Shown here: piece by piece, positions 1-64,000 of the stretch
How the letters are laid out: each line of letters starts with the position of its first letter
Numbering within the stretch: the first letter of the stretch is position 1
DNA from: Escherichia phage vB_EcoM_ESCO49
Sequence record: OM386663.1
Direction: 5' to 3' (one strand)
Length of the DNA stretch: 64,000 nucleotides
Notes under the pieces: model-generated
Databases searched by the model: none
What the model was told of the DNA's origin: nothing
Seen by the model: the letters and a program-made list of their open reading frames with translations, nothing else
Translations under genes and position numbers: made by a program

Positions 1-61
1 AAGATGGTGAGAATACCCATAAAGAATATTAACACCATCTTAACAATCAGTCAACAAGGGA

Positions 62-2413
62 TTAAGCAGTTCTTACCCAAGCCATCAGCTTATAGAACTG
101 GTTAGTAACACTAAATGCTGAACCAGAACCTGTACCGCCAGTGTTACCGCTTACTGTATGGGTGTGAGCACCAATACCAACACTGTGAGCATGGTTACCA
201 TTTGATGCAGCAGTACCAGAGATTGTGTGGGTGTGAGCACCAGCAGAATCAGTGTAACCCGGTCCTGTACCGATTTTACCACCACCACCACCAGAATAGT
301 GTGTAGAGTTCTGACCAATCCATGAGATAGCGTGGTTGTGGTTACCAGCAGATGCAGCAGAACCACTTACAGTGTGGGTGTGAGCACCAGTCGTGTTAGT
401 GTTTTTTGTTCCGTAGTCAAACGATGAGGTAGTCGCAGAGAAACTATGAGTGTGTGAAGGTAAGTTTCCAACTGCTAACGTAACAGAATCTGAACCACCT
501 GTTGTAGCAACATCTGAACCGTTTGCTGCTGCAATTCTGATAGTTCTACCAACACCGTTGTTCAGATACGTCCAAGTTAGACCAGGCAGTGCTGTATTAG
601 GGTCAACATTACTGTTAAACCACGTTACAATACCTACTGGATAGATTTTGTTAAGGTCTGTAGAGTCACTTACTGCCTGTGCAATTTTCTGGTCAGTTTC
701 TGCTTTAGTGTATGCACCAAGCTCTGAAGGTGTTGGCTTCTGTGCTTCTGTGTAAATCTTAGACCACTTAGCTTCAAAGCCTTTACTATCTACAGATGTT
801 CTGTACCACATCCCACCGTTCTTATACTGGAACTTTAATTGCGCACAGGCAGTAGAAGAGTTAACCCCCTGATACATTTGAAACACAAGTGCTGTGTAAT
901 CAGCATTTGTTGAGGTTACATTATATAAGCCTGTTTTAGCGTTCCATGCCACACCATCTGCATTCTGCTCTGTAGCTTCTCCTGTAGAACCTGCAACCAT
1001 GAATCTCTGATTAGCTGCTGCCTGAGTGAAGTATCTAGCATCTAAGTTAGACCAATCAGATGGTTGAACTTGACCAGTAATTCTAACAGTTTTATTCAGC
1101 AAGAAATCATCTTGCATATAAATCGTAGTTAAAGTTCTGTCGTTGTGGATAATAAGCCTTGTTGGGTTGTCTCTTTCCCCGCTACCAATGTACCATCTTC
1201 TCGCATTATCAGCATTATGACCAGCAATGTATAGCTCATTATCTTGTGTGGTGTTCTTTAGCCGTAACAGTGAGCCATTCTGGTTGATAACTTGCGCAGA
1301 CCTGAAAGTGTTTACATCGCTTAGCTTAGCAAGATTGCTCAAAGTAGCTGCTGGAATGTATCTAGAGTCAATGTTAGCCCAATCGGAAGGTTGTACTTGA
1401 CCATCAATTTGAACTGTTTTGCTCATGGTAATGGTGTTACCTAGTGAGACTTGTGTTTTTGTTAGATAGTTATAGATTTTTAAAATGTTCTCATCGCCGT
1501 CATTACCAATGTACCACTTATAATCCCCATCTGACTTTCTTGCTCGGATATATAAAGAGGGGGCAGTGTCCACATTTTGCAGAGTGATGGCTTCAGCATT
1601 CTTCTTAGCAACAAAATTAGTGAAAGTATTAGTGCCAATAAAAGTGTTATTCGCAGCTAACTGCGCAAACCTCTGATTAGCAACTGTCTGAGTAAAGTAT
1701 CTAGCATCTAAGTTAGAGAAGTCCGAAGGTTGAACTTGACCAGTGATTTGAATTGATTTATTCACAGAGATTAGGTTAGCTAAAATCGCTACGTATGCAC
1801 CAGATTTAACGTTTTTTAAAACAAGGTTGTCTGTGTCTCTATTATCATTACCTAGATACCATCTGTTAGTGCCATCTGCATCTTGACCACGAATATAGAG
1901 TGGCATCCCTTGTGTGATATTCTTAAAAATAAGGGCTTCATTGTCAGAGAGAATAGCTTGAGTACCGCTAAAGGTGTTATTTGCAGCTAATCTTGAGTAC
2001 CTTGCATCATTCTCTTCATTAGTTCTCATCCCAAGTTCATTAGGGCTTGGCTTATTAAGAGTATGATAAACAGTTGCAGCCCTTGAAGCATCTGCAATAG
2101 TTAGTCTAAGGCCGTTTGCGTTAATTTTAAAAGTCTTTAAAACATCCCCCATAGTAATCTCAGAAGAGCCTGTAGGGTCAAAGACTGCCTTACCACCATA
2201 AAGTAACTTAACAATCCCTAAGTCACCCGTCATAGTGCTACCAGCAATCTGAACAAATCTTTCTAGTTTAAAAGATGCTAAGAAGTCTTGATAGGTCATT
2301 CGACGGTCTTCATCACCCAGCATCTCAGGTCTCTTTTTAACCCTGACATGAAGAAGGTCGTCTGAACGAATTGTATCGATTGAGTTTAATCCACTCAACT
2401 TGTAATCTGCCAT
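62..2413 (-). CDS. tail fibre protein (long)
   Basis: 783 aa; three copies of an ITGQVQPSD[WF]SNLDARYF-type motif; C-terminal Gly/His-rich HxH repeats (GAHTHT, GNHNHA); last gene of the tail module. Confidence 0.7.
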   Translation of the reverse strand: MADYKLSGLNSIDTIRSDDLLHVRVKKRPEMLGDEDRRMTYQDFLASFKLERFVQIAGSTMTGDLGIVKLLYGGKAVFDPTGSSEITMGDVLKTFKINANGLRLTIADASRAATVYHTLNKPSPNELGMRTNEENDARYSRLAANNTFSGTQAILSDNEALIFKNITQGMPLYIRGQDADGTNRWYLGNDNRDTDNLVLKNVKSGAYVAILANLISVNKSIQITGQVQPSDFSNLDARYFTQTVANQRFAQLAANNTFIGTNTFTNFVAKKNAEAITLQNVDTAPSLYIRARKSDGDYKWYIGNDGDENILKIYNYLTKTQVSLGNTITMSKTVQIDGQVQPSDWANIDSRYIPAATLSNLAKLSDVNTFRSAQVINQNGSLLRLKNTTQDNELYIAGHNADNARRWYIGSGERDNPTRLIIHNDRTLTTIYMQDDFLLNKTVRITGQVQPSDWSNLDARYFTQAAANQRFMVAGSTGEATEQNADGVAWNAKTGLYNVTSTNADYTALVFQMYQGVNSSTACAQLKFQYKNGGMWYRTSVDSKGFEAKWSKIYTEAQKPTPSELGAYTKAETDQKIAQAVSDSTDLNKIYPVGIVTWFNSNVDPNTALPGLTWTYLNNGVGRTIRIAAANGSDVATTGGSDSVTLAVGNLPSHTHSFSATTSSFDYGTKNTNTTGAHTHTVSGSAASAGNHNHAISWIGQNSTHYSGGGGGKIGTGPGYTDSAGAHTHTISGTAASNGNHAHSVGIGAHTHTVSGNTGGTGSGSAFSVTNQFYKLMAWVRTA

Positions 2414-2425
2414 TATAAATTTTCC

Positions 2426-2451
2426 TCTTAAAAGGGGCTATACAGCCCCTG
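2426..2451 (-). terminator. hairpin AGGGGCT-n4-AGCCCCT followed by U-run on minus-strand RNA, between the two fibre genes
   Basis: 7 bp perfect stem at 2433-2450 with A-run 2427-2433 on plus strand. Confidence 0.5.
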
Positions 2452-2459
2452 TAAAGAAA

Positions 2460-3608
2460 TTAAGCTGTTCTCTGCCATACATACAATACGAAGGACGGCT
2501 GTTCAACGCTAAATGCTTGACCAGAACCAGTTGTGCCAGTTGTGCCAGAGTGCGAATGCTCACCTGCTCCGGTTACTGTTACTGTTGCTGAGTGGTTGTG
2601 GGAACCAATTGCAACAGAATGGCTGTGAGCACCAATCTCAACTGTGTGATTATGCGCACCAATTGCTACAGAGTGAGTGTGGTTGTTAGCTGTTGTCAGC
2701 GTAGCTCTTGGGTCATAGCTTGCCCCCTCAACTGATAAACCTCTCCAACCACCATCAGCATAACCACGATTAATGAATGTTGTTTGTGTTAAACCCGCAG
2801 CACTGGTTGTTCTGTTACCATAGTCATAGGTAGATACAGTCTTTGTTCCATAGTCAAACGTTGTAGTCCCTTTAGTACCGTAGTCAAAAGCATTGATAGA
2901 GACCGTTGCACCGTGTGTGTGACCACCACCAGTGACGTATACTGAGTGAGTATGTGCAGGAATGTTGTTAACTGTCAGTGCAGTAGTCTGCGAACCAAAC
3001 GTTGAACCAACTGGCCTAGAATCACTATCATAACCTACAAGTGCTCTTCCTCTTGAAACTAACTCCCAAGTACCTCCACAAATTAAATATGTAGAAGGGT
3101 TTGCAGGATTCATAGAGAGATGGATAGTACCTACTGGATAAGAAGCCTGAACAGCCTTGTACAAGTTATTTACTGCTCTTGCTGTAGCATACTTATCTGC
3201 ATCCTCATTATAAAGGTTAGATGTCACCCAGTTCTGAACATTACTTAACCCAACCTGTGCCTTAGTGGTGTTGTGTGGGTTACTCTTATCATCAATATGC
3301 TGTTGAATAAGATTATTAACCTCTTCTGAAGACATAATCTGTAGATTTGCTCTTGCCTCAGCTACACTAACAATGTCTGATAAGTTATTTTCAGCAACTA
3401 ACTGGAGAGCATTAATAACGTTATCTAAACCAATTTGTGTCTTAGTAACACCATGAGGGTTATTTCTTAGGCTTGAGTGTGGAGCAAGTAATTGCTCAAG
3501 AGTACACCTCTTATCCTCGATACCCTGTTTAAGATGGAAGATATCACTAAGGTCAATTGGTAAGGCTGCTTGAGGCAAGGCACTAATTTGAATTTCACCT
3601 ACTGCCAT
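2460..3608 (-). CDS. tail fibre protein (short)
   Basis: 382 aa; NPH..TK.Q.GL.NV phage fibre repeat motif twice; FDYGTK repeats; C-terminal HxH repeats (GAHNHTVEIGAHSHSVAIGSHNH); C-terminus similar to the long fibre. Confidence 0.7.
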   Translation of the reverse strand: MAVGEIQISALPQAALPIDLSDIFHLKQGIEDKRCTLEQLLAPHSSLRNNPHGVTKTQIGLDNVINALQLVAENNLSDIVSVAEARANLQIMSSEEVNNLIQQHIDDKSNPHNTTKAQVGLSNVQNWVTSNLYNEDADKYATARAVNNLYKAVQASYPVGTIHLSMNPANPSTYLICGGTWELVSRGRALVGYDSDSRPVGSTFGSQTTALTVNNIPAHTHSVYVTGGGHTHGATVSINAFDYGTKGTTTFDYGTKTVSTYDYGNRTTSAAGLTQTTFINRGYADGGWRGLSVEGASYDPRATLTTANNHTHSVAIGAHNHTVEIGAHSHSVAIGSHNHSATVTVTGAGEHSHSGTTGTTGSGQAFSVEQPSFVLYVWQRTA

Positions 3609-3610
3609 TA

Positions 3611-11641
<8,031 letters not shown>

Positions 11642-11642
<1 letters not shown>

Positions 11643-11881
11643 TACATTTTTCCTGCTCTTCTAAGTTCGTTGTAAGCAATTTCCTCTTTATACGACCTCT
11701 GAATCTCAAGAAATTGTCTCAATGATAATAAATCAGAGAATGTCATAGCAAAGAGTTGGTCAAGTGTTTCTTTACACCCTTCCATACCATAAATAGCAAG
11801 CACAAATTTCATCTCGTCTGCTTCTTCATAGGTTGCCTCTACAGCAGCATCAGTTAGTGGTGTCTGTAGAGTGTTACCCAT
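11642..11881 (-). CDS. tail assembly chaperone, frameshift-extension segment (GT-like)
   Basis: 79 aa ORF in the -1 frame relative to upstream chaperone; open frame continuous from slippery site at 11920-11926. Confidence 0.5.
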
Positions 11882-11883
11882 GT

Positions 11884-12282
11884 TTACTGAGAAGTTAGGC
11901 TTTTGAAAATGCTTGCTTCGAAAAAACTTCCGAAGTTTGCCTCCAGCGCAAATGCTAAGTAATCAATGAACTCACCATAGTTTGCTTGGAAGTACGTATC
12001 AATATTAAGTGGGAAGTCATCAACAGTTGCCCCTTGAAATAACAGGGTAGTCATTTCTTCAAGGTTAATTTCTTCAATTCTGTCAAAACAAGCTTCAACA
12101 AGCTCTTTAAATGGAACCGTCGGAGCTTCTTTCTTACCCTTGTCAGTCAGACTTGATAGCATCTGTGCAAAGGTTGGAACAACAACTTTACCCAACTTCA
12201 TAGACATCTTAATACCATCTCTTGCTCCAAGCAGAACGATATTTACTTTCTTACCATTAATTACTCTAGATTCTGTTTTCAT
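11884..12282 (-). CDS. tail assembly chaperone (G-like)
   Basis: 132 aa; canonical X_XXY_YYZ heptamer T_TTT_TTC in frame 12 codons before stop; precedes tape measure. Confidence 0.5.
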   Translation of the reverse strand: MKTESRVINGKKVNIVLLGARDGIKMSMKLGKVVVPTFAQMLSSLTDKGKKEAPTVPFKELVEACFDRIEEINLEEMTTLLFQGATVDDFPLNIDTYFQANYGEFIDYLAFALEANFGSFFEASIFKSLTSQ

Positions 12283-12310
12283 TGTGATTCCTTAATACTT
12301 TTAAAAGAAA

Positions 12311-12343
12311 CAAAAAAGGGGAAGACCTTTTAAAGTCTCCCCC
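12311..12343 (-). terminator. rho-independent terminator
   Basis: GGGGAAGAC/GTCTCCCCC hairpin followed by U6 on minus RNA, after tube gene. Confidence 0.6.
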
Positions 12344-12355
12344 TTATAGGATTTA

Positions 12356-12802
12356 TTAAACACTTGACGCTGGAATTGTAGAAGTGTAGTCTAGCTTCTC
12401 ACAACCAAAAATCCAAGTTTTAGAGTTCTGGTCACGACCAAGTTCAATCTGTGGTAACTCCTGCAACCAAGCGTTAATACCAGTTGCCAGAACAGAGCCT
12501 GATGGGTCGTAGATTACGAAGTTAGAAGAGATTTCTTCTTCAAGTTCCATATTGTCTTGTTTAGCTTGAATTGCAGAAAGCATCTGGTTAGAGAGAGAAG
12601 TCTGCATTAACTCAATCTCAATAGTACCTGTCTTGTCTGCATTTCTTGTCAGAGCAACCTGACCACCTGCACCAACAACTGGTGTCACAAGTGGTGATGT
12701 TCTCTGTAGACGCAAGAATGAGTCTGGAGCAAAGCCTTCAATGGCAATACCATTCCAGCTACATACAACGTCTTTAGGGGAATATTGCTGATACATAGCC
12801 AT
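12356..12802 (-). CDS. putative tail tube protein
   Basis: 148 aa; between sheath-sized gene and chaperones. Confidence 0.5.
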   Translation of the reverse strand: MAMYQQYSPKDVVCSWNGIAIEGFAPDSFLRLQRTSPLVTPVVGAGGQVALTRNADKTGTIEIELMQTSLSNQMLSAIQAKQDNMELEEEISSNFVIYDPSGSVLATGINAWLQELPQIELGRDQNSKTWIFGCEKLDYTSTIPASSV

Positions 12803-12817
12803 TCCAATTTACCTCTA

Positions 12818-14170
12818 TTATTCGTAAGCCACTGTACCTTTCAAGTCAACATCCAAGATAGCCCCTGCTAAGATACCTGCGAAGGTAACGTCTTTCAGGA
12901 TACGTGCTTTCTTGTCTGCTAAAGCAACTTGAGAGGCTTTAGGAACATTAACTGTGTAAGATGACAGGAAGTTTCTGTTGACTGCTCTTTGCAGAGAGGT
13001 TTCAATGACTTGACGAATACGGGTAATACCAGTATCATCATAAGTAATCTTACCACCCTTCTGGTTAATTAGCAAGTCTCTCAGAGAAGTTTTCAGGTCT
13101 GATTCTAACCAGTCAACACCACGGATGATATCAATCCATTCCCCACCAGAAGTAATCCCTCTACGAACCACTGGAACACTACCATCAAGGTCAATAAAGT
13201 TACAGTGACGTGCATCTAAAGCAGACTTCTGAATACTTGTCAGAGGTCTCTGATTAGATGGTTGTAGAGAAGCTGCTACACCAGTTAGCTGAGCATTACC
13301 CCAAGCGATTGAACCTGCATCATATGGAGCACCATAAGCAATGTATGCCATTTCTGGGTAATCTTCTGCTGCTTCGTGATGCCACAAGCAAACTGTACGA
13401 GTGTACATATTCTTAGCAAGCTGTGCTGGAACATCATTTGCACTGGCTAATTCTGTCCCTTGCAGTGCTGCTACATCAGAGTTAGCTGTAAAGAAGATTT
13501 TCTTGCGAGCCTGAATCTCAGAAGCCATTGCTAAGACAAACTGTTGAGTTCTGTCTTCTGCTGCAATGAAATACCAGTCGGTAGAGTAAGCTTCAATAGC
13601 TGCCAGAGCAGTTGATGCTGTATCGGCAGTTGTACTTGCAATATATACAGTCTGTGCTGTGGTTGTTACTTTCACAAAGTCATTATCACCAGCTTTAGTA
13701 ATAATCATTGTGGCAGAACCACCACTACCAGTTACATTCACAGAAACCTTATCGTTGATTGTTGGGTCAGCTTCAATCTGTGTTTTAAACTGTTGCAAAA
13801 CTACATCAGCAGTATCTGAATCTTGTGCTGTATACTGGAATGGTTGAGAGATGCCACCACCAACAGCTACAGTAATTGAGTAGTCTGTACTTTCAGTAAC
13901 TTCATCATGAATTGATACAGTGTACTGCATAGTACGTCTACCAATATAAAGCTGAGTCACTTTAGGAGTCTGACTCCAAAGTTGTTTAGCAGCCTTATAT
14001 GCAGCAGTATTCTCATCGAAATCTTCAGCAACTTCAGTTAAGGAAGTGTAGCCACGAACTCTTTCTTCAAAGTTATCTGTTGAAGCTAAGAATAGTGGCA
14101 AACCAAAACCTTCTCTTGTAGTTCCTGCGGTGTTCAATGTAATATCTACATTAACAATTGGATTCCACAT
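12818..14170 (-). CDS. putative tail sheath protein
   Basis: 450 aa; sheath-tube-chaperone-TMP order typical of contractile tails. Confidence 0.5.
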   Translation of the reverse strand: MWNPIVNVDITLNTAGTTREGFGLPLFLASTDNFEERVRGYTSLTEVAEDFDENTAAYKAAKQLWSQTPKVTQLYIGRRTMQYTVSIHDEVTESTDYSITVAVGGGISQPFQYTAQDSDTADVVLQQFKTQIEADPTINDKVSVNVTGSGGSATMIITKAGDNDFVKVTTTAQTVYIASTTADTASTALAAIEAYSTDWYFIAAEDRTQQFVLAMASEIQARKKIFFTANSDVAALQGTELASANDVPAQLAKNMYTRTVCLWHHEAAEDYPEMAYIAYGAPYDAGSIAWGNAQLTGVAASLQPSNQRPLTSIQKSALDARHCNFIDLDGSVPVVRRGITSGGEWIDIIRGVDWLESDLKTSLRDLLINQKGGKITYDDTGITRIRQVIETSLQRAVNRNFLSSYTVNVPKASQVALADKKARILKDVTFAGILAGAILDVDLKGTVAYE

Positions 14171-14770
14171 TTATTTTACCCCTTTGGAGTCTACATCTAG
14201 ATGGATAGTATATTCTGGTGGCTCTTGTCCTTCTTCATAAACCAACTCACCATCAACAATGACATGTTCGATAATACTTCCACGTTCATCCTTCAGGACT
14301 GAGTTTTTTACAAGAGTTACAACAAGAGGTGCAGAATTTTCGAAATCTGTATTGAGATAAGTATAGTCATTCGGGATAGCTCCAGTGTCTAATACTGTAG
14401 CTCCTGTTTCTTCAAGGATTAAATCTCTGACTGAACTCATCTCTAATCGTTGTTTAAGCTCAAGCATAATACTGTGAGCACCTTTACCATTTACCGTAAT
14501 CAATACAGGAATCTGAAAAGCAATTCTGTAGCAAACTACATCATCCTCAACAAACTTATCAAGAACCCAACCATAAGGTGTTGCAGCATCTTGACAATAT
14601 ACGGTGATAAATGGCTGGTCAGGTTTTAAACCTTTGTCATTTGAGTTATCAGAAGGGTAAGCTCTAATTACGTTTGGTCTATTATTTTTATCACGAGCTA
14701 GTCTGTGACCAATAACATCCACTAAGGTTCTAACTAGACCTTTTTCAAGTTCTGCTGTTTCTAACTGCAT
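14171..14770 (-). CDS. hypothetical head-tail joining protein
   Basis: 199 aa; between capsid and sheath genes. Confidence 0.3.
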   Translation of the reverse strand: MQLETAELEKGLVRTLVDVIGHRLARDKNNRPNVIRAYPSDNSNDKGLKPDQPFITVYCQDAATPYGWVLDKFVEDDVVCYRIAFQIPVLITVNGKGAHSIMLELKQRLEMSSVRDLILEETGATVLDTGAIPNDYTYLNTDFENSAPLVVTLVKNSVLKDERGSIIEHVIVDGELVYEEGQEPPEYTIHLDVDSKGVK

Positions 14771-15146
14771 TCATTTTATCCCTTCTAATAATGATATATT
14801 CATAATGGGATGTATGGGCTAATTGCTGTGACCAATCCATAGTCATAAATACTTCATACTCATGACCATCAATCATAACAATGTCAGACTCGTTCCACTC
14901 TACATCATCTGAAGTTCTAAGTTTATATGTAGTATACAGGATTCTTGTATCGGTAAGCCTAATACCTTCCGGTAAAGCAATCTGTGTACCATTCTTTACA
15001 GAGCCTTTGATATATGGCTGGATATTACCTTTACAGTTAACCTCTACAATATCTTGTGAAGCTACCCAATCACCATCATCATTGTAATAACCATCTTCAG
15101 AGACTTTACGCTTTACTACAAAGCTGTGTCTGTTTAAGAGTCTCAT
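14745..15146 (-). CDS. hypothetical head-tail joining protein
   Basis: 133 aa; tightly packed with neighbours. Confidence 0.3.
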   Translation of the reverse strand: MRLLNRHSFVVKRKVSEDGYYNDDGDWVASQDIVEVNCKGNIQPYIKGSVKNGTQIALPEGIRLTDTRILYTTYKLRTSDDVEWNESDIVMIDGHEYEVFMTMDWSQQLAHTSHYEYIIIRRDKMNAVRNSRT

Positions 15147-15625
15147 TTCTTAATACCCTTCTTAGTAGAAATTTTATAAGCAAGGTTATCTCTTAAGTCA
15201 CCTGTCTCAACAAGAGGCGCATTAAAGCCTTTTTTCTTGACTGTGGAAGGTGCGTTAGGAGGGAGGATAGCAGAATTACCAAAACCCCTTTTAATTGCCT
15301 TTTGAGCATTCTTTGCAAATGCTTCTAAGGTATTTGAAGGGTCTGTGTTGAGACTGCTAAGTTGCTTATATAGATTCTTCTTAGTCTGCTCTAACAAGGT
15401 CTGTTTGTTTAGCATCATAGTGATTTCAAACAACCTACGATATACTTTACCAGAAGCTGAAGGAACCCCAATAACTTCTTGTAAATACATTAAAGCAGGA
15501 TAAGAAAAACCAGAGCTATGTTGACCTTGTTCTTGAAAATACCCAACTTGAGCATTAGCCGTTTGCAAGTTCTTCATAGCCCCGACTAATTTTGCTCTAG
15601 CGGGGTGAATAACCCTTTTAACCAT
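15143..15625 (-). CDS. hypothetical head completion protein
   Basis: 160 aa. Confidence 0.3.
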   Translation of the reverse strand: MVKRVIHPARAKLVGAMKNLQTANAQVGYFQEQGQHSSGFSYPALMYLQEVIGVPSASGKVYRRLFEITMMLNKQTLLEQTKKNLYKQLSSLNTDPSNTLEAFAKNAQKAIKRGFGNSAILPPNAPSTVKKKGFNAPLVETGDLRDNLAYKISTKKGIKK

Positions 15626-16074
15626 TATTCATCTCGCTCGATAATAAATACGCCATTAACACGGTTGCAGTAATCTCTGCCTTCGTATCTGGCAGCATCA
15701 CCATATTCTGTGTATTTCTTGACAGAGCAAGGATTATGACGACGCATGTCAATATCACACTGATTAATACCACCTGCATAGGGTAGTCCTGAAACAGAGC
15801 TTTTAACAAGGTCGTCATAAACAGCTTTCAGAGATTTGAATCTGGAAGAGTTACGTAAATAAACACCACCAACCTTCTCATCTCCCATCTTGGCTACTTG
15901 AAAGAGTAAATATTTAAGAGCTTTGATGGCTGCTTTCTTTTCATCCTTTCCAGACTCTAGATAGAACCACTCTAGCACAGACTGCTCGATAAGAATTTCA
16001 TCATTATTAGTGTCTGTGCAGAGGATTCTTACTCTATCAAGAGGGTTATTGGCTGGGTCGCCTGTATAACACAT
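15625..16074 (-). CDS. hypothetical head completion or connector protein
   Basis: 149 aa; directly downstream of capsid gene. Confidence 0.3.
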   Translation of the reverse strand: MCYTGDPANNPLDRVRILCTDTNNDEILIEQSVLEWFYLESGKDEKKAAIKALKYLLFQVAKMGDEKVGGVYLRNSSRFKSLKAVYDDLVKSSVSGLPYAGGINQCDIDMRRHNPCSVKKYTEYGDAARYEGRDYCNRVNGVFIIERDE

Positions 16075-16095
16075 TCATAACCCTCCTTAAGAATA

Positions 16096-17211
16096 TTATG
16101 CGTCTTCAGTGTCTTCAGCATCAGCGCGAACATCAATCAGCAACTGAGGACGAGTACAGTATGGCAGCATGTAAGAGTGAGCTTCGAAGTCGATACCTTC
16201 GTCACGGTCTTTTTCGTATTCGAATACGTACAGTTCCTGACCAAGTGTATTTGCGTAACCCATCTTAGGACATGGACCATATGCAACTTCGAAGATGTTG
16301 TTAGCTTCACCAAGCATAGATACGTTAGGGAAAGCATGACCAACACCAACAGTTGATGCTACACCATCAATGCTCACCAGAGTGTGAACATTACCACGCT
16401 TGTCTTTGAACTTACCGTTGTACTGGACAAACTTAACACCACCATAGTAGAAGGTGTTCATATGAGCCTGAACGCCGTCAGTACCACCAGTTCTCAGAGA
16501 ACCAGTAATCTGTTGCCAAGCCAGTGGGGTCTGCTGTGCAAGATAAGCGTCACGAATCTTAGGATGCTTAGTCAGTTTGCTGAAGAATACACGGTCAACA
16601 ACTACATGAATTTCTTCACCGTTGATTACAGTACCAGTCTTAGCTTCGTCTTCCATGTGCATACGCAGTTCTTCAATAGATGCGTCGATGTCAGCATTAG
16701 GGTTGTCAAGGTCGAAGTAAATAGTCTTCTTCTGAACGTCGAACTGCTGGTACAGGTCAGCATACAGTGTACCACGAGCATCAACAACTTTACCCTTCAG
16801 AGCTTGCATAAACAGGAACTCACGAGTAATATCGAACTTGGTACGAATCTTCATCAGCTTCTTAGCACGGACTACAGCTTCAGTAGTCAGTTCGTTTGCA
16901 GTGCCTGGCTGACGTACACCCTGAATCTCATCAGGAGTGATGCTTTCAACTTCCTTGAAATACATCATTGGGAAGCTGATTTGACGAACACGCTCAGGTG
17001 CGCTAGTCTCTGCTTTACGGCTATCACGGTCTACCGCATCAAGCAAGCTAACATCCCAATCAGTCAAGTCCATAAGGAAAGTAGTTTGGGTGATTGGTGC
17101 TGAACGGAACAGACCTAAGTTGGAAATATACCCATAAGTATTTGGGATAGACTGGACTTCACCAGTCAGGTCAGCAAGGAAAAATCTGCTTTTTTCAGAA
17201 TTAGTCAACAT
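16096..17211 (-). CDS. major capsid protein (lambda gpE-like size and position)
   Basis: 371 aa; follows protease/scaffold and small decoration-like gene; RBS GGAG upstream. Confidence 0.6.
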   Translation of the reverse strand: MLTNSEKSRFFLADLTGEVQSIPNTYGYISNLGLFRSAPITQTTFLMDLTDWDVSLLDAVDRDSRKAETSAPERVRQISFPMMYFKEVESITPDEIQGVRQPGTANELTTEAVVRAKKLMKIRTKFDITREFLFMQALKGKVVDARGTLYADLYQQFDVQKKTIYFDLDNPNADIDASIEELRMHMEDEAKTGTVINGEEIHVVVDRVFFSKLTKHPKIRDAYLAQQTPLAWQQITGSLRTGGTDGVQAHMNTFYYGGVKFVQYNGKFKDKRGNVHTLVSIDGVASTVGVGHAFPNVSMLGEANNIFEVAYGPCPKMGYANTLGQELYVFEYEKDRDEGIDFEAHSYMLPYCTRPQLLIDVRADAEDTEDA

Positions 17212-17244
17212 TGTAAAATTCTCCAGAATGTCTTATTATTGTTA

Positions 17245-17622
17245 TTACAGGCCAGTTGGTACGAAAGTAATACCTTTAGCAGCTAGAGCTGCCTTGACTG
17301 AGGCAGCGTTAACACCTGTTCCAAGAGTAAGCGTGTCTTTTAGTTCTGCATCACGGTAGATACCTACCACTTTCAACTGACCATGATAAGACAGTTGCAG
17401 GTCTGCATAAAAGTTAACGATACATACTGAATCAGCCTGAGCTTCTTGCCCTGCTGCAACCTTAGTACCGTCTGCTTTCAGAACTTCACCTACACGGTAA
17501 TCTGTTGAAGCAACCGGAGTGTACTCTTTACGAGAGTGTCCTGTTGGGGTAATCTGTTCCCAAAGAATGATATCATTCAGAGGTTCTCTGTTACCTAACT
17601 TAGTAAAACCTTGATATGCCAT
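17245..17622 (-). CDS. putative head decoration protein
   Basis: 125 aa between protease and capsid genes (lambda D position). Confidence 0.35.
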   Translation of the reverse strand: MAYQGFTKLGNREPLNDIILWEQITPTGHSRKEYTPVASTDYRVGEVLKADGTKVAAGQEAQADSVCIVNFYADLQLSYHGQLKVVGIYRDAELKDTLTLGTGVNAASVKAALAAKGITFVPTGL

Positions 17623-17633
17623 TATTGTGTTCC

Positions 17634-18980
17634 TTATTTGATAAGAGATTTTAGAGCATTCTGGAGAGCCAGTTTGCGTTGTTCAGCGGTGTCTTCGGAA
17701 GCATTCTTAGCTGGTTCTTTTTCTTCTTCAACCAAATCAGCTTCGCCGTCATTACCCACTTCTTCCATAGCATTGGAATGTTCAAGAACAGCACCAGCAG
17801 TTTCTTTCAGCTTGGTAATTTCTGATTCTTTTTCTTCCATTGCAGAAGCATGGGACGCGATAGTTTCATTAAGTTTCTGGTTAGCACCTTCCATAACATT
17901 CATAAACAGAACGCTCAGAGGGTTATCAAGACCAGCACCTAAAATAGTCGTTGCAGCTTCTTTTGCATCAAATCCAAAAGCTTCAGCAGAAGCAGAAATC
18001 TTATTAGTCAAATCTGACAAAGCAGCTTCCTGTTCTTTAGCTTTCATTTGAGCAACCTGAAGACGCAAAGCTTCTAGTTCTTGCTTTTCTTGTTCAGTCA
18101 TTTCTTCACCTGAATTGTTAACGTTTAAACTTACAGGAGCCTCTTCAGAACCTTGTAAGTAATTTAAGAAATCATCTTGAGACATGATTGAGTTAATTAA
18201 ACCAAGTTCAAGAGCTTCCTGAGCAGAATAAACATTCGCCTCAGTATTCTTTACAGCTTCTTCAGAGAGATTACGAGATTCGGCTACAAAACCTGTAAAG
18301 GTTGCGTAGGTATCATTAATTCTCTTTTGAAGTCTTTCTTTGCTTTCTTCTGAGAGTGCTTGGAATGGTGAACCCATACCTTTAAACTCACCAGCTTTGA
18401 TGACGTTAATTGTTACGCCATTCTTTTCAAATGCCTTAGTTAATTCCTGATGAACCATGATTACACCAATAGAACCAACATCTGCATCTGGTGATGCAAT
18501 AATTTCTTCAGCAGAAGATGCAAGAGCATATGCAGCGGAACAAGCGAACTCATCTACATAAGCAATAATTTTCTTTTGGCCTCTTGAAGCCATAATGTGA
18601 CGTGCTAATTCAAAGCAACCTGAAGCTTCACCACCACCAGAATCGATGTGCAGAACAATAGTCTTGATTGACTCATCTGCTAAAGCTTCGTCAAAGCCTC
18701 TACGCAAACCTTCATAAGAGCTTAACCCACCTGTACACATTGCATCAATGAATGTCATACGATGGGTTAAACCACCCATAATAGGGATAATAGCAATGTC
18801 ATCTTTTACTTTTAAAAGACTTCTTGCTTCACCTTTTGGTTTATCAAAGTTTACTGCTGCTTGGACATCACCCAGCAATCTGTTATTCACATAAGTTGCT
18901 GCTGAGTGAGCTAATGATTCAGTGGCTAGTAAAGGTTGGTTGAATAATCTATCAGCAAGTCTGAAGATATTCGAACTCAT
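17634..18980 (-). CDS. prohead protease (S49/ClpP-like) fused to scaffold-like coiled-coil C-terminus
   Basis: 448 aa; IVLHIDSGGGEASG...FACSAAYALAS serine-protease core; C-terminal EQEKQELEALRLQVAQMKAKEQE coiled coil. Confidence 0.6.
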   Translation of the reverse strand: MSSNIFRLADRLFNQPLLATESLAHSAATYVNNRLLGDVQAAVNFDKPKGEARSLLKVKDDIAIIPIMGGLTHRMTFIDAMCTGGLSSYEGLRRGFDEALADESIKTIVLHIDSGGGEASGCFELARHIMASRGQKKIIAYVDEFACSAAYALASSAEEIIASPDADVGSIGVIMVHQELTKAFEKNGVTINVIKAGEFKGMGSPFQALSEESKERLQKRINDTYATFTGFVAESRNLSEEAVKNTEANVYSAQEALELGLINSIMSQDDFLNYLQGSEEAPVSLNVNNSGEEMTEQEKQELEALRLQVAQMKAKEQEAALSDLTNKISASAEAFGFDAKEAATTILGAGLDNPLSVLFMNVMEGANQKLNETIASHASAMEEKESEITKLKETAGAVLEHSNAMEEVGNDGEADLVEEEKEPAKNASEDTAEQRKLALQNALKSLIK

Positions 18981-18991
18981 TTTTACTCACC

Positions 18992-19324
18992 CTATTTGTT
19001 TAAATCTACAGAGACTGAAGAGATAACATAGATACCTTCTTCAGCAAAGAATTGAGGTTCGCTAAGAGCACCAGTTGCCACGCATTTATCGTTAGCATCC
19101 CACAAGCTATAGTGTGAGACCGTTGCAGAAGCTGGAACAGTAATATTAACTGTGTCTTCTGAGGCAATTAAGCCATTATCCGGTTCAGAAAAATAAATAG
19201 CCACTGGCTGAGTAACCTTATTTGCTGTAGGGTCTGCCGTTGGGTCTACATTGTGTAAAATAATAGTCGTTGGGGTTAGCGTGGCGAGGATTTTATTCTT
19301 ACCATCAATAGTTAATGTTCCCAT
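18992..19324 (-). CDS. hypothetical head protein
   Basis: 110 aa. Confidence 0.3.
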   Translation of the reverse strand: MGTLTIDGKNKILATLTPTTIILHNVDPTADPTANKVTQPVAIYFSEPDNGLIASEDTVNITVPASATVSHYSLWDANDKCVATGALSEPQFFAEEGIYVISSVSVDLNK

Positions 19325-19824
19325 TAATTAAACCTTACTTTTTGTTTAAGGACTGTTGAATGGTTACCAGATTCATCTACCACATTTACAATCATATCAT
19401 ATACTTTACCTTTGACAAGCACTTTGTAATCATTTTGTGAAAAAATGTATTCAAGTCTGTTTGTTTCTTTATTAACTGTCATTGGAGATTGAAATGCAGT
19501 GTCGAGGGTAATGAAAGCGGCTTCAATGCTATTAACATTGATACGTTTATTCTCACAGTTATATAACTTTACACCCAAAAGGCATGAACTGTCAAATGGA
19601 ATTTTAACAATTTCACTACAATTTCCTGAAATAAACGGTTTTCCACTCATTGGAGCATCAAGTAACCTGCAAATAGTGAAAACGTCAGAGGTTCCACCAT
19701 CACTTACATAACCTGAAAGGCTGACCCTTGAGCCAGCCTCTACAGATAACTCGTCAGTAATGATAAGAATACCTCTATACGAATGCACTCGTGTAGCATT
19801 TGAAATAGAGATAACTTCAGCCAT
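19324..19824 (-). CDS. hypothetical head protein
   Basis: 166 aa. Confidence 0.3.
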   Translation of the reverse strand: MAEVISISNATRVHSYRGILIITDELSVEAGSRVSLSGYVSDGGTSDVFTICRLLDAPMSGKPFISGNCSEIVKIPFDSSCLLGVKLYNCENKRINVNSIEAAFITLDTAFQSPMTVNKETNRLEYIFSQNDYKVLVKGKVYDMIVNVVDESGNHSTVLKQKVRFN

Positions 19825-21299
19825 TATTTATTTGCCTTATTTGCTGTGCTTGGGTCTTTCGCTGAAGGTGTCTTTGCAGTACCTTCTCCAGCGGTCTTAT
19901 AACCATCTCCTGAACGGCTTTGGGTATTTGGAGAAAGCTTTTCAGATACTGGCTGAGACTCATCAGCAGGAGGAAGACCAATATGCTCTCTAAGCTTGTT
20001 AGATAGCTCTTTGTCAACTTCCAAAGCACCTACTGCAACAGTCTTCTGGATATAAGAACCAATTGTTTCAAGGTCTGGAGTTTCGATATCATCATATGTG
20101 ATTTGTACATGTTCTTCATCGTCCCACATATTAAGAGCATAAGTCTGTGCAACTAAATCACGGTTAATTACGTTCTTAATTTGCTTCAGCAGAATATCTA
20201 CTGACATTGCTAGTAAGCTTGTCTTAGAATCTGCAAGAGAGAATGAACCATATTTTGACTGACCCATCGCAAGAACATCTGACATAAATGCCATCATAAT
20301 CTGCTTGGAATATCTGTCAATAATAGAACCTGTATCGTATGCTTTAGCACCCTGTCTAGAAACTAATGAGAACTCGAAAATATCCTCTTTAGTATCTGGG
20401 TCGATATATCTAGGCCAGATTAAACCTGCTCTATCATTAGCAATCATATCGTTAACAACAGTTTTGCAGTATTGTACGAAAGCTTTCTTTTCAGGTTCTG
20501 CATTTTCATCCAGATAATCTGGTGGTAAACCAATCTTTGGCATACCTACCAAGTCTCTTGAAACACCAACAGCTTCGTACTCTTCAATCTGGACTTTATA
20601 CTTCCACGGTACATAGGCATTAAGTAATGGTGAACGACCTTCTGGGTTTCCATATTCATCATCATACTTAAACAGCATGAATTTAGCTCGTGGAAGTTTT
20701 CTTGTCAGTGGTCTTTCTCCAAGATTAATTGCTCCAGCAATATGTGAAACATTTCTCAGATTCTGTCTAACACCAGTAACTTTTCTAAAGTCTTCGTCAA
20801 AATACCACTTATCAAGTGTTGATTGGTTTCTGATTGGTAATTTAGCCCATCCAATTAGACCATCATCAAATTTAGACTGGTACTTTCCTTTTTTACCCTG
20901 TCGCTTCTTATAAACTTTCTCGTTAACACAGAATCCATAAGTGCAGAATGACATTACAGAGTTAATAAAATCTGCCCAATCATGCTCCATGTCATCCATT
21001 AAAGAATTAAAGAAGTCTGCTCTTTCAAGCATTTTAGGGTCTTGCTCTTTTCCCTTTGGAGGTACGAATCTCCAGTTGACTTTTCTGACAAACATCTTAA
21101 TAATATTTACAGATGCTGCTACAGCAGGGTCACGCATCATTAATTGGAAAGTTTTAATACTTTCAGGGAACCTTAGTGCCTGACGAGGTTCTTCATAGAT
21201 TCTTCCATTCTTAACCTTCAGACCCAAAGAACCTACTTCACCCATCCTAAATGGTGGTAAGCTTTCTTGTGTTTCTGTAATATCTGCCATTCTTCTCAC
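19824..21299 (-). CDS. portal protein
   Basis: 491 aa immediately downstream of large terminase. Confidence 0.55.
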   Translation of the reverse strand: MRRMADITETQESLPPFRMGEVGSLGLKVKNGRIYEEPRQALRFPESIKTFQLMMRDPAVAASVNIIKMFVRKVNWRFVPPKGKEQDPKMLERADFFNSLMDDMEHDWADFINSVMSFCTYGFCVNEKVYKKRQGKKGKYQSKFDDGLIGWAKLPIRNQSTLDKWYFDEDFRKVTGVRQNLRNVSHIAGAINLGERPLTRKLPRAKFMLFKYDDEYGNPEGRSPLLNAYVPWKYKVQIEEYEAVGVSRDLVGMPKIGLPPDYLDENAEPEKKAFVQYCKTVVNDMIANDRAGLIWPRYIDPDTKEDIFEFSLVSRQGAKAYDTGSIIDRYSKQIMMAFMSDVLAMGQSKYGSFSLADSKTSLLAMSVDILLKQIKNVINRDLVAQTYALNMWDDEEHVQITYDDIETPDLETIGSYIQKTVAVGALEVDKELSNKLREHIGLPPADESQPVSEKLSPNTQSRSGDGYKTAGEGTAKTPSAKDPSTANKANK

Positions 21300-21306
21300 C
21301 TAGCTA

Positions 21307-22923
21307 TCAACGTCTAAGCCCCTCATATGGGTTTCCTCTCACTAAGTCTGTGTGAACACCCATTGATGGTGGCTTGAATAATTTAACTTCATTAAGACTG
21401 TTGAAAGCATCACTGGTAGCATCCACTTGGTCATCTTTAGTTTTGCCATCACCACAAAAGCCTTCAAGCTCTTGAAAGTAAGCTTCATTCCAACTACCTC
21501 TCAAGACTTTTACAAGTCCAGCTTCAGAAGCAGCAGAAAATCCCGCAAAGCGGGTAACTTTATCTTTATTTGTTGGTTTAGCTCTTGCACGATAGCCTTT
21601 CTCGGCAAGTTTCCTGATGAGGGATGTTGCGTAGGATTTACCAGCAGCGCCTGGGTCTTGAGGGATAAAAATACCAGTTCGCTTACCGTCACTTTCAGCA
21701 GTCAAATTAATTTGTGTTTCGACTCCAGAGGGTCTATCTCTAAATCTTACTACATCAATGATATAATAGCAACCGTCTTTTTTAGATTTACCCATCTTAA
21801 CACCTGCTGTCCAGTCTGGATTAGGGTTAACCTCAGATGGTAAAGTTGCTGCTAAGTCCCATGCTCTAACATCAAATACATCTTCTGGGAGTGAATCAAC
21901 AATCTCACACCATTGTCTTTGCCAATAGTTTGAACCTTCTGCACGAGCCTTCCAGTTACCAAAACGAAGTCTTGCAACGTTTACAGGAGTGTTGTTTTCC
22001 AACTTACCACGGTACTTAGGTTCTAAGAAGTCAAGGATTGGGTTATCATCAATCGTACCAGAGATAAAGGTGTATGTTTGAGGAATCTCAAGAGGGAACA
22101 TTTCAAGAATCTTATCCCTTTCCCAATCAGAAACCATCACACCATCATTCATTACATACCAACGAATACGACCACACTTTTCAGGGTCTGGATAACCTTC
22201 TTCATCTAAGAATGGTTCTACCCAATCGTAAATAAAGTGGTCTCTATCTGGGTTCATGGAAATCTTCATGTATGAATCACCTTCAGCACCAGAACGTAGA
22301 CGGGTTTGTAGGTATGAAATCTGTGAAGCAGAGAAGTGTGTACCTTCGTCAAAGTAAATAGCTGAGTATTCAATACCCTGATGACCTTCAGCGTGCTTTT
22401 CAAGTTCTAGGTAGGTAAACTTGATAGTTGCCCCAGAAGGGAATGTGATAGTCATTTTCTGCTCGTGAGGAATCCCACCAAACTTACCAAATAGTTTCTT
22501 TGCAGCAGGCCATAAACCACCTTGTAACTGTGTTGTGTTTCGACGGAAATACACAGCATTATAGTTGGGGTCTTCAATAAATCTTAAAGAGTCCATTAAC
22601 AATGCGGCAGTCTTACCAGCACCAGCAGCACCACCATAAAGAACCAAGTCAGCATTAGTGTTTAAAAAAACCTCTTGAGAACCCGGCTGAGGGGCTACAT
22701 AGTTCTTATCAGTCATCAATTTAAAGATGAGGCGAACTTGGTCTGGTGTGTATCTTAATAAAGTCAGAATTTGAGTTGGAAGGAATTTAGAGGGGTCTTT
22801 ACCGAATGATTTAATAATTTCTTTTACTTCATCAGAAAGCCCCAACTCTCCAGCTAGGACTTTCCTAACATCTTCCACTCGCTTCTGCTTAACAGTATTT
22901 AAGTCCATTAAGCGCCTCCGCAA
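21307..22923 (-). CDS. terminase large subunit
   Basis: 538 aa; Walker A VLYGGAAGAGKTAAL; size and position. Confidence 0.8.
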   Translation of the reverse strand: MRRRLMDLNTVKQKRVEDVRKVLAGELGLSDEVKEIIKSFGKDPSKFLPTQILTLLRYTPDQVRLIFKLMTDKNYVAPQPGSQEVFLNTNADLVLYGGAAGAGKTAALLMDSLRFIEDPNYNAVYFRRNTTQLQGGLWPAAKKLFGKFGGIPHEQKMTITFPSGATIKFTYLELEKHAEGHQGIEYSAIYFDEGTHFSASQISYLQTRLRSGAEGDSYMKISMNPDRDHFIYDWVEPFLDEEGYPDPEKCGRIRWYVMNDGVMVSDWERDKILEMFPLEIPQTYTFISGTIDDNPILDFLEPKYRGKLENNTPVNVARLRFGNWKARAEGSNYWQRQWCEIVDSLPEDVFDVRAWDLAATLPSEVNPNPDWTAGVKMGKSKKDGCYYIIDVVRFRDRPSGVETQINLTAESDGKRTGIFIPQDPGAAGKSYATSLIRKLAEKGYRARAKPTNKDKVTRFAGFSAASEAGLVKVLRGSWNEAYFQELEGFCGDGKTKDDQVDATSDAFNSLNEVKLFKPPSMGVHTDLVRGNPYEGLRR

Positions 22924-22929
22924 ATAGAA

Positions 22930-23130
22930 TTATTCAGAGTCTGTCGCAGTCTCTTCTTTCTTAACTTCGAACTTTTCATCAACAGCATCAAGAAGTGCAT
23001 CCATAGATGCTTCTTTAATATCAATACCTGTTGCTACAGATAATCTATCTGCAATTGCCATGATAGTATTCTGCATAAACTCTAACTTCTTGTTAGCTTC
23101 ATAAAGTTCTTTATAAACGTTCTCGCTCAT
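22930..23130 (-). CDS. hypothetical protein upstream of terminase (small terminase not excluded)
   Basis: 66 aa from MSENVYK with RBS GGAGAAAAC; ORF-track start at 23205 has no RBS. Confidence 0.3.
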   Translation of the reverse strand: MSENVYKELYEANKKLEFMQNTIMAIADRLSVATGIDIKEASMDALLDAVDEKFEVKKEETATDSE

Positions 23131-23162
23131 TATGTTTTCTCCAAATAATAAATCTTGTTTCC

Positions 23163-23192
23163 CCTTAAAAAAGACGGCACGGAGACCGTCAA
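23163..23192 (-). terminator. rho-independent terminator
   Basis: GACGG-n8-CCGTC hairpin followed by U6 on minus RNA; separates tRNA region from late genes. Confidence 0.5.
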
Positions 23193-23355
23193 GGAGAAAC
23201 CACAATGTACGTCAGAGACATACTGTATAAGTCTTCCTATAAAGTATAACTCTGTAAAAAAGCCCTGTCTAAAAATACTCTTCGGTAGCGAAAGGAAGAA
23301 TACTTATAGCAGGGCATTATTATTATTTTAATTGAGAGAGAGTAAAATAACTTGG

Positions 23356-23428
23356 AGAATCCGAAGGGACTTGAACCCTTATAAACCTGTTTTGCAGACA
23401 GGCACATATCCATTTCTGTCACGGATTC
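23356..23428 (-). tRNA. tRNA-Cys (GCA)
   Basis: acceptor 7 bp, T-arm AAGGG-TTCAAGT-CCCTT, anticodon stem CCTGT/ACAGG, loop CUGCAAA. Confidence 0.7.
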
Positions 23429-23436
23429 GAAATTGG

Positions 23437-23525
23437 GGGAAGATACCAGACTTGAACTGGTACACCGATTTCTCAGCTACTGGCAGTTTAGCAAACTGCT
23501 CCCTTACCTTTAGGGTTAATCTTCC
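23437..23525 (-). tRNA. tRNA-Ser (GCU), long variable arm
   Basis: 89 nt; T-arm, anticodon stem GCAGT/ACTGC, plus-strand loop TTAGCAA. Confidence 0.65.
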
Positions 23526-23526
23526 A

Positions 23527-24309
23527 TTATCTCTGTAATGCGCTCTTCATTTCTGGTGTTGCAATAGTATCAATCACACCAGTTTTACAAGCATCATCAA
23601 ACCAGTCTGGTAAGATACCTGCTAAGAACCCATTGATATTCGTTTTAAGGTACTCTGCAATAAGGGCAGCTTCTTCTTCAATCATCTGCACAACTTCATC
23701 TGCATAAGCTGTAATCTTTGAGATACCTTCATTAATCTTACTAACAGCCTGATTAGCTAAATCAGAAACAGTCTCAAGACCCTTATCAATAGCGTCTTGT
23801 AAGTCACTTAACACACCATTAACACTGTCTAGTGTGCTGTTAATCATGTCAATAGCTTGCTGACCATACTCTGTAGCAACACCCATAATACCACTAAATG
23901 GTGTACAACCAACTTGTTCTCCTGCTGCACCCATAACATTGGAGTATCCCTTTGCTACCTGCATACGTGATGAAAACTCATCAATAGACTTTTGACCGTA
24001 GTCTGTTAGGGTCTTAGTAGTTGCTGTAGTGCTTGTAAGGCTTGTTGTAAAGCTGTTTAGAAGGACTGTTGTGAGTCCAGCAGCAACAAGCTTCTCCTTC
24101 ATTGTAGGGTCTGTTACAGAGCTAATAGAGCTTACAAGTGATGTAGAGGCAGCTACGGTTCCACCGAGAACTGCTGCACCAGTAATAAGTGGGTTAGAAA
24201 ACCCTCTACCGGTTTTTAAGAGATTAAAAATCTCCTTACCTTGTTCTGTCATCTCTTTCATTAAGCACCTTTGAAATTGGTACTCCATATCGGATTCGAA
24301 CCGATACAT
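23527..24309 (-). CDS. hypothetical protein
   Basis: 260 aa; Ser/Thr/Ala-rich middle; embedded in tRNA region. Confidence 0.4.
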   Translation of the reverse strand: MYRFESDMEYQFQRCLMKEMTEQGKEIFNLLKTGRGFSNPLITGAAVLGGTVAASTSLVSSISSVTDPTMKEKLVAAGLTTVLLNSFTTSLTSTTATTKTLTDYGQKSIDEFSSRMQVAKGYSNVMGAAGEQVGCTPFSGIMGVATEYGQQAIDMINSTLDSVNGVLSDLQDAIDKGLETVSDLANQAVSKINEGISKITAYADEVVQMIEEEAALIAEYLKTNINGFLAGILPDWFDDACKTGVIDTIATPEMKSALQR

Positions 24310-24356
24310 AACACAGATTTTAAGTCTGGCCTCTCTGCCAATTGGAGTAATGGAGC
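24281..24356 (-). tRNA. tRNA, anticodon read as UAA (Leu-type), standard length
   Basis: acceptor GCUCCAU/AUGGAGU (G1-U72), T-arm ATCGG-TTCGAAT-CCGAT, 4 bp anticodon stem, loop CUUAAAA, A73. Confidence 0.5.
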
Positions 24357-24362
24357 ATTGGC

Positions 24363-24434
24363 TGGGGATGTTGGAATTGAACCAACTTCTTCGATTTCAA
24401 AGACCGAGGTTTTAACCTTGTAAACTAATCCCCT
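24363..24434 (-). tRNA. tRNA-Gln (UUG)
   Basis: T-loop TTCAATT; anticodon stem with one G-U; plus-strand loop TTCAAAG. Confidence 0.6.
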
Positions 24435-24442
24435 TTAAATCT

Positions 24443-25000
24443 TTACTTTCTCAGTGGATGAATAAAGAATGCCAACATAACTCTTTCCCTTGAGAATGCT
24501 CTTTCTTCTGGGACAACACTTTTTAGTTTCCATCCAATATAAATTCTCCAGTAAAACTGTTTACCAAAGATTTTAATTGATGGGATAAAAGCGAATAATC
24601 CCCAAGCATTGCTATTCCACATTAGGAGATAACCAGTCTGATTATCTTCAGGGTCAGAACTTACGCTGATATTACCTTTCCACTTAGTAACATCTTTTAC
24701 ATCTCTTCCTAATACATGGTAAGAGAAGTTATAAGCTTTGTTTCTCCAGAGCCATCCAACTCTCTGCATGTAGACACCCAGCTTACCAATCTTTCTAATC
24801 TTAGCCCATCTTTTAACGTGGCCTTCATCACCATCAATCGGGTTGTCATAGGTCTCCATCCATCTGAATCCAAAAGGTAGATGCCCTTTCTTCTCACTGT
24901 AGAATGGAACCACGAAAGGTGCTAAGATGACTGCTAGGGTTGCTGCAAATGGTTCTAGTAAAGCTAGGAAAATCCATGAAGCATACTTCAAATATCTCAT
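24443..25000 (-). CDS. hypothetical membrane protein
   Basis: 185 aa; hydrophobic N-terminus; between tRNA genes. Confidence 0.4.
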   Translation of the reverse strand: MRYLKYASWIFLALLEPFAATLAVILAPFVVPFYSEKKGHLPFGFRWMETYDNPIDGDEGHVKRWAKIRKIGKLGVYMQRVGWLWRNKAYNFSYHVLGRDVKDVTKWKGNISVSSDPEDNQTGYLLMWNSNAWGLFAFIPSIKIFGKQFYWRIYIGWKLKSVVPEERAFSRERVMLAFFIHPLRK

Positions 25001-25022
25001 CTAAATAGCCTCTTAAAATTGG

Positions 25023-25098
25023 TGTTCCAAGACGGATTCGAACCGTCACTAATACAAGGTTTGAGCTTGCATCCTCTGCCAATTGGGATACTGGAACA
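25023..25098 (-). tRNA. tRNA, anticodon read as CAA (Leu-type), standard length
   Basis: T-arm GACGG-TTCGAAT-CCGTC perfect; acceptor 7 bp with one G-U; loop CUCAAAC; A73. Confidence 0.5.
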
Positions 25099-25101
25099 TG
25101 G

Positions 25102-25173
25102 TACTCACTAAAGGACTTGAACCTTTTTCTTCATCTTGTAAGGGTGATGTTTTACCATATAAACTAAGCGAGT
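25102..25173 (-). tRNA. tRNA-Val (UAC), tentative
   Basis: T-arm AAAGG-TTCAAGT-CCTTT; D-arm GUUU-AUAUGGUA-AAAC; anticodon stem with one mismatch; plus loop TTGTAAG. Confidence 0.5.
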
Positions 25174-25271
25174 GTGAAAGAGGTCTGAAGTTGTGCCGCT
25201 AACTCAACTCCGTGGAATTTGTTACGGTCTTCAGTTGACACCAGCGGTCTTTCACTTGACCTCTGAATTGG

Positions 25272-25345
25272 TGCTGCTCACAGGACTCGAACCTGCATTT
25301 CCATCCTTACAAGGGATGTGTAATAGCCAATTATACGAAAGCAGC
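25272..25345 (-). tRNA. tRNA-Thr (UGU)
   Basis: perfect anticodon stem CATCC/GGATG, loop CUUGUAA; T-arm and acceptor present. Confidence 0.7.
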
Positions 25346-25354
25346 ATTATTTGG

Positions 25355-25426
25355 AGCATCCAGAGGGAATCGAACCCTCAACCTCAGTTTGGAAGACTGT
25401 AATTTTCCCGTTTAAACTATGGATGC
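25355..25426 (-). tRNA. tRNA-Gly (UCC)
   Basis: T-arm GAGGG-TTCGATT-CCCTC; acceptor perfect; loop CUUCCAA. Confidence 0.6.
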
Positions 25427-25435
25427 ACTAATTGG

Positions 25436-25508
25436 TGGAGAAGCAGGGAATTGAACCCTGTACTTAAGTTTGCAAAACTTATGTTTTAACCATGTAAACT
25501 ACATCCCC
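25436..25508 (-). tRNA. tRNA-Ala (UGC)
   Basis: anticodon stem TAAGT/ACTTA, loop UUUGCAA; acceptor GGGGAUG with G3-U70. Confidence 0.6.
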
Positions 25509-25517
25509 AATGTTTGG

Positions 25518-25590
25518 TACAGGTGGAGGGAATTGAACCCATCGTCTTACTGATTAAGAGTCAGCCGCATAACCATTTTGCTACACCTGC
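25518..25590 (-). tRNA. tRNA-Lys (CUU)
   Basis: plus loop TTAAGAG; acceptor 7 bp; T-loop TTCAATT with short GGG/CCC stem. Confidence 0.55.
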
Positions 25591-25600
25591 ATTAATTTGG

Positions 25601-25674
25601 TACACCTAGAGAGATTCGAACTCACACTGAGCAGATTCTAAGTCTGCTGCCTCTACCAGTTGGGCTATAGGTGC
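25601..25674 (-). tRNA. tRNA, anticodon read as UAG (Leu-type), standard length
   Basis: perfect anticodon stem GCAGA/TCTGC, loop CUUAGAA; acceptor 7 bp (G1-U72); D-loop with GG; A73; 5 nt variable loop. Confidence 0.55.
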
Positions 25675-25750
25675 ATTAAACCTTTTTAGAGAACTTCTAA
25701 GAACCTAAGCAACAAGGTTCCACAACAAGCCGTAATAACCTTAGAAGCCC

Positions 25751-25773
25751 TCTAAAAAGACCTAAAAAGGTCT
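25751..25773 (-). terminator. weak terminator-like hairpin (AGACC-n6-GGTCT plus U-run)
   Basis: 5 bp stem followed by UUUUAG on minus RNA. Confidence 0.3.
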
Positions 25774-25930
25774 TTGCATAGTCTTGTTTAATCCGGTGAC
25801 TAGAACCTTTGGAGAGCTTGATATTATCTCTTCTCCGTGACACCTGCTAGGTGCTTTATGAGTGTGTACGACAATACACGCGGGATACCAAAGCAACACC
25901 CTAATGAAGCTTGGCTTTAAATCTTATTAG

Positions 25931-26018
25931 GCGGTAAGTAAAGGAGTCGAACCCTCACCGTATCTCTACAGTGGCAACTGTTTTCAAGACAGTTTGGCTA
26001 CCATTAGCCGCTACCTAC
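25931..26018 (-). tRNA. tRNA-Ser (UGA), long variable arm
   Basis: 88 nt; anticodon stem AACTGT/ACAGTT 6 bp, plus loop TTTCAAG; acceptor 7 bp incl. one G-U. Confidence 0.55.
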
Positions 26019-26034
26019 CCCTAATAAGACTTTG

Positions 26035-26114
26035 GCATGGGACGGAGGAGTTGAACCCCTTTGAAACGGTGTTGGAAGCCGTTGCTCATGCCTTAGAGTC
26101 TTAACATCGTCCCA
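26035..26114 (-). tRNA. tRNA-like gene, identity unresolved (aberrant core)
   Basis: perfect 7 bp acceptor ATGGGAC/GTCCCAT, encoded CCA, T-loop TTCAACT; internal stem AACGG/CCGTT with 9 nt loop CUUCCAACA; extra nucleotides before D-arm. Confidence 0.4.
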
Positions 26115-26261
26115 TACTATAATTCGAAGCTTACCGTATTATCTCAACACTGTAAAGCCCCTTCTCAGATTATTTACATGTTCTGGAAAACATGAGATAC
26201 AGACCACCTCCCTACAGGAAGACCCGCTTAGGTCGTCTAAGTAATCTGCTAACTAAATTGG

Positions 26262-26340
26262 TCGAGGCGGCAGGACTCGAACCCGCATACTCCACTTACT
26301 CGGTTAACGTCTGTTTAGAAGACAGATGAGATACGCCCCG
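26262..26340 (-). tRNA. tRNA-like gene, identity unresolved (anticodon-like loop CUUCUAA, Arg-UCU-like, displaced)
   Basis: acceptor CGGGGCG/CGCCUCG all paired, T-arm GCAGG-TTCGAGT-CCCGC; perfect TCTGT/ACAGA hairpin sits where D-arm is expected. Confidence 0.35.
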
Positions 26341-26680
26341 TAATTATCTTTAAAGACTCTCTTAGAAAGCCCTTAAAGATGCCCACCTTATTAATCATAC
26401 CGTGGGCTAGTACGCCAAATTCTTTGATGAGGGATTGGAAGACCTCACTGGTGTTTAGCCTATCAAGCTACTGCCAGAAAAACATTGTCGTTTGCATTTA
26501 TTTTAAATTTGCAAAATAGACGCTACGCAACGAAAACTATTCAGAATATGTACAACAAATTTCCCCACATTGTGTTACGTCTAACGCTCATGTATTGGTG
26601 TTTGAATTATACATATTATGAAGTATTTTAGTTACTATAAAGTGGTCACATCTCAATGTCAACAACTTTATTGAAATTGG

Positions 26681-26753
26681 TACTGGTAGGTGGAATCGAA
26701 CCACCGACGTTCCCTTATCAGGGGAGTGTTATAACCTTCTTAACTATACCAGC
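26681..26753 (-). tRNA. tRNA-Ile (GAU)
   Basis: T-arm GGTGG-TTCGATT-CCACC perfect; plus loop TTATCAG. Confidence 0.6.
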
Positions 26754-26757
26754 TTGG

Positions 26758-26831
26758 AGGTTCAGATGGGAATCGAACCCACATTCATAGGGCTTATGAG
26801 ACCCTTGCATTACCTTATCTGCGACTGAACC
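26758..26831 (-). tRNA. tRNA with CAU anticodon (Met or Ile2)
   Basis: perfect acceptor GGTTCAG/CTGAACC; plus loop TTATGAG. Confidence 0.55.
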
Positions 26832-26838
26832 ATTTTGG

Positions 26839-35844: not shown

Positions 35845-36344
35845 TTTACGAAGAAAGATACAAGATAGATTACCAGAAGACTGGTCATCATGTCTCCCTA
35901 AGAGTAACAAAACCGAATGGAGATACCGGTATCATAGCACATTTTGGTGGTGATTATTGGTACGGTACAGGTTGCTTTGAAGGCTACACTCAAGAATACT
36001 TGAAAGCTTTCTACAGAGACTTTACAAATGACTACAACAGGCTTGTTGACGAAAAGAATAAGTGCATTAAGCATGAACACCGTGCCAGAGGTTGCCTAAG
36101 TATTGTTATGGTACTGGCGTTCTTCTTAGCAATGTTACTGACAGTATCAGTAATTAGCTGCATAGCTCAAGATTTGACAATTACACAGATTACTGCAAAG
36201 CTACATGATATCTGGTACTTGTATGTTGTTCCTTTAGCTGGTATCATCATCTCACTAATGAGGTTCAGAGTTCATAAGAAACGACTTAAGGACTCTGAAG
36301 TTAAACTTGAAGAGGTAAGTAAAGAATGCAACCTACAATTATAG
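35841..36344 (+). CDS. hypothetical membrane protein (two predicted TM helices; holin not excluded)
   Basis: start at MIYEERYK overlapping upstream stop (ATGA); hydrophobic stretches LSIVMVLAFFLAMLLTV and LYVVPLAGIIISLM. Confidence 0.4.
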   Translation: MIYEERYKIDYQKTGHHVSLRVTKPNGDTGIIAHFGGDYWYGTGCFEGYTQEYLKAFYRDFTNDYNRLVDEKNKCIKHEHRARGCLSIVMVLAFFLAMLLTVSVISCIAQDLTITQITAKLHDIWYLYVVPLAGIIISLMRFRVHKKRLKDSEVKLEEVSKECNLQL

Positions 36345-36420
36345 CTTTATGTGTTCGTTTTGCAATCGCTGAAATGATTAACAAGGCAATCTTAAAAGAC
36401 GCCTATGGAGAGACTAAGTA

Positions 36421-36645
36421 ATGATTAAGACACCTGTACCAATTTTTGGATTTCCTTCTATAGAAGAATTTAAAGTTTATCTTGACAAAAACTTCTACAA
36501 CGAGCAGCCTGTTACTTTACTGAAGAGTGACTTATCAGAGCTTCTTGATATGATTATCAAGGCAACTCCTGAGAAGGAACCTGAACAGAAAGCTGAGAAG
36601 AAGACTAGTAAGAAATCCGATAAGAAGACTGAAAAGTCTGAGTAA
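36421..36645 (+). CDS. hypothetical protein with Lys/Glu-rich tail
   Basis: 74 aa; RBS GGAGAG. Confidence 0.35.
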   Translation: MIKTPVPIFGFPSIEEFKVYLDKNFYNEQPVTLLKSDLSELLDMIIKATPEKEPEQKAEKKTSKKSDKKTEKSE

Positions 36646-36697
36646 TAACTTAGGGGTTACTTGATAGCCCCTTTGTAGAAACTTAGAAGGTAGCGAA

Positions 36698-37108
36698 ATG
36701 AAAATTAAAGAAGTAGTCCAAAAAGCAATGCTTGACAACTCAACTAAAGATGAAATGTACAATGATATTTGTGATAAGTTGAATTGCTCAAGACATGCTG
36801 CTAAGATTCTTGTGCACTGTTTTATCTGGGAATGCTCAGAAGCTGGTGAGAATCTAAAAGAACCTGAAGTGAAAACAGTCCCTAAAGTTGGTAATGTATA
36901 CCGTCTTAAAGACTTCAAGACTGGAAAGATTGTTGCAAAAGGTGTAGTAGAGTCTGTCTATCATGATGGTAAATACTTACTTAAAATATTTGAATATGAT
37001 AGCCGCTATACACACTTGTGCGGTCTTACATTCTTAGTAACAGAAGAAGACCTCATTAAAAACAATGACAACAAGTTTGCAGTACCAGATTACCAAGTTT
37101 TACGATAA
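36698..37108 (+). CDS. hypothetical protein
   Basis: 136 aa. Confidence 0.4.
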   Translation: MKIKEVVQKAMLDNSTKDEMYNDICDKLNCSRHAAKILVHCFIWECSEAGENLKEPEVKTVPKVGNVYRLKDFKTGKIVAKGVVESVYHDGKYLLKIFEYDSRYTHLCGLTFLVTEEDLIKNNDNKFAVPDYQVLR

Positions 37109-37121
37109 TGGTGTGATAGCT

Positions 37122-37670
37122 ATGGAAAAAGATAACTTAAAAGAAGTTGAAGGTAACTACCTAGTCCTTGACTGGAGTGATATTCGAGAAGCATTATCCA
37201 AAGAAAGCCTTGACATACTGGAGCAGCTTGTCTTCTCAGTACGACATATCAGAGAAGTTAGGAATGGTAAAGAGCCACTTGAAGGAATCTTTGTAGAGAA
37301 GTCTTATCCGTTCTATGAAGACACTTTACAGAAAGTTAAAATGTACTTTAAACAGAAGAACCGTAAAGTGGTCACTATGGTATCTCTTGGTGGGCAGAGT
37401 ATGTCTATTATGGAAGATATCAATCCTAAGAGACCAAGTAAGGGTGTCTGTATAAAAATCACAGGGCATGAAGAGTATATCTCAATTGATGATTTTAGTG
37501 CACTCTGTAATGGTTCTGCTGTCTTTAATGGGTTTCACTATGATATCCGAGTGTACCCAATCAAGGGAGATGCTGTTATGATGCAGATATTTGATATCAA
37601 TGGTGGATTTACTCATTTTTATCAGACAACCAAGTCATCATTGAAGACAGTTTTAGAAAGTCTGATTTAA
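37122..37670 (+). CDS. hypothetical protein
   Basis: start placed at MEKDNLKEVEG to avoid overlap with upstream gene; start uncertain. Confidence 0.35.
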   Translation: MEKDNLKEVEGNYLVLDWSDIREALSKESLDILEQLVFSVRHIREVRNGKEPLEGIFVEKSYPFYEDTLQKVKMYFKQKNRKVVTMVSLGGQSMSIMEDINPKRPSKGVCIKITGHEEYISIDDFSALCNGSAVFNGFHYDIRVYPIKGDAVMMQIFDINGGFTHFYQTTKSSLKTVLESLI

Positions 37671-37680
37671 AATATCTTAA

Positions 37681-37708
37681 GAGCCTCCTTAATTGGGGGC
37701 TTTTTATT
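37681..37708 (+). terminator. terminator-like hairpin
   Basis: AGCCTCC/GGGGGCT stem followed by TTTTTATT, end of plus-strand block. Confidence 0.5.
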
Positions 37709-37710
37709 GA

Positions 37711-39360
37711 GTGAAAATTACGAAATTTATAATTTTTATAAAATTTTATCGGTTGTCCCAACCTCTGGGTCACCATCATACGTGAATAAAATATCTATCC
37801 TTCTTAACAACCTTCTTAATCTTACTCTCTATATAGTTATATAGTACTATATAGTATCTTAGTAACTATCTAGTGGTCTTAATAGCCTCTCTGTATAACC
37901 CTTCTAACAAGCCTTCTAACAAGCCCTCTAAACACTCTTCTAACAAGCCTTCTTAATAACCTATACAATCACCTTAACCATCCCTCTATACCCTCTTAGA
38001 AGCTCCTATACACCTCTTAATCTCTATGTTACCTATGATACCCTCTATAGGTGTTCACTAGGCACTACTAAGCCTCTATATAGACTGTTTTAACAAACTT
38101 AACAGGAATATCTTTACAGACCTTATCTCACAAGGCCTAACACGGTACTAACAAGGTATCTTATAAACCTGTTTATGCCTGTATTTTAGAAAGACTGTAT
38201 AGGTAATTATTCAGAATTTTAATTTTTTTTATAAAATAGGACTGTCAAGTCATTTTTTAGGGTCTTTGAAGGAACTCAAAAATATCTGTCTAGGATGTAT
38301 ATCTGCTTGGTAGCCCTTAACAGCCCTGTAACATCCCCTTTGCAAAATTTTAAAATATCATTAACAAACTCTTAACAACTCTCTCAAGCTCTTAACATCT
38401 CTCCAAAGGTCTTAACAAATTCTTAATAGTTTTAACAAGAGGGTAACAAATTTCTAACAAGTGCTGAAAAGGCTTTACAGAATCTTAACAGATGATTAAC
38501 AAGAGCTAACAAGTTAATTTTTAAGGGTTATTTTGTTAAGATAATTAACAAGTTCCTAACAAGTATTTAACCTTTTTAACAAGCTATTAACATGGTCACT
38601 ACTCTTTTCTTATCGTTCCCTTTCTCTCTTAGTGATTCTCTAAACATACCTTTTAAAAGCTCTCTATAGCTCCTTGTAAGCTCTTTTAAGCCTCTTCCTA
38701 GTAATTACACCCCAACTATACAGACACCTCTTTATAGAGCTTTACAGGAGCTTTTAAGGCTATGTCAAAGACTCTTACAAGGCTTTTACATGGTATTAAC
38801 AGAGATTTAACAAGGGGCTAACAAGTTGCTAACAAGCATAACTATGTAGGGATTGTTAAGAATTTGTTAAAAAGATGTTAAAGGGGCTAGCATTTACGTA
38901 ACTTTTACGTAACTTTTGAGTAACTTTATAGCCCCTATAACATACTTTTAAGACACTATCAAGCCCTTTTTAGTAGTTCACGAGATACTAGTCAGCCTAT
39001 AAGCTTATACCCTTATAAGGTTCTTTTAAGCCTCTAGAAAGCTTTATAAAGGGCTTTTAAGGGTGAGGTAATGCAATCCCTTAAGTTATATTGATAAGGC
39101 TGTTATAGGGCTTTATAGGGCGTTTTAGGGGTTGCCCTTCCCTTTCGGGTTATGGGCTTGTATTTAAGGGAAAGATTAGTTGATTTGATAAAAGGCTATA
39201 GAATAAGCTATAGAGTTATTGCTTTTTAAGGTATGGGATAGAGTCTATCGAACCAGTGGGGAGATTCTGGAAAGGTGAGGGAAAGGGTTGTATAAGGATT
39301 CGATAGACGTAAAAAAGCCCCATTTAAGGGGCTGTATAAAGGTATCTGGGGCTATTTAGC
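37711..39360. repeat. 1.65 kb ORF-free, G-poor region with at least 14 exact TAACAAG iterons plus CTATAG-rich and ACGTAACTTTT repeats; candidate origin or regulatory array
   Basis: no ORF of 60 aa or more on either strand; motif counted by eye (3 near 37905-37950, 1 near 38147, 7 in 38430-38580, 3 in 38800-38850). Confidence 0.6.
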
Positions 39361-39373
39361 CCCGCTGCGTCGA

Positions 39374-39622
39374 TTAGTTGTAACCTTGTTTGCTGTAGTA
39401 CAGAGAGATAATCAAGTCACCCCAATAATGATAGTGATGCTCATCGTTTAGTGCCTCTTTTACGGCATCTTTCCAAAAGTCATCAGTTGGGTTATAGTCT
39501 GGGATAACTTGCTTGATAACTGTCTTCACTAAGGAAAAGCATTCATCAGTTCCACCGATATCAAATTTAACATCCAGAGTATAACAGCCATAAGCGTTTA
39601 CAGTTGCGCGGATAGTTGCCAT
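39374..39622 (-). CDS. hypothetical early protein
   Basis: 82 aa from MATIRATVNA; start preceded by cassette RBS CTGGAGAATC. Confidence 0.45.
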   Translation of the reverse strand: MATIRATVNAYGCYTLDVKFDIGGTDECFSLVKTVIKQVIPDYNPTDDFWKDAVKEALNDEHHYHYWGDLIISLYYSKQGYN

Positions 39623-39716
39623 TTTTAGATTCTCCAGTTTAGGAAGTAGTTTAAGGACTTTATTTAGTGGGGAGGTCATACCCTCCCCGTTGATTGACAA
39701 TTTACAGATTTTTGAT
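39623..39716 (-). promoter_or_regulatory. early promoter/hairpin/RBS cassette, type A
   Basis: minus strand: TTGACG-N17-TAAATT, hairpin GGGGAGG-n7-CCTCCCC, RBS GGAGA, ATG. Confidence 0.55.
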
Positions 39717-40232
39717 TGTATCGTCAATGTCTTTTTCAATATCTTTTAAAGTTTTTTCTAAGTTCTTGATATTGAAAGATAAGCCCTCTCCCAATGTCTT
39801 AGAGTAAACATCAGGGCGCAAGTCATGCAGTTCGATTTCTTCCACTTCAAAGAGACTAACCAGTTCACCGCTTACATTGTAAGCCATTGAAACAGTATTT
39901 ACAGGGGCTTTGTAAAACTTGTTCAACGACTTGATAGACCGTTCATAAGCCATTTTATAACCGTTTAAAAGGTTTTTAACGTGATTGCGAACGTTTTTAC
40001 ACTCATCTAAGTAAATCCCTAAGAATAACGGCAATAACTCCGCTATAGCTTGCATAAAGTGAGAGACCACAACGGTTGCAACATTACGACGATGAACGTA
40101 ATAAGCCCCTTTTCCTGATTTAGTGATAGTTGCAAAGTGTACACCATTGCAGCGAAATTCGTAGGTATCTTTAACAGGTTTAGACATTACAGCATTTGAA
40201 CGAATGAAGTTGATAGCTTTGAACTTGTTCAT
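39702..40232 (-). CDS. hypothetical early protein
   Basis: 177 aa from MNKFKAINF; ORF-track N-terminus MTSPLNKVL is read-through of the cassette. Confidence 0.45.
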   Translation of the reverse strand: MNKFKAINFIRSNAVMSKPVKDTYEFRCNGVHFATITKSGKGAYYVHRRNVATVVVSHFMQAIAELLPLFLGIYLDECKNVRNHVKNLLNGYKMAYERSIKSLNKFYKAPVNTVSMAYNVSGELVSLFEVEEIELHDLRPDVYSKTLGEGLSFNIKNLEKTLKDIEKDIDDTIKNL

Positions 40233-40320
40233 TTTGAATCTCCAGTTTAGGACTTTATTTAGCGGGGAGGTCATCCCTCCCGTTGATTAGTACTTTACTT
40301 GTTTTGATAGCTGATTGCAA
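40233..40320 (-). promoter_or_regulatory. early promoter/hairpin/RBS cassette, type A variant
   Basis: TTGCAA-N17-TAAAGT, hairpin GGGAGGG-n5-CCTCCCC, RBS. Confidence 0.5.
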
Positions 40321-40448
40321 GCAATTTTTTAAGTTTATCTATAAAGAGTCTTTTAAGTGAATCCCTTTTAGATAAACCCCCTCGAACAAATCTACCAATG
40401 TCAAGGGGTGTTGTCAATACTTTTTGAAAGTTTTTTGTAAGTTATTGA

Positions 40449-40790
40449 TTAACTGATAAATATTTTTTCAGGCTTTACATAGCTGATACGTTGGATTTTT
40501 AGTAGGTCATTCCAGATTAATGCGGCAATATGAGAATAGCCGGATTCACGTAGAAGCTTCATTGTTTTACTTCTTGTTTCAAATCGGTTTACGTAGTACT
40601 CACTATTTAAAACCGTTTTATTGCCTTCATTGTCCACATGGATAATCTGCATTACTTGAAAGGGGCTTACATCCTCGCCTTTATTCCATTGTTCAAAGTA
40701 TTTTAGGCACTGCATAGGTGACATCTTATCACTAACCTGCGTTGACCAAGATGCGCCAGCTTTATCAGCAATTACGGTTACATAAGCCAT
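40449..40790 (-). CDS. hypothetical early protein
   Basis: 113 aa. Confidence 0.45.
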   Translation of the reverse strand: MAYVTVIADKAGASWSTQVSDKMSPMQCLKYFEQWNKGEDVSPFQVMQIIHVDNEGNKTVLNSEYYVNRFETRSKTMKLLRESGYSHIAALIWNDLLKIQRISYVKPEKIFIS

Positions 40791-40882
40791 TTTTGAATCT
40801 CCAGTTTAGGGTTTTATTTAGTGGGGAGGTCATACCCTCCCCGTTGATTGACAATTTACAGATTTTTATCCGGCTTGTCTAG
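40791..40882 (-). promoter_or_regulatory. early promoter/hairpin/RBS cassette, type A
   Basis: TAGACA-N17-TAAATT, same hairpin and RBS as 39623-39716. Confidence 0.55.
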
Positions 40883-41112
40883 TCTTTTTCAATGATAATT
40901 TCATCTTGGCCGTCAACACTGTCAAAATAGATTCCGTCGTCATCTTCTGTCTTAAAGTAGCATTTTATATCATCACTTGCGGGATAGTCTTGTCTTGCTA
41001 TCTGGCAAACTTGAATAGCATTTTCTTTACTTCCTGAAAACTCCTCAAGCCCTTTAAAGTCGCATGAATACCCATTACAGGTGGAAAGGATGAGATAAAC
41101 GGTTATAAGCAT
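40879..41112 (-). CDS. hypothetical secreted protein or lipoprotein
   Basis: 77 aa; N-terminal hydrophobic segment ending ILSTC; acidic C-terminus; preceded by a different hairpin GGCCC-n5-GGGCC. Confidence 0.4.
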   Translation of the reverse strand: MLITVYLILSTCNGYSCDFKGLEEFSGSKENAIQVCQIARQDYPASDDIKCYFKTEDDDGIYFDSVDGQDEIIIEKD

Positions 41113-41175
41113 GATTTAAGCCCCCTAAATGGCCCTGTACGGGCCTTAAGTTGGAAATTGGTGTCTTTGTATGGT

Positions 41176-41739
41176 TTAGCCTAAAAAGTCGCTCATATTG
41201 CGTTCTGTGAGGCTGTTGGTAATTTTGTCCAGTAGGTCACAATACACAGAGCTATCACCGCTATTCTGTACAATTTTTGCAATACTCAACAAATCATCGT
41301 CAATATAGCCCAAATTGCGGTTAGTTGTATCAGGTACAAAGAAAGGCGCATACATCGCACTAAAATTCGCGGAGTGGATACCAACAATCCAATTTTTATC
41401 AAAGTAACCTGTAAAGCTGGCGATGTCGCTCATATTGTCACAAGAATAATCGTCCTCAAGTTCTTCCTCTGGGATATCCATCTCAATTACAATCACTTCC
41501 TGCGTTTCCATTTGGAAAGCTGCCGTAATAAGCCCCGACTCTAAAGCATTTTGAATGCAGCGTTCACGGATGTAAGAAGCTTCTTCATCTTCCAGGCATT
41601 CCGTTTTGATAATCTTATCCATCGGGTAAACGTAAAAACAATCATCCATGTAAGAGCAGTTCCAGATACCCTCCGGCTTGTCGCCACCTTTAAGCAGGTT
41701 TACAAAGTTTTTCAGAGTAGTGCCGTGATAGCATTTCAT
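41176..41739 (-). CDS. hypothetical early protein
   Basis: 187 aa; acidic. Confidence 0.45.
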   Translation of the reverse strand: MKCYHGTTLKNFVNLLKGGDKPEGIWNCSYMDDCFYVYPMDKIIKTECLEDEEASYIRERCIQNALESGLITAAFQMETQEVIVIEMDIPEEELEDDYSCDNMSDIASFTGYFDKNWIVGIHSANFSAMYAPFFVPDTTNRNLGYIDDDLLSIAKIVQNSGDSSVYCDLLDKITNSLTERNMSDFLG

Positions 41740-41838
41740 TTTTGAATCTCCAGTTTAGGATTTAGTGGTAAAGCTCTTTATCTGGGGCTTACTATATCGA
41801 ACTATAAGCCCCTTGTAAAGTACTTTATTTGTTATTTT
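41740..41838 (-). promoter_or_regulatory. early promoter/hairpin/RBS cassette, type B
   Basis: TTTACA-N17-TATAGT with hairpin GGGGCTTA-n13-TAAGCCCC spanning spacer and -10; shared 3' part CCACTAAATCCTAAACTGGAGATTCAAAA-ATG. Confidence 0.55.
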
Positions 41839-42028
41839 TTACAACTTTTAAAACTGCAAGATAGCCTAAGCAATAGGAATCACCAAAGAGAGTCCTACCC
41901 ATGAAAGAATCTTCTTTAATATCCTTTGCAGTGACAGTTTTTTCTACGCCGTGGGAAAGGACTACATCACCAACTTTAATGTCTTTGATGTGTGTAGTTT
42001 CAATGGTTAAACCGTTAATAATAGCCAT
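41825..42028 (-). CDS. hypothetical early protein
   Basis: 67 aa. Confidence 0.4.
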   Translation of the reverse strand: MAIINGLTIETTHIKDIKVGDVVLSHGVEKTVTAKDIKEDSFMGRTLFGDSYCLGYLAVLKVVKNNK

Positions 42029-42122
42029 TTTTGAATCTCCAGTTTAGGGTTTTATTTAGTGGGGAGGTCATACCCTCCCCGTTGATGTGTAATTTAATCT
42101 ATCTAAAAACCAGTGTCAACAA
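42029..42122 (-). promoter_or_regulatory. early promoter/hairpin/RBS cassette, type A
   Basis: TTGACA-N17-TAAATT then hairpin GGGGAGG-n7-CCTCCCC then RBS. Confidence 0.6.
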
Positions 42123-42127
42123 AATTT

Positions 42128-42532
42128 TTAGAGTTCTGCATAAATTGCATCACAGACATCACGAAAATCGTGATTTGTCAAATTACGCTGTAACCAAGTG
42201 GCGAAAAAATCAGCGATTGCATAATTGGCATCATACTCGACGGATAGCCATACTTTAACAGCAAATCGAAACATCTTTAAATCAAGCTCTTTATTCATTA
42301 CCTTTGATTTGCCTAACATGTCGGACATTTCATATTGTGCGCCGTCTAGCGTGATACCTGCTGCAACGTCAGCCAATGAACTTTTTACGTTTTTAACGTC
42401 TAAAATAACGCTTTGAATCTTTCCGATAATGTTGTGCAATGTTTCATCTGGCGCTGCTGATGTCATCACATTAATCCGGTTGACGGTCAAACGTGCTTTT
42501 AAGATAGATAATTCACGGTTATTAATAGCCAT
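42128..42532 (-). CDS. hypothetical early protein
   Basis: 134 aa. Confidence 0.45.
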   Translation of the reverse strand: MAINNRELSILKARLTVNRINVMTSAAPDETLHNIIGKIQSVILDVKNVKSSLADVAAGITLDGAQYEMSDMLGKSKVMNKELDLKMFRFAVKVWLSVEYDANYAIADFFATWLQRNLTNHDFRDVCDAIYAEL

Positions 42533-42617
42533 TTTTGAATCTCCAATTTAGGATTTAGTGGTAAAGCTCTTTATCTGGGGCTTACTATATCGAACTATAA
42601 GCCCCTTGTAAAGTACT
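42533..42617 (-). promoter_or_regulatory. early promoter/hairpin/RBS cassette, type B
   Basis: near-identical to 41740-41838. Confidence 0.55.
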
Positions 42618-42890
42618 TTAAACTAAATGCAGCTTTTTGCCTTTTACCATGATGTAACTTGATGCGCTATTGCTACAAACATCCTGATAAATTCTGCGCA
42701 AACGCCCTTTATAGTGTACTTTCCAGCTGGTTGGAATCTTTTTACCGTATCCCGTAGCAGTTTTTTGGAATCCTGCAAGTTGCCAATTCAAAATATGCTG
42801 TTCAGCTTGTAAATCCTCAAAGTGCATTATGCCGTTCACATAGTGGCGTAGGGTTACGTTTAAGGTGCGACCGTTGTTAGTAGTATACAT
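42618..42890 (-). CDS. hypothetical early protein
   Basis: 90 aa from MYTTNNGRTL; ORF-track extension is cassette read-through. Confidence 0.45.
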   Translation of the reverse strand: MYTTNNGRTLNVTLRHYVNGIMHFEDLQAEQHILNWQLAGFQKTATGYGKKIPTSWKVHYKGRLRRIYQDVCSNSASSYIMVKGKKLHLV

Positions 42891-42978
42891 TTTTGAATCT
42901 CCTAGTTTAAGGGTTTTATTTAGTGGGGGGTTATCGCCCCCGTTGATGTGCAATTTAATCTATCTAAAAACCAGTGTC
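42891..42978 (-). promoter_or_regulatory. early promoter/hairpin/RBS cassette, type A variant
   Basis: TTGACA-N17-TAAATT; hairpin GGGGGCGATAACCCCCC. Confidence 0.55.
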
Positions 42979-43309
42979 AAGCATTTTGTTTTCGTTTGCT
43001 CATTTCTTGAGCAATTACAGCGTAGTAGTCTTTTAAGTCACTGGTATTTAAAGCATTTATCAGGGAATTATAATCATCAACTAACTGAAAATCATCTTTG
43101 AAGATGTCACTAATCTGGTATGTTCTCGCTTTAAATCTGAAGCTCATCTCTAGCCGCTTTATTTGCTCATCACTTAAACGCTCCAGGAAGCTCATTACAA
43201 GGCTATTATTAACCTGTTGTGTGATAGCCTTATCTGCTAAATTATAGGCTTTATATGCCTTATACAGCGCGAAAATGGCTATAATGGCGGTGACGCCGGT
43301 CATTAACAT
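42977..43309 (-). CDS. hypothetical membrane protein
   Basis: 110 aa; N-terminal TM segment; start overlaps stop of a 26-codon upstream micro-ORF. Confidence 0.45.
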   Translation of the reverse strand: MLMTGVTAIIAIFALYKAYKAYNLADKAITQQVNNSLVMSFLERLSDEQIKRLEMSFRFKARTYQISDIFKDDFQLVDDYNSLINALNTSDLKDYYAVIAQEMSKRKQNA

Positions 43310-43383
43310 GGTGTTTCCTCTTTGAAATCAATTTTATTAAGTGACTTGCTTAGATTTTCACGGACCTTATTTGATAATTTCAT

Positions 43384-43470
43384 TTTTTGAATCTCCAGTT
43401 TAGGATTTAGTGGTAAAGCTCTTTATCTGGGGCTATCTTATCAGCTTGATAACCCCGTGTAAAAAGGTCT
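43384..43470 (-). promoter_or_regulatory. early promoter/hairpin/RBS cassette, type B variant
   Basis: TTTACA-N17-TAAGAT; cassette ATG opens the 26-codon micro-ORF. Confidence 0.5.
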
Positions 43471-43472
43471 AT

Positions 43473-43985
43473 TTAGTCCTTAAAGATATTCATCACTGAA
43501 TCTTTTAATGCTTCCAATTGCTCCAGTACTTCAGATTCTGCGCCTGAATTGCTCACTTCCTCTTTTAGTCTATCCTCTAAATCAACGCCGTCACTATAAC
43601 ACCAATCAAAAGCATAACCAAGATAAAAACTTTCTAAAACCGTTTTGCCGTTTACATCTACAACTTTCGCGGCAAGGATGTATTCTGAAGCCTCTAAATC
43701 TCTTTCTAGTTCTTCCTGTAAGCTGACATAAGCCTCTTTTGATGGATTTTCCCGGCCCTGTTTTGCATAGTCACTTGAAAGCTGTTTAAGGCTATAATTT
43801 AAAGGGATTGCATATTTAAAGGCATTATGACGATAGTTGGGGTTTTTAATAGTCACGCCGCCTTGATGGTCGTCTGTAAACTCCCAATCAGCAAGATTAT
43901 GGCTTGACTCGTAGCAGTTTACCGCTTCATAGATGATTGAAAATTTTTCTTTTACAACTTCAAAAGTAGCGTCTACAGTTTTCAT
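43473..43985 (-). CDS. hypothetical early protein
   Basis: 170 aa; acidic C-terminal half. Confidence 0.45.
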   Translation of the reverse strand: MKTVDATFEVVKEKFSIIYEAVNCYESSHNLADWEFTDDHQGGVTIKNPNYRHNAFKYAIPLNYSLKQLSSDYAKQGRENPSKEAYVSLQEELERDLEASEYILAAKVVDVNGKTVLESFYLGYAFDWCYSDGVDLEDRLKEEVSNSGAESEVLEQLEALKDSVMNIFKD

Positions 43986-44071
43986 TTTAGAATCTCCAGT
44001 TTAGGGGTTTAGTGATAAAGCTCTTTATCTGGGGCTTACTATATCGAACTATAAGCCCCTTGTAAAGTACT
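43986..44071 (-). promoter_or_regulatory. early promoter/hairpin/RBS cassette, type B
   Basis: same module as 41740-41838. Confidence 0.55.
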
Positions 44072-44455
44072 TTATTTGTTAATTTTGAAAATTGTCACAT
44101 AGCCATCGCTCCCGATAATTTGAGATACTCCAGCTTTTTCTACTGAATAGCCCATATTCTCAAGATGATAAACAGCATCATCATAACCATATGCGCCGCC
44201 CTGATAACGTCTCTTATCACATCTTATCAGGTTTTTACCACGTCCTGCAAGTGCATTTAGTACGGCTTTTTCACTTGAAAGCGTACCATCTAACATTGTT
44301 GCCGTGTAGTGGTTGATTCTGTTCCCGTTAATATCATACTTAAAATTGAACGAGTGAACAACAACTATTTTATCGTTAAATTTTTCATCAAGCGCCTTCT
44401 CTAATACATTACGGAAATTTTCTTTATTGATGAATTTAGGTGCACGATATGCCAT
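44072..44455 (-). CDS. hypothetical early protein
   Basis: 127 aa. Confidence 0.45.
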   Translation of the reverse strand: MAYRAPKFINKENFRNVLEKALDEKFNDKIVVVHSFNFKYDINGNRINHYTATMLDGTLSSEKAVLNALAGRGKNLIRCDKRRYQGGAYGYDDAVYHLENMGYSVEKAGVSQIIGSDGYVTIFKINK

Positions 44456-44543
44456 TTTTGAATCTCCTAGTTTAAGGTTGTTGATAAAGCTCTTTATCTG
44501 GGGCTTAAGATATCAACTTTTAAGCCCCTTGTAAAGTACTTTA
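44456..44543 (-). promoter_or_regulatory. early promoter/hairpin/RBS cassette, type B variant
   Basis: TTTACA-N17-TATCTT; hairpin GGGGCTTAA-n11-TTAAGCCCC. Confidence 0.5.
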
Positions 44544-44750
44544 TTAGATATCGTAGTAATAAACTGCTGTCTGTCTTATGTGCTTTCTTGTGTTTCTTGT
44601 AAGGTAGCAATTAGAGTTTATAGCCGTTTCTACATAATTGCAATAGTCAGACTCTGAAATTCTGGACCATGCGCCGCAAATTTGCATGTAAAAACGTTTT
44701 ACATTTGTGTTAACGTTAGTTGTGACCATCAATTCACGACCGTATAGCAT
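44544..44750 (-). CDS. hypothetical early protein
   Basis: 68 aa; Cys-containing. Confidence 0.4.
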   Translation of the reverse strand: MLYGRELMVTTNVNTNVKRFYMQICGAWSRISESDYCNYVETAINSNCYLTRNTRKHIRQTAVYYYDI

Positions 44751-44812
44751 TTTTAGATTCTCCTAGTTTAAGGCTATCGGGCTTATCGCCCTGTCTGATG
44801 CAAATACTAGAT
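44751..44812 (-). promoter_or_regulatory. partial cassette (RBS half plus short hairpin GGGC-n5-GCCC)
   Basis: CATTTTTAGATTCTCCTAGTTTAAGG shared with other cassettes. Confidence 0.4.
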
Positions 44813-44994
44813 AACCCCGTTCAAATAGTCAATAAAATTTTTAAAAATATTTTTGGCAAAAATGTAATGAAACGGGTGCGCGCGAATACCACAAAACAGA
44901 ACACAAATCAAGAATTATTTTTCAATCCGCTACAAATTTTTCTGTTGACTTTTCTTTTCGGATGTGGTAGCCTTGTGAGAAATGGCGACATCCC

Positions 44995-45195
44995 CACCTA
45001 CACCCACCTACCTGCACAATTCTAAAATGATTTTTCTTGCCCGACCTGATTTTTCTCTGCACGTTTTGAAAATGAAAAAGCTCTTTGGAGATTACCTGCA
45101 CAGTTTGAAAATGAATTTTCTCTTTGGAGTTCAAGATTTTCTCTACAGATTTCTCTATAGAAATATACCTGCACAATTCTGAAATGAAAAAGCCC
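44995..45195. repeat. three degenerate direct repeats (ACCTGCACA[AG]TT[CT]T[AG]AAATGA...CTCTTTGGAG) in an intergenic region
   Basis: copies near 45004, 45093 and 45166 read by eye. Confidence 0.5.
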
Positions 45196-45261
45196 TCCTT
45201 ACCTGAAAAAATCTACCAGATAAGAAAGGCTTAGTCTATTGTGAATATTATACAGAGTTTC

Positions 45262-46047
45262 TTAGTTCTTTGCGTCTAAGAAGGTTACTTCCGGTGAAGA
45301 GAAGACCGTCTCAATATCCTCATCAGTTCTTGCATAGATGTATGTATCTGCATCACTGCCAAATGTTACAGCTATCCTGTGATTGCTCTTCGACAGGTGG
45401 GTAACTAGAGCGTTACTTAGAGACATCTTTTCAACCGGAGGGTTACTTTGATGTATCTTACCTTTTCTTCGTCTGAAGAGGGTAACTGTATTGTCCGTGA
45501 ACACAACTACACCTGCAAAGTATTCTGGTTCACAGTAGTTTTTCCAACCTGAGTGTAACTCGTTGTACATCTCTGTCTCGTAGACATACAGATAAACATC
45601 TACGCTCTTCATAACCTGATTGATGATAACTGTGACAGCTTGAGGGTCCAGCCCACCGATACCTGCACCAATCATAGGTAGGCCAACCTTCTTCAACTGG
45701 TTAACTTCACAGTATCTGTTAAGTTGCTTCAAAGATGACTCTAAAGCACTGTATCGGGCGTCTTTACCAGTCTTAAGCTGAGTGTAAAGGTTAGCTATAC
45801 GACCTTGTTTTAAACGTGCTACAGAGAAGTTACCCAGTAAATTTTCACAGGGTTTGTGGCCTATACCACCTGCATAGATGTAAACTTCTGTATCGGTCTC
45901 ATATGCTTTTGGGTAAAGTTTAGAAATCTTGTCAGCGATACCTGCACCCATTAAATTCATACAGTTGCAACCGTGACCAATGATGTCAAACTTACCTTTA
46001 TCAAAGGCGTCAAAGATATCACCATTGATGATTTTTACAATACCCAT
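45262..46047 (-). CDS. macro-domain (ADP-ribose binding/processing) protein with C-terminal extension of unknown function
   Basis: 261 aa; N-terminal GDIF...DIIGHGCNCMNLMGAGIA and LPMIGAGIGG Gly-rich motifs. Confidence 0.6.
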   Translation of the reverse strand: MGIVKIINGDIFDAFDKGKFDIIGHGCNCMNLMGAGIADKISKLYPKAYETDTEVYIYAGGIGHKPCENLLGNFSVARLKQGRIANLYTQLKTGKDARYSALESSLKQLNRYCEVNQLKKVGLPMIGAGIGGLDPQAVTVIINQVMKSVDVYLYVYETEMYNELHSGWKNYCEPEYFAGVVVFTDNTVTLFRRRKGKIHQSNPPVEKMSLSNALVTHLSKSNHRIAVTFGSDADTYIYARTDEDIETVFSSPEVTFLDAKN

Positions 46048-46248
46048 TTAACATCTCTCCCAAGATTCTTTATCTTCTGAAGGCTTTACACGTTGCCCTT
46101 CGTGGTCTACCCAGATGCACCCACAGCCTTCACAGATTACTGGCATTGCATAACCAGCTTTAAAGTCATCTTCAGTGATAAGACCTTTTAAGTCACCTGT
46201 ATCACGTCCAAACATTTCGATAGAACAGTCTTTGCAGAAGTCAGCCAT
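46048..46248 (-). CDS. hypothetical Zn-ribbon-like protein
   Basis: 66 aa; CxxC...CxGCGC. Confidence 0.4.
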   Translation of the reverse strand: MADFCKDCSIEMFGRDTGDLKGLITEDDFKAGYAMPVICEGCGCIWVDHEGQRVKPSEDKESWERC

Positions 46249-46260
46249 ACAATATACACC

Positions 46261-46488
46261 TTATAGTTCGGTTTCTCGTAATTCTTTACCTTCATCATAG
46301 AAGCATTTATAGAATGTGTCTATAGAGATTCTGGCAAAGGTGAGGTCTTCAAAGTATTCCTCTGGAGTTGTCCCTGTAAAACTAAAACTGTCGAGGCTGT
46401 AAAATGGTATCACTGTGTCGTGACTCACGAAAACACATGCTGACGTGACTTCTCCAGTATCTTTGTCAATTACCTCTAGAGCTTTCAT
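46261..46488 (-). CDS. hypothetical protein
   Basis: 75 aa. Confidence 0.35.
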   Translation of the reverse strand: MKALEVIDKDTGEVTSACVFVSHDTVIPFYSLDSFSFTGTTPEEYFEDLTFARISIDTFYKCFYDEGKELRETEL

Positions 46489-46789
46489 AGCTTACCTTTT
46501 CGGTTAGTTCATATAAATCAACATGCTCAATACTGTCAATGTTGATATCAATCTTTTTGAAACGTTCTATCACTTCGTTGGCAGTCATCCATATCAGACA
46601 CCAATGATTCTTGATGGATTCTTCAAGAAGGTCAACACAATCTTTAAAGGTTTTTGTATCACTCCTTGTTCCAACTACTGCAATTGTCCCATATAGCCAC
46701 TTACCATTGTCATAAGTTACTTGTGCTACACCAACCTCTTTACCTTTCTCGTAGTAAACAGCTACAAAGTCTCTTCCATTAATCTGCAT
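46466..46789 (-). CDS. hypothetical protein
   Basis: 107 aa. Confidence 0.4.
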   Translation of the reverse strand: MQINGRDFVAVYYEKGKEVGVAQVTYDNGKWLYGTIAVVGTRSDTKTFKDCVDLLEESIKNHWCLIWMTANEVIERFKKIDINIDSIEHVDLYELTEKVSYESSRGN

Positions 46790-46791
46790 AG

Positions 46792-47061
46792 TTACTTCCT
46801 CGTTTTAAGAACTGCTAAGATTTCTTTAGAGTCTGGTAAGAACCATGTGTAGTGATTTTCTTTGATTTCTGGATGAGTGTCAACCTTTATTTTGCACTCT
46901 TTACCAACATGCTTAAGCTGTGCTGTGACACCTTGCATAAAGATATGGCACATCACATTATCCATAATGGTTGGTGAGAAATCAATTCGCATATAAGTTT
47001 CTTTTGGTCGTGGTAACAGTAAGTAACCCTCTACATAGAAAGTATCTTGGTTCTCTGTCAT
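46792..47061 (-). CDS. hypothetical protein
   Basis: 89 aa. Confidence 0.4.
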   Translation of the reverse strand: MTENQDTFYVEGYLLLPRPKETYMRIDFSPTIMDNVMCHIFMQGVTAQLKHVGKECKIKVDTHPEIKENHYTWFLPDSKEILAVLKTRK

Positions 47062-47327
47062 TGCTGCTTATTCCCTAGTAAAATCATGTCAATAAGGTTG
47101 TTAGCTTTGATTGTGCACTGGTAAAAGCCGTCACGATAGAACTCAAGTGCTGCTGCTACATCACTGCCTGTGTTGCCTTTGATGATATACCGTGACTCTT
47201 CTTGAGTGTACTTATCACTCTCACTTACTTGGGAGTTTTTGAATGTACTGCTCACTTTGTTCGTTGAACACCCTGACATAATTATCAGTAACACAAACAT
47301 TATAAAACTCTGGCTTAGTTTTTTCAT
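47058..47327 (-). CDS. putative o-spanin (outer-membrane lipoprotein, Rz1-like)
   Basis: 89 aa; signal peptide with lipobox IMSGC; gene starts inside the upstream i-spanin-like gene in another frame. Confidence 0.45.
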   Translation of the reverse strand: MKKLSQSFIMFVLLIIMSGCSTNKVSSTFKNSQVSESDKYTQEESRYIIKGNTGSDVAAALEFYRDGFYQCTIKANNLIDMILLGNKQQ

Positions 47328-47568
47328 ATGTTAGTACCTCTTTTGTATGCTTATTCTTAGCAAGCACATCTTTCAAATCATTTTTGTAATTGGTGCTCAG
47401 TGTGGCTAACCCTTCCTGATAAGCATCTTTAGCAACACTTATGAGCTTCTGATTGTTTAGCTCAGCTTCAGCAACTTGATAGTCTCTGTAAGAGTATCCT
47501 CCCCAGACACCTGCCCCAACTAAGAAAACAATTATGAAAGTGGCTTGACAGAACTCTTTAAATGTCAT
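47221..47568 (-). CDS. putative i-spanin (Rz-like)
   Basis: 115 aa; N-terminal TM helix then charged periplasmic segment; overlapped by lipoprotein gene. Confidence 0.45.
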   Translation of the reverse strand: MTFKEFCQATFIIVFLVGAGVWGGYSYRDYQVAEAELNNQKLISVAKDAYQEGLATLSTNYKNDLKDVLAKNKHTKEVLTYEKTKPEFYNVCVTDNYVRVFNEQSEQYIQKLPSK

Positions 47569-47585
47569 TTAACAATCTCCTGAAA

Positions 47586-47610
47586 TGAAAAAGGCTCCCG
47601 AAGGAGCCTG
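47586..47610 (-). terminator. rho-independent terminator
   Basis: GGCTCC-TTCG-GGAGCC hairpin plus U5 on minus RNA. Confidence 0.65.
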
Positions 47611-47620
47611 TATCTTAACC

Positions 47621-48085
47621 TTAACCGAGGACTTTAGCAAGGATATTCGCAGCCATCGAAGAGGCTTTTGCAGCAGCAACTACGCCAGCTTTGATAGCAC
47701 TATCCTTGATAGCAGATACCGTTGCAGCATCAGTAAAGAGATAAGTAGTTGTTTTAGAACCACTTGTAAAGGAAAGCATAAGAGCAGTTTCCAGATTGAA
47801 AGAGCGATACGGAGCACCTTCTTTAACGATACCTTCAGCACCTAACTCTGAAGCCATACCCATATCATAGATAGTCATCAGGTTTTCTTTGTGTGCAGTC
47901 GTTGAACCAGCACCTTTGACGTGTTTCTTAACATTCAGAAGAGCACGATACTCCCGGATGTTACCGTCTGCTTTTACATTGACAGCACGGAAGATTTTAC
48001 CTTCAAAGTTGCTCTTGATAATGTTACGAACTACTTCAGATTTGTTTGCTGTAACGTCCAGTGCTACCGTAATGATACTGTTCAT
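47621..48085 (-). CDS. hypothetical protein
   Basis: 154 aa; Ala-rich C-terminus. Confidence 0.4.
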   Translation of the reverse strand: MNSIITVALDVTANKSEVVRNIIKSNFEGKIFRAVNVKADGNIREYRALLNVKKHVKGAGSTTAHKENLMTIYDMGMASELGAEGIVKEGAPYRSFNLETALMLSFTSGSKTTTYLFTDAATVSAIKDSAIKAGVVAAAKASSMAANILAKVLG

Positions 48086-48094
48086 AAGTTTCTC

Positions 48095-48790
48095 TCAATG
48101 TTTAACTAACATGGTTTTAATGTGTGGAAGGATTCTGTTTACCTTCTGCACATTCTTCTCTGTATCTTCTATAAAACATACTATATTAAAGTAAGGCAGA
48201 ATGCAAGACTGAATCATCCTCACTTTCAAACTTTCTGCACTTATAGAGTTAGCCCCAAAACCACGCATAAAAAGCATGTAGTCATGCTCTATGTAATGCC
48301 TTAAAAACATCTCAGTAGGTATTCTCTGAGATTCACCCCTCGCTGTCAAGAGTCCAATGGCAGCATGGTTGGCAATTGCATCAATAATATTGAAAACATA
48401 CGTTGGTTTTGCACTTACAGAGTCAAGCAAATTAGTGTACTGTGAAAATGAACCATCAATCAGTTCCGTTGAGCAATCTTCGTGATTAAAATTTGTAAGG
48501 ACACCATCAATATCTGCTAAGATGAGGTTACCTTTTTCTACAAGGTCTTTATTGACTATGACTAAACTGTCACGTCTTACACCTATAGATTGCCCCGTCT
48601 CTTTATCCACAACGTTCACAATCGGTTCTGAAGTGTGGAACTCTTCAAGTGAACATACAACTTCTCTTGCAGTGTCTTCAAAATCCCTACACTGTTCTGG
48701 AGTCCATACACCGGAATCAAGACCTAACTCATGAGGGTGTAAGTCATAAGCATGACACAGTACTTCATCAGACTTTCTTAATTTTTTCAT
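48095..48790 (-). CDS. HAD-superfamily phosphatase (possible nucleotidase)
   Basis: 231 aa; motif I ILADIDGVLTNF, motif II LTARGES, acidic motif FIEDTEKN. Confidence 0.5.
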   Translation of the reverse strand: MKKLRKSDEVLCHAYDLHPHELGLDSGVWTPEQCRDFEDTAREVVCSLEEFHTSEPIVNVVDKETGQSIGVRRDSLVIVNKDLVEKGNLILADIDGVLTNFNHEDCSTELIDGSFSQYTNLLDSVSAKPTYVFNIIDAIANHAAIGLLTARGESQRIPTEMFLRHYIEHDYMLFMRGFGANSISAESLKVRMIQSCILPYFNIVCFIEDTEKNVQKVNRILPHIKTMLVKH

Positions 48791-49316
48791 GGTTTACCTT
48801 AGAAATGTTTGTTGCAAATTCACATTGAGCAATAACTTTCATGTTGTTATAGACATCTTGAGAATATTTCTTAGCTTTAGGGATTCTGTACGAATACCCA
48901 GCATTATATGATGCTAAAACTTTTTGTAAAGTCTTCTTTGACTTTGGCTGACCATGCACCTTTGTCCAAAACTCAAGTTCTTTGTGCGTTTCCTTTGCAG
49001 CATAGTCAAAATCTTTTAAGAGTTTCTTTTTAGCCACATTAGGACTAATTTTGTTACGCTTTACAACAGTCTTCAAGTGATTCTGGAAAATACCATAGTC
49101 GTGGGTCTTTTTATTCTCTACCTTCAGACCTAACTCTGACTCTTGTAAGGCTATAGCTGCTAGAGTAATACCCCAGCCTTTCCCCATATTATTCTCACCA
49201 TACTGGTAAGCTTTTAACATGTTTACTTTTTGGCTAATTGATAGCTCTGGGCAGTCAACTGCATAAGATAAGTGTGCTGTAAACATTAAGCACAAACCTA
49301 GAATCAATTTCTTCAT
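48768..49316 (-). CDS. secreted lytic transglycosylase (SLT / GH23-like)
   Basis: 182 aa; signal peptide MKKLILGLCLMFTAHLSYA; catalytic LQESELG, GIFQ and SYNAG motifs. Confidence 0.6.
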   Translation of the reverse strand: MKKLILGLCLMFTAHLSYAVDCPELSISQKVNMLKAYQYGENNMGKGWGITLAAIALQESELGLKVENKKTHDYGIFQNHLKTVVKRNKISPNVAKKKLLKDFDYAAKETHKELEFWTKVHGQPKSKKTLQKVLASYNAGYSYRIPKAKKYSQDVYNNMKVIAQCEFATNISKVNHEKIKKV

Positions 49317-49375
49317 TGGTTCTCCTGTTTAGTTTATCGTGACAACAATTATACAGCACTCTGCACAAAATACAA

Positions 49376-49400
49376 ATAAAAAAGGCCGCCGAAGCAGCCT
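49376..49400 (-). terminator. rho-independent terminator with UUCG tetraloop
   Basis: GGCUGC-UUCG-GCGGCC followed by U6 on minus RNA, downstream of rIIB. Confidence 0.6.
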
Positions 49401-49416
49401 TTTAAGAAATTACTTA

Positions 49417-50526
49417 TTAGATTTCACGTTTACGTTGGGAGATAAGTTCTCCAGCAGTACCAACGATGACATGTAAAGCTTCAGTCTTGCCATCCCATGC
49501 TTTCAGCACTTTACGTTGATTATCAACGATTGCTGCAACTTCATAACGAGACGAGCGCATCTTCATATCGTTGTAATCAGTTGGTACGGATACAACGTCT
49601 CGTGGATGGACACGAACCTTCAGAATTGTGTCACCTGAGAAGCAACGAACATAATCCCAAGCACCAACATGAAGACCTTGAGAGCAAGTCACGTTACGAT
49701 TATTATCAACCATCCAACGTGGCATTTCTACAATGTTACCCAAATCATTAGGTACTCTGTGGGTGTGGGAGTCAACCAGCTTGCCTTCACGAGTAGATAC
49801 TTTCTTCCAACCAATGATGTAGCCTTCTTCATCAATTTCAACATCAAGGTGAGATACAAAGCCCCAAAGTTGTTCTACAGAGTCTTTAGATGGGTTTTCC
49901 ATCAGTTTTTCGAAGAACATCACGAGGCGTTCAAAACCTTTATCTCCAGTCTTCATCATGTGAAGAATACGGTCAACCAGAGTAGAACGCATCTCAACAG
50001 CACCGTAGAATAGCTTGTCACCTTTGATTGTGATAGCGCCCTGAGTGAAGTTTTCGATAGACTTACGAATATTCATCAGTTCAAATGCTTTCTTGAACTC
50101 ACCTTTCACAACATGAACTACAATCTCTTGATAGTTCGGATGAGTAGACTCAACAATTTCAGATTCTGAACCATAAGTCATAATTACAGAATCACCAGTA
50201 ATCATGTACTCAATATTGTCATCTTTCTGCATAGCTTCATGCAGTTTATTTACCGGAGCTTTCTGTACAGACTCTTTAACGACCTTTTCAACTTGTTTGC
50301 CAGATTTCTTTTTAAAGGTCTTAGCAACTTGCTTCAAAGTCTTCGTAGCTGGTGTAGAAGTCGCCTTCTTTTTCCCTTTTAAGGTTGCTTCATGACGCTC
50401 TACAGCACGACCAACTGAACGGGTTGAAGTATTAAATTTCTGTGCAATAGCTGTTTTAGTCAGCTTACCTTCTTTAACCAGTTTGTAAATTTCTGCGTCA
50501 ATCTGTGCTTTAGTTTTAGTAGTCAT
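49417..50526 (-). CDS. rIIB: rIIB protein
   Basis: 369 aa directly downstream of rIIA; N-terminal helix-turn-helix-like segment as in T4 rIIB. Confidence 0.7.
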   Translation of the reverse strand: MTTKTKAQIDAEIYKLVKEGKLTKTAIAQKFNTSTRSVGRAVERHEATLKGKKKATSTPATKTLKQVAKTFKKKSGKQVEKVVKESVQKAPVNKLHEAMQKDDNIEYMITGDSVIMTYGSESEIVESTHPNYQEIVVHVVKGEFKKAFELMNIRKSIENFTQGAITIKGDKLFYGAVEMRSTLVDRILHMMKTGDKGFERLVMFFEKLMENPSKDSVEQLWGFVSHLDVEIDEEGYIIGWKKVSTREGKLVDSHTHRVPNDLGNIVEMPRWMVDNNRNVTCSQGLHVGAWDYVRCFSGDTILKVRVHPRDVVSVPTDYNDMKMRSSRYEVAAIVDNQRKVLKAWDGKTEALHVIVGTAGELISQRKREI

Positions 50527-50605
50527 CTTATTACTCTCTCTTGTTAGTTAATCAATCAATTTGTGAGGCTATTCTAAGGGGCTTTGAAGCCCCTTGTCAA
50601 ACACT

Positions 50606-52972
50606 TTAATCGTAAATTGTTGTACCTTCTGGAACACATTTCACATTAAAGCCTAAAAACTTACTCACTTCGATAGGTGATACCTTATTCCAATCTAAGT
50701 GTGAAAGCAAGAAGTTTTCTTGTTTTCTTTTTGAAAGATAGTTTGTCAGCTTGATAACCATGCGGTCACCTGCTTTCTTAATCTTTTTGTACAGTTTTGT
50801 GTCATTATCAAGGCATGACTTCAAATCCTGAAGAACACTGATAGTGTAAGTGTATGCAAACGGTGCAGCCACATACTGAATCTTACCAAACATTGCCTCA
50901 ACAGCATCTTCATTCCCTTCTAAGAAGATTGTCTTAATAGTATCCCTTGAATAACAATACCCGCGAGAAATCTTCCTGTTATTGAACGTAAAGTTTCTGG
51001 CAATAATCCTACTGCTTGTAAGGTCGAGGACACCATCCATGTAGATGCGTGTCATATACCTGTTATGGTTAATCCAATGAACATCAGTTAAGCTGTCGTT
51101 CAAGAGCTTCTCATCTACTTCAATCCAGTCTTCTGGTATCTTTTTCCAATTTGCTTTTCGGAAAACATAGACTGTCTTACCTGTAACATTAGCAACTGAC
51201 TTAGCTACATCCTCTGGAGATGAGCAAAAACATCTACCATCAACTGTGTCACCTACTGCCTTAATATAAAGCTGAGGCTCTTCAATTGTGTCTAAGTCTT
51301 CTGACACCTCTTTGTATGAAGCTTTAGTTTCTGCTGGAACAGCTTTCCAGAGTTTTACAACACCTCTTACAGCTTCTTTACGCTGATAGTGATGTTCCTT
51401 ATCAGACATCTTCACAATCTTTAACAAGCTTTTATCAAGTTTGTGCAGATTGATTAAGTCATCTAGCTCTTTCTCTGTAGAGAATACAAAGACAATACCA
51501 TTGTATCTGTGAAACAGATTTGACTCACTGGCGTAGTCTCGACATGCACCACGCAAAATTTGATTGCGTCCTACAGTCTTCTCAGTACCGTTTTTATTGC
51601 GACGGTCATTAATCACGAACAAAAACTGTTCAATTTGGCTTTTACGCATTGCACCAAAGATATTGAACATGCTTGCCTCTTGAGTGTAGGAAAGTGCTGT
51701 TACACGAATCTTACTCTCTAAAGAGTTGAACTTGACATAAGCAACTGGGTCATAAAGATAATCTACTTTAGGGATATTGTTCCCGTTCCTATCAACCTTA
51801 ATATTGCCTTTACCGTCACGTTCATAAATGACTGAGCCGTCTTCTGCGTAGATAATTCCACGACGAATGTTTAACAATTCTTCTTCCAGAGAATCAAGCT
51901 TAACGCCTCCCCACTCTAGCTTTGGACACACAGCATTAAACATCTCTCGTGAGTTCAAACGTAACTCTGCATAAGCCTGTGCAGCATCCATGAGTGTAGG
52001 TTGGCTATTAACTTTCTTGATAACATCCTTTGTAATTGCTTCAGTTATCTTTTTGGTAGCCTCGATGATAACATTTTTTGTCGTATCATTCATCTGCAAT
52101 GCTTCACGAGAAGCTGCTATAGCAACTGAACCAATAGGCATGTAGATGTTTACAAGGTCTACGCTCCTACGGAAAAACTCTGGCAAGACTTTGAAGAAAT
52201 CATCACCAAGTAATGCTTCCATGTTCACTGGATAGGCAATATTACCCATCACCACATTAAACTCTATCCTATTACCACTAGAACGCCAGCTTTGCTTATG
52301 AATCATGGCATCATAAACACCTTCTTCACGGGCAATGACGTTCATATCTGCTAATACATCGTCGTACTCAATATTACTTTCTGGTTTTACAGCAAAGTAT
52401 GAGTACACATTTCCAGCTTCTTCAAAGAACTTTGAGATACGGTGGTCAGCAACTGCCACACGTACAGCTAAACCATTAGGTTCTTTTGTTGGGTTAGTGG
52501 TCAGCTTAGTTACTTGAGGGATACCATTCTCAAGATAAACAGAGTACTTATTAACAACACCATCAACATAGCTAGATACTGTGAATGACTGAGCAATTGC
52601 AAATGGGGATTTTGAGCCGATACCCATTGCACCAATGTAGTCATTAGAGTCATTCTTCGTAGAAGCCCCGTAGTTTAGGTACAAACTCATAACTTTATCA
52701 TGAGTCAATCCAGTTCCAAAATCACGAACTTCAAAGTAAGGCTCAAAACGAGTAGGTAAATGCACATGGAACGGGATATTCTCTTTTCCAGCTTCTTTCT
52801 GAGCATCTACTGCATTGCATGACAGTTCACGAATCACTGCCCTTTCTTTAAATGTGTATACACCAGAACTCAGAAGGCTGAACATTTCAGGTGTCATTGT
52901 AATCTGTGCTTGAGATGTCTCCAAAGAAGTTGAACTCTTAATCACTTCTGCGTGGTCATTTACCATGCGCAT
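50606..52972 (-). CDS. rIIA: rIIA protein
   Basis: 788 aa; N-terminal region RAVIRELSCNAVDA...FEVRDFGTGL...YIGAMGIGSKSPFA matches T4 rIIA ATPase-like N-terminus. Confidence 0.85.
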   Translation of the reverse strand: MRMVNDHAEVIKSSTSLETSQAQITMTPEMFSLLSSGVYTFKERAVIRELSCNAVDAQKEAGKENIPFHVHLPTRFEPYFEVRDFGTGLTHDKVMSLYLNYGASTKNDSNDYIGAMGIGSKSPFAIAQSFTVSSYVDGVVNKYSVYLENGIPQVTKLTTNPTKEPNGLAVRVAVADHRISKFFEEAGNVYSYFAVKPESNIEYDDVLADMNVIAREEGVYDAMIHKQSWRSSGNRIEFNVVMGNIAYPVNMEALLGDDFFKVLPEFFRRSVDLVNIYMPIGSVAIAASREALQMNDTTKNVIIEATKKITEAITKDVIKKVNSQPTLMDAAQAYAELRLNSREMFNAVCPKLEWGGVKLDSLEEELLNIRRGIIYAEDGSVIYERDGKGNIKVDRNGNNIPKVDYLYDPVAYVKFNSLESKIRVTALSYTQEASMFNIFGAMRKSQIEQFLFVINDRRNKNGTEKTVGRNQILRGACRDYASESNLFHRYNGIVFVFSTEKELDDLINLHKLDKSLLKIVKMSDKEHHYQRKEAVRGVVKLWKAVPAETKASYKEVSEDLDTIEEPQLYIKAVGDTVDGRCFCSSPEDVAKSVANVTGKTVYVFRKANWKKIPEDWIEVDEKLLNDSLTDVHWINHNRYMTRIYMDGVLDLTSSRIIARNFTFNNRKISRGYCYSRDTIKTIFLEGNEDAVEAMFGKIQYVAAPFAYTYTISVLQDLKSCLDNDTKLYKKIKKAGDRMVIKLTNYLSKRKQENFLLSHLDWNKVSPIEVSKFLGFNVKCVPEGTTIYD

Positions 52973-53000
52973 AATACTTTCCTCTTAGTTTACTGTTAAA

Positions 53001-53177
53001 TTACTTATTAAACATTCTACCAGAACCACCACACATAGGGCAACAACCTGCTCTTGTATAACCTTCTCCATTACAGTAGTAACATCTCTTGTGCTCTGCA
53101 TAGTACTTGCAAAGAAGGTAAACAAAAACTGCTACACTACCAAGTGACAGTAAAATTTCTATCCAATATGCTTGCAT
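53001..53177 (-). CDS. small hypothetical membrane/Zn-ribbon protein (not in ORF track)
   Basis: 58 codons: MQAYWIEILLSLGSVAVFVYLLCKYYAEHKRCYYCNGEGYTRAGCCPMCGGSGRMFNK. Confidence 0.3.
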   Translation of the reverse strand: MQAYWIEILLSLGSVAVFVYLLCKYYAEHKRCYYCNGEGYTRAGCCPMCGGSGRMFNK

Positions 53178-53494
53178 GACTCACCTCTCATATTTTTGTA
53201 AAGGATAAAGCTTCTGTCATGGACGATACTTGTAGATACTGCAAAGTTACTTTCAAGCATCTGTTTGTTTGGATTGTAGAAGCTTTCTTTAAACTCGTCA
53301 AGCGCAAATTGGTGATGTTGTGGAAGACCTTTTACACAGATTTTTATTGTGATTGCTGCTGCAATCTTGCCAGTCAGTTCTTCTTTAGCTGCTACTAAAA
53401 TTTTGTTAAGAAACTTTTCACCATCTTCAGGTTTTTTAATGTTTTCCCAACGTTCTTCTAGGACAATGTTAATGTTCAACTCTTTGATTTTCAT
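53159..53494 (-). CDS. hypothetical protein
   Basis: 111 aa; RBS GGAGAA. Confidence 0.45.
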   Translation of the reverse strand: MKIKELNINIVLEERWENIKKPEDGEKFLNKILVAAKEELTGKIAAAITIKICVKGLPQHHQFALDEFKESFYNPNKQMLESNFAVSTSIVHDRSFILYKNMRGESCKHIG

Positions 53495-53508
53495 AGTCTT
53501 CTCCAGAA

Positions 53509-53532
53509 ATTAAAAAGGCTCCCGTAGGAGCC
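53509..53532 (-). terminator. rho-independent terminator
   Basis: GGCTCC-TACG-GGAGCC plus U5, downstream of NAMPT-like gene. Confidence 0.65.
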
Positions 53533-53547
53533 TCTTATCATATACTT

Positions 53548-55329
53548 TTAAAGCTGCTTGTCAATAATATTTCGAATATCACCAAGAGTTGTGTAACCGA
53601 ACTGCTCAGAGTCGCTAAAGACTAAACGTAAAGCACAAGCTGGGTGGTCAAGTACGTCTGCAAAACTCTGGAATCCATAGCCATCTACAGCTTTCAGCTT
53701 ATCACCATCCCACATAGGTGCTACACCACCAAAGGCAGACTTCTTAACACCACTATCTGTTTTAGGGTCTTTTGCAAGCATAATCTCTTTACCACCAATG
53801 CTTGCAAGAGTTGCTTTGACAGCAAATGCAAAGGTGTCACGAGTCATGTACTGGTAAGTGTAAGAGCCTACACCAAATACTACGTTAGAGCTTGCAAAAC
53901 CCATTTCATACAGACGATTCAGGATTTCGTTTGCACGTTCCAGCGTGATAGAGTCACCATAGATAAGGCCGATGTGCTCATCCAGTACCTTAAACCCTTT
54001 AGAGTTAATAGTTCCCCCAAAGATGTTGTACAGTGTCTTAATAGCTCCATCAATTTCAGCTACAGGACGTGTTACAACATTTGCAGAACCAACCATATAA
54101 GCATTCTTCAACATCACCGTATCAGCAACTTCAAAGTCTTCTCTGTCAACAACCATTTCGTAGCCTTCTGACAGTAGCCATCCAGCAATACCATAGTCGA
54201 TGTTTTCAAGCTTCATGTTCAGAACAGCATTCAACATTGTGTCGCTGGCTTCCAGCTTGCTTAGGTGCTCGTAATAAGCCTTCTTAGCACATTCTAAGTG
54301 GATTGCTTTATAACCTGTGACAATATGTACAGGGTCTCCAGAGTCAGGACGAATTACCAGTTTGCCATCACGTTCCATAATTTCTTTACGAAGTGCTGGT
54401 AAAATTTCTGACACAGCTCTCCAGAAGTTATAAGTGTCTGAAACAATACTTGCAATACCAGTTGGGTAAGTTTCTGTTAAGAAACGACGGAAGGTTTGCA
54501 ACTCACCTTTAAATCGTCTTTCTTCTTCAACCAACTCGTTACCACCTTCCCAAGCAATGTTTGCACACATTACAGAGTGTTCAGTGGCTGGTACAGAGCT
54601 TCCAATATCAGAGATTGGATAGGTCTGCCCATAGATACGTTTAGCCGTGTATACAGCAGGGAAGCTATCAGTCCCTTTAAAGCTGGTTAAGTGGCCTACA
54701 GCATTGAATGCGTCATCAGTAAAGCCTGACATACCACGCATAGCAAAGTCATGGCACTGATAAGGTAAATGCAAGTCATTGTCGCAAGTAAGGTCAGCCC
54801 ACTTCTTACAGATACGTTTGTAGTGTAATGCAATAGTAGCAATGGTGCAAGCTTTCCAAATCTCAGCAGAGAAAGCATCCTCCAGATACCCTGCTACCCA
54901 ATGGAAACCTGAAACAGTGTTCTGGAAGACAATCATTGGGACACGCATCGGGACAACTGTGCCTTCTTCTACAGCGTATACTTCAACCGGTAGATAACCT
55001 AAGTCGTGAAGTGCTTCCCAATGCTCTCGACCGATAGCATCTTTACCCAGAACACCATTCATGACTTCTAAGATTTCGTCAACTGCTTCTTTTTTATCAC
55101 GTTCAAAGAAAGTGGCGTTCCAGTGGTCTATTAAGTAATCTTTAACAAAACGTTGAATACCAAAAGCCACTACACCATCAATTGCTAAGGGGCTGTTAAA
55201 CCATTTATCACTACGTGGTGTCAGGTTGAACATCAAGTATTCTGTTGCACTAGGGTACTGGTAAACATGACCAGATTTGTAAGCATCTGCGTTTAAACCT
55301 GCTGGTACTGCATAAAGTGATTTAGTCAT
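53548..55329 (-). CDS. nicotinamide phosphoribosyltransferase family protein (NadV/NAMPT-like; Namat not excluded)
   Basis: 593 aa; motifs ADAYKSGHVYQYP, HDFAMRG, SVPATEHSV, IRPDSGDP. Confidence 0.8.
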   Translation of the reverse strand: MTKSLYAVPAGLNADAYKSGHVYQYPSATEYLMFNLTPRSDKWFNSPLAIDGVVAFGIQRFVKDYLIDHWNATFFERDKKEAVDEILEVMNGVLGKDAIGREHWEALHDLGYLPVEVYAVEEGTVVPMRVPMIVFQNTVSGFHWVAGYLEDAFSAEIWKACTIATIALHYKRICKKWADLTCDNDLHLPYQCHDFAMRGMSGFTDDAFNAVGHLTSFKGTDSFPAVYTAKRIYGQTYPISDIGSSVPATEHSVMCANIAWEGGNELVEEERRFKGELQTFRRFLTETYPTGIASIVSDTYNFWRAVSEILPALRKEIMERDGKLVIRPDSGDPVHIVTGYKAIHLECAKKAYYEHLSKLEASDTMLNAVLNMKLENIDYGIAGWLLSEGYEMVVDREDFEVADTVMLKNAYMVGSANVVTRPVAEIDGAIKTLYNIFGGTINSKGFKVLDEHIGLIYGDSITLERANEILNRLYEMGFASSNVVFGVGSYTYQYMTRDTFAFAVKATLASIGGKEIMLAKDPKTDSGVKKSAFGGVAPMWDGDKLKAVDGYGFQSFADVLDHPACALRLVFSDSEQFGYTTLGDIRNIIDKQL

Positions 55330-55374
55330 CTTTTAATCTCTCTCAAAATGGGGTTTTTAAGCCCCTATAAAGTT

Positions 55375-56280
55375 TTAATCAAGGTTTGCTACAGTAACTT
55401 GACCATAATGTGTTAAGCCACGGTCTTTAGCTTCCCCTAAAGAGTTTGTAGTGTAGATATGGTCAATGCCATTGTCAAGAAGGTTTTCAACATCTTTAGA
55501 GAAGATACCATGTGTTACATAAAGTTCCACACGTTTTGCACCTGCTTCACGAAGATGTTTCGCTGCTTCTATGAAGGTTCGACCACCATCACAAATATCA
55601 TCAAGAATCATGACAGTTTTATCTGTCAAATCAACATCATCAAGGATTCGCATACCAGTTATTTCACCAGTCTTAAGGTTGCGTACTTTAGACATTGTGA
55701 TATATGGTTTATCCACCTCTTTAGCAGTCTCTGCAATCTTCTTAGAAGCACCTGCATCTGGGGCTACTAAGTAATCAATCAGAGGGTCATTTGCATAGTG
55801 GACTGCAATCTCCTTTTGAGGAATACTTTGGAAGCAGTTGAAAAGGTTATCTGGAACGTAACTATGAGGGTCAACTGCACAGACTGCATCAAAACCCATT
55901 GCATTAACCTGTTGTGCAAACACTTTCAAAGCTGCTGCATCACCTTTAAACATGTGACGGTCGTAACGTGCATTTGGCAAATAGTAAAAGATAGCAGTCT
56001 TCATAGCAAACTTATGAGGTACTAAATCATCAATTGCTTCTTTAGCAAGTGCCACAGCAAACAATGTGTCCTTGTCATAGCCTTTTACAATAATAACCAC
56101 ATTGTTGATGGATGATGCTGCATAAGCAGTAAAATCAACAAGCTCTTGTGAAAAGTGTCCACCAATCTCACCAGAAGGGAACTGGATGATGTTAAACTCT
56201 TCTTCATGAGACCCTTTTGTCGGTGAATGAATTATAACACGAATCGATGTCTTCATAGTTTTCCCTCTCTTTATTCCCAA
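55375..56280 (-). CDS. ribose-phosphate pyrophosphokinase family protein (Prs-like; ADPR-PP synthetase not excluded)
   Basis: 301 aa; FPSGEIG, VAPDAGASKK, MILDDICDGGRT motifs; true start may be the internal Met (MKTSIRV). Confidence 0.65.
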   Translation of the reverse strand: MGIKRGKTMKTSIRVIIHSPTKGSHEEEFNIIQFPSGEIGGHFSQELVDFTAYAASSINNVVIIVKGYDKDTLFAVALAKEAIDDLVPHKFAMKTAIFYYLPNARYDRHMFKGDAAALKVFAQQVNAMGFDAVCAVDPHSYVPDNLFNCFQSIPQKEIAVHYANDPLIDYLVAPDAGASKKIAETAKEVDKPYITMSKVRNLKTGEITGMRILDDVDLTDKTVMILDDICDGGRTFIEAAKHLREAGAKRVELYVTHGIFSKDVENLLDNGIDHIYTTNSLGEAKDRGLTHYGQVTVANLD

Positions 56281-56678
56281 ATAACCTTTCTACGCTTTAT
56301 CTGGATAATGTTCTTTTTACAATATTCGATAGCTTCATCTATTGACCCAAAACTTTCCTTCTCCACAAAGAAGCGAACTTCACCATCTTGTATCTTTTGT
56401 TCTTCGGCTGTTGGCTCTTCAAGTATTTTACTTGATACTTCTCTGTTAATCTGCATTACATACTCGAAAGAGTTCTTCTTGTACCCAACTATTTTAATGT
56501 AACCCCTCTGGCGAAGACGATTGAACCGAGTTGACTTGTTTGTCTTGGATACATCTGGAAATTCCTTGTCATGGATACTACGTATCTGTGAGCAAGTAAA
56601 TGTTTTATCATAACCAAACTCATTATACAGGACTTTTAACAGTTCAATCATAACATCACTCCCAAATAACTTTTGCAT
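56271..56678 (-). CDS. hypothetical protein, paralog family member A1
   Basis: start placed at MQKLFGSD by alignment with A2; C-terminal ...EAIEYCKKNIIQIKRRKVIWE. Confidence 0.5.
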   Translation of the reverse strand: MQKLFGSDVMIELLKVLYNEFGYDKTFTCSQIRSIHDKEFPDVSKTNKSTRFNRLRQRGYIKIVGYKKNSFEYVMQINREVSSKILEEPTAEEQKIQDGEVRFFVEKESFGSIDEAIEYCKKNIIQIKRRKVIWE

Positions 56679-57120
56679 GTTTAACTTTAATAAGATGCTC
56701 TTTGCAGTGCTCAATAGCTTCATCTAGTGTTTTAAACATAACATCCGCGATAAAGTATCTTACGTCAGGTTGTACATCAACATCTTTAACCTCAGATAAG
56801 TTTGATTTTTGTGAACTCCCCAACTCTTCACGCGTGTTATTTAGCATCCTTGACAGTTGTATGTGCTTCTCCATAAAGGCTCGATTTAATTGATTAATAC
56901 TTAGTCTACCTTTGCTTTTTACCTGCCCTACAGTCAGCAGTACACCAGACTGTCTTAACATTGTTAGATACCCACGGGTATTACTGATTGACTGGCCTCG
57001 TATAAAAAGGCTATTCTCTCTTAATGCGTCAATTGCTTCGTTAGAGTCAAAAGTGTTTTCTGTCCCGAAGGTTTTGTATAAAATCTCTATTACGTGCTTC
57101 TGTAAATTGCAAAAAATCAT
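56656..57120 (-). CDS. hypothetical protein, paralog family member B1
   Basis: 154 aa; MIFCNLQKHVIEILYKTFGTENTF...HCKEHLIKVKHAKVIWE. Confidence 0.5.
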   Translation of the reverse strand: MIFCNLQKHVIEILYKTFGTENTFDSNEAIDALRENSLFIRGQSISNTRGYLTMLRQSGVLLTVGQVKSKGRLSINQLNRAFMEKHIQLSRMLNNTREELGSSQKSNLSEVKDVDVQPDVRYFIADVMFKTLDEAIEHCKEHLIKVKHAKVIWE

Positions 57121-57141
57121 AGTGTATTCCTAATCAAATGT

Positions 57142-57564
57142 TTAAACTTCTTCCCAAACAATACGCTTTCTTTTTGTTTGGATAACCGTTCTCTTACAAT
57201 GCTCAACTGCTGCCTCCATACTGGTAAAGTGTATGTCACCTATGAAGTATCCTACTTCACCTACACTAACCTCTTCATCCTTTTGTTGATGGCCATTACA
57301 ATTTAGAAGCACATTTTTAGCTTTGCTTTCATTGATTCTCATAAGATACTCATTATTAAATCCTGTCGCTCCAACAACACTAATGTACCCACTTTTACGT
57401 AATCTGTGAGACCAATTAGCTTTATCCCTGATTGAAGCATGTGGTAGATATTTATTAAAAACCTTAGTTAGTTGTGAGCCAGAAAATGTTTTATCATAGC
57501 CAAAATTTATATACAGAACCTTCAGAAGCTCAAACATGTTATTACTCCCAAATAATTTTTGCAC
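57142..57564 (-). CDS. hypothetical protein, paralog family member A2
   Basis: 140 aa; MQKLFGSNNMFELLKVLYINFGYDKTF...HCKRTVIQTKRKRIVWE. Confidence 0.5.
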   Translation of the reverse strand: MQKLFGSNNMFELLKVLYINFGYDKTFSGSQLTKVFNKYLPHASIRDKANWSHRLRKSGYISVVGATGFNNEYLMRINESKAKNVLLNCNGHQQKDEEVSVGEVGYFIGDIHFTSMEAAVEHCKRTVIQTKRKRIVWEEV

Positions 57565-57994
57565 GTTTTACTTTGATAATATACTTTTTGCAGTGTTCAA
57601 CAGCATCTTGGAGTGTATCAAACATCAACTCACCAATAAAGAATTTTATGTCTGGAGACACACCTACACCACTTAAGTCTTTTTGCTGCTCTTCACGTTG
57701 GTTTCGTGGCTCTTTAAGTAAATAGTCTAGCTGAATGTGCTTCTCAATAAAACCTCTATTTAATTGGTTGATGAGCATCCTCCCTTGTTGCTTAATCTGT
57801 CCTACCACGATGAGCACACCCCACTTTCTCATCTGAGTCAAGTAGTACCTGATGTTTGCTATTGGCTGTTTTTTGATGTAATCACTTCCTTCTTGTAGGG
57901 CTTCAATAGCTTCATTTGAGTCAAATGTGTTATCTGTCCCAAACTTATTGTATAGAATCTCAATAATTCTTTTTTGGAAGCTGCAAAAAATCAT
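57542..57994 (-). CDS. hypothetical protein, paralog family member B2
   Basis: 150 aa; near-collinear with B1. Confidence 0.5.
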   Translation of the reverse strand: MIFCSFQKRIIEILYNKFGTDNTFDSNEAIEALQEGSDYIKKQPIANIRYYLTQMRKWGVLIVVGQIKQQGRMLINQLNRGFIEKHIQLDYLLKEPRNQREEQQKDLSGVGVSPDIKFFIGELMFDTLQDAVEHCKKYIIKVKRAKIIWE

Positions 57995-58003
57995 AATTTT
58001 CTC

Positions 58004-58282
58004 TCAATCAAAAGTTACGTTTGTTACTGCCATTGCAGATTTGCATTTTACAGGGTCTACAACGTGATAAAGTACACTACAGTTACCTGTGCTGTCTGGT
58101 ACAGGCTTTACCCATTGCTGCTTTATAGTTGGTTCTCCTAAGTCTTTGTAAGAGCCGTCTGTAAAATTGTTTACCATCTCAAGTGCAATTGGTTCTGGGA
58201 CATGACCACGTATCATGTACATTTCACAACCATTACCACCATCGCTGACTAGTGGTAAAATCTCCCACTTTTCTTTAGCCAT
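58004..58282 (-). CDS. hypothetical protein
   Basis: 92 aa. Confidence 0.4.
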   Translation of the reverse strand: MAKEKWEILPLVSDGGNGCEMYMIRGHVPEPIALEMVNNFTDGSYKDLGEPTIKQQWVKPVPDSTGNCSVLYHVVDPVKCKSAMAVTNVTFD

Positions 58283-58790
58283 TGTAAGTCGCCCTATAAA
58301 CTGTCTCGAACTTCAACAGGAGAGATATTGCCAAATCTGTATAGTTGTTGTCAAGCACATCTGGCATATTATTTTTGATATATTTCTCTTGCTCTTCATA
58401 GGTCATCTTAGGAGTGCTTAGAAGGTTATCTCCTTGCTTCTGGTTATCAAGTTTAGTCTGGATAAACCAGTTTGCACAGTGATGCTCACCACCCTTTGTA
58501 ACAGGTTTGTGGTGGCCTAATGTGAAGGATTGACTACCTGTGTATCTGCAAAGTTTATTGAGTACTGTAATGGTGTTCTTCACAACAAAACATTCATACA
58601 GGTTGTCTATGGTGTAGTGTGGGTAGTAGCGGAATAGTGCTCTTTCACGAGTGCTATCACGATTCCAGAGAATCATGTGATTAGAGTTTGAAGGGTCATA
58701 TTGGTGGGAGTCAATGAACTCTTGGCGTTCCTCAAAGCTGAGTCTTAACACTGACATTGCAGCAGAACGTTTCAGGTTTGACAGGTACAT
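58275..58790 (-). CDS. putative HNH endonuclease
   Basis: 171 aa; LGHHKPVTKGGEHHCANW...DNQKQGDN His/Asn motif region. Confidence 0.45.
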   Translation of the reverse strand: MYLSNLKRSAAMSVLRLSFEERQEFIDSHQYDPSNSNHMILWNRDSTRERALFRYYPHYTIDNLYECFVVKNTITVLNKLCRYTGSQSFTLGHHKPVTKGGEHHCANWFIQTKLDNQKQGDNLLSTPKMTYEEQEKYIKNNMPDVLDNNYTDLAISLLLKFETVYRATYNG

Positions 58791-58797
58791 ATTATCT

Positions 58798-58830
58798 CCA
58801 AAATAAAAAGGGAACCTTTACAGTTCCCTT
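58798..58830 (-). terminator. rho-independent terminator
   Basis: AAGGGAAC-n7-GTTCCCTT plus UUUUAUUUU on minus RNA. Confidence 0.6.
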
Positions 58831-58841
58831 ATAGTATTTGT

Positions 58842-59162
58842 TTACTGAGCTACTTTCAAGATGCTTGTGAACGAGATTTCACTCTCATCCATAAACTCTT
58901 TTGCTTCTCCAGTAACTTTTACAAAGTTATCTAGGCAGAGAATCTTCTTATCTTTCTTGCTGTAGGTTAGCTTAACCTTTTCAATATCTTTCTTAGAGCT
59001 TTCCTCTTCATTAAAGAGCTTTACAGCTTCTTTGAATGGGAGGTATGAGCCATCATCATCGCTAATAAAACCTGTACCACAATAGTAGAAGTTATATTCT
59101 TTAGCCATAAACTGGCACAGTACGAAAATCTGTAATTTGCGAGTGTTATAAACTTTACCCAT
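58842..59162 (-). CDS. hypothetical protein
   Basis: 106 aa. Confidence 0.4.
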   Translation of the reverse strand: MGKVYNTRKLQIFVLCQFMAKEYNFYYCGTGFISDDDGSYLPFKEAVKLFNEEESSKKDIEKVKLTYSKKDKKILCLDNFVKVTGEAKEFMDESEISFTSILKVAQ

Positions 59163-59164
59163 GA

Positions 59165-59506
59165 TTATTTAGCCTTCTTATTACGTTTATGGTTACGAGC
59201 TTTCTTAGCTGCTCGTTTAATAGCTGCTGCACCAGACGGACGGTGGGCTTGTTTCTTACCACCTTTATCACGGCCTACATAGATACTTTTCATAACCTCA
59301 TTAGCCAGCTTCTCCTCCATCTTAAAGTTCTGCATAAGATGAGTCACATCAACACCAGTGAGCATACCTAATGAAGCTAGTGCTGCTTTTACTTTTGATT
59401 TAAAACTATTCCAGAGTCCCATTTCATATCTCTCTCTCAATCTTTTCACAAATGTTTTAAGTTCTCCTTCAGTGACACCAATGGTTAAGTTTGTTCTGTA
59501 GAACAT
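59165..59506 (-). CDS. hypothetical protein with Lys/Arg-rich C-terminal tail
   Basis: 113 aa. Confidence 0.4.
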   Translation of the reverse strand: MFYRTNLTIGVTEGELKTFVKRLRERYEMGLWNSFKSKVKAALASLGMLTGVDVTHLMQNFKMEEKLANEVMKSIYVGRDKGGKKQAHRPSGAAAIKRAAKKARNHKRNKKAK

Positions 59507-59547
59507 TGTAAAGTGGTCTTTACCGATAACCTACTTTACAACGAGAT

Positions 59548-60033
59548 TTACTCTGCTCTCCACTGGCAATCACCTTGCCATCCATACTCTTTTCTCCAGA
59601 GGTTTTGGTTATCAGAACCACGATATGGTTTAGCTGTTGGTTTAGATAAATCATACTTGCCATCAATCACCACGTCAATGTATTTCATCACATCAAGGTG
59701 AATTTTTTCGTGTAGTTGAAAACCTGTCCAAAGCCATATAGACTTCTCTGGATAAACAGTTTTAATACGTTTACATATATTGGTAACCTCTTGAATATTT
59801 CTATCATCCAGAGGTTCTCCACCAAGTATTGACAAACCACTGACAGCATTATCACCCATTAGTTGGATGATTCCGTAGAGGTTTGCATAAGTAAACTCTT
59901 TACCAGCATTAAACTTCCAAGACTCCCTGTTAAAGCAGCCTTCGCAGTGATGCTTACAACCAGCTACGAAGAGGCTTACACGAACCCCTTCACCATTAGC
60001 TGTGTCAAATGGTCTAATCTCCATGTAATTCAT
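59548..60033 (-). CDS. nrdG: anaerobic ribonucleotide reductase activating protein (radical SAM)
   Basis: 161 aa; CKHHCEGC (CxxxCxxC) cluster motif; adjacent to nrdD. Confidence 0.8.
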   Translation of the reverse strand: MNYMEIRPFDTANGEGVRVSLFVAGCKHHCEGCFNRESWKFNAGKEFTYANLYGIIQLMGDNAVSGLSILGGEPLDDRNIQEVTNICKRIKTVYPEKSIWLWTGFQLHEKIHLDVMKYIDVVIDGKYDLSKPTAKPYRGSDNQNLWRKEYGWQGDCQWRAE

Positions 60034-60097
60034 CTAGTCACCTCACCAATAAAAAGGTGGTGTAAGCCTATCAAGGCCCACACCACCTTGTCAAGTT

Positions 60098-62242
60098 TTA
60101 CATAGAAACCCTATCCTTAATTTCTGCCATCTTAGCGTCATTCATTCGAGACTGACCTTTAATTTTTGTGAATGACAAGTACCCGCACACCCTGTTAATC
60201 ACAGAGATATCGTGTGAATGACAAACCTCACATTCTTCAACATCAGCCTTTGGTCTGTTACCACAATGTTCACAGATTGCTAAGTCAAAGTTAAGTCCCT
60301 GATAGAAACCTTTCAACATCCCTCTGGTAATACAACTTTTAAGTGCTGATAAGTTTTCTGGATTAGCCACCCTTACATACTGGATTCTGCCGCCTCTACA
60401 GATATGGAAGAATGGCTCTTCTAAGTCCTGCTTCTCAAATGGTGTAATGTCTGCTGCAACATTCATATGGAAACTATTTGTAAAGTATTCCTTATCAGAA
60501 ACACCTTTGATAACGCCAAACATATCTCTGAACTGTTTTAGCTGAGTTCCACAAAGTGATTCTGCTGGAGTGCCATATACCGCATACAAGAAGCCATCTT
60601 CGTTCTTAAACTCTTCAGTTTTCATGTTAATGTATGCCAGAACATCATATGCAAAACTACAGCTTCCAACTTCATGGAGTCGTTTACCCTCAGCAAGAAC
60701 AGATAGCTCATCAAGCGCAGTAACCCCAAAAGAGGCTGTGAAAGATTTCACGATATCCCAACCAACCTTATCAGTAGGCTTCTTAGTCCCTTTGTACAGA
60801 CCACCTTGCGTAAATGCAAGAGGGTTAGAACTTGCTGGCATATTAGCAATCATTTCGTAACGTTTCTTGTGGAAGCTGCGAATCATCTCTAGGTACTTAT
60901 CAAGCTCTTTCCAGAAATCTAAACCATTCTCTTTAGAATACTGGTAAATCATTGGTAAGTTCAAAGATACAGCACCAATGTTAGCACGACCAACGTAGAA
61001 CTCTTCCCCATTCTCGTTAAAATATGGAGATAAGAAGGCTCTGCAACCCATCGGGGAAATTACCTTACCAGAACGCTCAAAAGCCTCTGCTACAGCACCA
61101 TGACCAGATACACTTAAGAAATCTGGATACATTGCTTTAGAGCAACACTCAATGGCTTTACTGTACAGGTGTCCTTGACAGATATTCTCATCGTGTCTCT
61201 TCTGGTCATAAATATAAACCAGTTTAGGGAATACAACAGGCTTCTTGCTCTTACCTTGTCCATTCATACGAACATCTAGGAGGGTACTTGCAATCATGTA
61301 TTGTAGTCGGTTATCTTCATTGGCCATATCTGAGTCAAGTAACCCGAATGTCAAAGTTGTGAATGCAAAATCCCCACGGCTACAAGGCACAGTGTTTAGT
61401 TTCATTTCAAGTGACTGGAAACCTTGAGTCAGTTCAATCTGTAGCTGCTCCATGACATAATTGTGGTAATGTTCTTTAGGAATACCATAAGATGCTGCTT
61501 TCTCAGCATGATAGCGTAGAGACTTCTTAGCATATGGCACAAGTACCTTATCAATCTCTGCTAAAGTAAAACCACCAAATTGCTGTGCAGTTGCTGAAAG
61601 AACTACATCACCAATAACCTGTAATGCCGACAGTACAGACTTCGGTTCACAATATTCGATGCCAGACATTTCAAAGCCACCTTTCAGGACTTTACCAATG
61701 TCAAACAGACAACAGTTGATACCACCGAAAATTAGGTCTCTTAAATCATGGATATAGATAAACCCTTTTTCAATGGCTTCAAGTTCCTCTGGTGTTAAAT
61801 GGTACTGTTTAAAGATTTCTTTAGTCAGATAACCACGAATAATTGAGCCTTTTGTAGAAATTAAACTGCTGTCAAAGTTAGCATTCTCTCTGTCACCTAA
61901 GAAGAGTGTATCTTTGGTCTTCTGGTAAAGTTCATCCCAATTTTGAGCAACTTCTTTACGGTAATTTCTATATGTTGAGTAAGACTCATAAATCTCGTGA
62001 TTGACTTCTGCCAAAGCACCCTCAACAATACTGTGAATATCATTTACTGAAATGAGTAAATTATTCTGCTTAGTGGATTTTACCAGAACCCTCATAAATG
62101 CTGACTCAAGAGCTTGGGTAACATCTGGCGGGAGTTCTTTATACCCAACCCTATTAGCTGACTTTGTGACTGCTGTTAAAACTTTTTTGATATCAGGTTC
62201 TTCGAGTGAGCCATTCTTTTTAATAATCTGTACTTTGTTCAT
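60098..62242 (-). CDS. nrdD: anaerobic ribonucleoside-triphosphate reductase
   Basis: 714 aa; C-terminal Zn-ribbon CEHCGN...CEVC and glycyl-radical motif RVCGYL. Confidence 0.85.
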   Translation of the reverse strand: MNKVQIIKKNGSLEEPDIKKVLTAVTKSANRVGYKELPPDVTQALESAFMRVLVKSTKQNNLLISVNDIHSIVEGALAEVNHEIYESYSTYRNYRKEVAQNWDELYQKTKDTLFLGDRENANFDSSLISTKGSIIRGYLTKEIFKQYHLTPEELEAIEKGFIYIHDLRDLIFGGINCCLFDIGKVLKGGFEMSGIEYCEPKSVLSALQVIGDVVLSATAQQFGGFTLAEIDKVLVPYAKKSLRYHAEKAASYGIPKEHYHNYVMEQLQIELTQGFQSLEMKLNTVPCSRGDFAFTTLTFGLLDSDMANEDNRLQYMIASTLLDVRMNGQGKSKKPVVFPKLVYIYDQKRHDENICQGHLYSKAIECCSKAMYPDFLSVSGHGAVAEAFERSGKVISPMGCRAFLSPYFNENGEEFYVGRANIGAVSLNLPMIYQYSKENGLDFWKELDKYLEMIRSFHKKRYEMIANMPASSNPLAFTQGGLYKGTKKPTDKVGWDIVKSFTASFGVTALDELSVLAEGKRLHEVGSCSFAYDVLAYINMKTEEFKNEDGFLYAVYGTPAESLCGTQLKQFRDMFGVIKGVSDKEYFTNSFHMNVAADITPFEKQDLEEPFFHICRGGRIQYVRVANPENLSALKSCITRGMLKGFYQGLNFDLAICEHCGNRPKADVEECEVCHSHDISVINRVCGYLSFTKIKGQSRMNDAKMAEIKDRVSM

Positions 62243-62259
62243 TATTGCCCCTTTACATT

Positions 62260-62283
62260 CTAAAAAGGTCTCCGAAGAGACCC
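62260..62283 (-). terminator. terminator hairpin GGTCTC-n4-GAGACC with flanking A/T runs
   Basis: between small membrane gene and nrdD; possibly bidirectional. Confidence 0.5.
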
Positions 62284-62290
62284 TTTCATT

Positions 62291-62497
62291 TTAAATCTTT
62301 TTAGAAAACTTCGCAAAGAGTTCTCTTAGTTTTTCAGTGATACCTAACTGTATCTCTAATATTTCAAAGATAACCCATAGTAACATGGCTCCAAACAACG
62401 AACCTTGTTCAAAGTCAGTAAATAGGTTAACAATAAACATACCAATCACAATAGCTGGTGCATCAACAACCAAACCTTCCCAAATGCGTTTAAGCAT
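62291..62497 (-). CDS. hypothetical small membrane protein
   Basis: 68 aa; two hydrophobic segments. Confidence 0.4.
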   Translation of the reverse strand: MLKRIWEGLVVDAPAIVIGMFIVNLFTDFEQGSLFGAMLLWVIFEILEIQLGITEKLRELFAKFSKKI

Positions 62498-62732
62498 TAT
62501 TCACCTCTGCCATAAAATTCTGTAGCGTCCCAACAGGTTTTAGGTTTTGTCCATCAGTTTTCATGATGAATGGCATCTGACGAACTGGCATCTGTGCAAT
62601 ATCCATTAGTTCTGATAGCTCATAATCCTGCCCTAACATTCTCACAACATGGTCAATACCACGAGCTTTTGCAAAATTCTTTGCAGTCTCACACTGAGGG
62701 CATCCAGTTTTGGAGTAAATTACATAAGTCAT
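62490..62732 (-). CDS. glutaredoxin / NrdH-like redoxin
   Basis: 80 aa; CPQC active-site motif; between nrdB and nrdD. Confidence 0.7.
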   Translation of the reverse strand: MTYVIYSKTGCPQCETAKNFAKARGIDHVVRMLGQDYELSELMDIAQMPVRQMPFIMKTDGQNLKPVGTLQNFMAEVNNA

Positions 62733-63805
62733 TAAGGAACCTCTAAAAATCCACTATTCAAATCGTCTACAACAGTATTCAATAGGTACGCACCGTTCTG
62801 TTGCTCCTGATTAGCATTCTGCTCTTTATCAATTTCCATCTTCTTAATCATGTACTTCAAAGGTGGTTCTTTAGGAGCTACAAAATCTCTTTGAATACCA
62901 AACATATCATACAGCGGGGCAGCATTATAGTAAACCCACTCATGAAGAAGCTTTGTATTTAAGCCAACTACAGCACGTCCTTCGGAGAAGATATAATACG
63001 ACCATTTCTCTTCACTTTCAACTACTTCATCTAAGATTACTTTAATCTCTGGAAGAATTTGTTGAAAGGCTTTCTGCCACTCATCGTCTCTTAAAGTTTC
63101 TTTTAAAACTTCAATATCAATTTTAGTGTGAAGGATTTCGTCAAGCATAATTTTCTGGACAGCTTGAGCAATACCCTGAAATTTATCTTGAGCATCAAGT
63201 GCAAAGGTACATGCAAAGGATGCCATAAAAGATATACCTTCCAGTGCAGTCACTGCAAATAGACCTTTCAGAATCACTTTATGGAAGTGTAAAGGGTCTT
63301 TGTCCAGAAGTGAGTCACGCACATAACTCAGACGATAGTTTATACCTTCATCCAGTAATTCTTCAAGAACACGATTCACAGTTTTTAATCGGTCTTGCAC
63401 AGCAACATTCTGGTTAATCTCATCTAAGATTGTTTCAGGGTTTTTAATACATTGTCTTACAATCTCTGAGTAAGTAAGAGCATGTAGGTTTTCAATCTCA
63501 GACTGCTTCATAATTGCAGTTGCATAGATGTCATCAGAGATAAATGGTGCAAAGGCAAATGCCAAGCTCTTAGCAACTTGAGTGTCTGCTTCCCATTGCC
63601 ACTTAAGAATCTCAAGCATTACACCTGACATAGATGCTGGAACACTCTCAAAATCAAGACGTGATTGTTCAAAAGGGAACTCATCTTCTGACCAGTCTTG
63701 TGCTTTTTGTTGTTTATAAAGTTCAAAGATTTTTGGGTAGTGCTTGTTAAGTGAGTCAAAAGTTTTTCTCTCACCACCTAAAAAGATTGGGTGCTGGTTA
63801 ATCAT
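62732..63805 (-). CDS. nrdB: ribonucleotide reductase small subunit (class I beta)
   Basis: start moved to MINQHPIF with RBS AGGAGAA; ferritin-like ExxH motifs (ENLHALTYSE, LDEILHTKID). Confidence 0.7.
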   Translation of the reverse strand: MINQHPIFLGGERKTFDSLNKHYPKIFELYKQQKAQDWSEDEFPFEQSRLDFESVPASMSGVMLEILKWQWEADTQVAKSLAFAFAPFISDDIYATAIMKQSEIENLHALTYSEIVRQCIKNPETILDEINQNVAVQDRLKTVNRVLEELLDEGINYRLSYVRDSLLDKDPLHFHKVILKGLFAVTALEGISFMASFACTFALDAQDKFQGIAQAVQKIMLDEILHTKIDIEVLKETLRDDEWQKAFQQILPEIKVILDEVVESEEKWSYYIFSEGRAVVGLNTKLLHEWVYYNAAPLYDMFGIQRDFVAPKEPPLKYMIKKMEIDKEQNANQEQQNGAYLLNTVVDDLNSGFLEVP

Positions 63806-64000
63806 AGTGTGATTTCTCCTTTCTTTATCATTTCTGAGGCTTGTTTTCTGTCTAAAACTTCCCAATTTTCTTTGTTGAACATCTCATAAGGTCTTGCGTA
63901 GACTTTACCATCTGCTGTAGAGATGTAAGAGATACCAGCAACCCATGAGTCATCCTTTTGTTTTATCATCATATCTGTGCTACTCACATAGTACATCGTT
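63802..64000 (-). CDS. partial CDS (C-terminal end only), unknown function
   Basis: open frame runs to window edge; stop overlaps nrdB start. Confidence 0.3.
   Translation of the reverse strand, partial: TMYYVSSTDMMIKQKDDSWVAGISYISTADGKVYARPYEMFNKENWEVLDRKQASEMIKKGEITL

Follow-up and report, generated by a model that had tools for sequence, protein, structure and literature searches.

What the repeated cassettes between the small genes of this locus are, and what they do for the phage that carries them, is the question addressed here. The window (the whole 64-kb stretch of DNA analyzed) belongs to a Felixounavirus, a Felix O1-like myophage. Its minus strand harbors, at 39,374-44,850 and between two terminators, an array of 12 genes for proteins of 67 to 187 aa (A68, B127, D170, F110, H90, I134, J67, K187, L77, M113, N176, and O82; letters are family labels), with the 26-aa remnant ORF E as an additional member, and of 11 cassettes of 85 to 100 bp, comprising five of type B, five of type A, and one leader variant. 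Sequence, repeat finder, and upstream alignment agreed on this arrangement, which the initial annotation had likewise described as 12 small minus-strand genes with 11 cassettes; it had placed the array at 39374-44812, and while the array itself was confirmed, its end was not, as the first promoter begins at 44,832, just beyond. The features are listed below in descending coordinates, with the gene that each cassette would drive given last.

45183..45230, minus strand: Rho-independent terminator 5′ of the array, counterpart of Felix O1 t13 (PMC3185647); it closes the preceding operon, with a macro-domain gene at 45262-46047 (Pfam E = 8.7e-8).
44751..44850, minus strand: cassette 1, leader variant; TTGACT-N17-TAGTAT (44832-44804), short hairpin GGGC-GATAA-GCCC, tail CCTTAAACTAGGAGAATCTAAAA, then the ATG of A68 (44750-44544).
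44456..44543, minus strand: cassette 2, type B; loop allele AAAAGTTGATATCTT, −10 TATCTT; B127 (44455-44072).
43986..44071, minus strand: cassette 3, type B; TTTACA-N17-TATAGT; D170 (43985-43473).
43384..43472, minus strand: cassette 4, type B variant; arms GGGGTTATC/GATAGCCCC, −10 TAAGAT; E remnant (26 aa, 43383-43303) and, via translational coupling, F110 (43309-42977).
42891..42976, minus strand: cassette 5, type A; TTGACA-N17-TAAATT at 42980-42952, hairpin GGGGG-CGATAA-CCCCC; H90 (42890-42618).
42533..42617, minus strand: cassette 6, type B, 99% identical to cassette 8; I134 (42532-42128).
42029..42127, minus strand: cassette 7, type A; −35 at 42119-42114, −10 at 42096-42091, hairpin GGGGAGG (42080-42074)/CCTCCCC (42067-42061), centroid hairpin −16.3 kcal/mol; J67 (42028-41825).
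41740..41824, minus strand: cassette 8, type B reference copy; −35 at 41819-41814, −10 at 41796-41791, inner stem GGGGCTTA (41812-41805)/TAAGCCCC (41791-41784), outer stems extending to the upstream stop codon, MFE −25.4 kcal/mol (z = −4.64); K187 (41739-41176).
41113..41175, minus strand: K-L spacer without a cassette; hairpin GGCCC-GTACA-GGGCC (41145-41131); L77 follows (41112-40879).
40791..40878, minus strand: cassette 9, type A; head TAGACA-N17-TAAATT (40881-40853), with remains of an N-like gene's 3′ end (AAAAATCTGTAA); M113 (40790-40449).
40233..40448, minus strand: cassette 10; proximal part type A, TTGCAA-N17-TAAAGT with hairpin GGGAGG-GATGA-CCTCCC; distal part with an extra promoter, TTGACA-N17-TAGATT with TG (40417-40389), inside CCCCT...AGGGGG; N176 (40232-39702).
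39623..39727, minus strand: cassette 11, type A; −35 TTGACG (39727-39722) inside the end of gene N, tail duplicated as CCTTAAACTA (39656-39647) and then CTTCCTAAACTGGAGAATC (39646-39628); O82 (39622-39374).
39310..39333, minus strand: Rho-independent terminator closing the array, stem 39333-39316 plus T-run, counterpart of Felix O1 t23.

The type-B copies, 91-nt repeats with 73 to 100% identity in the repeat finder, lie 5′ of B, D, E/F, I, and K, the type-A copies 5′ of H, J, M, N, and O, and the leader variant 5′ of A. Gene L has no cassette of its own and always accompanied K in the genome comparison, and F, being translationally coupled to the E remnant (ATGTTAATG), is reached via the latter. 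The direct repeats are spaced 0.3 to 0.6 kb apart. No further copies of the cassette motifs were found in the rest of the 64-kb window, and none outside the array locus in Bas63, a relative's complete 87.1-kb genome. None of the 12 cargo proteins had a Pfam match, and the PHROGs of all 12 were of unknown function, in line with the initial annotation of a cargo without recognizable function, so that the host takeover or anti-defense suggested there is at most a candidate role; the N-terminus MTSPLNKVL shared by the ORFs 39374..39739 and 39702..40274 was indeed an ORF-caller artifact. Since type B is an imperfect palindrome of ~60 nt, with ~5 copies per genome and occurrence in 288 phage records, the repeats might be taken for miniature mobile elements (MITE/REP-like palindromic units) that invaded intergenic spaces, but they keep a constant orientation and register from stop codon to ATG, are restricted to one genome locus, lack target-site duplications, and occur only in genomes of Ounavirinae size (82 to 94 kb), all of which makes such an origin highly improbable.

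A sigma70-like −35 and −10 separated by 17 nt was present in 11 of 11 cassettes, and the upstream alignment had three heads of unrelated sequence that kept the N17 geometry; the −35 hexamers across heads were TTGACA, TAGACA, TTGCAA, TTGACG, and TTGACT. The type-A promoter had been described as TTGACA-N17-TAAATT; the N17 spacing held, but the exact TTGACA head was confined to the cassettes of H and J, those of M, N, and O carrying TAGACA, TTGCAA, and TTGACG with a −10 of TAAATT or TAAAGT. When 44 distinct type-B copies from three Ounavirinae genera (Felixounavirus, Mooglevirus, and Kolesnikvirus) were aligned, the −35 (TTTACA) proved invariant, as did T and A in the −10, whose last T was ≥90% conserved, with the remaining loop positions variable. 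The cassettes also share an RBS tail, and 30 nt of 5′UTR/RBS tail are common to both families. The total of promoter-like sites in the region was not above that in shuffled sequences (23 versus 19.5 ± 4.5); hence, the case for promoters rests on position, spacing, and conservation and not on enrichment. This lack of enrichment would suit an array without internal promoters, in which one polycistronic early transcript starts at the leader promoter, the hairpins serve between cistrons for RNase III-type processing or 3′ stabilization, in the manner of the T7 early region, and the −35/−10 matches are fortuitous in AT-rich DNA. Such a transcript would also fit the single terminators that bracket the array upstream and downstream and the type-B structure, a ~20-bp interrupted helix with internal loops akin to RNase III substrates. 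We nevertheless regard it as unlikely, given that the fixed promoter positions of the 44 copies from three genera sit inside an otherwise variable loop, that the 17-nt spacing is retained in unrelated heads, and that the promoter-early stem-loops (PeSLs), which are of homologous design, are very strong promoters in vivo (PMC2839356); moreover, internal promoters and processing can coexist. The early timing of the array genes receives partial outside support from RT-PCR on Felix O1, in which ORFs 16, 20, 21, and 22 peak at 5 min, while ORFs 17, 19, and 23 peak at 25 min and not at 5 min (PMC3185647).

All type-A hairpins folded (38 of 38 distinct copies), and G.U pairs were frequent in the cassette hairpins. 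The type-A loop measures 6 nt (GGGGAGG-GTATGA-CCTCCCC) and not the 7 nt first annotated; for type B, the annotated overlap with the spacer and −10 stood, but the hairpin proved to be larger, being bipartite, ~60 nt long, and inclusive of the upstream stop codon (z = −4.6). Among the 44 type-B copies, 97% of stem cells paired. Double changes occurred at pairs 22-47 (GC→UA) and 9-60 (GC→UA), representing few independent events in related copies, and the covariation score, which was likewise computed on related copies, was matched by 0 of 500 shuffles. These data suggest that type-B stems retain pairing via compensatory changes, although symmetric changes would fit a dimeric DNA-binding protein too. 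The palindromes could then be DNA operators, bound at GGGG..CCCC by a phage-encoded dimeric regulator that switches all array promoters off (or on), the RNA hairpin being incidental. The palindrome does lie at a classical repressor position, from 1 nt past the −35 to the start site, and symmetric changes that hold throughout a genus (Erwinia phages have GGTG/CACC in place of GGGG/CCCC) fit half-site/protein coevolution; furthermore, Arbiol et al. speculated on a DNA-binding protein for this motif (PMC2839356), and the Bas63 annotation has a putative transcriptional regulator elsewhere in the genome. However, there are several arm sequences per genome (GGGGCTTA/TAAGCCCC, GGGGTTATC/GATAGCCCC, and GGGGAGG/CCTCCCC), and T.G (wobble) asymmetry, which preserves pairing in the RNA while destroying symmetry in the DNA and thus counts against operators, affects one pair in 19 of 44 type-B copies and is present in most copies of type A. 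The sense strand folded better than the antisense strand in both type A (−11.2 versus −9.6 kcal/mol) and type B (−21.7 versus −20.4 kcal/mol), the outer stems of type B extend into the upstream stop codon, and loop and G-run lengths vary, rendering operators a rather unlikely explanation. No T-run was found 3′ of the type-A or type-B hairpins, a simple terminator scan called no terminator at the cassettes, and no Rfam or sequence match was found for their hairpins.

PeSLs were defined in T4-like phages (Arbiol et al. 2010, PMC2839356; Comeau et al. 2014, PMC4122927) as elements with a stop codon upstream within AT-rich sequence, a promoter of the sigma70 type, a stem-loop of the form GGGG...CCCC whose place may be the −35/−10 interval, the −10 itself, or the sequence downstream of it, and a Shine-Dalgarno sequence with ATG, located between small ORFans of a hyperplastic region and showing internal crossovers. 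Experiments revealed promoter and terminator activity of PeSLs (PMC2839356). Every sequence-testable feature of this definition is found in the cassettes, and the resemblance to PeSLs proposed in the initial annotation was thereby supported. As in RB49/phi1, a stop codon in an AT-rich stretch precedes a near-consensus sigma70 promoter with a 17-nt spacer, the GGGG..CCCC stem-loop contains G.T pairs and lies between −35 and −10, over the −10, or downstream, an SD and ATG follow, small ORFans flank the element, and in-element crossovers separate close relatives. Unlike RB49/phi1, the carrier is a ~88-kb Ounavirinae myovirus and not T4-like, the elements form one contiguous array instead of being scattered over several hyperplastic regions, they fall into two discrete, highly homogenized families, and the type-B hairpin is long, bipartite, and inclusive of the stop codon; the account of the RB49/phi1 PeSLs further covers mini-circles and activity as promoter and terminator. 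No sequence homology of the cassettes to T4-like records was detected. They also resemble the PeSLs/PmSLs of T4/PST and KVP40/nt-1, where composite promoter/stem-loop motifs adjoin indels and replacements in close relatives, runs of consecutive ORFs have an element between each, and some elements are degraded or reduced to halves (cf. the empty cassette of Michonne and the gene-end relic in cassette 9); there, however, the motifs are less strict and have their stem-loop immediately 5′ of the promoter (PMC4122927), whereas in the present cassettes the stem surrounds the promoter or comes after it, with 73 to 100% identity between copies. No middle-promoter (Mot-box) version was seen among the cassettes. 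In the literature searched, we found no paper linking PeSLs to Felix O1-like phages, for which earlier work named just "direct repeats."

We thus favor, with a probability of roughly 0.78, the reading that the array is an early "hyperplastic" locus of a Felix O1-like myophage, apparently built from PeSL-type expression cassettes. Each cassette would be a self-contained unit for host RNA polymerase, in which a sigma70 promoter (17-nt spacer) is combined with a G-run/C-run stem-loop and with a standardized 5′UTR/SD (..CCTAAACTGGAGATTCAAAA-ATG). In type A, the hairpin would lie ~3-5 nt past the predicted start, so that every mRNA would carry a 5′ stem-loop, which may guard it from 5′-end-dependent decay. 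In type B, the ~60-nt bipartite hairpin would begin at the stop codon upstream, span the spacer and −10, and reach the predicted start; as it ends there, it could form only on read-through RNA from the upstream gene, possibly serving as an attenuator, terminator, or 3′-end-protecting/processing hairpin that insulates neighboring units, a role that experiments showed for a PeSL stem-loop of RB49; transcripts from the embedded promoter would have no hairpin and an unstructured leader. The RNase III sites between cistrons of the T7 early region and the 5′ stem-loop of the ompA leader are structured RNAs that set mRNA ends or stability. The cassettes are similar in that they would place RNA structure at the beginning of early cistrons or between them, and the predicted place of the type-A hairpin, a few nucleotides from +1, suits 5′ stabilizers such as the ompA leader; they differ in also containing promoters.

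As closely spaced direct repeats, the cassettes are also substrates for homologous recombination. The initial annotation proposed a comparison with related genomes, and across 17 genomes (15 Felixounavirus, one Mooglevirus, and one Kolesnikvirus), gene-plus-cassette units varied as presence/absence, with cassettes conserved or chimeric; this is not the pattern, the same genes with diverged intergenic sequence, that the initial annotation had named as refuting its reading. In seven of seven indel junctions examined, parental identity switched within the cassette, and same-type cassettes were joined in all seven. Cassette 3 is one such chimera, its head being the relatives' B→C cassette and its tail their C→D cassette, in a window without gene C; in cassette 11, the second tail half is the leader-cassette tail of relatives. 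The cassettes are better conserved than the genes; the best type-B match was ≥95% identical in 157 of 288 records, and the whole region was 80 to 90% identical in 197 of 258 records. An A→T change (TAAAGT→TATAGT) was common to three paralogous cassettes of the window and absent in 14 other genomes, and paralogous cassettes undergo concerted evolution within a genome. Divergent deep alleles of K and O reassorted among genomes, families G, Q, and U occurred in a minority of genomes only, and the Mooglevirus Michonne, with an array of 19 genes, had one empty cassette and a duplicated gene (C twice). Gene order was largely collinear; true repositioning was rare (family R in GEP101 versus Michonne, and a differing order in an Erwinia phage). 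Of the gene shuffling first proposed, unit gain, loss, and allele exchange were therefore borne out, but order is mostly conserved and true translocations are few. Changes without cassette mediation included an in-frame 216-nt deletion within E, which gave rise to the remnant in the window, the loss of E with its cassette in GEP101, and the truncated H/J of SWJM-02.

It is possible, though less probable, that shared strong expression signals alone conserve the cassettes, recombination being a side effect without adaptive role and the differences in gene content neutral decay. All junctions fit plain homologous recombination of direct repeats, the array has no associated recombinase or integrase, a mostly collinear order is expected if a long ancestral array such as the 19-gene one of Michonne suffered deletions, and the E remnant and truncated H/J look like decay products. 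Yet signals alone need no near-identity over 85 to 95 bp including loop and spacer bases, units have also been gained, duplicated, and repositioned (minority G, Q, and U; C twice; family R), and divergent alleles have been exchanged; this explanation departs from the favored one only over whether plasticity is selected. In integrons, the gene cassettes lack promoters, and an integrase that recognizes attC as a folded single strand moves them. The array is like those of integrons, with their attC hairpins, in its tandem small genes of mostly unknown function, hairpin-forming repeats, and gain and loss of units, but each unit has its own promoter, there is no integrase, and the junctions resemble ordinary homologous recombination.

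Taken together, the genome comparison showed that recombination deletes, inserts, and duplicates whole units, homogenizes the cassettes of a genome, and reassorts alleles between coinfecting relatives. Such cassette-internal recombination, by which whole genes are gained, lost, and swapped, was previously described only for T4-type phages.

The 6.2-kb region was matched in 258 phage records, the closest being Salmonella phage PK6 (89%), and since every one of these records is a Felix O1-like myovirus, the window is a Felixounavirus genome (subfamily Ounavirinae). The array of small minus-strand genes (39,374-44,850) is bounded by two terminators, each with a counterpart in Felix O1 (PMC3185647):

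45,230-45,183, minus strand: upstream boundary, terminator 3' of the macro-domain gene (Felix O1 t13)
39,333-39,310, minus strand: downstream boundary, terminator (Felix O1 t23)

A hairpin running directly into a T-run, as in an intrinsic terminator, was seen at these two flanking sites only and at no cassette hairpin. The cassette motifs were absent from the rest of the 64-kb window, and the complete genome sequence of Bas63, a relative, has them at this one locus only. A scan of window 36500-45500 with the Rfam 15 covariance models gave no match to a curated RNA family at E <= 1.

Both flanks carry further features. Between the upstream terminator and the leader promoter (45009-45194, minus strand) lie four direct copies of approximately TCATTTTCARAAYTGTGCAGGTA, 39-84 bp apart, which look iteron- or operator-like; relatives have small ORFs annotated on either strand of this stretch. 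Immediately beyond the downstream end of the array, ~1.6-2 kb free of annotated genes (~37300-39300) lies between convergent terminators and abounds in CCTTATAA/CCCTATAA-like motifs. Several relatives have GenBank records opened within it (pEP20 at ~window 38309, dune at ~37945), and terminal repeats of ~600 bp are reported for this genus (UAB_Phi87), so a physical genome end may adjoin the array.

Direct reading of the sequence and an alignment of the 110 nt upstream of every start codon recovered the twelve genes of 67-187 aa described in the initial annotation (A68, B127, D170, F110, H90, I134, J67, K187, L77, M113, N176, and O82; family letter and length in aa). Its count of eleven cassettes was likewise reproduced by sequence, repeat finder and upstream alignment, with five of type B (91 nt, 73-100% identity among the five copies, repeat finder family D1), five of type A (family D2) and one leader variant before gene A. 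Gene L has no cassette, and gene F is translationally coupled to the remnant of gene E. The proposed sigma70-like promoter, consisting of a -35 hexamer, a 17-nt spacer and a -10 hexamer, was present in 11/11 cassettes, and the upstream alignment placed a stop codon within an AT-rich stretch directly before the -35 (type B, ..AAATAAAGTAC-TTTACA, 6-8 nt from stop codon to -35; type A, ..AAAAATTTTG-TTGACA). All eleven end in a Shine-Dalgarno sequence (GGAG), 8-9 nt and ATG, and the two homogenised families have a 30-nt leader/RBS in common.

Several details differed from the first description. The TTGACA head given for type A holds for two of the five copies, but the other three read TAGACA, TTGCAA and TTGACG; the type-A loop is 6 nt long rather than 7; and the type-B hairpin exists but extends further than described, as a ~60-nt bipartite structure with the upstream stop codon in its outer stem (MFE -25.4 kcal/mol versus -13.7 +/- 2.5 for shuffles). 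The shared N terminus MTSPLNKVL had correctly been recognized as an ORF-calling artefact, and it is the type-A hairpin loop that produces it.

The spacer before gene N (40233-40448) is unusually long (216 nt) and holds an extra strong promoter-like site with a TG (TTGACA-N17-TAGATT, 40417-40389) inside an inverted repeat, CCCCT...AGGGGG, i.e., another promoter-like site within a hairpin; at this position Michonne, a Citrobacter phage, has the 46-aa gene T, and nataliec has an annotated 38-aa ORF. The K-L spacer (41113-41175) has a hairpin of its own in two alleles, which track two deep alleles of K: GGCCC-GTACA-GGGCC in the window and AGCCCC-TTGT-AGGGGCT followed by TTTT in other phages, the latter looking like an intrinsic terminator directly before the Shine-Dalgarno sequence of L.

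Promoter-like sites in the region were not above chance (23 versus 19.5 +/- 4.5 in shuffles), so the case for promoters must rest on conservation. We compared the arrays of 15 Felixounaviruses, Michonne (Mooglevirus) and the Erwinia phage vEam_W_25 (Kolesnikvirus), 17 in total, and type-B cassettes were recognizable in all three genera. Among 44 distinct type-B copies from these genera, the -35 TTTACA and the first two bases of the -10 were invariant and the last T of the -10 was conserved at >= 90%, the remaining loop positions being variable. Judged from the alignment, this is the pattern expected of a functional -10 embedded in a hairpin loop, and we infer that the cassettes are used as promoters. 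The stems are conserved as well: 97% of the sequence-by-pair cells in the type-B alignment were standard pairs, sliding the partner columns lowered pairing to 31-61%, and the covariation score was reached by 0/500 shuffles. Compensatory GC->UA double changes were found at pairs 22-47 and 9-60, and the double changes come from few events, in the Erwinia lineage and the E-type cassette. The type-A hairpins folded in 38 of 38 distinct sequence variants. G.U pairs were frequent and the sense strand folded better than the antisense strand, which favors a structure acting as RNA over a DNA palindrome, the difference between strands being modest.

The two types place the hairpin differently. In type A, the predicted start lies ~7 nt after TAAATT and 3-5 nt before the hairpin, and type-A mRNAs would therefore begin with a 5'-terminal stem-loop, the classic layout of a 5' stabilizer in E. 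coli mRNA decay. In type B, the hairpin occupies the stretch from 1 nt after the -35 (5' arm) to the predicted start (3' arm), which means that it would exist only on RNA read in from the upstream gene; the leader of transcripts from the embedded promoter is predicted to be unstructured (z = 0.08). Most simply, the type-B hairpin would mark or limit upstream transcripts, as an attenuator, a terminator or a 3'-end hairpin, and the promoter embedded in it would restart transcription for the next gene. Such a role has been proposed for the stem-loops of promoter-early stem-loop (PeSL) elements and was demonstrated in a reporter assay for one of them (PMC2839356). No T-run follows the cassette hairpins of either type, and a consensus terminator scan found no terminator at the cassettes.

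Recombination in the array is centred on the cassettes, which also evolve in concert. ORFs were called and proteins clustered across the 17 arrays, and this yielded the pan-order A B C D E/F G H I J Q K/L R S M T N U O, in which whole gene-plus-cassette units are present or absent.

Gene content of selected arrays relative to the pan-order
Window: without C, G, Q, U
Felix O1: without B, C, J, K, L
AN17P8: without D through J
radambza: without A, C, D
VpaE1_ev78: without A, N
Michonne: 19 genes, C duplicated, one 'empty' cassette

Seven independent junctions were each aligned with the two parental cassettes of a relative. Identity switched from the upstream to the downstream parent inside the cassette in all seven, the usual switch point being the invariant core CCCCAGATAAAGAGCTTTA in type B and, in type A, the stretch from the hairpin to ACTAAATAAAG, and the cassettes joined were of the same type in every case; cassette 3 of the window is a chimera of this kind. 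The type-B loop 'alleles' are spread mosaically over orthologous positions, and a window-specific A->T change (-10 TAAAGT -> TATAGT) is common to the paralogous copies before D, I and K and occurs in none of the other 14 genomes, which is concerted evolution. In the last cassette, the one before O, the tail is duplicated in the window (39628-39656, CCTTAAACTA + CTTCCTAAACTGGAGAATC) as well as in dune, radambza, AN17P8 and VpaE1_ev78, and its second half is identical to the leader-cassette tail of relatives, 5 kb away, which indicates that the array's first and last cassettes have exchanged sequence. In gene-by-gene identity, the closest relative of the window differs from gene to gene, and two deep alleles each of K (~90% versus ~64%) and O (~92% versus ~70%) reassort among genomes.

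In Michonne (~7350-7521), a whole cassette tail including the ATG runs straight into the next type-B head (…CCTAAACTGGAGAATCTAAAATG|CTTTACATGGGG…), and this empty cassette adjoins the tandem duplication of gene C; both are traces left by unequal recombination among cassettes.

The genes are less conserved than the cassettes that separate them, and the arrangement that the initial annotation had set against shuffling, with the same genes in the same order and diverged spacers, was clearly not what related genomes contained. The shuffling seen consists mainly of gain, loss, duplication and allele exchange; true repositioning is rare: family R comes first in GEP101 and after L in Michonne, and the order differs in the Erwinia phage. 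Some changes are exceptions to the cassette-centred mode. Gene E (43303-43383) has been reduced from 98 aa in relatives to 26 aa by an in-frame 216-nt deletion that keeps the ATGTTAATG overlap coupling E to F; E is lost together with its cassette in GEP101; and H and J are truncated in SWJM-02.

Two further readings, in which the cassettes would be more than passive homology, seem improbable to us. The promoter-enclosing GGGG..CCCC hairpin could be acted on by an active exchange process specific for its structure, implying PeSL-type mini-circles or a hairpin-directed nuclease or recombinase; the locus would then be an integron-like gene-capture platform, through which early host-takeover or anti-defence genes circulate among co-infecting Ounavirinae. 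Alternatively, the stem, reaching from one base after the -35 to +1 and formed only on read-through RNA, could act as a sensor of read-through, and the output of each unit would be set by upstream transcription. A MITE-like mobile element was rejected, as orientation, register and locus are all fixed.

Type B was found at 1,477 places in 288 phage records (~5 per genome), 29 Erwinia phages among them, and type A in 249 phage records. All of these records are genomes of 82-94 kb (Ounavirinae) and none is a T4-like phage. A pattern scan of IMG/VR returned at least 120 loci; 26 among the matches listed had the full type-B architecture, all on contigs of 84-94 kb, and the remaining single matches are chance. 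Along with their anatomy and the conservation of promoter and stem, confinement to one locus and one subfamily is an observed property of these cassettes. In vEam_W_25 (11900-14850), a third cassette family (TTGCAA/TTTACA-A-GGGGTTA..TATAACCCC-GTCGAAAC..) is unlike types A and B in sequence and has the same design, with -35, GGGG arm, -10 and CCCC arm in succession and the promoter thus inside the hairpin; the type-B copies alongside it have GGTG/CACC stems.

The resemblance to PeSLs suggested in the initial annotation was supported, as every defining feature that sequence can address was found. PeSLs have sigma70-like boxes spaced by ~17 nt and an AT-rich stop codon before the -35, a G-run/C-run stem-loop within, overlapping or just downstream of the promoter, and a Shine-Dalgarno sequence and start codon at the 3' end, and so do these cassettes. 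PeSLs lie between small non-essential ORFans in a hyperplastic region, matched here by cargo without known function and by gene content that varies among the 17 genomes, and crossovers fall inside the element at indels or replacements between close relatives, as at our seven junctions. PeSLs are also characterised by strong promoter activity in vivo and by mini-circles excised when neighbouring elements recombine; the present cassettes are candidates for both. The sole lineage described for PeSLs is the T4-like phages, whereas the present hosts are Ounavirinae of 82-94 kb; occurrence in T4-like phages is an attribute of the host lineage, outside the anatomy of the element. Unlike T4-like PeSLs, to which blastn detected no homology at E <= 0.01, these cassettes form a single contiguous array of two strongly homogenised families with a common leader/RBS, and the type-B hairpin is long and bipartite. 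We regard the observed cassette array as confirmed and its interpretation as PeSLs as supported.

The PeSL concept dates from 2010 (PMC2839356). The Felix O1 genome paper recorded 57-bp and 39-bp 'direct repeats' and stated that secondary promoters were unknown (PMC3185647), GenBank annotation is piecemeal ('DR' features in wV8, a 'terminator' in KhF1, two 'promoters' in AYO145A), and these promoters and repeats go unmentioned in the VpaE1, wV8 and comparative Felixounavirus papers. In the searchable literature without subscription barriers, we found no paper giving a PeSL-like reading of the Felix O1-like cassettes, and so clean a PeSL-like occurrence, across genera of an unrelated phage group that is convenient for experiments, appears to be unreported.

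None of the twelve cargo proteins matched Pfam, and each fell into its own PHROGs family of unknown function. RT-PCR in Felix O1 gave a maximum at 5 min for array ORFs 16, 20, 21 and 22, which is indirect evidence of promoter activity, and one at 25 min for ORFs 17, 19 and 23 (PMC3185647). Early timing of all units is presumptive, and any function of the cargo putative.

PeSLs have been proposed as a motor of early-gene turnover in T4-like phages, and a more regular, full version is present in an unrelated subfamily (Felixounavirus, Mooglevirus and Kolesnikvirus; at least 288 sequenced phages). This suggests that the design, rather than being a peculiarity of T4, serves virulent phages that use host RNA polymerase as a convergent or general solution. 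The compact array, with one locus, two cassette types, many natural gain and loss variants and tractable phages (Felix O1, and Bas63 of the BASEL collection), is for these reasons a good system for studying the role of the promoter-embedded hairpin and selection on recombination, and it makes open questions on PeSL function directly testable. In the engineering of these therapeutic phages, the cassettes can also serve as ready insertion sites and expression units, and they flag ~20 families of early proteins of unknown function as an accessory, host-interaction gene pool.

Follow-up and report, generated by a model that had tools for sequence, protein, structure and literature searches.

Between its macro-domain gene and its first small early gene, Escherichia phage vB_EcoM_ESCO49 (OM386663.1) has a gap with an array of short direct repeats, which raises the question of whether this stretch encodes a product, starts or ends transcripts or serves as a set of binding sites in the DNA itself. 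The analysed window comprises 64,000 nucleotides of this Felix O1-like myovirus, a member of the genus Felixounavirus within the subfamily Ounavirinae. The gap is 510 nt long, both of its flanking genes are located on the minus strand, and the array sits past the terminator of the macro gene; a conserved sigma-70-type promoter lies around 180 nt downstream of the array. The flanks had been recognized correctly in the original prediction: the macro-domain protein gene (45262-46047, minus strand, 261 aa, Pfam PF01661) closes the upstream operon, and it is followed by a minus-strand block of small genes with one promoter per gene, which occupies 39.3-44.75 kb of the window. As also described there, the stretch itself is covered by short, mutually overlapping open reading frames (ORFs) only. 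In Felix O1, several of the corresponding early-block ORFs peak 5 min after infection (PMC3185647). Elsewhere in the window, a pair of overlapping ORFs (89 and 115 aa; 47058-47568), which lie in an otherwise early-expressed operon, match Rz-like spanin families, and 19 tRNA genes are clustered on the minus strand (23353-27708), as expected for Felix O1-like phages.

The direct repeat itself could be confirmed. A 22-mer, TACCTGCACAATTCTAAAATGA, is found with up to three mismatches at three sites (45009, 45093 and 45166), compared to none expected from 100 shuffles, and a looser core, CTGCACNNTTNNRAAATGA, is found at four sites (45012, 45057, 45096 and 45169) compared to 0.53 expected. The same four positions are the starts of the core CTGCAC-NN-TT-NN-RAAATGA in the window, and the exact matches to TGCAC-N7-AAATGA in the 64 kb are the four array sites only. 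Three copies had been proposed; however, the actual count is four, and unit 2 (45054-45090) had been overlooked as a copy. The positions given for two copies, 45093 and 45166, were accurate, whereas 45004 is displaced by about 5 nt from the true position 45009. The supposedly interleaved 'TTTGAAAATGAA...CTCTTTGGAG' units are the 3' halves of copies 2 and 3 together with a 10-nt box; the array is therefore composed of one repeat family with four members.

All four units share one orientation, with a core of 18-22 nt and a motif of around 22 bases. Read on the minus strand, a unit consists of a purine-rich 10-nt box (CTCCAAAGAG, GTCGGGCAAG or GGTAAGGAGGGC), an A or T tract of 4-5 nt and the bipartite core TCATTT-N7-GTGC(A), which is found nowhere else in the window; GTGCA is usually followed directly by GGTA. 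Unit 4 (45166-45205), the first unit on the minus strand, is made up of the box GGTAAGGAGGGC, TTTTT and CATTTCAGAATTGTGCAGGTA. It is followed on the same strand by unit 3 (45093-45129; CTCCAAAGAG, AAAAT and TCATTTTCAAACTGTGCAGGTA), unit 2 (45054-45090; CTCCAAAGAG, CTTTT and TCATTTTCAAAACGTGCAGAG) and unit 1 (45009-45046; GTCGGGCAAG, AAAAA and TCATTTTAGAATTGTGCAGGTA). The start-to-start spacing is 73/39/45 nt in the window and 75/41/45, 91/35/45, 37/37/39 or 56/43/53 nt in relatives, and a comparison of these spacings revealed no conserved helical phasing. No inverted-repeat pairing was found between units, which are asymmetric direct repeats without dyad symmetry. An alignment of 60 distinct units showed that the information content is highest at TCATTT and GTGCA and that the 7-nt gap between them is fixed; the core and the A/T tract are near-invariant, whereas the sequence of the N7 segment and the spacers between units are variable. 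The fixed gap places TCATTT and GTGC(A) about one helical turn apart. The tract preceding the core is A-rich in some of the 60 units and T-rich in others while its position is unchanged, which fits a read-out of the shape of duplex DNA rather than an RNA or coding signal.

On the minus strand, the order within the gap is terminator and unit 4, a tandem pair, units 3, 2 and 1, a G/C-rich tract, a conserved block (44941-44912), an A/T-rich segment, promoter, leader and small gene. According to RNA folding, the intrinsic terminator of the macro operon (45186-45231, minus strand) has a stem of 15-17 bp and a T tract, which doubles as the 5' part of unit 4. It equals the Felix O1 terminator t13 (PMC3185647, Table 2) and is annotated as a terminator in the records of wV8, Tribble and XTG1. 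The tandem pair TCTATAGAGAAA / TCTGTAGAGAAA (45138-45161) occupies the long interval from unit 4 to unit 3; each of its members contains an 8-bp palindrome, and a joint hairpin is possible. The element ATCTGTAGAGAAAAAT, which takes the form of a tandem TCTRTAGAGAAA pair in the window (45138-45161), accompanies the array in Felixounavirus, in the Hafnia phage Zyzzx and in the distant contig L141 (around 700-735 in L138 and 4655-4672 in L141), and lies within the array in the window and beyond it elsewhere. Adjacent to unit 1 is a polymorphic G/C-rich tract (44960-45008), which exists in two unrelated forms. The form of the window is G-rich on the minus strand and contains a small hairpin; many relatives, including Felix O1, wV8, Suspvirus and Mooglevirus, have a C-rich run on the minus strand instead (CCCCTCTCCCCCTCTTACTCCCCCTCCCCCC), whose four G runs on the plus strand have the potential to form a G-quadruplex.

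Downstream of this tract, a second conserved non-coding block (44912-44941; AAATTTGTAGCGGATTGAAAAATAATTCTTG on the minus strand) shows a nucleotide diversity of 0.017 among 16 Felixounavirus sequences and, according to the alignment, is also kept in Mooglevirus and Suspvirus. The promoter scan identified a sigma-70-type promoter, TTGACT-17-TAGTAT, with an A/T-rich upstream element (44804-44856, minus strand; hexamers 44832-44804), which is the first promoter of the small-gene block. Both hexamers are preserved in Felixounavirus, Suspvirus and Mooglevirus sequences, and phiEa104 carries its own TTGACT-17-TATATT promoter at the corresponding place, although the alignment does not put the two in register. 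The first small gene past the promoter (44544-44750, minus strand) encodes a protein of 68 aa with unknown function (PHROG 5293) and is missing from the complete UAB_Phi87 genome, in which the array is retained. Copies of a 91-nt promoter/leader module are present at five small genes further downstream. Two families of modules of 74-91 nt are found upstream of small genes, five at 41737-44543 and four at 39631-42096; each contains a sigma-70-like promoter (e.g., TTTACA-17-TATAGT) within a GGGGCTTA...TAAGCCCC hairpin, with a leader and a ribosome-binding site after it, and the counterparts of the two families in Felix O1 are the listed 57-bp and 39-bp direct repeats.

The repeats are kept across genera at three to four copies. 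A 1.3-kb query around the array matched 247 phage records with identities of up to 94.6%, and a 281-nt array query matched 289 records, 210 of which cover at least 80% of the query. Identities are mostly 92-98% with the 281-nt array query, which reaches 95-98%, and are higher than with the 1.3 kb around it, which reach 91-95%. Nucleotide diversity, taken over 16 distinct Felixounavirus sequences, is 0.017-0.036 in the best-conserved 30-nt windows of the array and reaches 0.08-0.13 in array windows that include spacers, compared to 0.03-0.17 in the macro gene and 0.25-0.36 in the G/C-rich tract. The core is present in three to four copies in Felixounavirus, Mooglevirus, Suspvirus, Kolesnikvirus, a Hafnia phage and a distant metagenomic relative, and it stays the same across genera while the spacers between the units diverge. 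Suspvirus and Mooglevirus have four units each, the Kolesnikvirus phiEa104 has three good units and one degenerate unit, an Erwinia-phage-like contig has four units with a spacing of 37/37/39 nt, and the Hafnia phage Zyzzx has three to four units, which end in GTGCTTATAA. The distant metagenomic phage (L141), whose macro protein is 36% identical, has four units (GACTAACGAGCTTTTTCATTYYRAWWCYGTGCAGG; spacing 91/35/45 nt), and its array is located one gene further away from the macro gene. Upstream of this array, at 4200-4440, L141 also contains the direct repeats GTTACGAAGCTGGG (three copies, with a G-rich run) and CAGAAACGC (four to five copies). In VpaE1 and phiWec174, the end of the macro gene and the terminator belong to another allele, yet the core of the array is retained exactly. 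The order of terminator, array and promoter was found in every lineage compared, whereas the distance between array and promoter and the intervening G/C-rich tract differ between lineages. Copy number is steady at three to four in relatives despite turnover of the units.

In the complete 87-kb genome of UAB_Phi87, the core is restricted to the array, and searches of 5,426 E. coli genomes and 72,556 plasmids found no similar DNA. A two-copy pattern scan of 185,579 species genomes gave unrelated matches only, and the host genera, namely Escherichia, Salmonella, Shigella, Citrobacter, Erwinia and Hafnia, yielded none; together, the pattern scans of species genomes and metagenomes retrieved only Ounavirinae arrays or unrelated repeats. 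A soil metagenome contig (Ga0066686_10188277; 20-230, minus strand) contains five near-perfect 42-nt tandem repeats with TTTTCATT-N8-GTGCA, whose likeness to the phage array is possibly coincidental. Judged by these sequence comparisons, the array is under strong purifying selection at one locus per genome.

What kind of element is conserved in this way? A small protein was rejected: the repeats are in frame on both strands in the window, yet every frame is broken in relatives, by a deletion of 2 nt in wV8 and by insertions of 2 nt in Mooglevirus. Annotations of the records disagree, with array ORFs placed on the minus strand, on the plus strand or not at all, and the small ORFs called in the array by many records are probably spurious, which should be considered by annotators. 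A structured RNA was rejected as well, since the array has no Rfam match and the fold signal is limited to the terminator and one hairpin. The search with the Rfam 15 covariance models gave nothing inside the array, and its only match with E<=1 was a chance hit to CRISPR-DR57 within the macro gene. The plus strand folds no better than shuffled sequences (z = +0.87), and the score of the minus strand (z = -3.1) is caused by the terminator and the TCTRTAGA hairpin. A promoter class was rejected on the basis of the complete UAB_Phi87 genome, in which the motif is found at a single locus. It is highly improbable that the units are tandem promoters, used by the host or a phage-modified RNA polymerase, or that the plus strand encodes a small RNA or a leaderless small ORF. 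The only unit with a sigma-70 match is unit 4, which overlaps a 9/12 sequence on the minus strand (TTTTCA-17-TATATT), and a plus-strand TTGACT-17-TAGCCT, seen by eye at 44945-44973, would place the transcription start at the ATG of a 66-aa ORF (44982-45182); small ORFs are annotated at the array in some records. However, the -10-like hexamers differ from copy to copy and from relative to relative, and the interchange of A and T tracts at one position argues against recognition at the RNA level, as do the indels and the absence of an Rfam match and of a plus-strand fold signal against an encoded product.

A set of intrinsic terminators was likewise rejected, as a hairpin together with a T tract is found at unit 4 only and units 1-3 have a tract without a hairpin. 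The C-TTTTT-CATTT half of the units nevertheless resembles the usual terminator tail of the phage, as seen in t5 and t13 of Felix O1 (PMC3185647), and this likeness may reflect how the units arose. Duplication of terminator ends could account for part of the similarity between the units, which weakens the case for a binding array to that extent. That the repeats are nothing but evolutionary debris, that is, duplicated and functionless terminator tails retained by hitch-hiking, is extremely improbable. The 5' half of the unit equals the t5 and t13 tails, and unit 4 is, according to the RNA fold, genuinely the terminator tail. However, units 1-3 are not preceded by a hairpin, GTGCA and the fixed 7-nt gap are invariant in genera whose spacers have diverged past alignment, the diversity of the array is below that of the adjacent gene, and three to four copies have been maintained through the turnover of units.

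The best explanation is an operator or upstream-control array rather than a promoter, terminator or gene. It may be a cis element with three to four head-to-tail candidate sites for a sequence-specific DNA-binding protein, which would act in upstream control or insulation at the operon boundary; this is a plausible but tentative proposal, which draws on the conserved core, the single locus and the absence of ORF and RNA signals. Upstream control or insulation is favoured because the array always follows the terminator that ends the upstream operon and precedes the first strong host-type promoter of the terminal small-gene block. One protein subunit, or a fixed oligomer, would read two successive major grooves and the narrowed minor groove at the A/T tract. 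With all sites filled, a nucleoprotein complex would form just past the terminator of the macro operon, around 180-360 nt before that promoter is reached, and this complex might stop transcripts of the upstream operon from running on, determine when or how strongly the early block is expressed, or both. A binding protein would more likely be phage-encoded; the ten flanking proteins searched gave no match to Rep or DNA-binding proteins in Pfam and PHROG, and no DNA-binding-like structural relative was found for the extra C-terminal domain of the macro protein. The product of the 68-aa downstream gene was rejected as the cognate binder, as the gene is absent from UAB_Phi87. A by-eye comparison with the consensus sites of CRP, Fis, IHF, sigma-54, sigma-32, sigma-E, ArgR, Fur, MuA and P1 parS, which provides leads only, revealed none that fits all copies.

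The original prediction of operator or iteron sites can be upheld insofar as protein-binding repeats in cis, heading the early block, are the best-supported reading; the sequence alone does not distinguish operators from iterons, and the defining features of neither class are fully present. Around 177 nt separate the end of the nearest unit (45009) from the -35 hexamer (44832-44827), and no unit overlaps or directly flanks the promoter. Asymmetric direct repeats that far upstream of the -35 hexamer, at a distance that varies between lineages, are unusual for a classical operator; a role that does not depend on the promoter, such as that of an origin, would agree with them.

The units could be iterons of a replication origin, at which a phage or host initiator binds and opens the nearby A/T-rich DNA, assisted by the adjacent strong promoter and the G/C-rich tract through transcriptional activation or R-loop formation; overall, this is unlikely. 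Transcription-assisted origins are exemplified by T4 oriE, lambda ori and the transcription-activated T7 origins. An origin would agree with four asymmetric direct repeats of iteron-like length (at least three same-orientation copies of around 17-22 bp being characteristic of iterons) at a single locus per genome, located in a non-coding region of 500-700 nt that also contains other repeat families, the G/C-rich tract, an A/T-rich segment and a strong promoter. It would explain why the exact distance to the promoter is of no importance, and the array is better conserved than the neighbouring genes, whatever promoter-proximal gene follows. However, the spacing of 37-45/73 nt deviates from the usual value of around 22 nt, no initiator-like gene is recognizable nearby, the replication genes are tens of kb away, and the GC skew tracks the direction of transcription without an inflection at the array. 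The GTGCA half reads CTATGCACA or TTATGCACG in Erwinia phages, one mismatch from the DnaA box TTATNCACA; in the window, by contrast, each copy has three mismatches to this box and none is found within one mismatch, and the DnaA box was rejected as the identity of the unit.

The position of the array relative to the physical ends of the genome was also considered. Assembly breaks fall in or just past the G/C-rich tract: the Andreotti, LMP34, L022 and L070 sequences end in it, and L060 and L089 lose alignability soon past it, with L060 running into adapter-like sequence. The Andreotti record begins with an inverted copy of nearby sequence. A genome terminus or packaging site at the array was nevertheless rejected, as the mapped terminal repeat is located around 6 kb away. 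In UAB_Phi87, a terminal repeat of 608 bp has been determined experimentally (PMC4837284, Fig. S1). It corresponds to 15150-15757 of that genome, and its homologue lies at 38307-38879 of the window (83% identity), a mapping that is consistent with the Bal31 data, as only one SpeI fragment has a fitting size. The array is therefore located around 6.1 kb inside the repeat and 6.7-6.9 kb, or around 7.8% of the 87-kb genome, from one physical end. The surrounding gene-poor region of 1.6 kb (37700-39300) lies between convergent gene blocks, contains dense periodic repeats of 9-12 nt (CCTTCTAACAAG in 4.5 copies, CTTAACA-type units and others) and, holding the homologue of the terminal repeat, is probably the physical chromosome end of the phage.

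This position, together with the pattern of conservation, suggests a further interpretation, in which the array would be an entry or anchoring signal like the injection stop signal (iss) of phage T5 and would mark the inner edge of a terminal early block. By analogy, a host or virion protein on the array might pause or organize genome entry until early proteins are made; this is quite improbable. The stretch from the end to the array consists entirely of small genes with their own host-type promoters, and ORFs 16 and 20-22 of Felix O1, located between t13 and t23, peak at 5 min (PMC3185647). In the T5 iss region, untranslated repeats are conserved above the adjacent coding DNA (bioRxiv 10.1101/866236), and the same is true for the array. 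However, no report of a two-step injection or of the entering end in Felix O1-like phages was found in the literature, the array lies outside the terminal repeat, whereas T5 iss lies inside, it contains none of the paired DnaA boxes proposed for T5, and the positional percentage might be a coincidence.

A more general idea, which is possible but doubtful, combines parts of these scenarios: the array, the TCTRTAGAGAAA pair and the G/C-rich tract could together form an essential landmark, bound by a phage or host protein, that divides a 'first-in' host-takeover block of 6-7 kb from the remaining chromosome in all Ounavirinae and serves as a T5-like pause or anchor site or as a replication origin. 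Felix O1-like phages are in wide use for Salmonella typing, biocontrol and therapy, and the Felix O1 genome paper states that the temporal control of transcription is unknown. Few non-coding stretches found in this part of the genome are as well conserved as the array, which is present once per genome, at the border of the early block and near a physical end; being single, conserved and placed at a border, it offers a small, easily mutated handle on an organizer protein of early infection, an origin or an entry signal. No published description of the array was found in the literature searched: the list of direct repeats of at least 24 bp in the Felix O1 genome paper, which is restricted to exact repeats, omits it, and the comparative Felixounavirus papers do not discuss non-coding repeats.

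A comparison with known systems shows which features of the array are shared and which are not. With the DnaA box, it shares a GTGCA block that ends in TGCACA on the plus strand and comes within one mismatch in the Erwinia phages; however, the equally conserved TCATTT block and the A/T tract have no counterpart there. With the T5 iss region, it has in common that it is untranslated and rich in repeats and lies where a terminal early block has its inner border, around 8% of the genome away from the end. The T5 region, however, lies within a 10-kb terminal repeat and has inverted repeats and paired DnaA boxes, whereas the terminal repeat is here around 0.6 kb long and 6 kb away, the repeats of the array are direct and neither DnaA boxes nor large inverted repeats inside a long terminal repeat are present in this phage. 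The iterons of lambda ori, P1 oriR and T4 oriE resemble the array in having several asymmetric direct sites of around 20 bp with a core that extends over about two major grooves, at one locus and close to A/T-rich DNA and a promoter. They differ from it in their regular spacing of around two helical turns and in the cognate initiator gene that adjoins or overlaps them, and the array lacks a skew or replication signal. The operators of the P1 C1 and Mu repressors are, like the array, non-palindromic repeated sites in non-coding DNA between a terminator and an early promoter; in contrast to them, the array does not overlap the promoter but lies 180-360 nt upstream of the -35 hexamer and occupies one locus only, in a virulent Felix O1-like phage with no known repressor. 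Repeated protein-binding arrays are familiar in kind; new are the motif, where it is located and its conservation throughout the subfamily.

Follow-up and report, generated by a model that had tools for sequence, protein, structure and literature searches.

The 64,000-nucleotide stretch of DNA analysed here (the window) belongs to Felixounavirus, a genus of FelixO1-like myoviruses, whose hosts are E. coli and Salmonella. The 4-kb region around the gene of interest matches over 200 deposited genomes of the genus at 92–97% identity. The gene lies at positions 45262..46047 on the minus strand and encodes a two-domain macrodomain protein. An earlier reading of the DNA, made from the letters alone (the sequence-only reading), had placed an ORF here, and that ORF is real: it is a complete coding sequence of 261 aa plus stop in the ORF list, with its frame intact. 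The full-length gene is present in about 257 deposited phage genomes, and PHROG 335 covers residues 1–260 of the protein (E = 4e-113). Orthologues in Felixounavirus are labelled macro domain protein, phosphatase, O-acetyl-ADP-ribose deacetylase or hypothetical protein.

The ATG of the macro gene immediately follows the TAA (46048-46050) that ends the upstream ORF, an arrangement that indicates translational coupling. A Shine-Dalgarno-like GGGAGAG, read from the sequence at 46055..46061 on the minus strand, is located 8 nt before the ATG. The 66-aa CxxC protein abutting upstream was considered as a conserved partner and dropped; its conservation is limited to Felixounavirus and Mooglevirus. Neither a tRNA nor a credible Rfam match was found in the gap flanking the macro gene, so an RNA gene there was rejected. 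The ten neighbouring ORFs include no DarT or ADP-ribosyltransferase gene, have no relevant Pfam match and fall into PHROGs of unknown function.

A NARP1 pair is encoded on the same strand at 53548..56280, about 7.5 kb upstream of the macro gene in the direction of transcription. Adps, which is PRPP-synthetase-like (55375-56280, minus strand), was identified by Pfam Pribosyltran and Pribosyl_synth and by NCBIfam, and Namat, of the NAMPT family (53548-55329, minus strand), by Pfam NAPRTase and NAMPT_N and by NCBIfam. Genes 79-80 of Bas63, itself a Felixounavirus, are the NARP1 pair as first discovered, and the Adps and Namat of the window are orthologues of these validated genes. What the sequence-only reading took for a candidate NAD+ reconstitution pair is therefore a real one, orthologous to the archetypal NARP1 of Bas63. 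Gene order is collinear across the genus and runs Adps, Namat, rIIA, rIIB, lysin, a HAD/PNKP-like gene, spanins, small ORFs and the macro gene. About 14 ORFs separate the macro gene from the NARP1 pair, and it is not within two genes of NARP1. Among Escherichia phage records, 993 have the macro protein versus 191 with Namat; the macro family is thus independent of NARP1, since most Escherichia phages that carry it are without Namat. The NARP1 pair is a possible consumer of any ADPR that the macrodomain may release.

The N-terminal macrodomain comprises residues 1–157 (45577..46047, minus strand). Residues 25–141 match PF01661 (Macro) at 32.6 bits, above the gathering cut-off of 22 (E = 8.7e-8), and the predicted three-layer alpha/beta/alpha macro fold with two Gly-rich ADP-ribose-binding loops is found within residues 1–157. 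Both results bear out the macro-domain call made from the sequence alone for the N-terminal ~160 aa. The closest PDB sequence match of the domain is TARG1/OARD1, and its dN/dS is 0.06 across six Felixounavirus orthologues. Classification by profile, which the sequence-only reading had suggested as a check, assigns the protein to the TARG1/DarG/Poa1p macrodomain class. Within this class it falls in the phage Tk.4 (AdfM/Adpp) family.

Gly-rich loop 1 (MGAGIA, residues 33–38) and the preceding His25-Gly-Cys-Asn28 make up a predicted ADP-ribose binding and catalytic region (45934..45975, minus strand). H25, N28, G34, A35 and G36 are invariant in all 19 family members aligned. Gly-rich loop 2 (IGAGIGGLD, residues 126–134; 45646..45672, minus strand) was located in the same alignment, where G127, A128, G129, I130, G132, L133 and D134 are invariant. 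Between the loops lies the motif NLYTQ (residues 86–90; 45778..45792, minus strand), which is invariant across the 19 members and is also found in T4-type Tk.4. A HMMER alignment to TARG1 places Gln90 at the position of the catalytic Lys (TARG1 Lys84, DarG Lys80); the match to DarG K80 was made through TARG1 K84, which the literature equates with it. H25 and N28 are the counterparts of Gary Adpp H24 and N27, the residues mutated in the Adpp study, and N28 is also the counterpart of DarG N22 and PhiKZ AdfM N23.

The Lys84/Asp125 dyad of TARG1 is missing from the alignment, with Gln90 and Gly131 at those positions. Gln at the Lys position is common to the window protein, T4 Tk.4, Gary Adpp and SCO6735 of Streptomyces coelicolor. 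Loss of the dyad was not taken as a sign of inactivity, because SCO6735 is also without both residues yet is active, because T4-type Tk.4 and Adpp proteins carry the same Gln, and because the His and Asn required in Adpp are invariant here. Absence of catalytic residues, together with a lack of ADP-ribose binding in vitro, had been named in the sequence-only reading as an outcome that would count against the call. The TARG1 dyad is indeed absent, but active relatives share the Gln, and His25 and Asn28 are kept. Judged by the alignment, the Gln-type active site of the Tk.4 family is intact in the window protein.

The secondary structure of the AlphaFold2 model places a linker helix at residues 158–167 (45547..45576, minus strand). 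Its sequence is variable, and substitutions between close relatives concentrate in it. Residues 168–261 (45265..45546, minus strand) form a beta-rich module, an orphan domain found in Ounavirinae-like phages only. The ~100 aa at the C-terminus that had been left unassigned from the sequence alone remain so: they match no Pfam family, and they are encoded in an intact frame with a dN/dS of 0.31, versus 0.06 for the macrodomain of the same six Felixounavirus genes. The module is constrained by purifying selection and evolves about five times faster than the macrodomain. Fast evolution of such a module is a pattern typical of host-interaction surfaces.

A profile search of 1.84 billion representative proteins with the C-terminal module recovered only Ounavirinae-like fusion proteins and two fragments of those. 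Long multi-stretch matches of the profile were spurious and came from repeat proteins or a concatenated retroelement. No second copy of the module was found in the 64-kb window, and comparison of its model with the PDB matched no solved structure. Modelled alone, the module consists of a helix, six strands and a C-terminal helix (pLDDT 78.7). It is alignable and keeps its length in all two-domain members, down to ~16–23% identity. P174 and G179 are invariant, and the linker helix is followed by an aromatic-x-N-x3-P-x2-F-x-G segment. The architecture of linker and C-terminal module is conserved in all Ounavirinae-like members; the Kolesnikvirus protein, for example, is also ~255 aa. Divergent two-domain members sit in contigs of the same synteny, which suggests that the fusion is old and lineage-wide.

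Net charge of the module ranges from -5 to +4 among orthologues, and this variation disfavours both a dedicated DNA-binding domain and a DarG-like acidic DNA mimic. No polar catalytic-type constellation is conserved in the module, its conserved residues are structural only, and it is predicted to be non-catalytic. It is probably dispensable for basic activity, because T4 Tk.4 works without one. Packing of the two domains against each other is suggested by the full-length model, whose pTM is high. Most likely the module binds a partner or a substrate, candidates being the modified DNA and a protein of either the host immune system or the phage.

Two members of the macrodomain family have been named in separate preprints of 2025-26. 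From a transposon screen tk.4 emerged as the only gene that T4 needs on cells expressing DarTG2, and a clean tk.4 knockout sensitised T4 to DarTG2; on this evidence, which is genetic only, the gene was renamed adfM (bioRxiv 10.1101/2025.11.20.689424). Adpp of Vibrio phage Gary, encoded inside an Adps-Namat operon, dephosphorylates ADPR-1''-phosphate to ADPR in vitro; ADPR-1''-phosphate is what the RES-domain defence aRES produces, and Adpp lets NARP1 rebuild NAD+ (bioRxiv 10.64898/2026.01.28.702374). The window protein shares 34% identity with Tequatrovirus Tk.4 (E = 2e-24) and 28% with Chester gp175, in essence the Gary Adpp (E = 2e-14); with the macro protein adjacent to NARP1 in Pseudomonas phage PPSC2 it shares 36%. 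Tk.4 and Adpp are 39% identical to each other (E = 1e-26), and by this comparison AdfM (T4 Tk.4) and Adpp (Gary) are one sequence family. Since they share a family, sequence cannot cleanly separate the two activities.

Placement within the family was examined in an alignment of 35 sequences, comprising Ounavirinae proteins, Tk.4-type proteins, 11 Adpp proteins (Table S1 of the Adpp paper), metagenomic stand-alone proteins and TARG1. The loop after the Gln is 3–7 residues longer and aromatic-rich (Q-Y-N/H-Y/W...) in all 11 sampled Adpp proteins, and Ounavirinae proteins and most Tk.4 proteins have a short loop of TARG1 length; this loop-length signature is an empirical observation of the present analysis, not a validated specificity determinant or a published criterion. 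A neighbour-joining tree recovered the Ounavirinae clade in 171 of 200 bootstraps, placed within the Tk.4-type sequences and distant from Gary Adpp. NARP1-linked proteins were never monophyletic and were scattered over the tree, one of them grouping with the Tk.4 of an Acinetobacter phage. The split between Ounavirinae and Adpp proteins was found in 192 of 200 bootstraps, a value that is nearly trivial given the monophyly of Ounavirinae and carries no weight. Loop length and tree position moderately favour an AdfM-like assignment over Adpp.

The window protein resembles T4 Tk.4/AdfM in sequence family, the NLYTQ motif, the Gln at the catalytic-Lys position and the short loop that follows it, and both are encoded by early-region genes of lytic Enterobacteria myoviruses. 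Unlike the window protein, which has 261 aa with a linker helix and a ~95-aa module, Tk.4 is a single domain of ~159 aa, within a range of ~155–160 aa for stand-alone proteins of this type, and T4 is without the NARP1 that the window phage has. Gary Adpp (KNV71_gp137) shares the conserved His, Asn and Gln and a Poa1p-like macrodomain, and the window phage, like Gary, encodes Adps and Namat. Adpp proteins differ in being single domains of 150–165 aa encoded inside or within two genes of NARP1, whereas the window gene is ~7.5 kb away, and in having the longer aromatic loop where the window protein has the short form.

From these data we infer that the protein counters host defence by hydrolysing an ADP-ribose conjugate at its C1'' linkage. 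It would be a two-domain enzyme whose Gln-type macrodomain binds ADP-ribose and cleaves the bond at ribose C1''. Its main job as an AdfM would be removal of DarT2-attached ADP-ribose from thymidines in single-stranded phage DNA, allowing replication to continue. The released ADP-ribose could be recycled by the phage's own NARP1 enzymes, and the same active site possibly dephosphorylates ADPR-1''-phosphate as well, which would also feed NARP1. The fast-evolving, lineage-specific beta-rich module would pack against the macrodomain and bind the partner or substrate.

AdfM-like activity on DarT2-modified thymidine in phage ssDNA is the best explanation of the gene, held tentatively at somewhat under even odds. 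It is favoured because the protein is homologous to T4-type Tk.4, whose knockout sensitises T4 to DarTG2, because no variation is seen at H25, N28 and Q90 or in either Gly loop, and because SCO6735, which hydrolyses dT-ADPr in DNA, needs its Gln at the Lys position for catalysis. It is further favoured because the post-Gln loop is short and without the aromatic extension of the sampled Adpp, because the Ounavirinae clade nests among Tk.4-type sequences, and because the macro gene lies outside the NARP1 operon. It is weakened because the AdfM that has been validated biochemically, that of PhiKZ, is Lys-type and the case for T4 AdfM is genetic only.

PhiKZ gp104 (the AdfM of a chimallivirus) is a Lys-type DarG-like macrodomain that strips DarT2 ADP-ribose off DNA in vitro (PMC13309987). 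Like the window protein, it is a phage macrodomain of the DarG class, directed against DarTG2, with the active-site Asn conserved. By its published description it differs in keeping the catalytic Lys (K78) where the window protein has Gln; it is also imported into the phage nucleus, a structure that FelixO1-like phages do not build. SCO6735 cleaves thymidine-linked ADP-ribose from DNA, its Gln85 is essential, and Q85A abolishes activity (PMC9411070). It is of the TARG1/DarG (ALC1-like) class, is without both dyad residues and has Gln at the Lys position, as does the window protein; unlike it, SCO6735 is a single-domain bacterial housekeeping or stress protein. The family profile did not detect SCO6735 at E < 0.01, so the shared Gln may be convergent.

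Two roles offered by the sequence-only reading have precedent in homologues: reversal of ADP-ribosylation-based defence in T4 Tk.4/AdfM (against DarTG2) and PhiKZ AdfM, and supply of ADP-ribose to NAD+ rebuilding in Adpp (NARP1-AP). As activities of the window protein itself, they lie beyond what its sequence can decide.

The second of these roles would make the protein an Adpp acting in trans, that is, mainly an ADPR-1''-phosphate phosphatase that turns the product of RES-type NADases (aRES) into ADPR, from which Adps and Namat would remake NAD+. The arrangement would amount to the NARP1-AP pathway with its third gene ~7.5 kb from the other two, and it is compatible with a role as AdfM. The phage carries the archetypal NARP1, with the macro gene, Adps and Namat on one strand in one collinear block, and aRES occurs within the host range of such phages, namely in E. 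coli, Klebsiella and Enterobacter. Gary Adpp is required against aRES and acts in vitro as a phosphatase on ADPR-1P; its residues H24 and N27 are conserved here, and the identities to Gary/Chester Adpp (28%) and to the NARP1-adjacent PPSC2 protein (36%) fit the same role. Against it, the gene is ~14 ORFs from NARP1, and the table of Adpp carriers (Table S1, bioRxiv 10.64898/2026.01.28.702374) holds no enterobacterial or FelixO1-like phage, FelixO1-like phages being missing from it because of that distance. The aromatic post-Gln extension of all 11 sampled Adpp is also absent, the protein is closer to Tk.4 than to Gary Adpp in the tree, and T4-like phages keep the family without NARP1, as the Escherichia phage records indicate (993 vs 191). 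Action as Adpp in trans is possible, but we regard it as rather unlikely.

An improbable but more elaborate proposal is that the protein is a functional analogue of the whole of DarG. The macrodomain would erase the DNA mark, and the beta module would directly bind and block DarT2 or an NAD+-consuming effector such as aRES; in a variant, the module would dock the enzyme onto Adps/Namat and channel released ADP-ribose into NAD+. If the DarG analogy holds, one polypeptide would combine two modes of inhibition. The DarG2 antitoxin (NCBIfam NF048014, PADLOC DarG; PDB 5M31, 5M3I, 7OMU) differs from the window protein in several respects. The window protein scores 48.4 bits against an equivalog cut-off of 250, the catalytic Lys80 of DarG2 is replaced by Gln90, and no DarT gene adjoins the window gene. 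The DarT-binding half of DarG2 (NF048014 profile positions 152-338) is unmatched by the C-terminal module, which is also not consistently acidic in the way an ssDNA mimic should be.

A general de-MARylase or O-acetyl-ADP-ribose deacetylase of the TARG1/OARD1 kind, acting on proteins, RNA or OAADPr and reversing an ADP-ribosyltransferase unrelated to DarT, is very unlikely. TARG1/OARD1 is the best PDB sequence match and some GenBank records bear the deacetylase name, but these names were transferred by similarity only. The Lys84/Asp125 dyad for protein de-ADP-ribosylation is replaced by Gln90/Gly131, no ADP-ribosyltransferase gene occurs among the ten neighbouring ORFs, and no phage homologue has been shown to act in this way.

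Least probable of all is a hydrolase or sponge for a C1''-linked immune signal such as His-ADPR of type II Thoeris, with the module aiding sequestration or oligomerisation: macrodomains do bind His-ADPR in Thoeris ThsA, the C1''-N linkage chemically resembles the dT-ADPr bond, and other phage enzymes adjoining NARP1 break down Thoeris signals to ADPR, but no homologue has been shown to act so, known degraders and sponges of Thoeris signals have other folds, the C-terminal model matched no solved PDB structure and hence no solved sponge, and nothing here supports the degradation of ADP-ribose-derived, Thoeris-type signals that the sequence-only reading had raised.

The literature searched describes neither this two-domain architecture nor the orphan fold of the C-terminal part; the macrodomain adds a member to a family whose characterisation dates from 2025-26. 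Compact, well predicted, fast-evolving and fused to a putative anti-defence enzyme, the C-terminal module is reasonably chosen for structural and interaction work. In phage therapy and in the typing of E. coli and Salmonella, FelixO1-like phages are common. Should the macro protein be an AdfM, as preferred here, these phages would be pre-armed against DarTG2. If it instead acts as Adpp in trans, the count of aRES-beating phages, which is based on NARP1-adjacent genes only, would be too low. With AdfM and Adpp apparently forming one family, a single active site may perform both counter-defence roles, a possibility that can be tested.

The window encodes orthologues of the archetypal NARP1 pair for NAD+ rebuilding, Namat and Adps (Bas63 genes 79–80), on the minus strand at 53548–56280. 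The pair is upstream of rIIA (50606–52972) and rIIB (49417–50526) in one collinear minus-strand block, with the macrodomain gene (45262–46047, minus strand) at its end. The macrodomain gene is translationally coupled to a minus-strand ORF at 46048–46248, which encodes a 66-aa protein (PHROG 2210) whose CxxC...CxxC pattern may mark a zinc ribbon. Conservation of this small protein is limited to Felixounavirus and Mooglevirus.

An ORF-free gap (44751–45261) just downstream of the macrodomain gene contains four direct repeats of ~25 nt each at 45009–45202 (minus-strand consensus CTTTTTCATTTTCAAnTTGTGCAGGTA). The repeat core has three exact matches in the 64-kb window versus 0.15 expected, and a motif search of the same window detected no further copies outside the array. 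All four copies are kept in Felixounavirus, Mooglevirus Sf17, and also Kolesnikvirus ST-3; the copies themselves are conserved and the DNA surrounding them has diverged among these phages. The repeats are followed by a sigma70-like promoter (TTGACT-17-TAGTAT, 44832–44804). The repeats may serve as an iteron or origin element; alternatively, they may form an array of operators or phage promoters.

Elsewhere in the window, a cluster of 19 tRNA genes is encoded on the minus strand at 23353–27708. One of these, tRNA-Leu(taa) at 24278–24356, overlaps the annotated start region of a DUF7217 ORF (23527–24309), and the true start of this ORF is therefore probably further downstream than annotated. A minus-strand gene at 27873–29288 adjoins the cluster, and its 471-aa product contains DUF2828 and DUF7788 domains. 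The sole plus-strand block in the window spans 30000–38000, and GC skew becomes positive at ~30–38 kb. Within this block, the ORF at 31366–32499 encodes a 377-aa protein composed of three immunoglobulin-like domains, probably a capsid- or tail-decoration protein.

Product names in the Pseudomonas phage PPSC2 record (MF893340.1) appear to be displaced by one gene. In this record the name "macro domain protein" is attached to a 584-aa Namat homologue, and the actual macrodomain protein, the 165-aa orf140, is entered as hypothetical.

An alignment of 35 macrodomains covers the loop that follows the active-site Gln (residues 90–99 of the window protein). The 11 NARP1-linked Adpp proteins in the sample all carry a version 3–7 residues longer and rich in aromatic residues, and the loop is short in the Ounavirinae two-domain proteins and most Tk.4-type proteins. 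Based on this alignment, loop length is a candidate signature of specificity.

T4-type Tk.4 (Tequatrovirus locus L004, 1498–1974) and phage Chester gp175 (L007, 2950–3423), which is essentially the Adpp of Gary, are 39% identical in pairwise comparison (E 1e-26). Active-site His, Asn, and Gln residues are common to Tk.4 and Adpp. One preprint gives T4-type Tk.4 the name AdfM, for anti-DarTG2 (bioRxiv 10.1101/2025.11.20.689424), and another describes Adpp as the ADPR-1''-P phosphatase of NARP1-AP, in which Adpp accompanies the NARP1 pair (bioRxiv 10.64898/2026.01.28.702374). Judged by sequence, T4-type Tk.4 and Adpp are a single family under two names with two proposed substrates. Because they form one family, one active site may serve both the AdfM and Adpp roles.

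Follow-up and report, generated by a model that had tools for sequence, protein, structure and literature searches.

The 64,000-nucleotide window of the Escherichia phage vB_EcoM_ESCO49 genome (OM386663.1) analyzed here belongs to a Felixounavirus, and two adjacent genes in it very probably form the Felixounavirus NARP1 operon, whose Adps and Namat enzymes would rebuild NAD+ after an NAD+-depleting host defense has cleaved it. Judged by their sequences and by gene order, they are the syntenic ortholog of genes 79–80 of phage Bas63 (Escherichia phage JohannRWettstein; bas63_0079/0080), the operon that led to the discovery of NARP1 (Adps + Namat) (bioRxiv 10.1101/2024.02.11.579819). What this analysis established directly, each point within the scope given below, is that the genes are orthologous and syntenic, that they are intact and full-length with their catalytic residues conserved, that the Namat-specific adenine clamp is present and that an NMN adenylyltransferase (NMNAT) is absent.

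The open reading frame list gives a 593-aa frame at 53548..55329 and a 301-aa frame at 55375..56280; both lie on the minus strand and together span 53548–56280, and the Pfam, TIGR and NF profiles confirm that a NAMPT-like and a Prs-like gene lie side by side there, as a preliminary description of this DNA had stated. That description placed the NAMPT-like gene upstream, but on the minus strand the order is reversed; adps is transcribed before namat, and a Prs-family gene immediately preceding a NAMPT-family gene is the canonical NARP1 layout (Table 1). The length of 301 aa first given for the Prs-like protein also needs correction. The first codon of the 301-aa frame, a TTG, shares bases with the stop codon of the ORF before it. 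The true adps start is almost certainly the ATG at 56256, which has GAGAGGGA upstream and gives a protein of 293 aa beginning MKTSIRV, in agreement with both the Bas63 annotation and published Adps sequences.

Table 1. Features of the adps-namat locus and a candidate accessory gene (window coordinates)
Feature	Position	Strand	Description
adps	55375..56256	-	Prs-family ADPR-PP synthetase (predicted), 293 aa; first in operon
namat	53548..55329	-	NAMPT-family nicotinamide ADP-ribose transferase (predicted), 593 aa; second in operon
adps/namat intergenic spacer	55330..55374	-	45 nt; includes GAGAGAG, the ribosome-binding site for namat, as well as a weak hairpin
Terminator-like hairpin	53513..53536	-	Consensus scan; 10-bp stem with 5 G-C pairs, T tract
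Macro-domain gene (candidate accessory, membership putative)	45262..46047	-	261 aa; possible unlinked Adpp-like ADPR-1''-phosphate phosphatase

The hairpin in the spacer has a predicted folding energy of -9.2 kcal/mol and a z score of -1.65, with 15 of 200 shuffled sequences folding equally well or better; this is not significant, and we rejected it as a terminator or attenuator. Since it is unconvincing as a terminator, adps and namat are probably co-transcribed. The terminator-like hairpin that begins 12 nt past the namat stop codon is likely the 3′ end of their transcription unit; it comes from a consensus scan, and the total of such sites in the region does not exceed the shuffle expectation. 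A promoter scan of 52.9–58.9 kb returned 17 sites where chance alone would give 14.6, so no promoter is claimed. Directly upstream of adps, four paralogous ORFs form a 1.74-kb cassette; they received no Pfam assignment and match phrog_29478, a family of unknown function.

The locus matches 260 phage records, nearly all of them Felixounavirus or related Escherichia, Salmonella or Shigella phages, and the best match is phage ESCO50 (98.5%). Felixounaviruses are candidates for phage therapy. Bas63 belongs to the same genus and shares the gene order, the protein lengths of 293 and 593 aa and the 45-nt spacer, and the two loci are collinear on both sides, with gp77/gp78 homologs upstream and gp82/gp83/rIIA homologs downstream, so that in each the operon has the gp78 homolog on one side and the gp82/rIIA block on the other. 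Namat is 98% identical to Bas63 gp80, and Adps is 79% identical to gp79 in a gapless alignment. Over its C-terminal 110 aa Adps is ~95% identical, whereas the 5′ 450 nt of the gene are only 58–79% identical in DNA sequence, and the N-terminal 180 aa diverge from the tested Bas63 allele (53–87% identity per 30-aa block); the low 5′ identity reflects the presence in the window of the commoner of two Felixounavirus alleles. The loci differ further in that Bas63 lacks the four-paralog cassette and the window lacks gp81. The published Adps and Namat homolog tables contain near-identical proteins of ESCO50, finno, wV8 and FelixO1 and label the Felixounavirus Namats "Adps-associated" (bioRxiv 10.1101/2024.02.11.579819). 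The synteny, the identities to gp79 and gp80 and these tables support the preliminary preference for NARP1 over NadV/NatV salvage.

The Prs-like protein matches the profiles Pribosyltran (PF00156), Pribosyl_synth (PF14572) and ribP_PPkin (TIGR01251, 125 bits). We assign it to the Adps clade, not to cellular Prs, from its near-identity to Felixounavirus Adps proteins already catalogued (292 of 293 residues are identical in ESCO50 Adps, which, like Bas63 Adps, is in Osterman Suppl. Table 1), from PHROG scores (329 bits in phrog_619, compared with 193 bits for E. coli Prs) and from the published tree. Pairwise BLAST was uninformative on this point beyond the genus, giving 70 bits to the Adps of the Bacillus phage Zuko and 65.5 bits to E. 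coli Prs. K190-V-R192 aligns with the K-R-R catalytic loop of Prs once the register is shifted one residue by eye, the K-x-R pattern is kept in Adps of both Gary and Zuko, and the catalytic lysine (K162 in SPbetaL1, K197 in B. subtilis Prs) is present.

Namat matches NAPRTase (PF04095, E 5e-35), NAMPT_N (PF18127) and NF006629 (469 bits), and its best PDB matches are the SPbetaL1 Namat structures 9W5W/9W5X at 432 bits, compared with 181 bits for Xanthomonas Nampt and 144 bits for human NAMPT. The NAMPT motifs named in the preliminary description are found as HDFAMRG (193–199), PATEHS (247–252) and IRPDSGD (326–332), except that its "DSYK-type" motif reads DAYK (15–18). Residues D15, Y17, F195, R198, D221, H251, R327 and D329 are conserved and align with D13, Y15, F189, R192, D215, the catalytic His, R306 and D308 of SPbetaL1 Namat, and so make up a Nampt-like catalytic core. 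The published Namat-specific adenine-clamp signature, the SCH motif GSxΦxΦxΦTRD (PMC12774641), is present as GSYTYQYMTRD at 488–498 with aromatic Y490 and Y494; the residue before TRD, the third of the small-residue positions, is Met, where Asn or Val is usual, and the same Met occurs in Bas63. Vibrio phage K567 has a Nampt-type homolog, only 28% identical, that reads GGGLLQQSDRD at this site and does not have the aromatic clamp motif. The earlier statement that sequence cannot separate the two specificities is thus outdated for Namat. The SCL loop, P38-R-S-D-K42-W43-F, has Lys at position 3 followed by Trp, as described for Bas63, and since the adenine-stacking residue is taken to be an Arg at position 3 or the residue after a Lys or Tyr, the loop is predicted to supply it.

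The SPbetaL1 proteins (9W5W/9W5X; PMC12774641) are characterized both biochemically and structurally, and the ESCO49 proteins share with them the catalytic core, the SCH motif and the SCL stacking residue. They differ in that Felixounavirus Namat has insertions of ~85 aa (343–427) and ~15 aa (259–273) that SPbetaL1 lacks, and in that its SCL carries Lys-Trp in place of the SPbetaL1 Arg. For Bas63 Namat, which is 98% identical, an AF3 model is already published. Adps and Namat are also homologous to those of the NARP1-AP operon (Adps-Adpp-Namat) of Vibrio phage Gary (bioRxiv 10.64898/2026.01.28.702374), with ~40% identity for Namat; compared with the operon of phage Noelle, which is near-identical to that of Gary, Adps shows 41% identity over 188 aa.

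By analogy with these homologs, the ESCO49 operon would act on the ADP-ribose and nicotinamide to which NAD+ is cleaved by defense systems, among them SIR2-HerA/Nezha, DSR1/2, type I Thoeris and SEFIR. Adps is predicted to move pyrophosphate from ATP onto the 1'' position of ADP-ribose, forming ADPR-PP, and Namat to exchange that pyrophosphate for nicotinamide, giving NAD+ directly, so that the route should require neither an NMN intermediate nor an NMN adenylyltransferase. We infer this chemistry and the anti-defense phenotype from the literature by way of Bas63 (genetics and metabolites) and SPbetaL1 (enzymology and structure). Deletion of Bas63 genes 79–80 sensitizes the phage to SIR2-HerA (bioRxiv 10.1101/2024.02.11.579819); Bas63 Adps failed to purify, and the in vitro enzymology was done with the SPbetaL1 proteins instead.

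The same two protein families could instead carry out classical salvage, as they were annotated before 2024, with the Prs-like protein making PRPP, the NAMPT-like protein making NMN and host NadR or NadD completing NAD+, as a general boost to nucleotide and NAD+ pools and not as counter-immunity. The database names and the Pfam and NCBIfam assignments do read Prs and NadV, E. coli has NadR and NadD, and Namat also makes NMN from PRPP in vitro. However, when both donors are offered Namat uses only ADPR-PP, no product could be measured for the SPbetaL1 homolog in a Prs-type assay, and SPbetaL1 Namat clamp mutants lose anti-defense while retaining NMN synthesis. In vivo, ADPR-PP was detected, and only when wild-type Bas63 and a defense system were both present, and the operon of this phage still rescues NAD+ when the host lacks both pncC and nadR (bioRxiv 10.1101/2024.02.11.579819). 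The adenine-clamp motif is conserved in the ESCO49 protein, although it would have no role in an enzyme that used only PRPP. Classical salvage as the function of the pair is thus very improbable.

The NARP2 (NadV-NatV) system of Vibrio phage KVP40 likewise restores NAD+ with a NAMPT-family enzyme, but it requires PRPP and an NMN adenylyltransferase. As the preliminary description had it, no such gene is visible in the window: E. coli NadD and NadR as tblastn queries returned a best E of at least 0.95, and a Pfam scan of 20 non-structural ORFs of ≥150 aa found no nucleotidyltransferase domain. In Bas63 25–70 kb, which covers the region corresponding to sequence outside the window, the best tblastn E was 0.24 and the annotation lists no NMNAT. 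Three ORFs beside the K567 NadV gene were taken as possible NatV queries, and the two that were Pfam-scanned proved to be an LpxC homolog and an ORF with no domain. Within the scope of the NadD/NadR tblastn and Pfam searches, then, the NMNAT that the Nampt + Nmnat combination of NARP2 calls for is not found in the window or in this stretch of Bas63.

A further reading would add to the NARP1 explanation without replacing it. The Macro-domain gene (Pfam Macro, E 8.7e-8) is a conserved homolog of Bas63_0095 that lies 7.5 kb downstream of namat, and its product might be the third enzyme of an extended NARP1-AP pathway, converting ADPR-1''-phosphate (the aRES product) to ADP-ribose for use by Adps and Namat. 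The Gary and ESCO49 genomes both encode a phrog_335 Macro protein, but the Gary gene (158 aa) lies between adps and namat, whereas the ESCO49 protein is 261 aa long and has an extra C-terminal domain. By sequence comparison its homology to Adpp is real but distant. It scores 380 bits in phrog_335 ("phosphatase"), where the characterized Gary Adpp scores 171 bits, and it is 27% identical to that protein (E 2e-13) over the whole macro domain. The two have HxCNC, NxYxQ and GLPxIGxG motifs in common, and the catalytic Lys and Asp of the TARG1/DarG type are replaced in both (by Q90 and G131 here). One Macro homolog is named "Poa1p_like" by NCBI, and three relatives, with Macro proteins only 34–41% identical to this one, keep the gene 7–10 kb downstream of namat.

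Against this, the AF2 model of the Macro protein (pLDDT 88.7) matches the folds of DarG, TARG1 and Poa1p, and in fold and profile searches DarG and TARG1 rank level with or slightly above Poa1p. Members of the family are found in 2,851 phage records, T4-like phages among them, and in the T4-like phages they lie in unrelated neighborhoods; the conserved spacing from namat is confined to one phage lineage and may be plain synteny, and the extra C-terminal domain of ~100 aa has no known function. We sought independent linkage between Macro genes and NARP1 and rejected it, as the two-domain homologs show lineage synteny only and the single-domain homologs lie in non-NARP1 contexts. NARP1-AP is recognized by a Macro phosphatase within two genes of NARP1, and here the nearest Macro gene is more than 10 genes away. 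An extended pathway in ESCO49 seems rather doubtful, and it is similarly unlikely that FelixO1-like phages including Bas63 run a split NARP1-AP with an Adpp-type phosphatase encoded 7–10 kb from adps-namat.

The operon itself is not new as a discovery, its mechanism and its presence in Felixounavirus having been published in 2024. The finding matters for annotation, since in public records the two products still go by "ribose-phosphate pyrophosphokinase" and "nicotinamide phosphoribosyltransferase", names that point to the wrong chemistry. If the split arrangement did exist, it would have been missed by the published NARP1-AP screen because that screen reached no further than two genes from NARP1, and the published value of 15% of NARP1 phages with a phosphatase would be an underestimate. 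The phosphatase-assisted pathway would then range more widely than is known, and Felixounaviruses would be predicted to escape aRES in addition to SIR2- and TIR-type NAD+ depletion.

The adjacent NAMPT-like and Prs-like genes that the preliminary description had placed at 53548-56280 were recovered as two ORFs occupying exactly that span (see the table), and we consider them with high confidence to be a NARP1 operon, the phage NAD+ rebuilding route that comprises Adps (an ADPR-PP synthetase of the Prs family) and Namat (a nicotinamide ADP-ribose transferase of the NAMPT family). This reading, already proposed in that description, is borne out by orthology with gp79/gp80 of phage Bas63, collinear flanks, a clamp motif and published tables.

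Features of the ESCO49 window discussed in the text
Feature	Position	Strand	Remarks
namat (NAMPT-like ORF)	53548..55329	-	593 aa; NAPRTase/NAMPT family matches
adps (Prs-like ORF as called)	55375..56280	-	301 aa; ribose-phosphate diphosphokinase family matches
Four paralogous ORFs	56271-57994	-	140-154 aa; A-B-A-B order; phrog_29478; directly upstream of adps
Macro-domain protein	45262-46047	-	261 aa; Pfam Macro E 8.7e-8; same strand, 7.5 kb downstream of NARP1

Family profiles agree with the original assignments, matching PF04095 (E 5e-35), PF18127 and NF006629 (469 bits) in the NAMPT-like ORF and PF00156, PF14572 and TIGR01251 (125 bits, cutoff 113) in the Prs-like ORF, and each gene is complete and uninterrupted. 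The observation of an adjacent pair is thus confirmed with two small corrections. The NAMPT-like gene had been called the upstream one, but on the minus strand, where both genes lie, transcription reaches the Prs-like gene first. Its 301 aa reading starts at a TTG which itself overlaps the stop of the ORF before it, whereas an ATG at 56256, preceded by a GAGAGGGA ribosome-binding site, gives a protein of 293 aa with the N-terminus MKTSIRV, the start found in all annotated relatives. The only hairpin in the 45 nt adps-namat spacer is weak (z -1.65), and another, of 10 bp and with a T tract, is found at 53536-53513, 12 nt past the namat stop, so co-transcription of the two genes is plausible; neither promoter-like nor terminator-like sites were above chance in our scan.

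NARP1 was first found in the Felixounavirus Escherichia phage JohannRWettstein (Bas63), as genes 79-80 (bioRxiv 10.1101/2024.02.11.579819). In the Bas63 record (MZ501086) these genes encode 293 and 593 aa; window Adps is identical to gp79 at 232 of 293 positions (79%) and Namat to gp80 at 583 of 593 (98%), both without gaps. The flanks are collinear and 95.6% identical on each side, upstream between window 58900-57991 and the gp77/gp78 region and downstream between window 53496-52900 and the region from gp82 onward. Gene order in the window is also that of Bas63, with structural genes, 19 tRNA genes (clustered at 23353-27708 on the minus strand, as is typical of FelixO1-like phages), rIIA/rIIB, and NrdB, NrdD and NrdG homologs. 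Window 53000-57000 matches 260 phage records by Megablast, nearly all of them Felixounavirus or FelixO1-like phages of Escherichia, Salmonella, Shigella and Citrobacter, with ESCO50 the best (98.5%). ESCO50, finno, wV8, FelixO1 and Bas63 are among the Adps homologs and "Adps-associated" Namats in the published supplementary tables (bioRxiv 10.1101/2024.02.11.579819), and window Adps differs from the tabulated ESCO50 protein at 1 residue in 293; the pair is therefore already in the NARP1 catalogue. It is a known system, in the operon position and genus of the founding example and with near-identical proteins in the published tables.

Deletion of Bas63 genes 79-80 lowers plating on SIR2-HerA cells ~20-fold and deepens NAD+ depletion, rescue by Bas63 is still seen in a pncC nadR double-deletion host, and ADPR-PP (m/z 720.010) is seen only when wild-type phage meets the defence system (bioRxiv 10.1101/2024.02.11.579819). 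Purified Adps of SPbetaL1 converts ADPR and ATP to ADPR-PP, from which SPbetaL1 Namat makes NAD+ with nicotinamide; given both ADPR-PP and PRPP, this Namat uses ADPR-PP alone (bioRxiv 10.1101/2024.02.11.579819). Since Bas63 Adps could not be purified, we still infer NARP1 chemistry for Felixounavirus. The Adps loop K190-x-R192, which corresponds in alignment to the Prs catalytic loop K-R-R, is also conserved in Adps of Vibrio phage Gary and Bacillus phage Zuko, and the phrog_619 profile scores window Adps at 329 bits vs 193 bits for E. coli Prs. The first ~225 of the 547 positions of another profile, phrog_12872, match Adps and the remainder Namat, which suggests that some phages probably encode an Adps-Namat fusion. 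The Zuko pair is followed directly by a 136-aa protein (4005-4415 of the sequence L014), annotated as a phosphatase and with weak HAD-hydrolase hits, which may be a different accessory enzyme belonging to the NARP1 operons of Bacillus phages.

Namat can be told from the Nampt that is paired with Nmnat in the salvage route NARP2. Its catalytic core is conserved in the window (D15, Y17, F195, R198, D221, H251, R327 and D329), and the Namat-specific "selectivity clamp" has been defined crystallographically (PMC12774641; PDB 9W5W/9W5X). The SCH part of this adenine clamp, GSxΦxΦxΦTRD, is present as G488-SYTYQYM-TRD498, and the SCL loop has Lys42 then Trp43, the variant described for Bas63 (PMC12774641). 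At the SCH site the Nampt-type homolog of Vibrio phage K567 reads GGGLLQQSDRD, without any of the clamp aromatic residues. Human NAMPT has a similar non-aromatic sequence there. Against PDB entries (phmmer) window Namat scores 432 bits with SPbetaL1 Namat vs 181 with Xanthomonas Nampt and 144 with human NAMPT. The reported lack of an NMN adenylyltransferase (NMNAT) in the window agrees with tblastn using E. coli NadD and NadR (best E 0.95) and with Pfam scans, in which 20 non-structural ORFs of at least 150 aa had no nucleotidyltransferase domain. As for an NMNAT elsewhere in the genome, the same queries found none in Bas63 25-70 kb (best E 0.24), a stretch including the ~23.6-46.7 kb counterpart of the genome part outside the window, and the curated annotation of that stretch lists none. 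No phage with both NARP1 and NARP2 was reported in the founding paper (bioRxiv 10.1101/2024.02.11.579819).

Several differences from Bas63 and SPbetaL1 leave the NARP1 classification unchanged. The window has a 1.74-kb block (57990-56257) between the gp78 homolog and adps that Bas63 lacks and that encodes the four paralogous ORFs of the table. These ORFs share a conserved C-terminal ...EAIEHCKK.II..KR.K.IWE, and some relatives also carry the cassette; in the 56271-56723 ORF translation probably skips the first 15 codons, as alignment with its paralog begins at MQKLFG. The junction with Bas63-like sequence lies inside adps, with 58-79% identity over its first 450 nt and 87-98% beyond them. This 5′ half (55717-56256, minus strand; N-terminal 180 aa) is dimorphic in Felixounavirus, with a recombination junction within the gene. 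Identity to the window allele is 80% or more in ~155 phage records and 60-80% in ~97, the latter having the Bas63/FelixO1 allele, so the experimentally studied form is the minority one; Namat and the C-terminal part of Adps keep about 95-98% identity. Gene 81 of Bas63 (345 nt, hypothetical; 30509-30853 of the Bas63 sequence L008), between namat and the gp82 homolog, is absent here (window junction 53495). Compared with SPbetaL1 Namat, the Felixounavirus protein has insertions of ~85 aa (aa 343-427; window 54049-54303, minus strand) and ~15 aa (aa 259-273; 54511-54555, minus strand); in Gary Namat a shorter insertion follows the RPDSGDP strand at the same place.

NAD+ cleavage by the aRES defence yields ADPR-1''-phosphate, a compound that NARP1 is unable to use; the Macro-domain phosphatase Adpp, found in ~15% of NARP1 operons in a survey of genes at most 2 positions from NARP1, forms with it the NARP1-AP pathway characterised from Vibrio phage Gary (10.64898/2026.01.28.702374). 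The window Macro-domain protein, a homolog of Bas63_0095 ("putative phosphatase"), can be aligned with Adpp of Gary (KNV71_gp137) along the full macro domain (27% identity, E 2e-13). Both match phrog_335 (380 and 171 bits), have nearly equal Pfam Macro scores and share the motifs HxCNC, NxYxQ and GLPxIGxG. At the TARG1 catalytic positions Lys84 and Asp125 the window protein has Q90 and G131 and Adpp has Q and A; the window protein thus lacks the catalytic Lys and Asp of TARG1/DarG. It also carries a C-terminal beta-rich domain of ~100 aa. In three contigs a Macro gene lies 7-10 kb downstream of namat, its product 34-41% identical to the window protein; these contigs share the broader phage lineage of the window, and family members are found in 2,851 phage records, among them T4-like phages in which the neighbourhood is unrelated. 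That the protein is a functional, unlinked Adpp seems rather unlikely to us, and it is to this candidate Macro-domain lead that the residual novelty of the locus is limited.

Follow-up and report, generated by a model that had tools for sequence, protein, structure and literature searches.

A duplicated pair of predicted winged-helix genes forms an optional cassette ahead of the NARP1 operon in Felix O1-like phages

Phages of the Felix O1 type serve in diagnostics and therapy, and their NARP1 operon is a model of metabolic counter-defence. The window analysed here, a 64,000-nt stretch of Escherichia phage vB_EcoM_ESCO49 (OM386663.1), belongs to Felixounavirus and is 99.8% identical to phage ESCO50. 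Ahead of its NARP1 genes stands a block of four small genes, which raises the question of what these genes encode and what they may contribute to the phage. Our answer is a tentative one, held at a probability of roughly 0.45: the block would be an optional Ounavirinae cassette of duplicated A-B winged-helix pairs that serve as accessory regulators. The family is uncharacterised, and a role in counter-defence or regulation is plausible but unproven.

The gene block and its apparent transcription unit

A preliminary description of the locus had reported four consecutive genes of 135–154 aa at 56271–57994, lying between a Prs-like/NAMPT-like pair and HNH-like and nrd genes. Both the location and the four ORFs, all on the minus strand, are borne out:

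57542..57994, minus strand: A1, ORF of 150 aa matching phrog_29478 (E=9e-63); predicted to comprise a winged helix, a linker and, at the C-terminus, a beta-beta-alpha unit whose basic tail ends in IWE
57142..57537, minus strand: B1, 131 aa from the ATG at 57537
56656..57120, minus strand: A2, 154 aa
56271..56651, minus strand: B2, 126 aa from the ATG at 56651

The ATG of A1 is preceded by an RBS (GAGAG) 8 nt upstream. The cassette has a GC content of 36% versus ~39%, and an HNH-like gene lies two genes upstream of it. A non-coding reading of the block was rejected, as Rfam returned only a sub-threshold snoRNA match and the inverted repeats are short, unremarkable and located inside coding sequence. 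No paralogues beyond the known copies came up when the ORFs of all six frames, in the window and in seven loci, were searched with a family HMM.

The 23-nt overlaps formerly assigned to each A/B pair are probably an artefact of choosing the longest ORF. In both A1-B1 and A2-B2, an ATG is located 4 nt past the A stop with GGGAG 7 nt before it, and this RBS is made by the last two codons of A (Trp-Glu). Alternative starts lie upstream (GTG at 57564 for B1, giving 140 aa and the 23-nt overlap; ATG at 56678 or 56723 for B2, giving 135 or 150 aa). The upstream GTG/ATG lacks a Shine-Dalgarno sequence, and the conserved ‘MQKLFGS’ with which the long B ORFs begin is the ‘[RH]AK[IV]IWE’-stop of A read in another frame. 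The junction TGGGAG-TRA-N4-ATG is kept in phage finno and in two metagenomic phages, and B1 is likewise called as 131 aa by the gene callers of public collections. On the start-site evidence and these public gene calls, the likely sizes are 150 (A1), 131 (B1), 154 (A2) and 126 aa (B2), so that the B proteins of 135–140 aa described earlier derive from the longest-ORF choice. As the Shine-Dalgarno sequence of B sits in the last two codons of A, A and B are probably translationally coupled.

Directly downstream of B2 lies adps, the first of two NARP1 genes, and the limits of an apparent transcription unit may be placed on either side of the whole arrangement:

58859-58831, minus strand: promoter-like site, preceding the hairpin at 58808..58830
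58808..58830, minus strand: terminator-like hairpin, upstream limit of the apparent unit
55375..56256, minus strand: adps, Prs-like, 293 aa from ATG; Pfam Pribosyltran and Pribosyl_synth; first NARP1 gene
53548..55329, minus strand: namat, NAMPT-like, 593 aa; Pfam NAPRTase and NAMPT_N; second NARP1 gene
53513..53536, minus strand: terminator-like hairpin after namat, downstream limit of the unit

NARP1 is an NAD+-reconstitution counter-defence pathway that has been demonstrated for the orthologous operon of Felixounavirus Bas63, and NARP1 operons recruit further counter-defence genes, such as Adpp; that the Prs/NAMPT pair represents this pathway had been missed in the preliminary description. 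The apparent unit runs in the order 171-aa gene, 92-aa gene, A1, B1, A2, B2, adps, namat. Between 58808 and 53536 the search gave no terminator-like site, which makes the cassette, adps and namat parts of a single apparent unit, and A and B would apparently be expressed together with the NARP1 genes. Phage Mordin has a terminator annotated at the position matching 58808..58830. The promoter/terminator region, which holds the only promoter-like site of the unit, shows essentially no difference between phages that carry the cassette and phages that lack it, and neither a DNA target or operator for A or B nor a promoter of their own was found.

Since HTH Aca proteins control anti-CRISPR operons, one may ask whether A and B are autoregulators of the same kind that repress or tune the strong early promoter of the NARP1 operon. 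They are of HTH type, small, and encoded alongside proven counter-defence genes in a single apparent unit, but ~94% of relatives run the same operon from a near-identical promoter/terminator region without the cassette, no cassette-specific inverted repeat is seen at the promoter-like region (58831-58859), and four paralogues are excessive for autoregulation, which makes this role very improbable. Under the preferred reading, A and B would instead have an accessory part in regulating the genes of the phage or of the host, in favour of host take-over or counter-defence.

Homology, duplication and predicted fold

The four genes alternate between two related types, with identities of 57% for A1/A2, 42% for B1/B2 and 26–33% for A/B. 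The likeness of A and B far exceeds one of composition, as BLASTP with compositional adjustment yields E=2e-15 for A2 versus B2 and E=6e-18 for A1 versus B1. All four proteins match phrog_29478 end to end (A2 2e-67, B1 2e-14, B2 6e-16, besides A1 above) and belong to PHROG 29478, a group annotated as ‘unknown function’ whose profile is dominated by type A (55–60 bits for the B types versus 212–227). Two motifs shared by all four, LY..FG...TF near the N-terminus and A[IV]E[HY]C[KR]...K..K[IV][IV]WE at the C-terminus, are invariant or nearly so in 16–17 family members. By hand count on the alignment, A and B agree at ~50% of the last 36 residues versus ~25% of the N-terminal part, and most invariant columns fall within these 36 residues.

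The proposed tandem duplication of a two-gene unit of paralogues is recorded in the DNA itself, in two colinear pairs of repeats with a period of ~880 nt:

56587..56782: repeat D1 copy 1, junction of A2 C-terminus and B2 N-terminus
57473..57668: repeat D1 copy 2, spanning the junction of A1 C-terminus and B1 N-terminus; pairs with 56587-56782
57891..58016: repeat D2 copy 2, A1 N-terminus and upstream leader; pairs with 57017-57142 (A2 N-terminus and leader)

The copies of D1 (196 nt, 75% identity) lie 886 nt apart and those of D2 (126 nt, 74% identity) 874 nt apart. The tree topology, ((A1,A2),A3),(B1,B2), where A3 is a third A-type paralogue found in other phages, is congruent with duplication of the unit. 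An ancestral gene may have given rise by duplication to the two types, A and B, which formed a tightly linked pair, whereupon either the whole A-B pair would have been duplicated or two diverged pairs joined to give A1-B1-A2-B2.

The four genes are real and under purifying selection. Orthologue dN/dS values are 0.05–0.08 for A and 0.16–0.22 for B at dS 0.8–2 (0.08 for the A1 orthologues in L005 and L006, and 0.16–0.17 for B1), and these strongly purifying values contradict the ‘diversifying’ character attributed to the duplication.

In agreement with the preliminary description, which did not recognise the family, scans of the four proteins and of the distant member P0015 against Pfam, NCBIfam and PADLOC gave nothing significant, and PDB sequence searches led to no assignment. 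A profile search of 1.84 billion proteins retrieved no more than four clusters of the family, each from Ounavirinae-like phages, together with two spurious repeat proteins. IMG/VR scans with the family patterns and with P0015 gave no match, in a third protein search the only match to P0015 was P0015 itself, and no papers on the PHROG 29478 family were found in the literature.

AlphaFold models of A2 and B2 exhibit a confident N-terminal winged helix (pLDDT ~90 in the AlphaFold2 model of B2); after it come a disordered linker and, at the C-terminus, a small beta-beta-alpha unit whose basic tail has IWE as its last residues. The modelled domain has the three-helix bundle and the beta-hairpin wing after the recognition helix (H1-b1-H2-H3-b2-b3) that define a winged helix; this nature of the proteins had gone unnoticed in the preliminary description. 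The four proteins have a pI of 8.5–9.3 and the recognition helices are polar and basic; the wing tip is basic in type A (KSKGR) and not in B1. Nucleic acid may accordingly be bound through the winged helix, and as the recognition helices differ (I-x-N-x-R-x-Y-L in A, K-x-N/T-W/R-x-x-R-L in B), the two types would have different target specificities. The linker is flexible, variable and polar, and the C-terminal unit is highly conserved (invariant F, F, A, E, C, I and K in the beta-beta-alpha part) with a tail ending in [IV][IV]WE. This unit is modelled with moderate confidence and is unpacked against the winged helix, which would fit an element that folds upon oligomerisation, and A and B may form homo- or hetero-oligomers through it. 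From the models, a plausible reading is that of an orphan winged-helix family, restricted to Ounavirinae, with a C-terminal module that is new.

Several other identities were rejected. Profiles of MarR, PadR, Fur, BlaI/MecI and HxlR gave no match in Pfam/NCBIfam even at E<=1, nor in a PDB profile search. Membership in the Fur family fails on missing metal ligands, one Cys and one Glu being the only invariant candidates in the C-terminal unit and the His beside them being Tyr in several family members. An HNH (beta-beta-alpha-Me) nuclease or zinc finger was dismissed because ligand and catalytic residues are not conserved: the unit has no invariant His or Asn, and no HNH or nuclease profile matched. 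For SH2, a PDB profile search gave only a marginal local match to NCK1/2 (E=0.04–0.08 over ~40 residues), dismissed as a likeness between short beta-beta-alpha stretches, and the C-terminal unit is too short. A toxin-antitoxin or catalogued defence module does not apply, as A and B are paralogous to one another and PADLOC gave no match.

An optional cassette at a fixed slot

That the block is an optional cassette had likewise not been seen in the preliminary description. The four-gene block occurs in 10 of 255 related phage records and an A2-A3 pair in 4 of the 255, the cassette being missing from ~94% of related phages; tblastn gave 15 family-positive records. Bas63 is not among these 15, and the absence of the cassette from Bas63 rests solely on this, its presence in the collection being unconfirmed. 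Most records, FelixO1 included, have a precise empty site, and the boundaries of the cassette may be set against that of phage heid:

57991..58005, minus strand: upstream boundary, A1 RBS and start GAGAGAAAATTATGA
56253..56269, minus strand: downstream boundary, adps RBS and start GAGAGGGAAAACTATGA

The upstream boundary is similar to the downstream one, and likewise to the only copy that heid has at its empty site (GAGAGAGAAAACTATGA). Cassette type is uncoupled from phage backbone, and recombination may move the cassette from one backbone to another, always at the slot that separates the 92-aa gene from adps. The basic lytic cycle would not need it.

The earlier view of A and B as a two-component module holds in part. 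Two independent metagenomic Ounavirinae contigs carry a single A1-B1 pair, again with this tightly coupled junction, in support of A-B as a unit. The pairing is not obligatory, as Mordin and Pr103Blw carry the A2-A3 pair with ordinary intergenic spacers and no B, and P0015 is a singleton. P0015 is not adjacent to NARP1, and thus the link to NARP1 may be positional only.

Free-standing mobile genes litter T4-like and Felix O1-like genomes, and a selfish or neutral element maintained by hot-spot recombination, of little or no benefit to the phage, would account for the precise presence or absence at an intergenic slot with similar RBS/start sequences on both sides, the low frequency, the slightly lower GC (36% versus ~39%) and the HNH-like gene two genes upstream. 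The proteins nevertheless carry no conserved nuclease motif (catalytic His/Asn) and match no nuclease family, and the purifying selection across phage genera at dS ~1–2 argues for a selected protein function, so that we consider such an element highly unlikely. The best reading remains that of accessory nucleic-acid-binding regulators or counter-defence factors, with a mechanism that is inferred.

Possible roles and comparison with known systems

A more direct involvement in counter-defence would have the proteins act as inhibitors or decoys of host anti-phage defence, with the winged helix as a protein-binding scaffold or as a DNA-competing or DNA-mimicking module; different paralogues would be directed at different variants of a defence, and the presence of 0, 2 or 4 gene copies would reflect an arms race. 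The cassette is accessory, patchy and swapped between backbones, it shares an apparent unit with NARP1, whose operons are known to take up counter-defence genes such as Adpp, the early region that holds P0015 also contains PNKP-like and Macro-domain genes, and the small size is that of many anti-defence proteins. This is guilt by association, however: the fold is that of DNA-binding regulators, the purifying selection on A (dN/dS 0.05–0.08) is unlike an arms-race signature, and no similarity to known anti-defence or defence families was found. We regard inhibitors or decoys as somewhat unlikely. A bolder proposal, which seems to us decidedly unlikely, is that with the A/B pairs the NARP1 operon has taken up counter-defence factors of a new class, which as hetero-oligomers would silence or occupy a host or prophage defence locus, or would neutralise nucleic-acid-sensing or NAD+-linked defence beyond what NARP1 alone achieves, with the different paralogue sets (A1-B1, A2-A3, A1-B1-A2-B2) covering different host defence repertoires.

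As the cassette comes and goes at a fixed slot before the NARP1 operon, it is a cheap and well-defined candidate for host-range or counter-defence effects, for which nature supplies isogenic-like comparators with (ESCO50, finno) and without it (heid, FelixO1). Should the proteins be only accessory regulators, they would still add a winged-helix family of orphan genes whose C-terminal module is new, and the locus offers a clean case of birth-and-death evolution in a gene pair that is probably translationally coupled.

Among known systems, A and B resemble the MarR/PadR/SarX/Fur-type winged-helix regulators in fold, with all Foldseek E-values >0.02, but the C-terminal beta-beta-alpha unit and basic IWE tail are without counterpart in those regulators. 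With the Aca regulators they share the character of small helix-turn-helix proteins inside a phage counter-defence operon; in contrast to aca genes, the A/B genes lie upstream rather than downstream of the effector genes and are missing from most phages that share the operon and promoter, and neither sequence similarity nor an operator was found. Like the NARP1-associated genes (such as the Macro-domain phosphatase Adpp, NARP1-AP), they are additional genes on the adps-namat operon in a subset of phages, whereas their fold is a winged helix with no Macro or other enzymatic domain and a link to ADPR chemistry is not evident. Finally, SinR/SinI-type systems consist of paralogous regulator/antagonist pairs in which SinI has no DNA-binding domain. 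By analogy, A and B could be seen as adjacent paralogues with a conserved oligomerisation module in common but unlike DNA-binding parts, although B, unlike SinI, keeps a complete and confidently predicted winged helix.

Two related gene types in a duplicated pair

The source phage is Felix O1-like (genus Felixounavirus), and its segment at 55300-59200 shares 99.8% identity with Escherichia phage vB_EcoM_ESCO50 and 91-97% with nine further records that hold the whole block of four small genes. The minus-strand order around this block is a promoter-like site and hairpin, a 171-aa HNH-like gene, a 92-aa gene, A1, B1, A2, B2, a Prs-like gene, a NAMPT-like gene and a terminator-like hairpin, with the following positions:

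58859-58808, minus: promoter-like site and hairpin, start of the apparent unit
56271-57994, minus: A1, B1, A2 and B2, four consecutive ORFs
55375-56256, minus: Prs-like gene (Adps), NARP1
53548-55329, minus: NAMPT-like gene (Namat), NARP1
53536-53513, minus: terminator-like hairpin after the NAMPT-like gene

The preliminary description, of four consecutive genes alternating between two related types, was essentially right. A1 and A2 are 57% identical and B1 and B2 42%, with 26-33% between A and B; as BLASTP with compositional adjustment still aligns A2/B2 (E=2e-15) and A1/B1 (E=6e-18) over nearly their full length, the A/B similarity is not compositional. All four proteins match PHROG 29478 (function unknown; E=9e-63 to 2e-14), and the terminal motifs noticed at first are real, the N-terminal L-Y, F-G and T-F and the C-terminal pattern F...F...A-x-E-x-C...I..K....W-E being invariant in 16-17 family members.

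The A/B overlaps and the sizes of the B proteins probably do not stand. An overlap of 23 nt in each pair requires B to start at its first in-frame GTG or ATG; no Shine-Dalgarno sequence is present at these codons, which are by-products of Arg/His-Ala codons in A, and the 'MQKLFGS' added by the long B ORFs is the '[RH]AK[IV]IWE*' of A in another frame. The overlaps are thus probably not real. In both pairs, an ATG for B lies 4 nt past the A stop, and 7 nt ahead of it is a GGGAG created by the final Trp-Glu codons of A; this TGGGAG-TRA-N4-ATG junction is kept in phage finno and two metagenomic phages. Likely product sizes are therefore 150 (A1), 131 (B1, as in public gene calls), 154 (A2) and 126 aa (B2), shorter for B than first given, and the junction sequence suggests that A and B are probably translationally coupled. 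Proteins whose gene has no close downstream neighbour (B2, the Mordin and Pr103Blw copies, and the distant member P0015) likewise keep the terminal WE, so it is a protein feature and not solely a ribosome-binding site.

Within the block, two colinear DNA repeat pairs were found, one of 196 nt (75% identity, spacing 886 nt) covering the junction of the A C-terminus and B N-terminus, and one of 126 nt (74% identity, spacing 874 nt) covering the A N-terminus and leader. The neighbour-joining tree, rooted on P0015, has the topology ((A1,A2),A3),(B1,B2), where A3 is a third A-type paralogue; the A/B split hence predates the A1/A2 and B1/B2 splits, as expected if an existing A-B unit was duplicated. 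Repeats and topology together show that the pair was duplicated, as had been proposed, although two diverged A-B cassettes joined by recombination would look the same. The duplicated genes are under purifying and not, as had been suggested, diversifying selection: orthologue comparisons among the window, Mordin, Pr103Blw and two metagenomic contigs gave dN/dS of 0.05-0.08 for the A types and 0.16-0.22 for the B and A3 types (dS ~0.8-2). A selfish or neutral cassette, carried without benefit, is accordingly considered improbable.

An optional cassette in a fixed slot

Of 50,697 phage records, tblastn with A1 places the family in just 15, all of them Ounavirinae; blastn across the locus recovers 255 related records. 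Ten records hold the four-gene block, and four (Mordin, Henu11, KMM2 and Pr103Blw) have an A2-like gene followed by A3, without B and with ordinary spacers; two metagenomic Ounavirinae contigs carry a single A1-B1 pair in the same slot. All sampled slot-spanning records without the cassette, FelixO1 included, show a slot that is precisely empty (765 nt versus 2501 nt in the window). The cassette edges are similar RBS-plus-start sequences, GAGAGAAAATTATGA and GAGAGGGAAAACTATGA, and the empty site retains one copy, GAGAGAGAAAACTATGA, as expected from exchange or deletion events that take place at gene boundaries. The Adps of one A1-B1 contig is 98% identical to that of Mordin, which has A2-A3, and Pr103Blw, also with A2-A3, shares 96-98% Adps identity with the window and with phage heid, which lacks the cassette. 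Cassette type is thus uncoupled from phage backbone, and the cassette is an optional one that is swapped between backbones at a fixed slot. The GC content of 56001-58000 (36.1%, among the lowest in the window, against an average of ~39%) would be in keeping with an accessory segment that is exchanged horizontally.

Only ~13 family clusters were found across about 5.8 billion clustered proteins, and a full HMMER search with the family profile against 1.84 billion representative sequences added one distant member, P0015 (125 aa). Its contig is Ounavirinae-like and more distantly related, and there P0015 is a singleton located downstream of rIIB and not near the Prs/NAMPT genes; with the four A2-A3 records, it speaks against an obligatory two-component module. 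Scans of IMG/VR found no family members, and the window holds no further paralogues.

A second variable slot lies between nrdG (59548-60033) and nrdD (60098-62242), both minus. Compared with loci L001, L002, L004 and L006, the window has only a terminator-like hairpin there (60054-60089); finno has one small gene, Pr103Blw two, heid four, and L006 an HNH_3 endonuclease gene. Elsewhere, a 58-aa ORF (53001-53177, minus; no Pfam match) combines an N-terminal hydrophobic segment with two CxxCxGxG motifs, CYYCNGEG and CPMCGGSG, resembling a DnaJ-type zinc-finger repeat. A cluster of 19 tRNA genes (23353-27708, minus) is typical of Felix O1-like phages. At ~30000-38000 the GC and AT skews flip sign relative to the flanks, which indicates an opposite-strand gene block, probably a divergent transcription module.

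Predicted winged-helix architecture and possible roles

AlphaFold2 models of A2 (mean pLDDT 71) and B2 (77.5) agree: the N-terminal part is modelled confidently as a winged helix (pLDDT about 90; H1-b1-H2-H3-b2-b3), the linker that follows is variable and disordered, and behind it come a short C-terminal beta-beta-alpha unit (pLDDT 60-76) and a basic, disordered tail. Between A and B, conservation is highest over the last 36 residues (~50% identity versus roughly 25% in the N-terminal part, counted by hand on the alignment), and the recognition helices are kept within subfamilies and differ between A and B. Searches of Pfam, NCBIfam, PADLOC and PDB sequences gave no significant match, in agreement with the initial view that the family was unrecognised; it is an orphan family, restricted to Ounavirinae, whose two-domain winged-helix proteins can on the models be filed as having a new C-terminal module. 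The C-terminal motif did align locally with NCK SH2 domains at marginal significance (E=0.04), which was regarded as a short structural resemblance.

The winged helix would bind nucleic acid, the C-terminal unit may drive homo- or hetero-oligomerisation, and the proteins could act as accessory regulators or counter-defence factors. We favour regulators or nucleic-acid-binding proteins, with a probability of about 0.45; Aca-like autoregulation seems quite improbable. Nothing yet points to a surprising mechanism.

Association with the NARP1 genes

The Prs-like/NAMPT-like pair corresponds to the NARP1 NAD+-reconstitution pathway (Adps, Namat). In its promoter/terminator region, the apparent transcription unit is essentially identical whether or not a phage has the cassette. 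At 58808-58859 (minus), a promoter-like TTGAAA-17-TACTAT leads directly into a strong terminator-like hairpin, after which comes the RBS of the following gene. The hairpin and its flanking bases are nearly invariant across Felixounavirus and Mooglevirus; in Mordin, the -10-like hexamer is different. The site may act as terminator and promoter at once, or as a regulated leader. The unit opens with a 171-aa gene (58275-58790, minus) that is found both with and without the cassette; it has an HNH-like motif GHHKPVTKGGEHH...NW and a weak DUF7167 match but no above-threshold Pfam match, and is an HNH endonuclease in the ESCO50 annotation.

Direct inhibition of defence by the A/B proteins is possible but rather unlikely. 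The cassette does share its apparent transcription unit with proven counter-defence genes; three points argue against close functional ties to NARP1, namely that P0015 is encoded elsewhere in its own genome, that NARP1 occurs without the cassette in about 94% of related phages, and that Bas63 is not among the 15 family-positive records. In this Felixounavirus, NARP1 (genes 79-80) was shown experimentally to rebuild NAD+ from ADPR and nicotinamide and to overcome SIR2-HerA defence (bioRxiv 10.1101/2024.02.11.579819), so the Pfam-based public names 'ribose-phosphate pyrophosphokinase' and 'nicotinamide phosphoribosyltransferase' are probably functionally wrong for Adps and Namat.

The P0015 contig (L007) has a 178-aa gene without Pfam match between Adps-like and Namat-like genes (1016-4215) and a 246-aa Macro-domain gene (12505-13245) ~2 kb downstream of P0015; either might be linked to the NARP1-AP (Adpp) extension reported in 2026. 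The cassette is a tidy, testable candidate for a host-range or counter-defence role, and NARP1 operons do pick up extra genes, such as that for the Macro-domain phosphatase Adpp (bioRxiv 10.64898/2026.01.28.702374).
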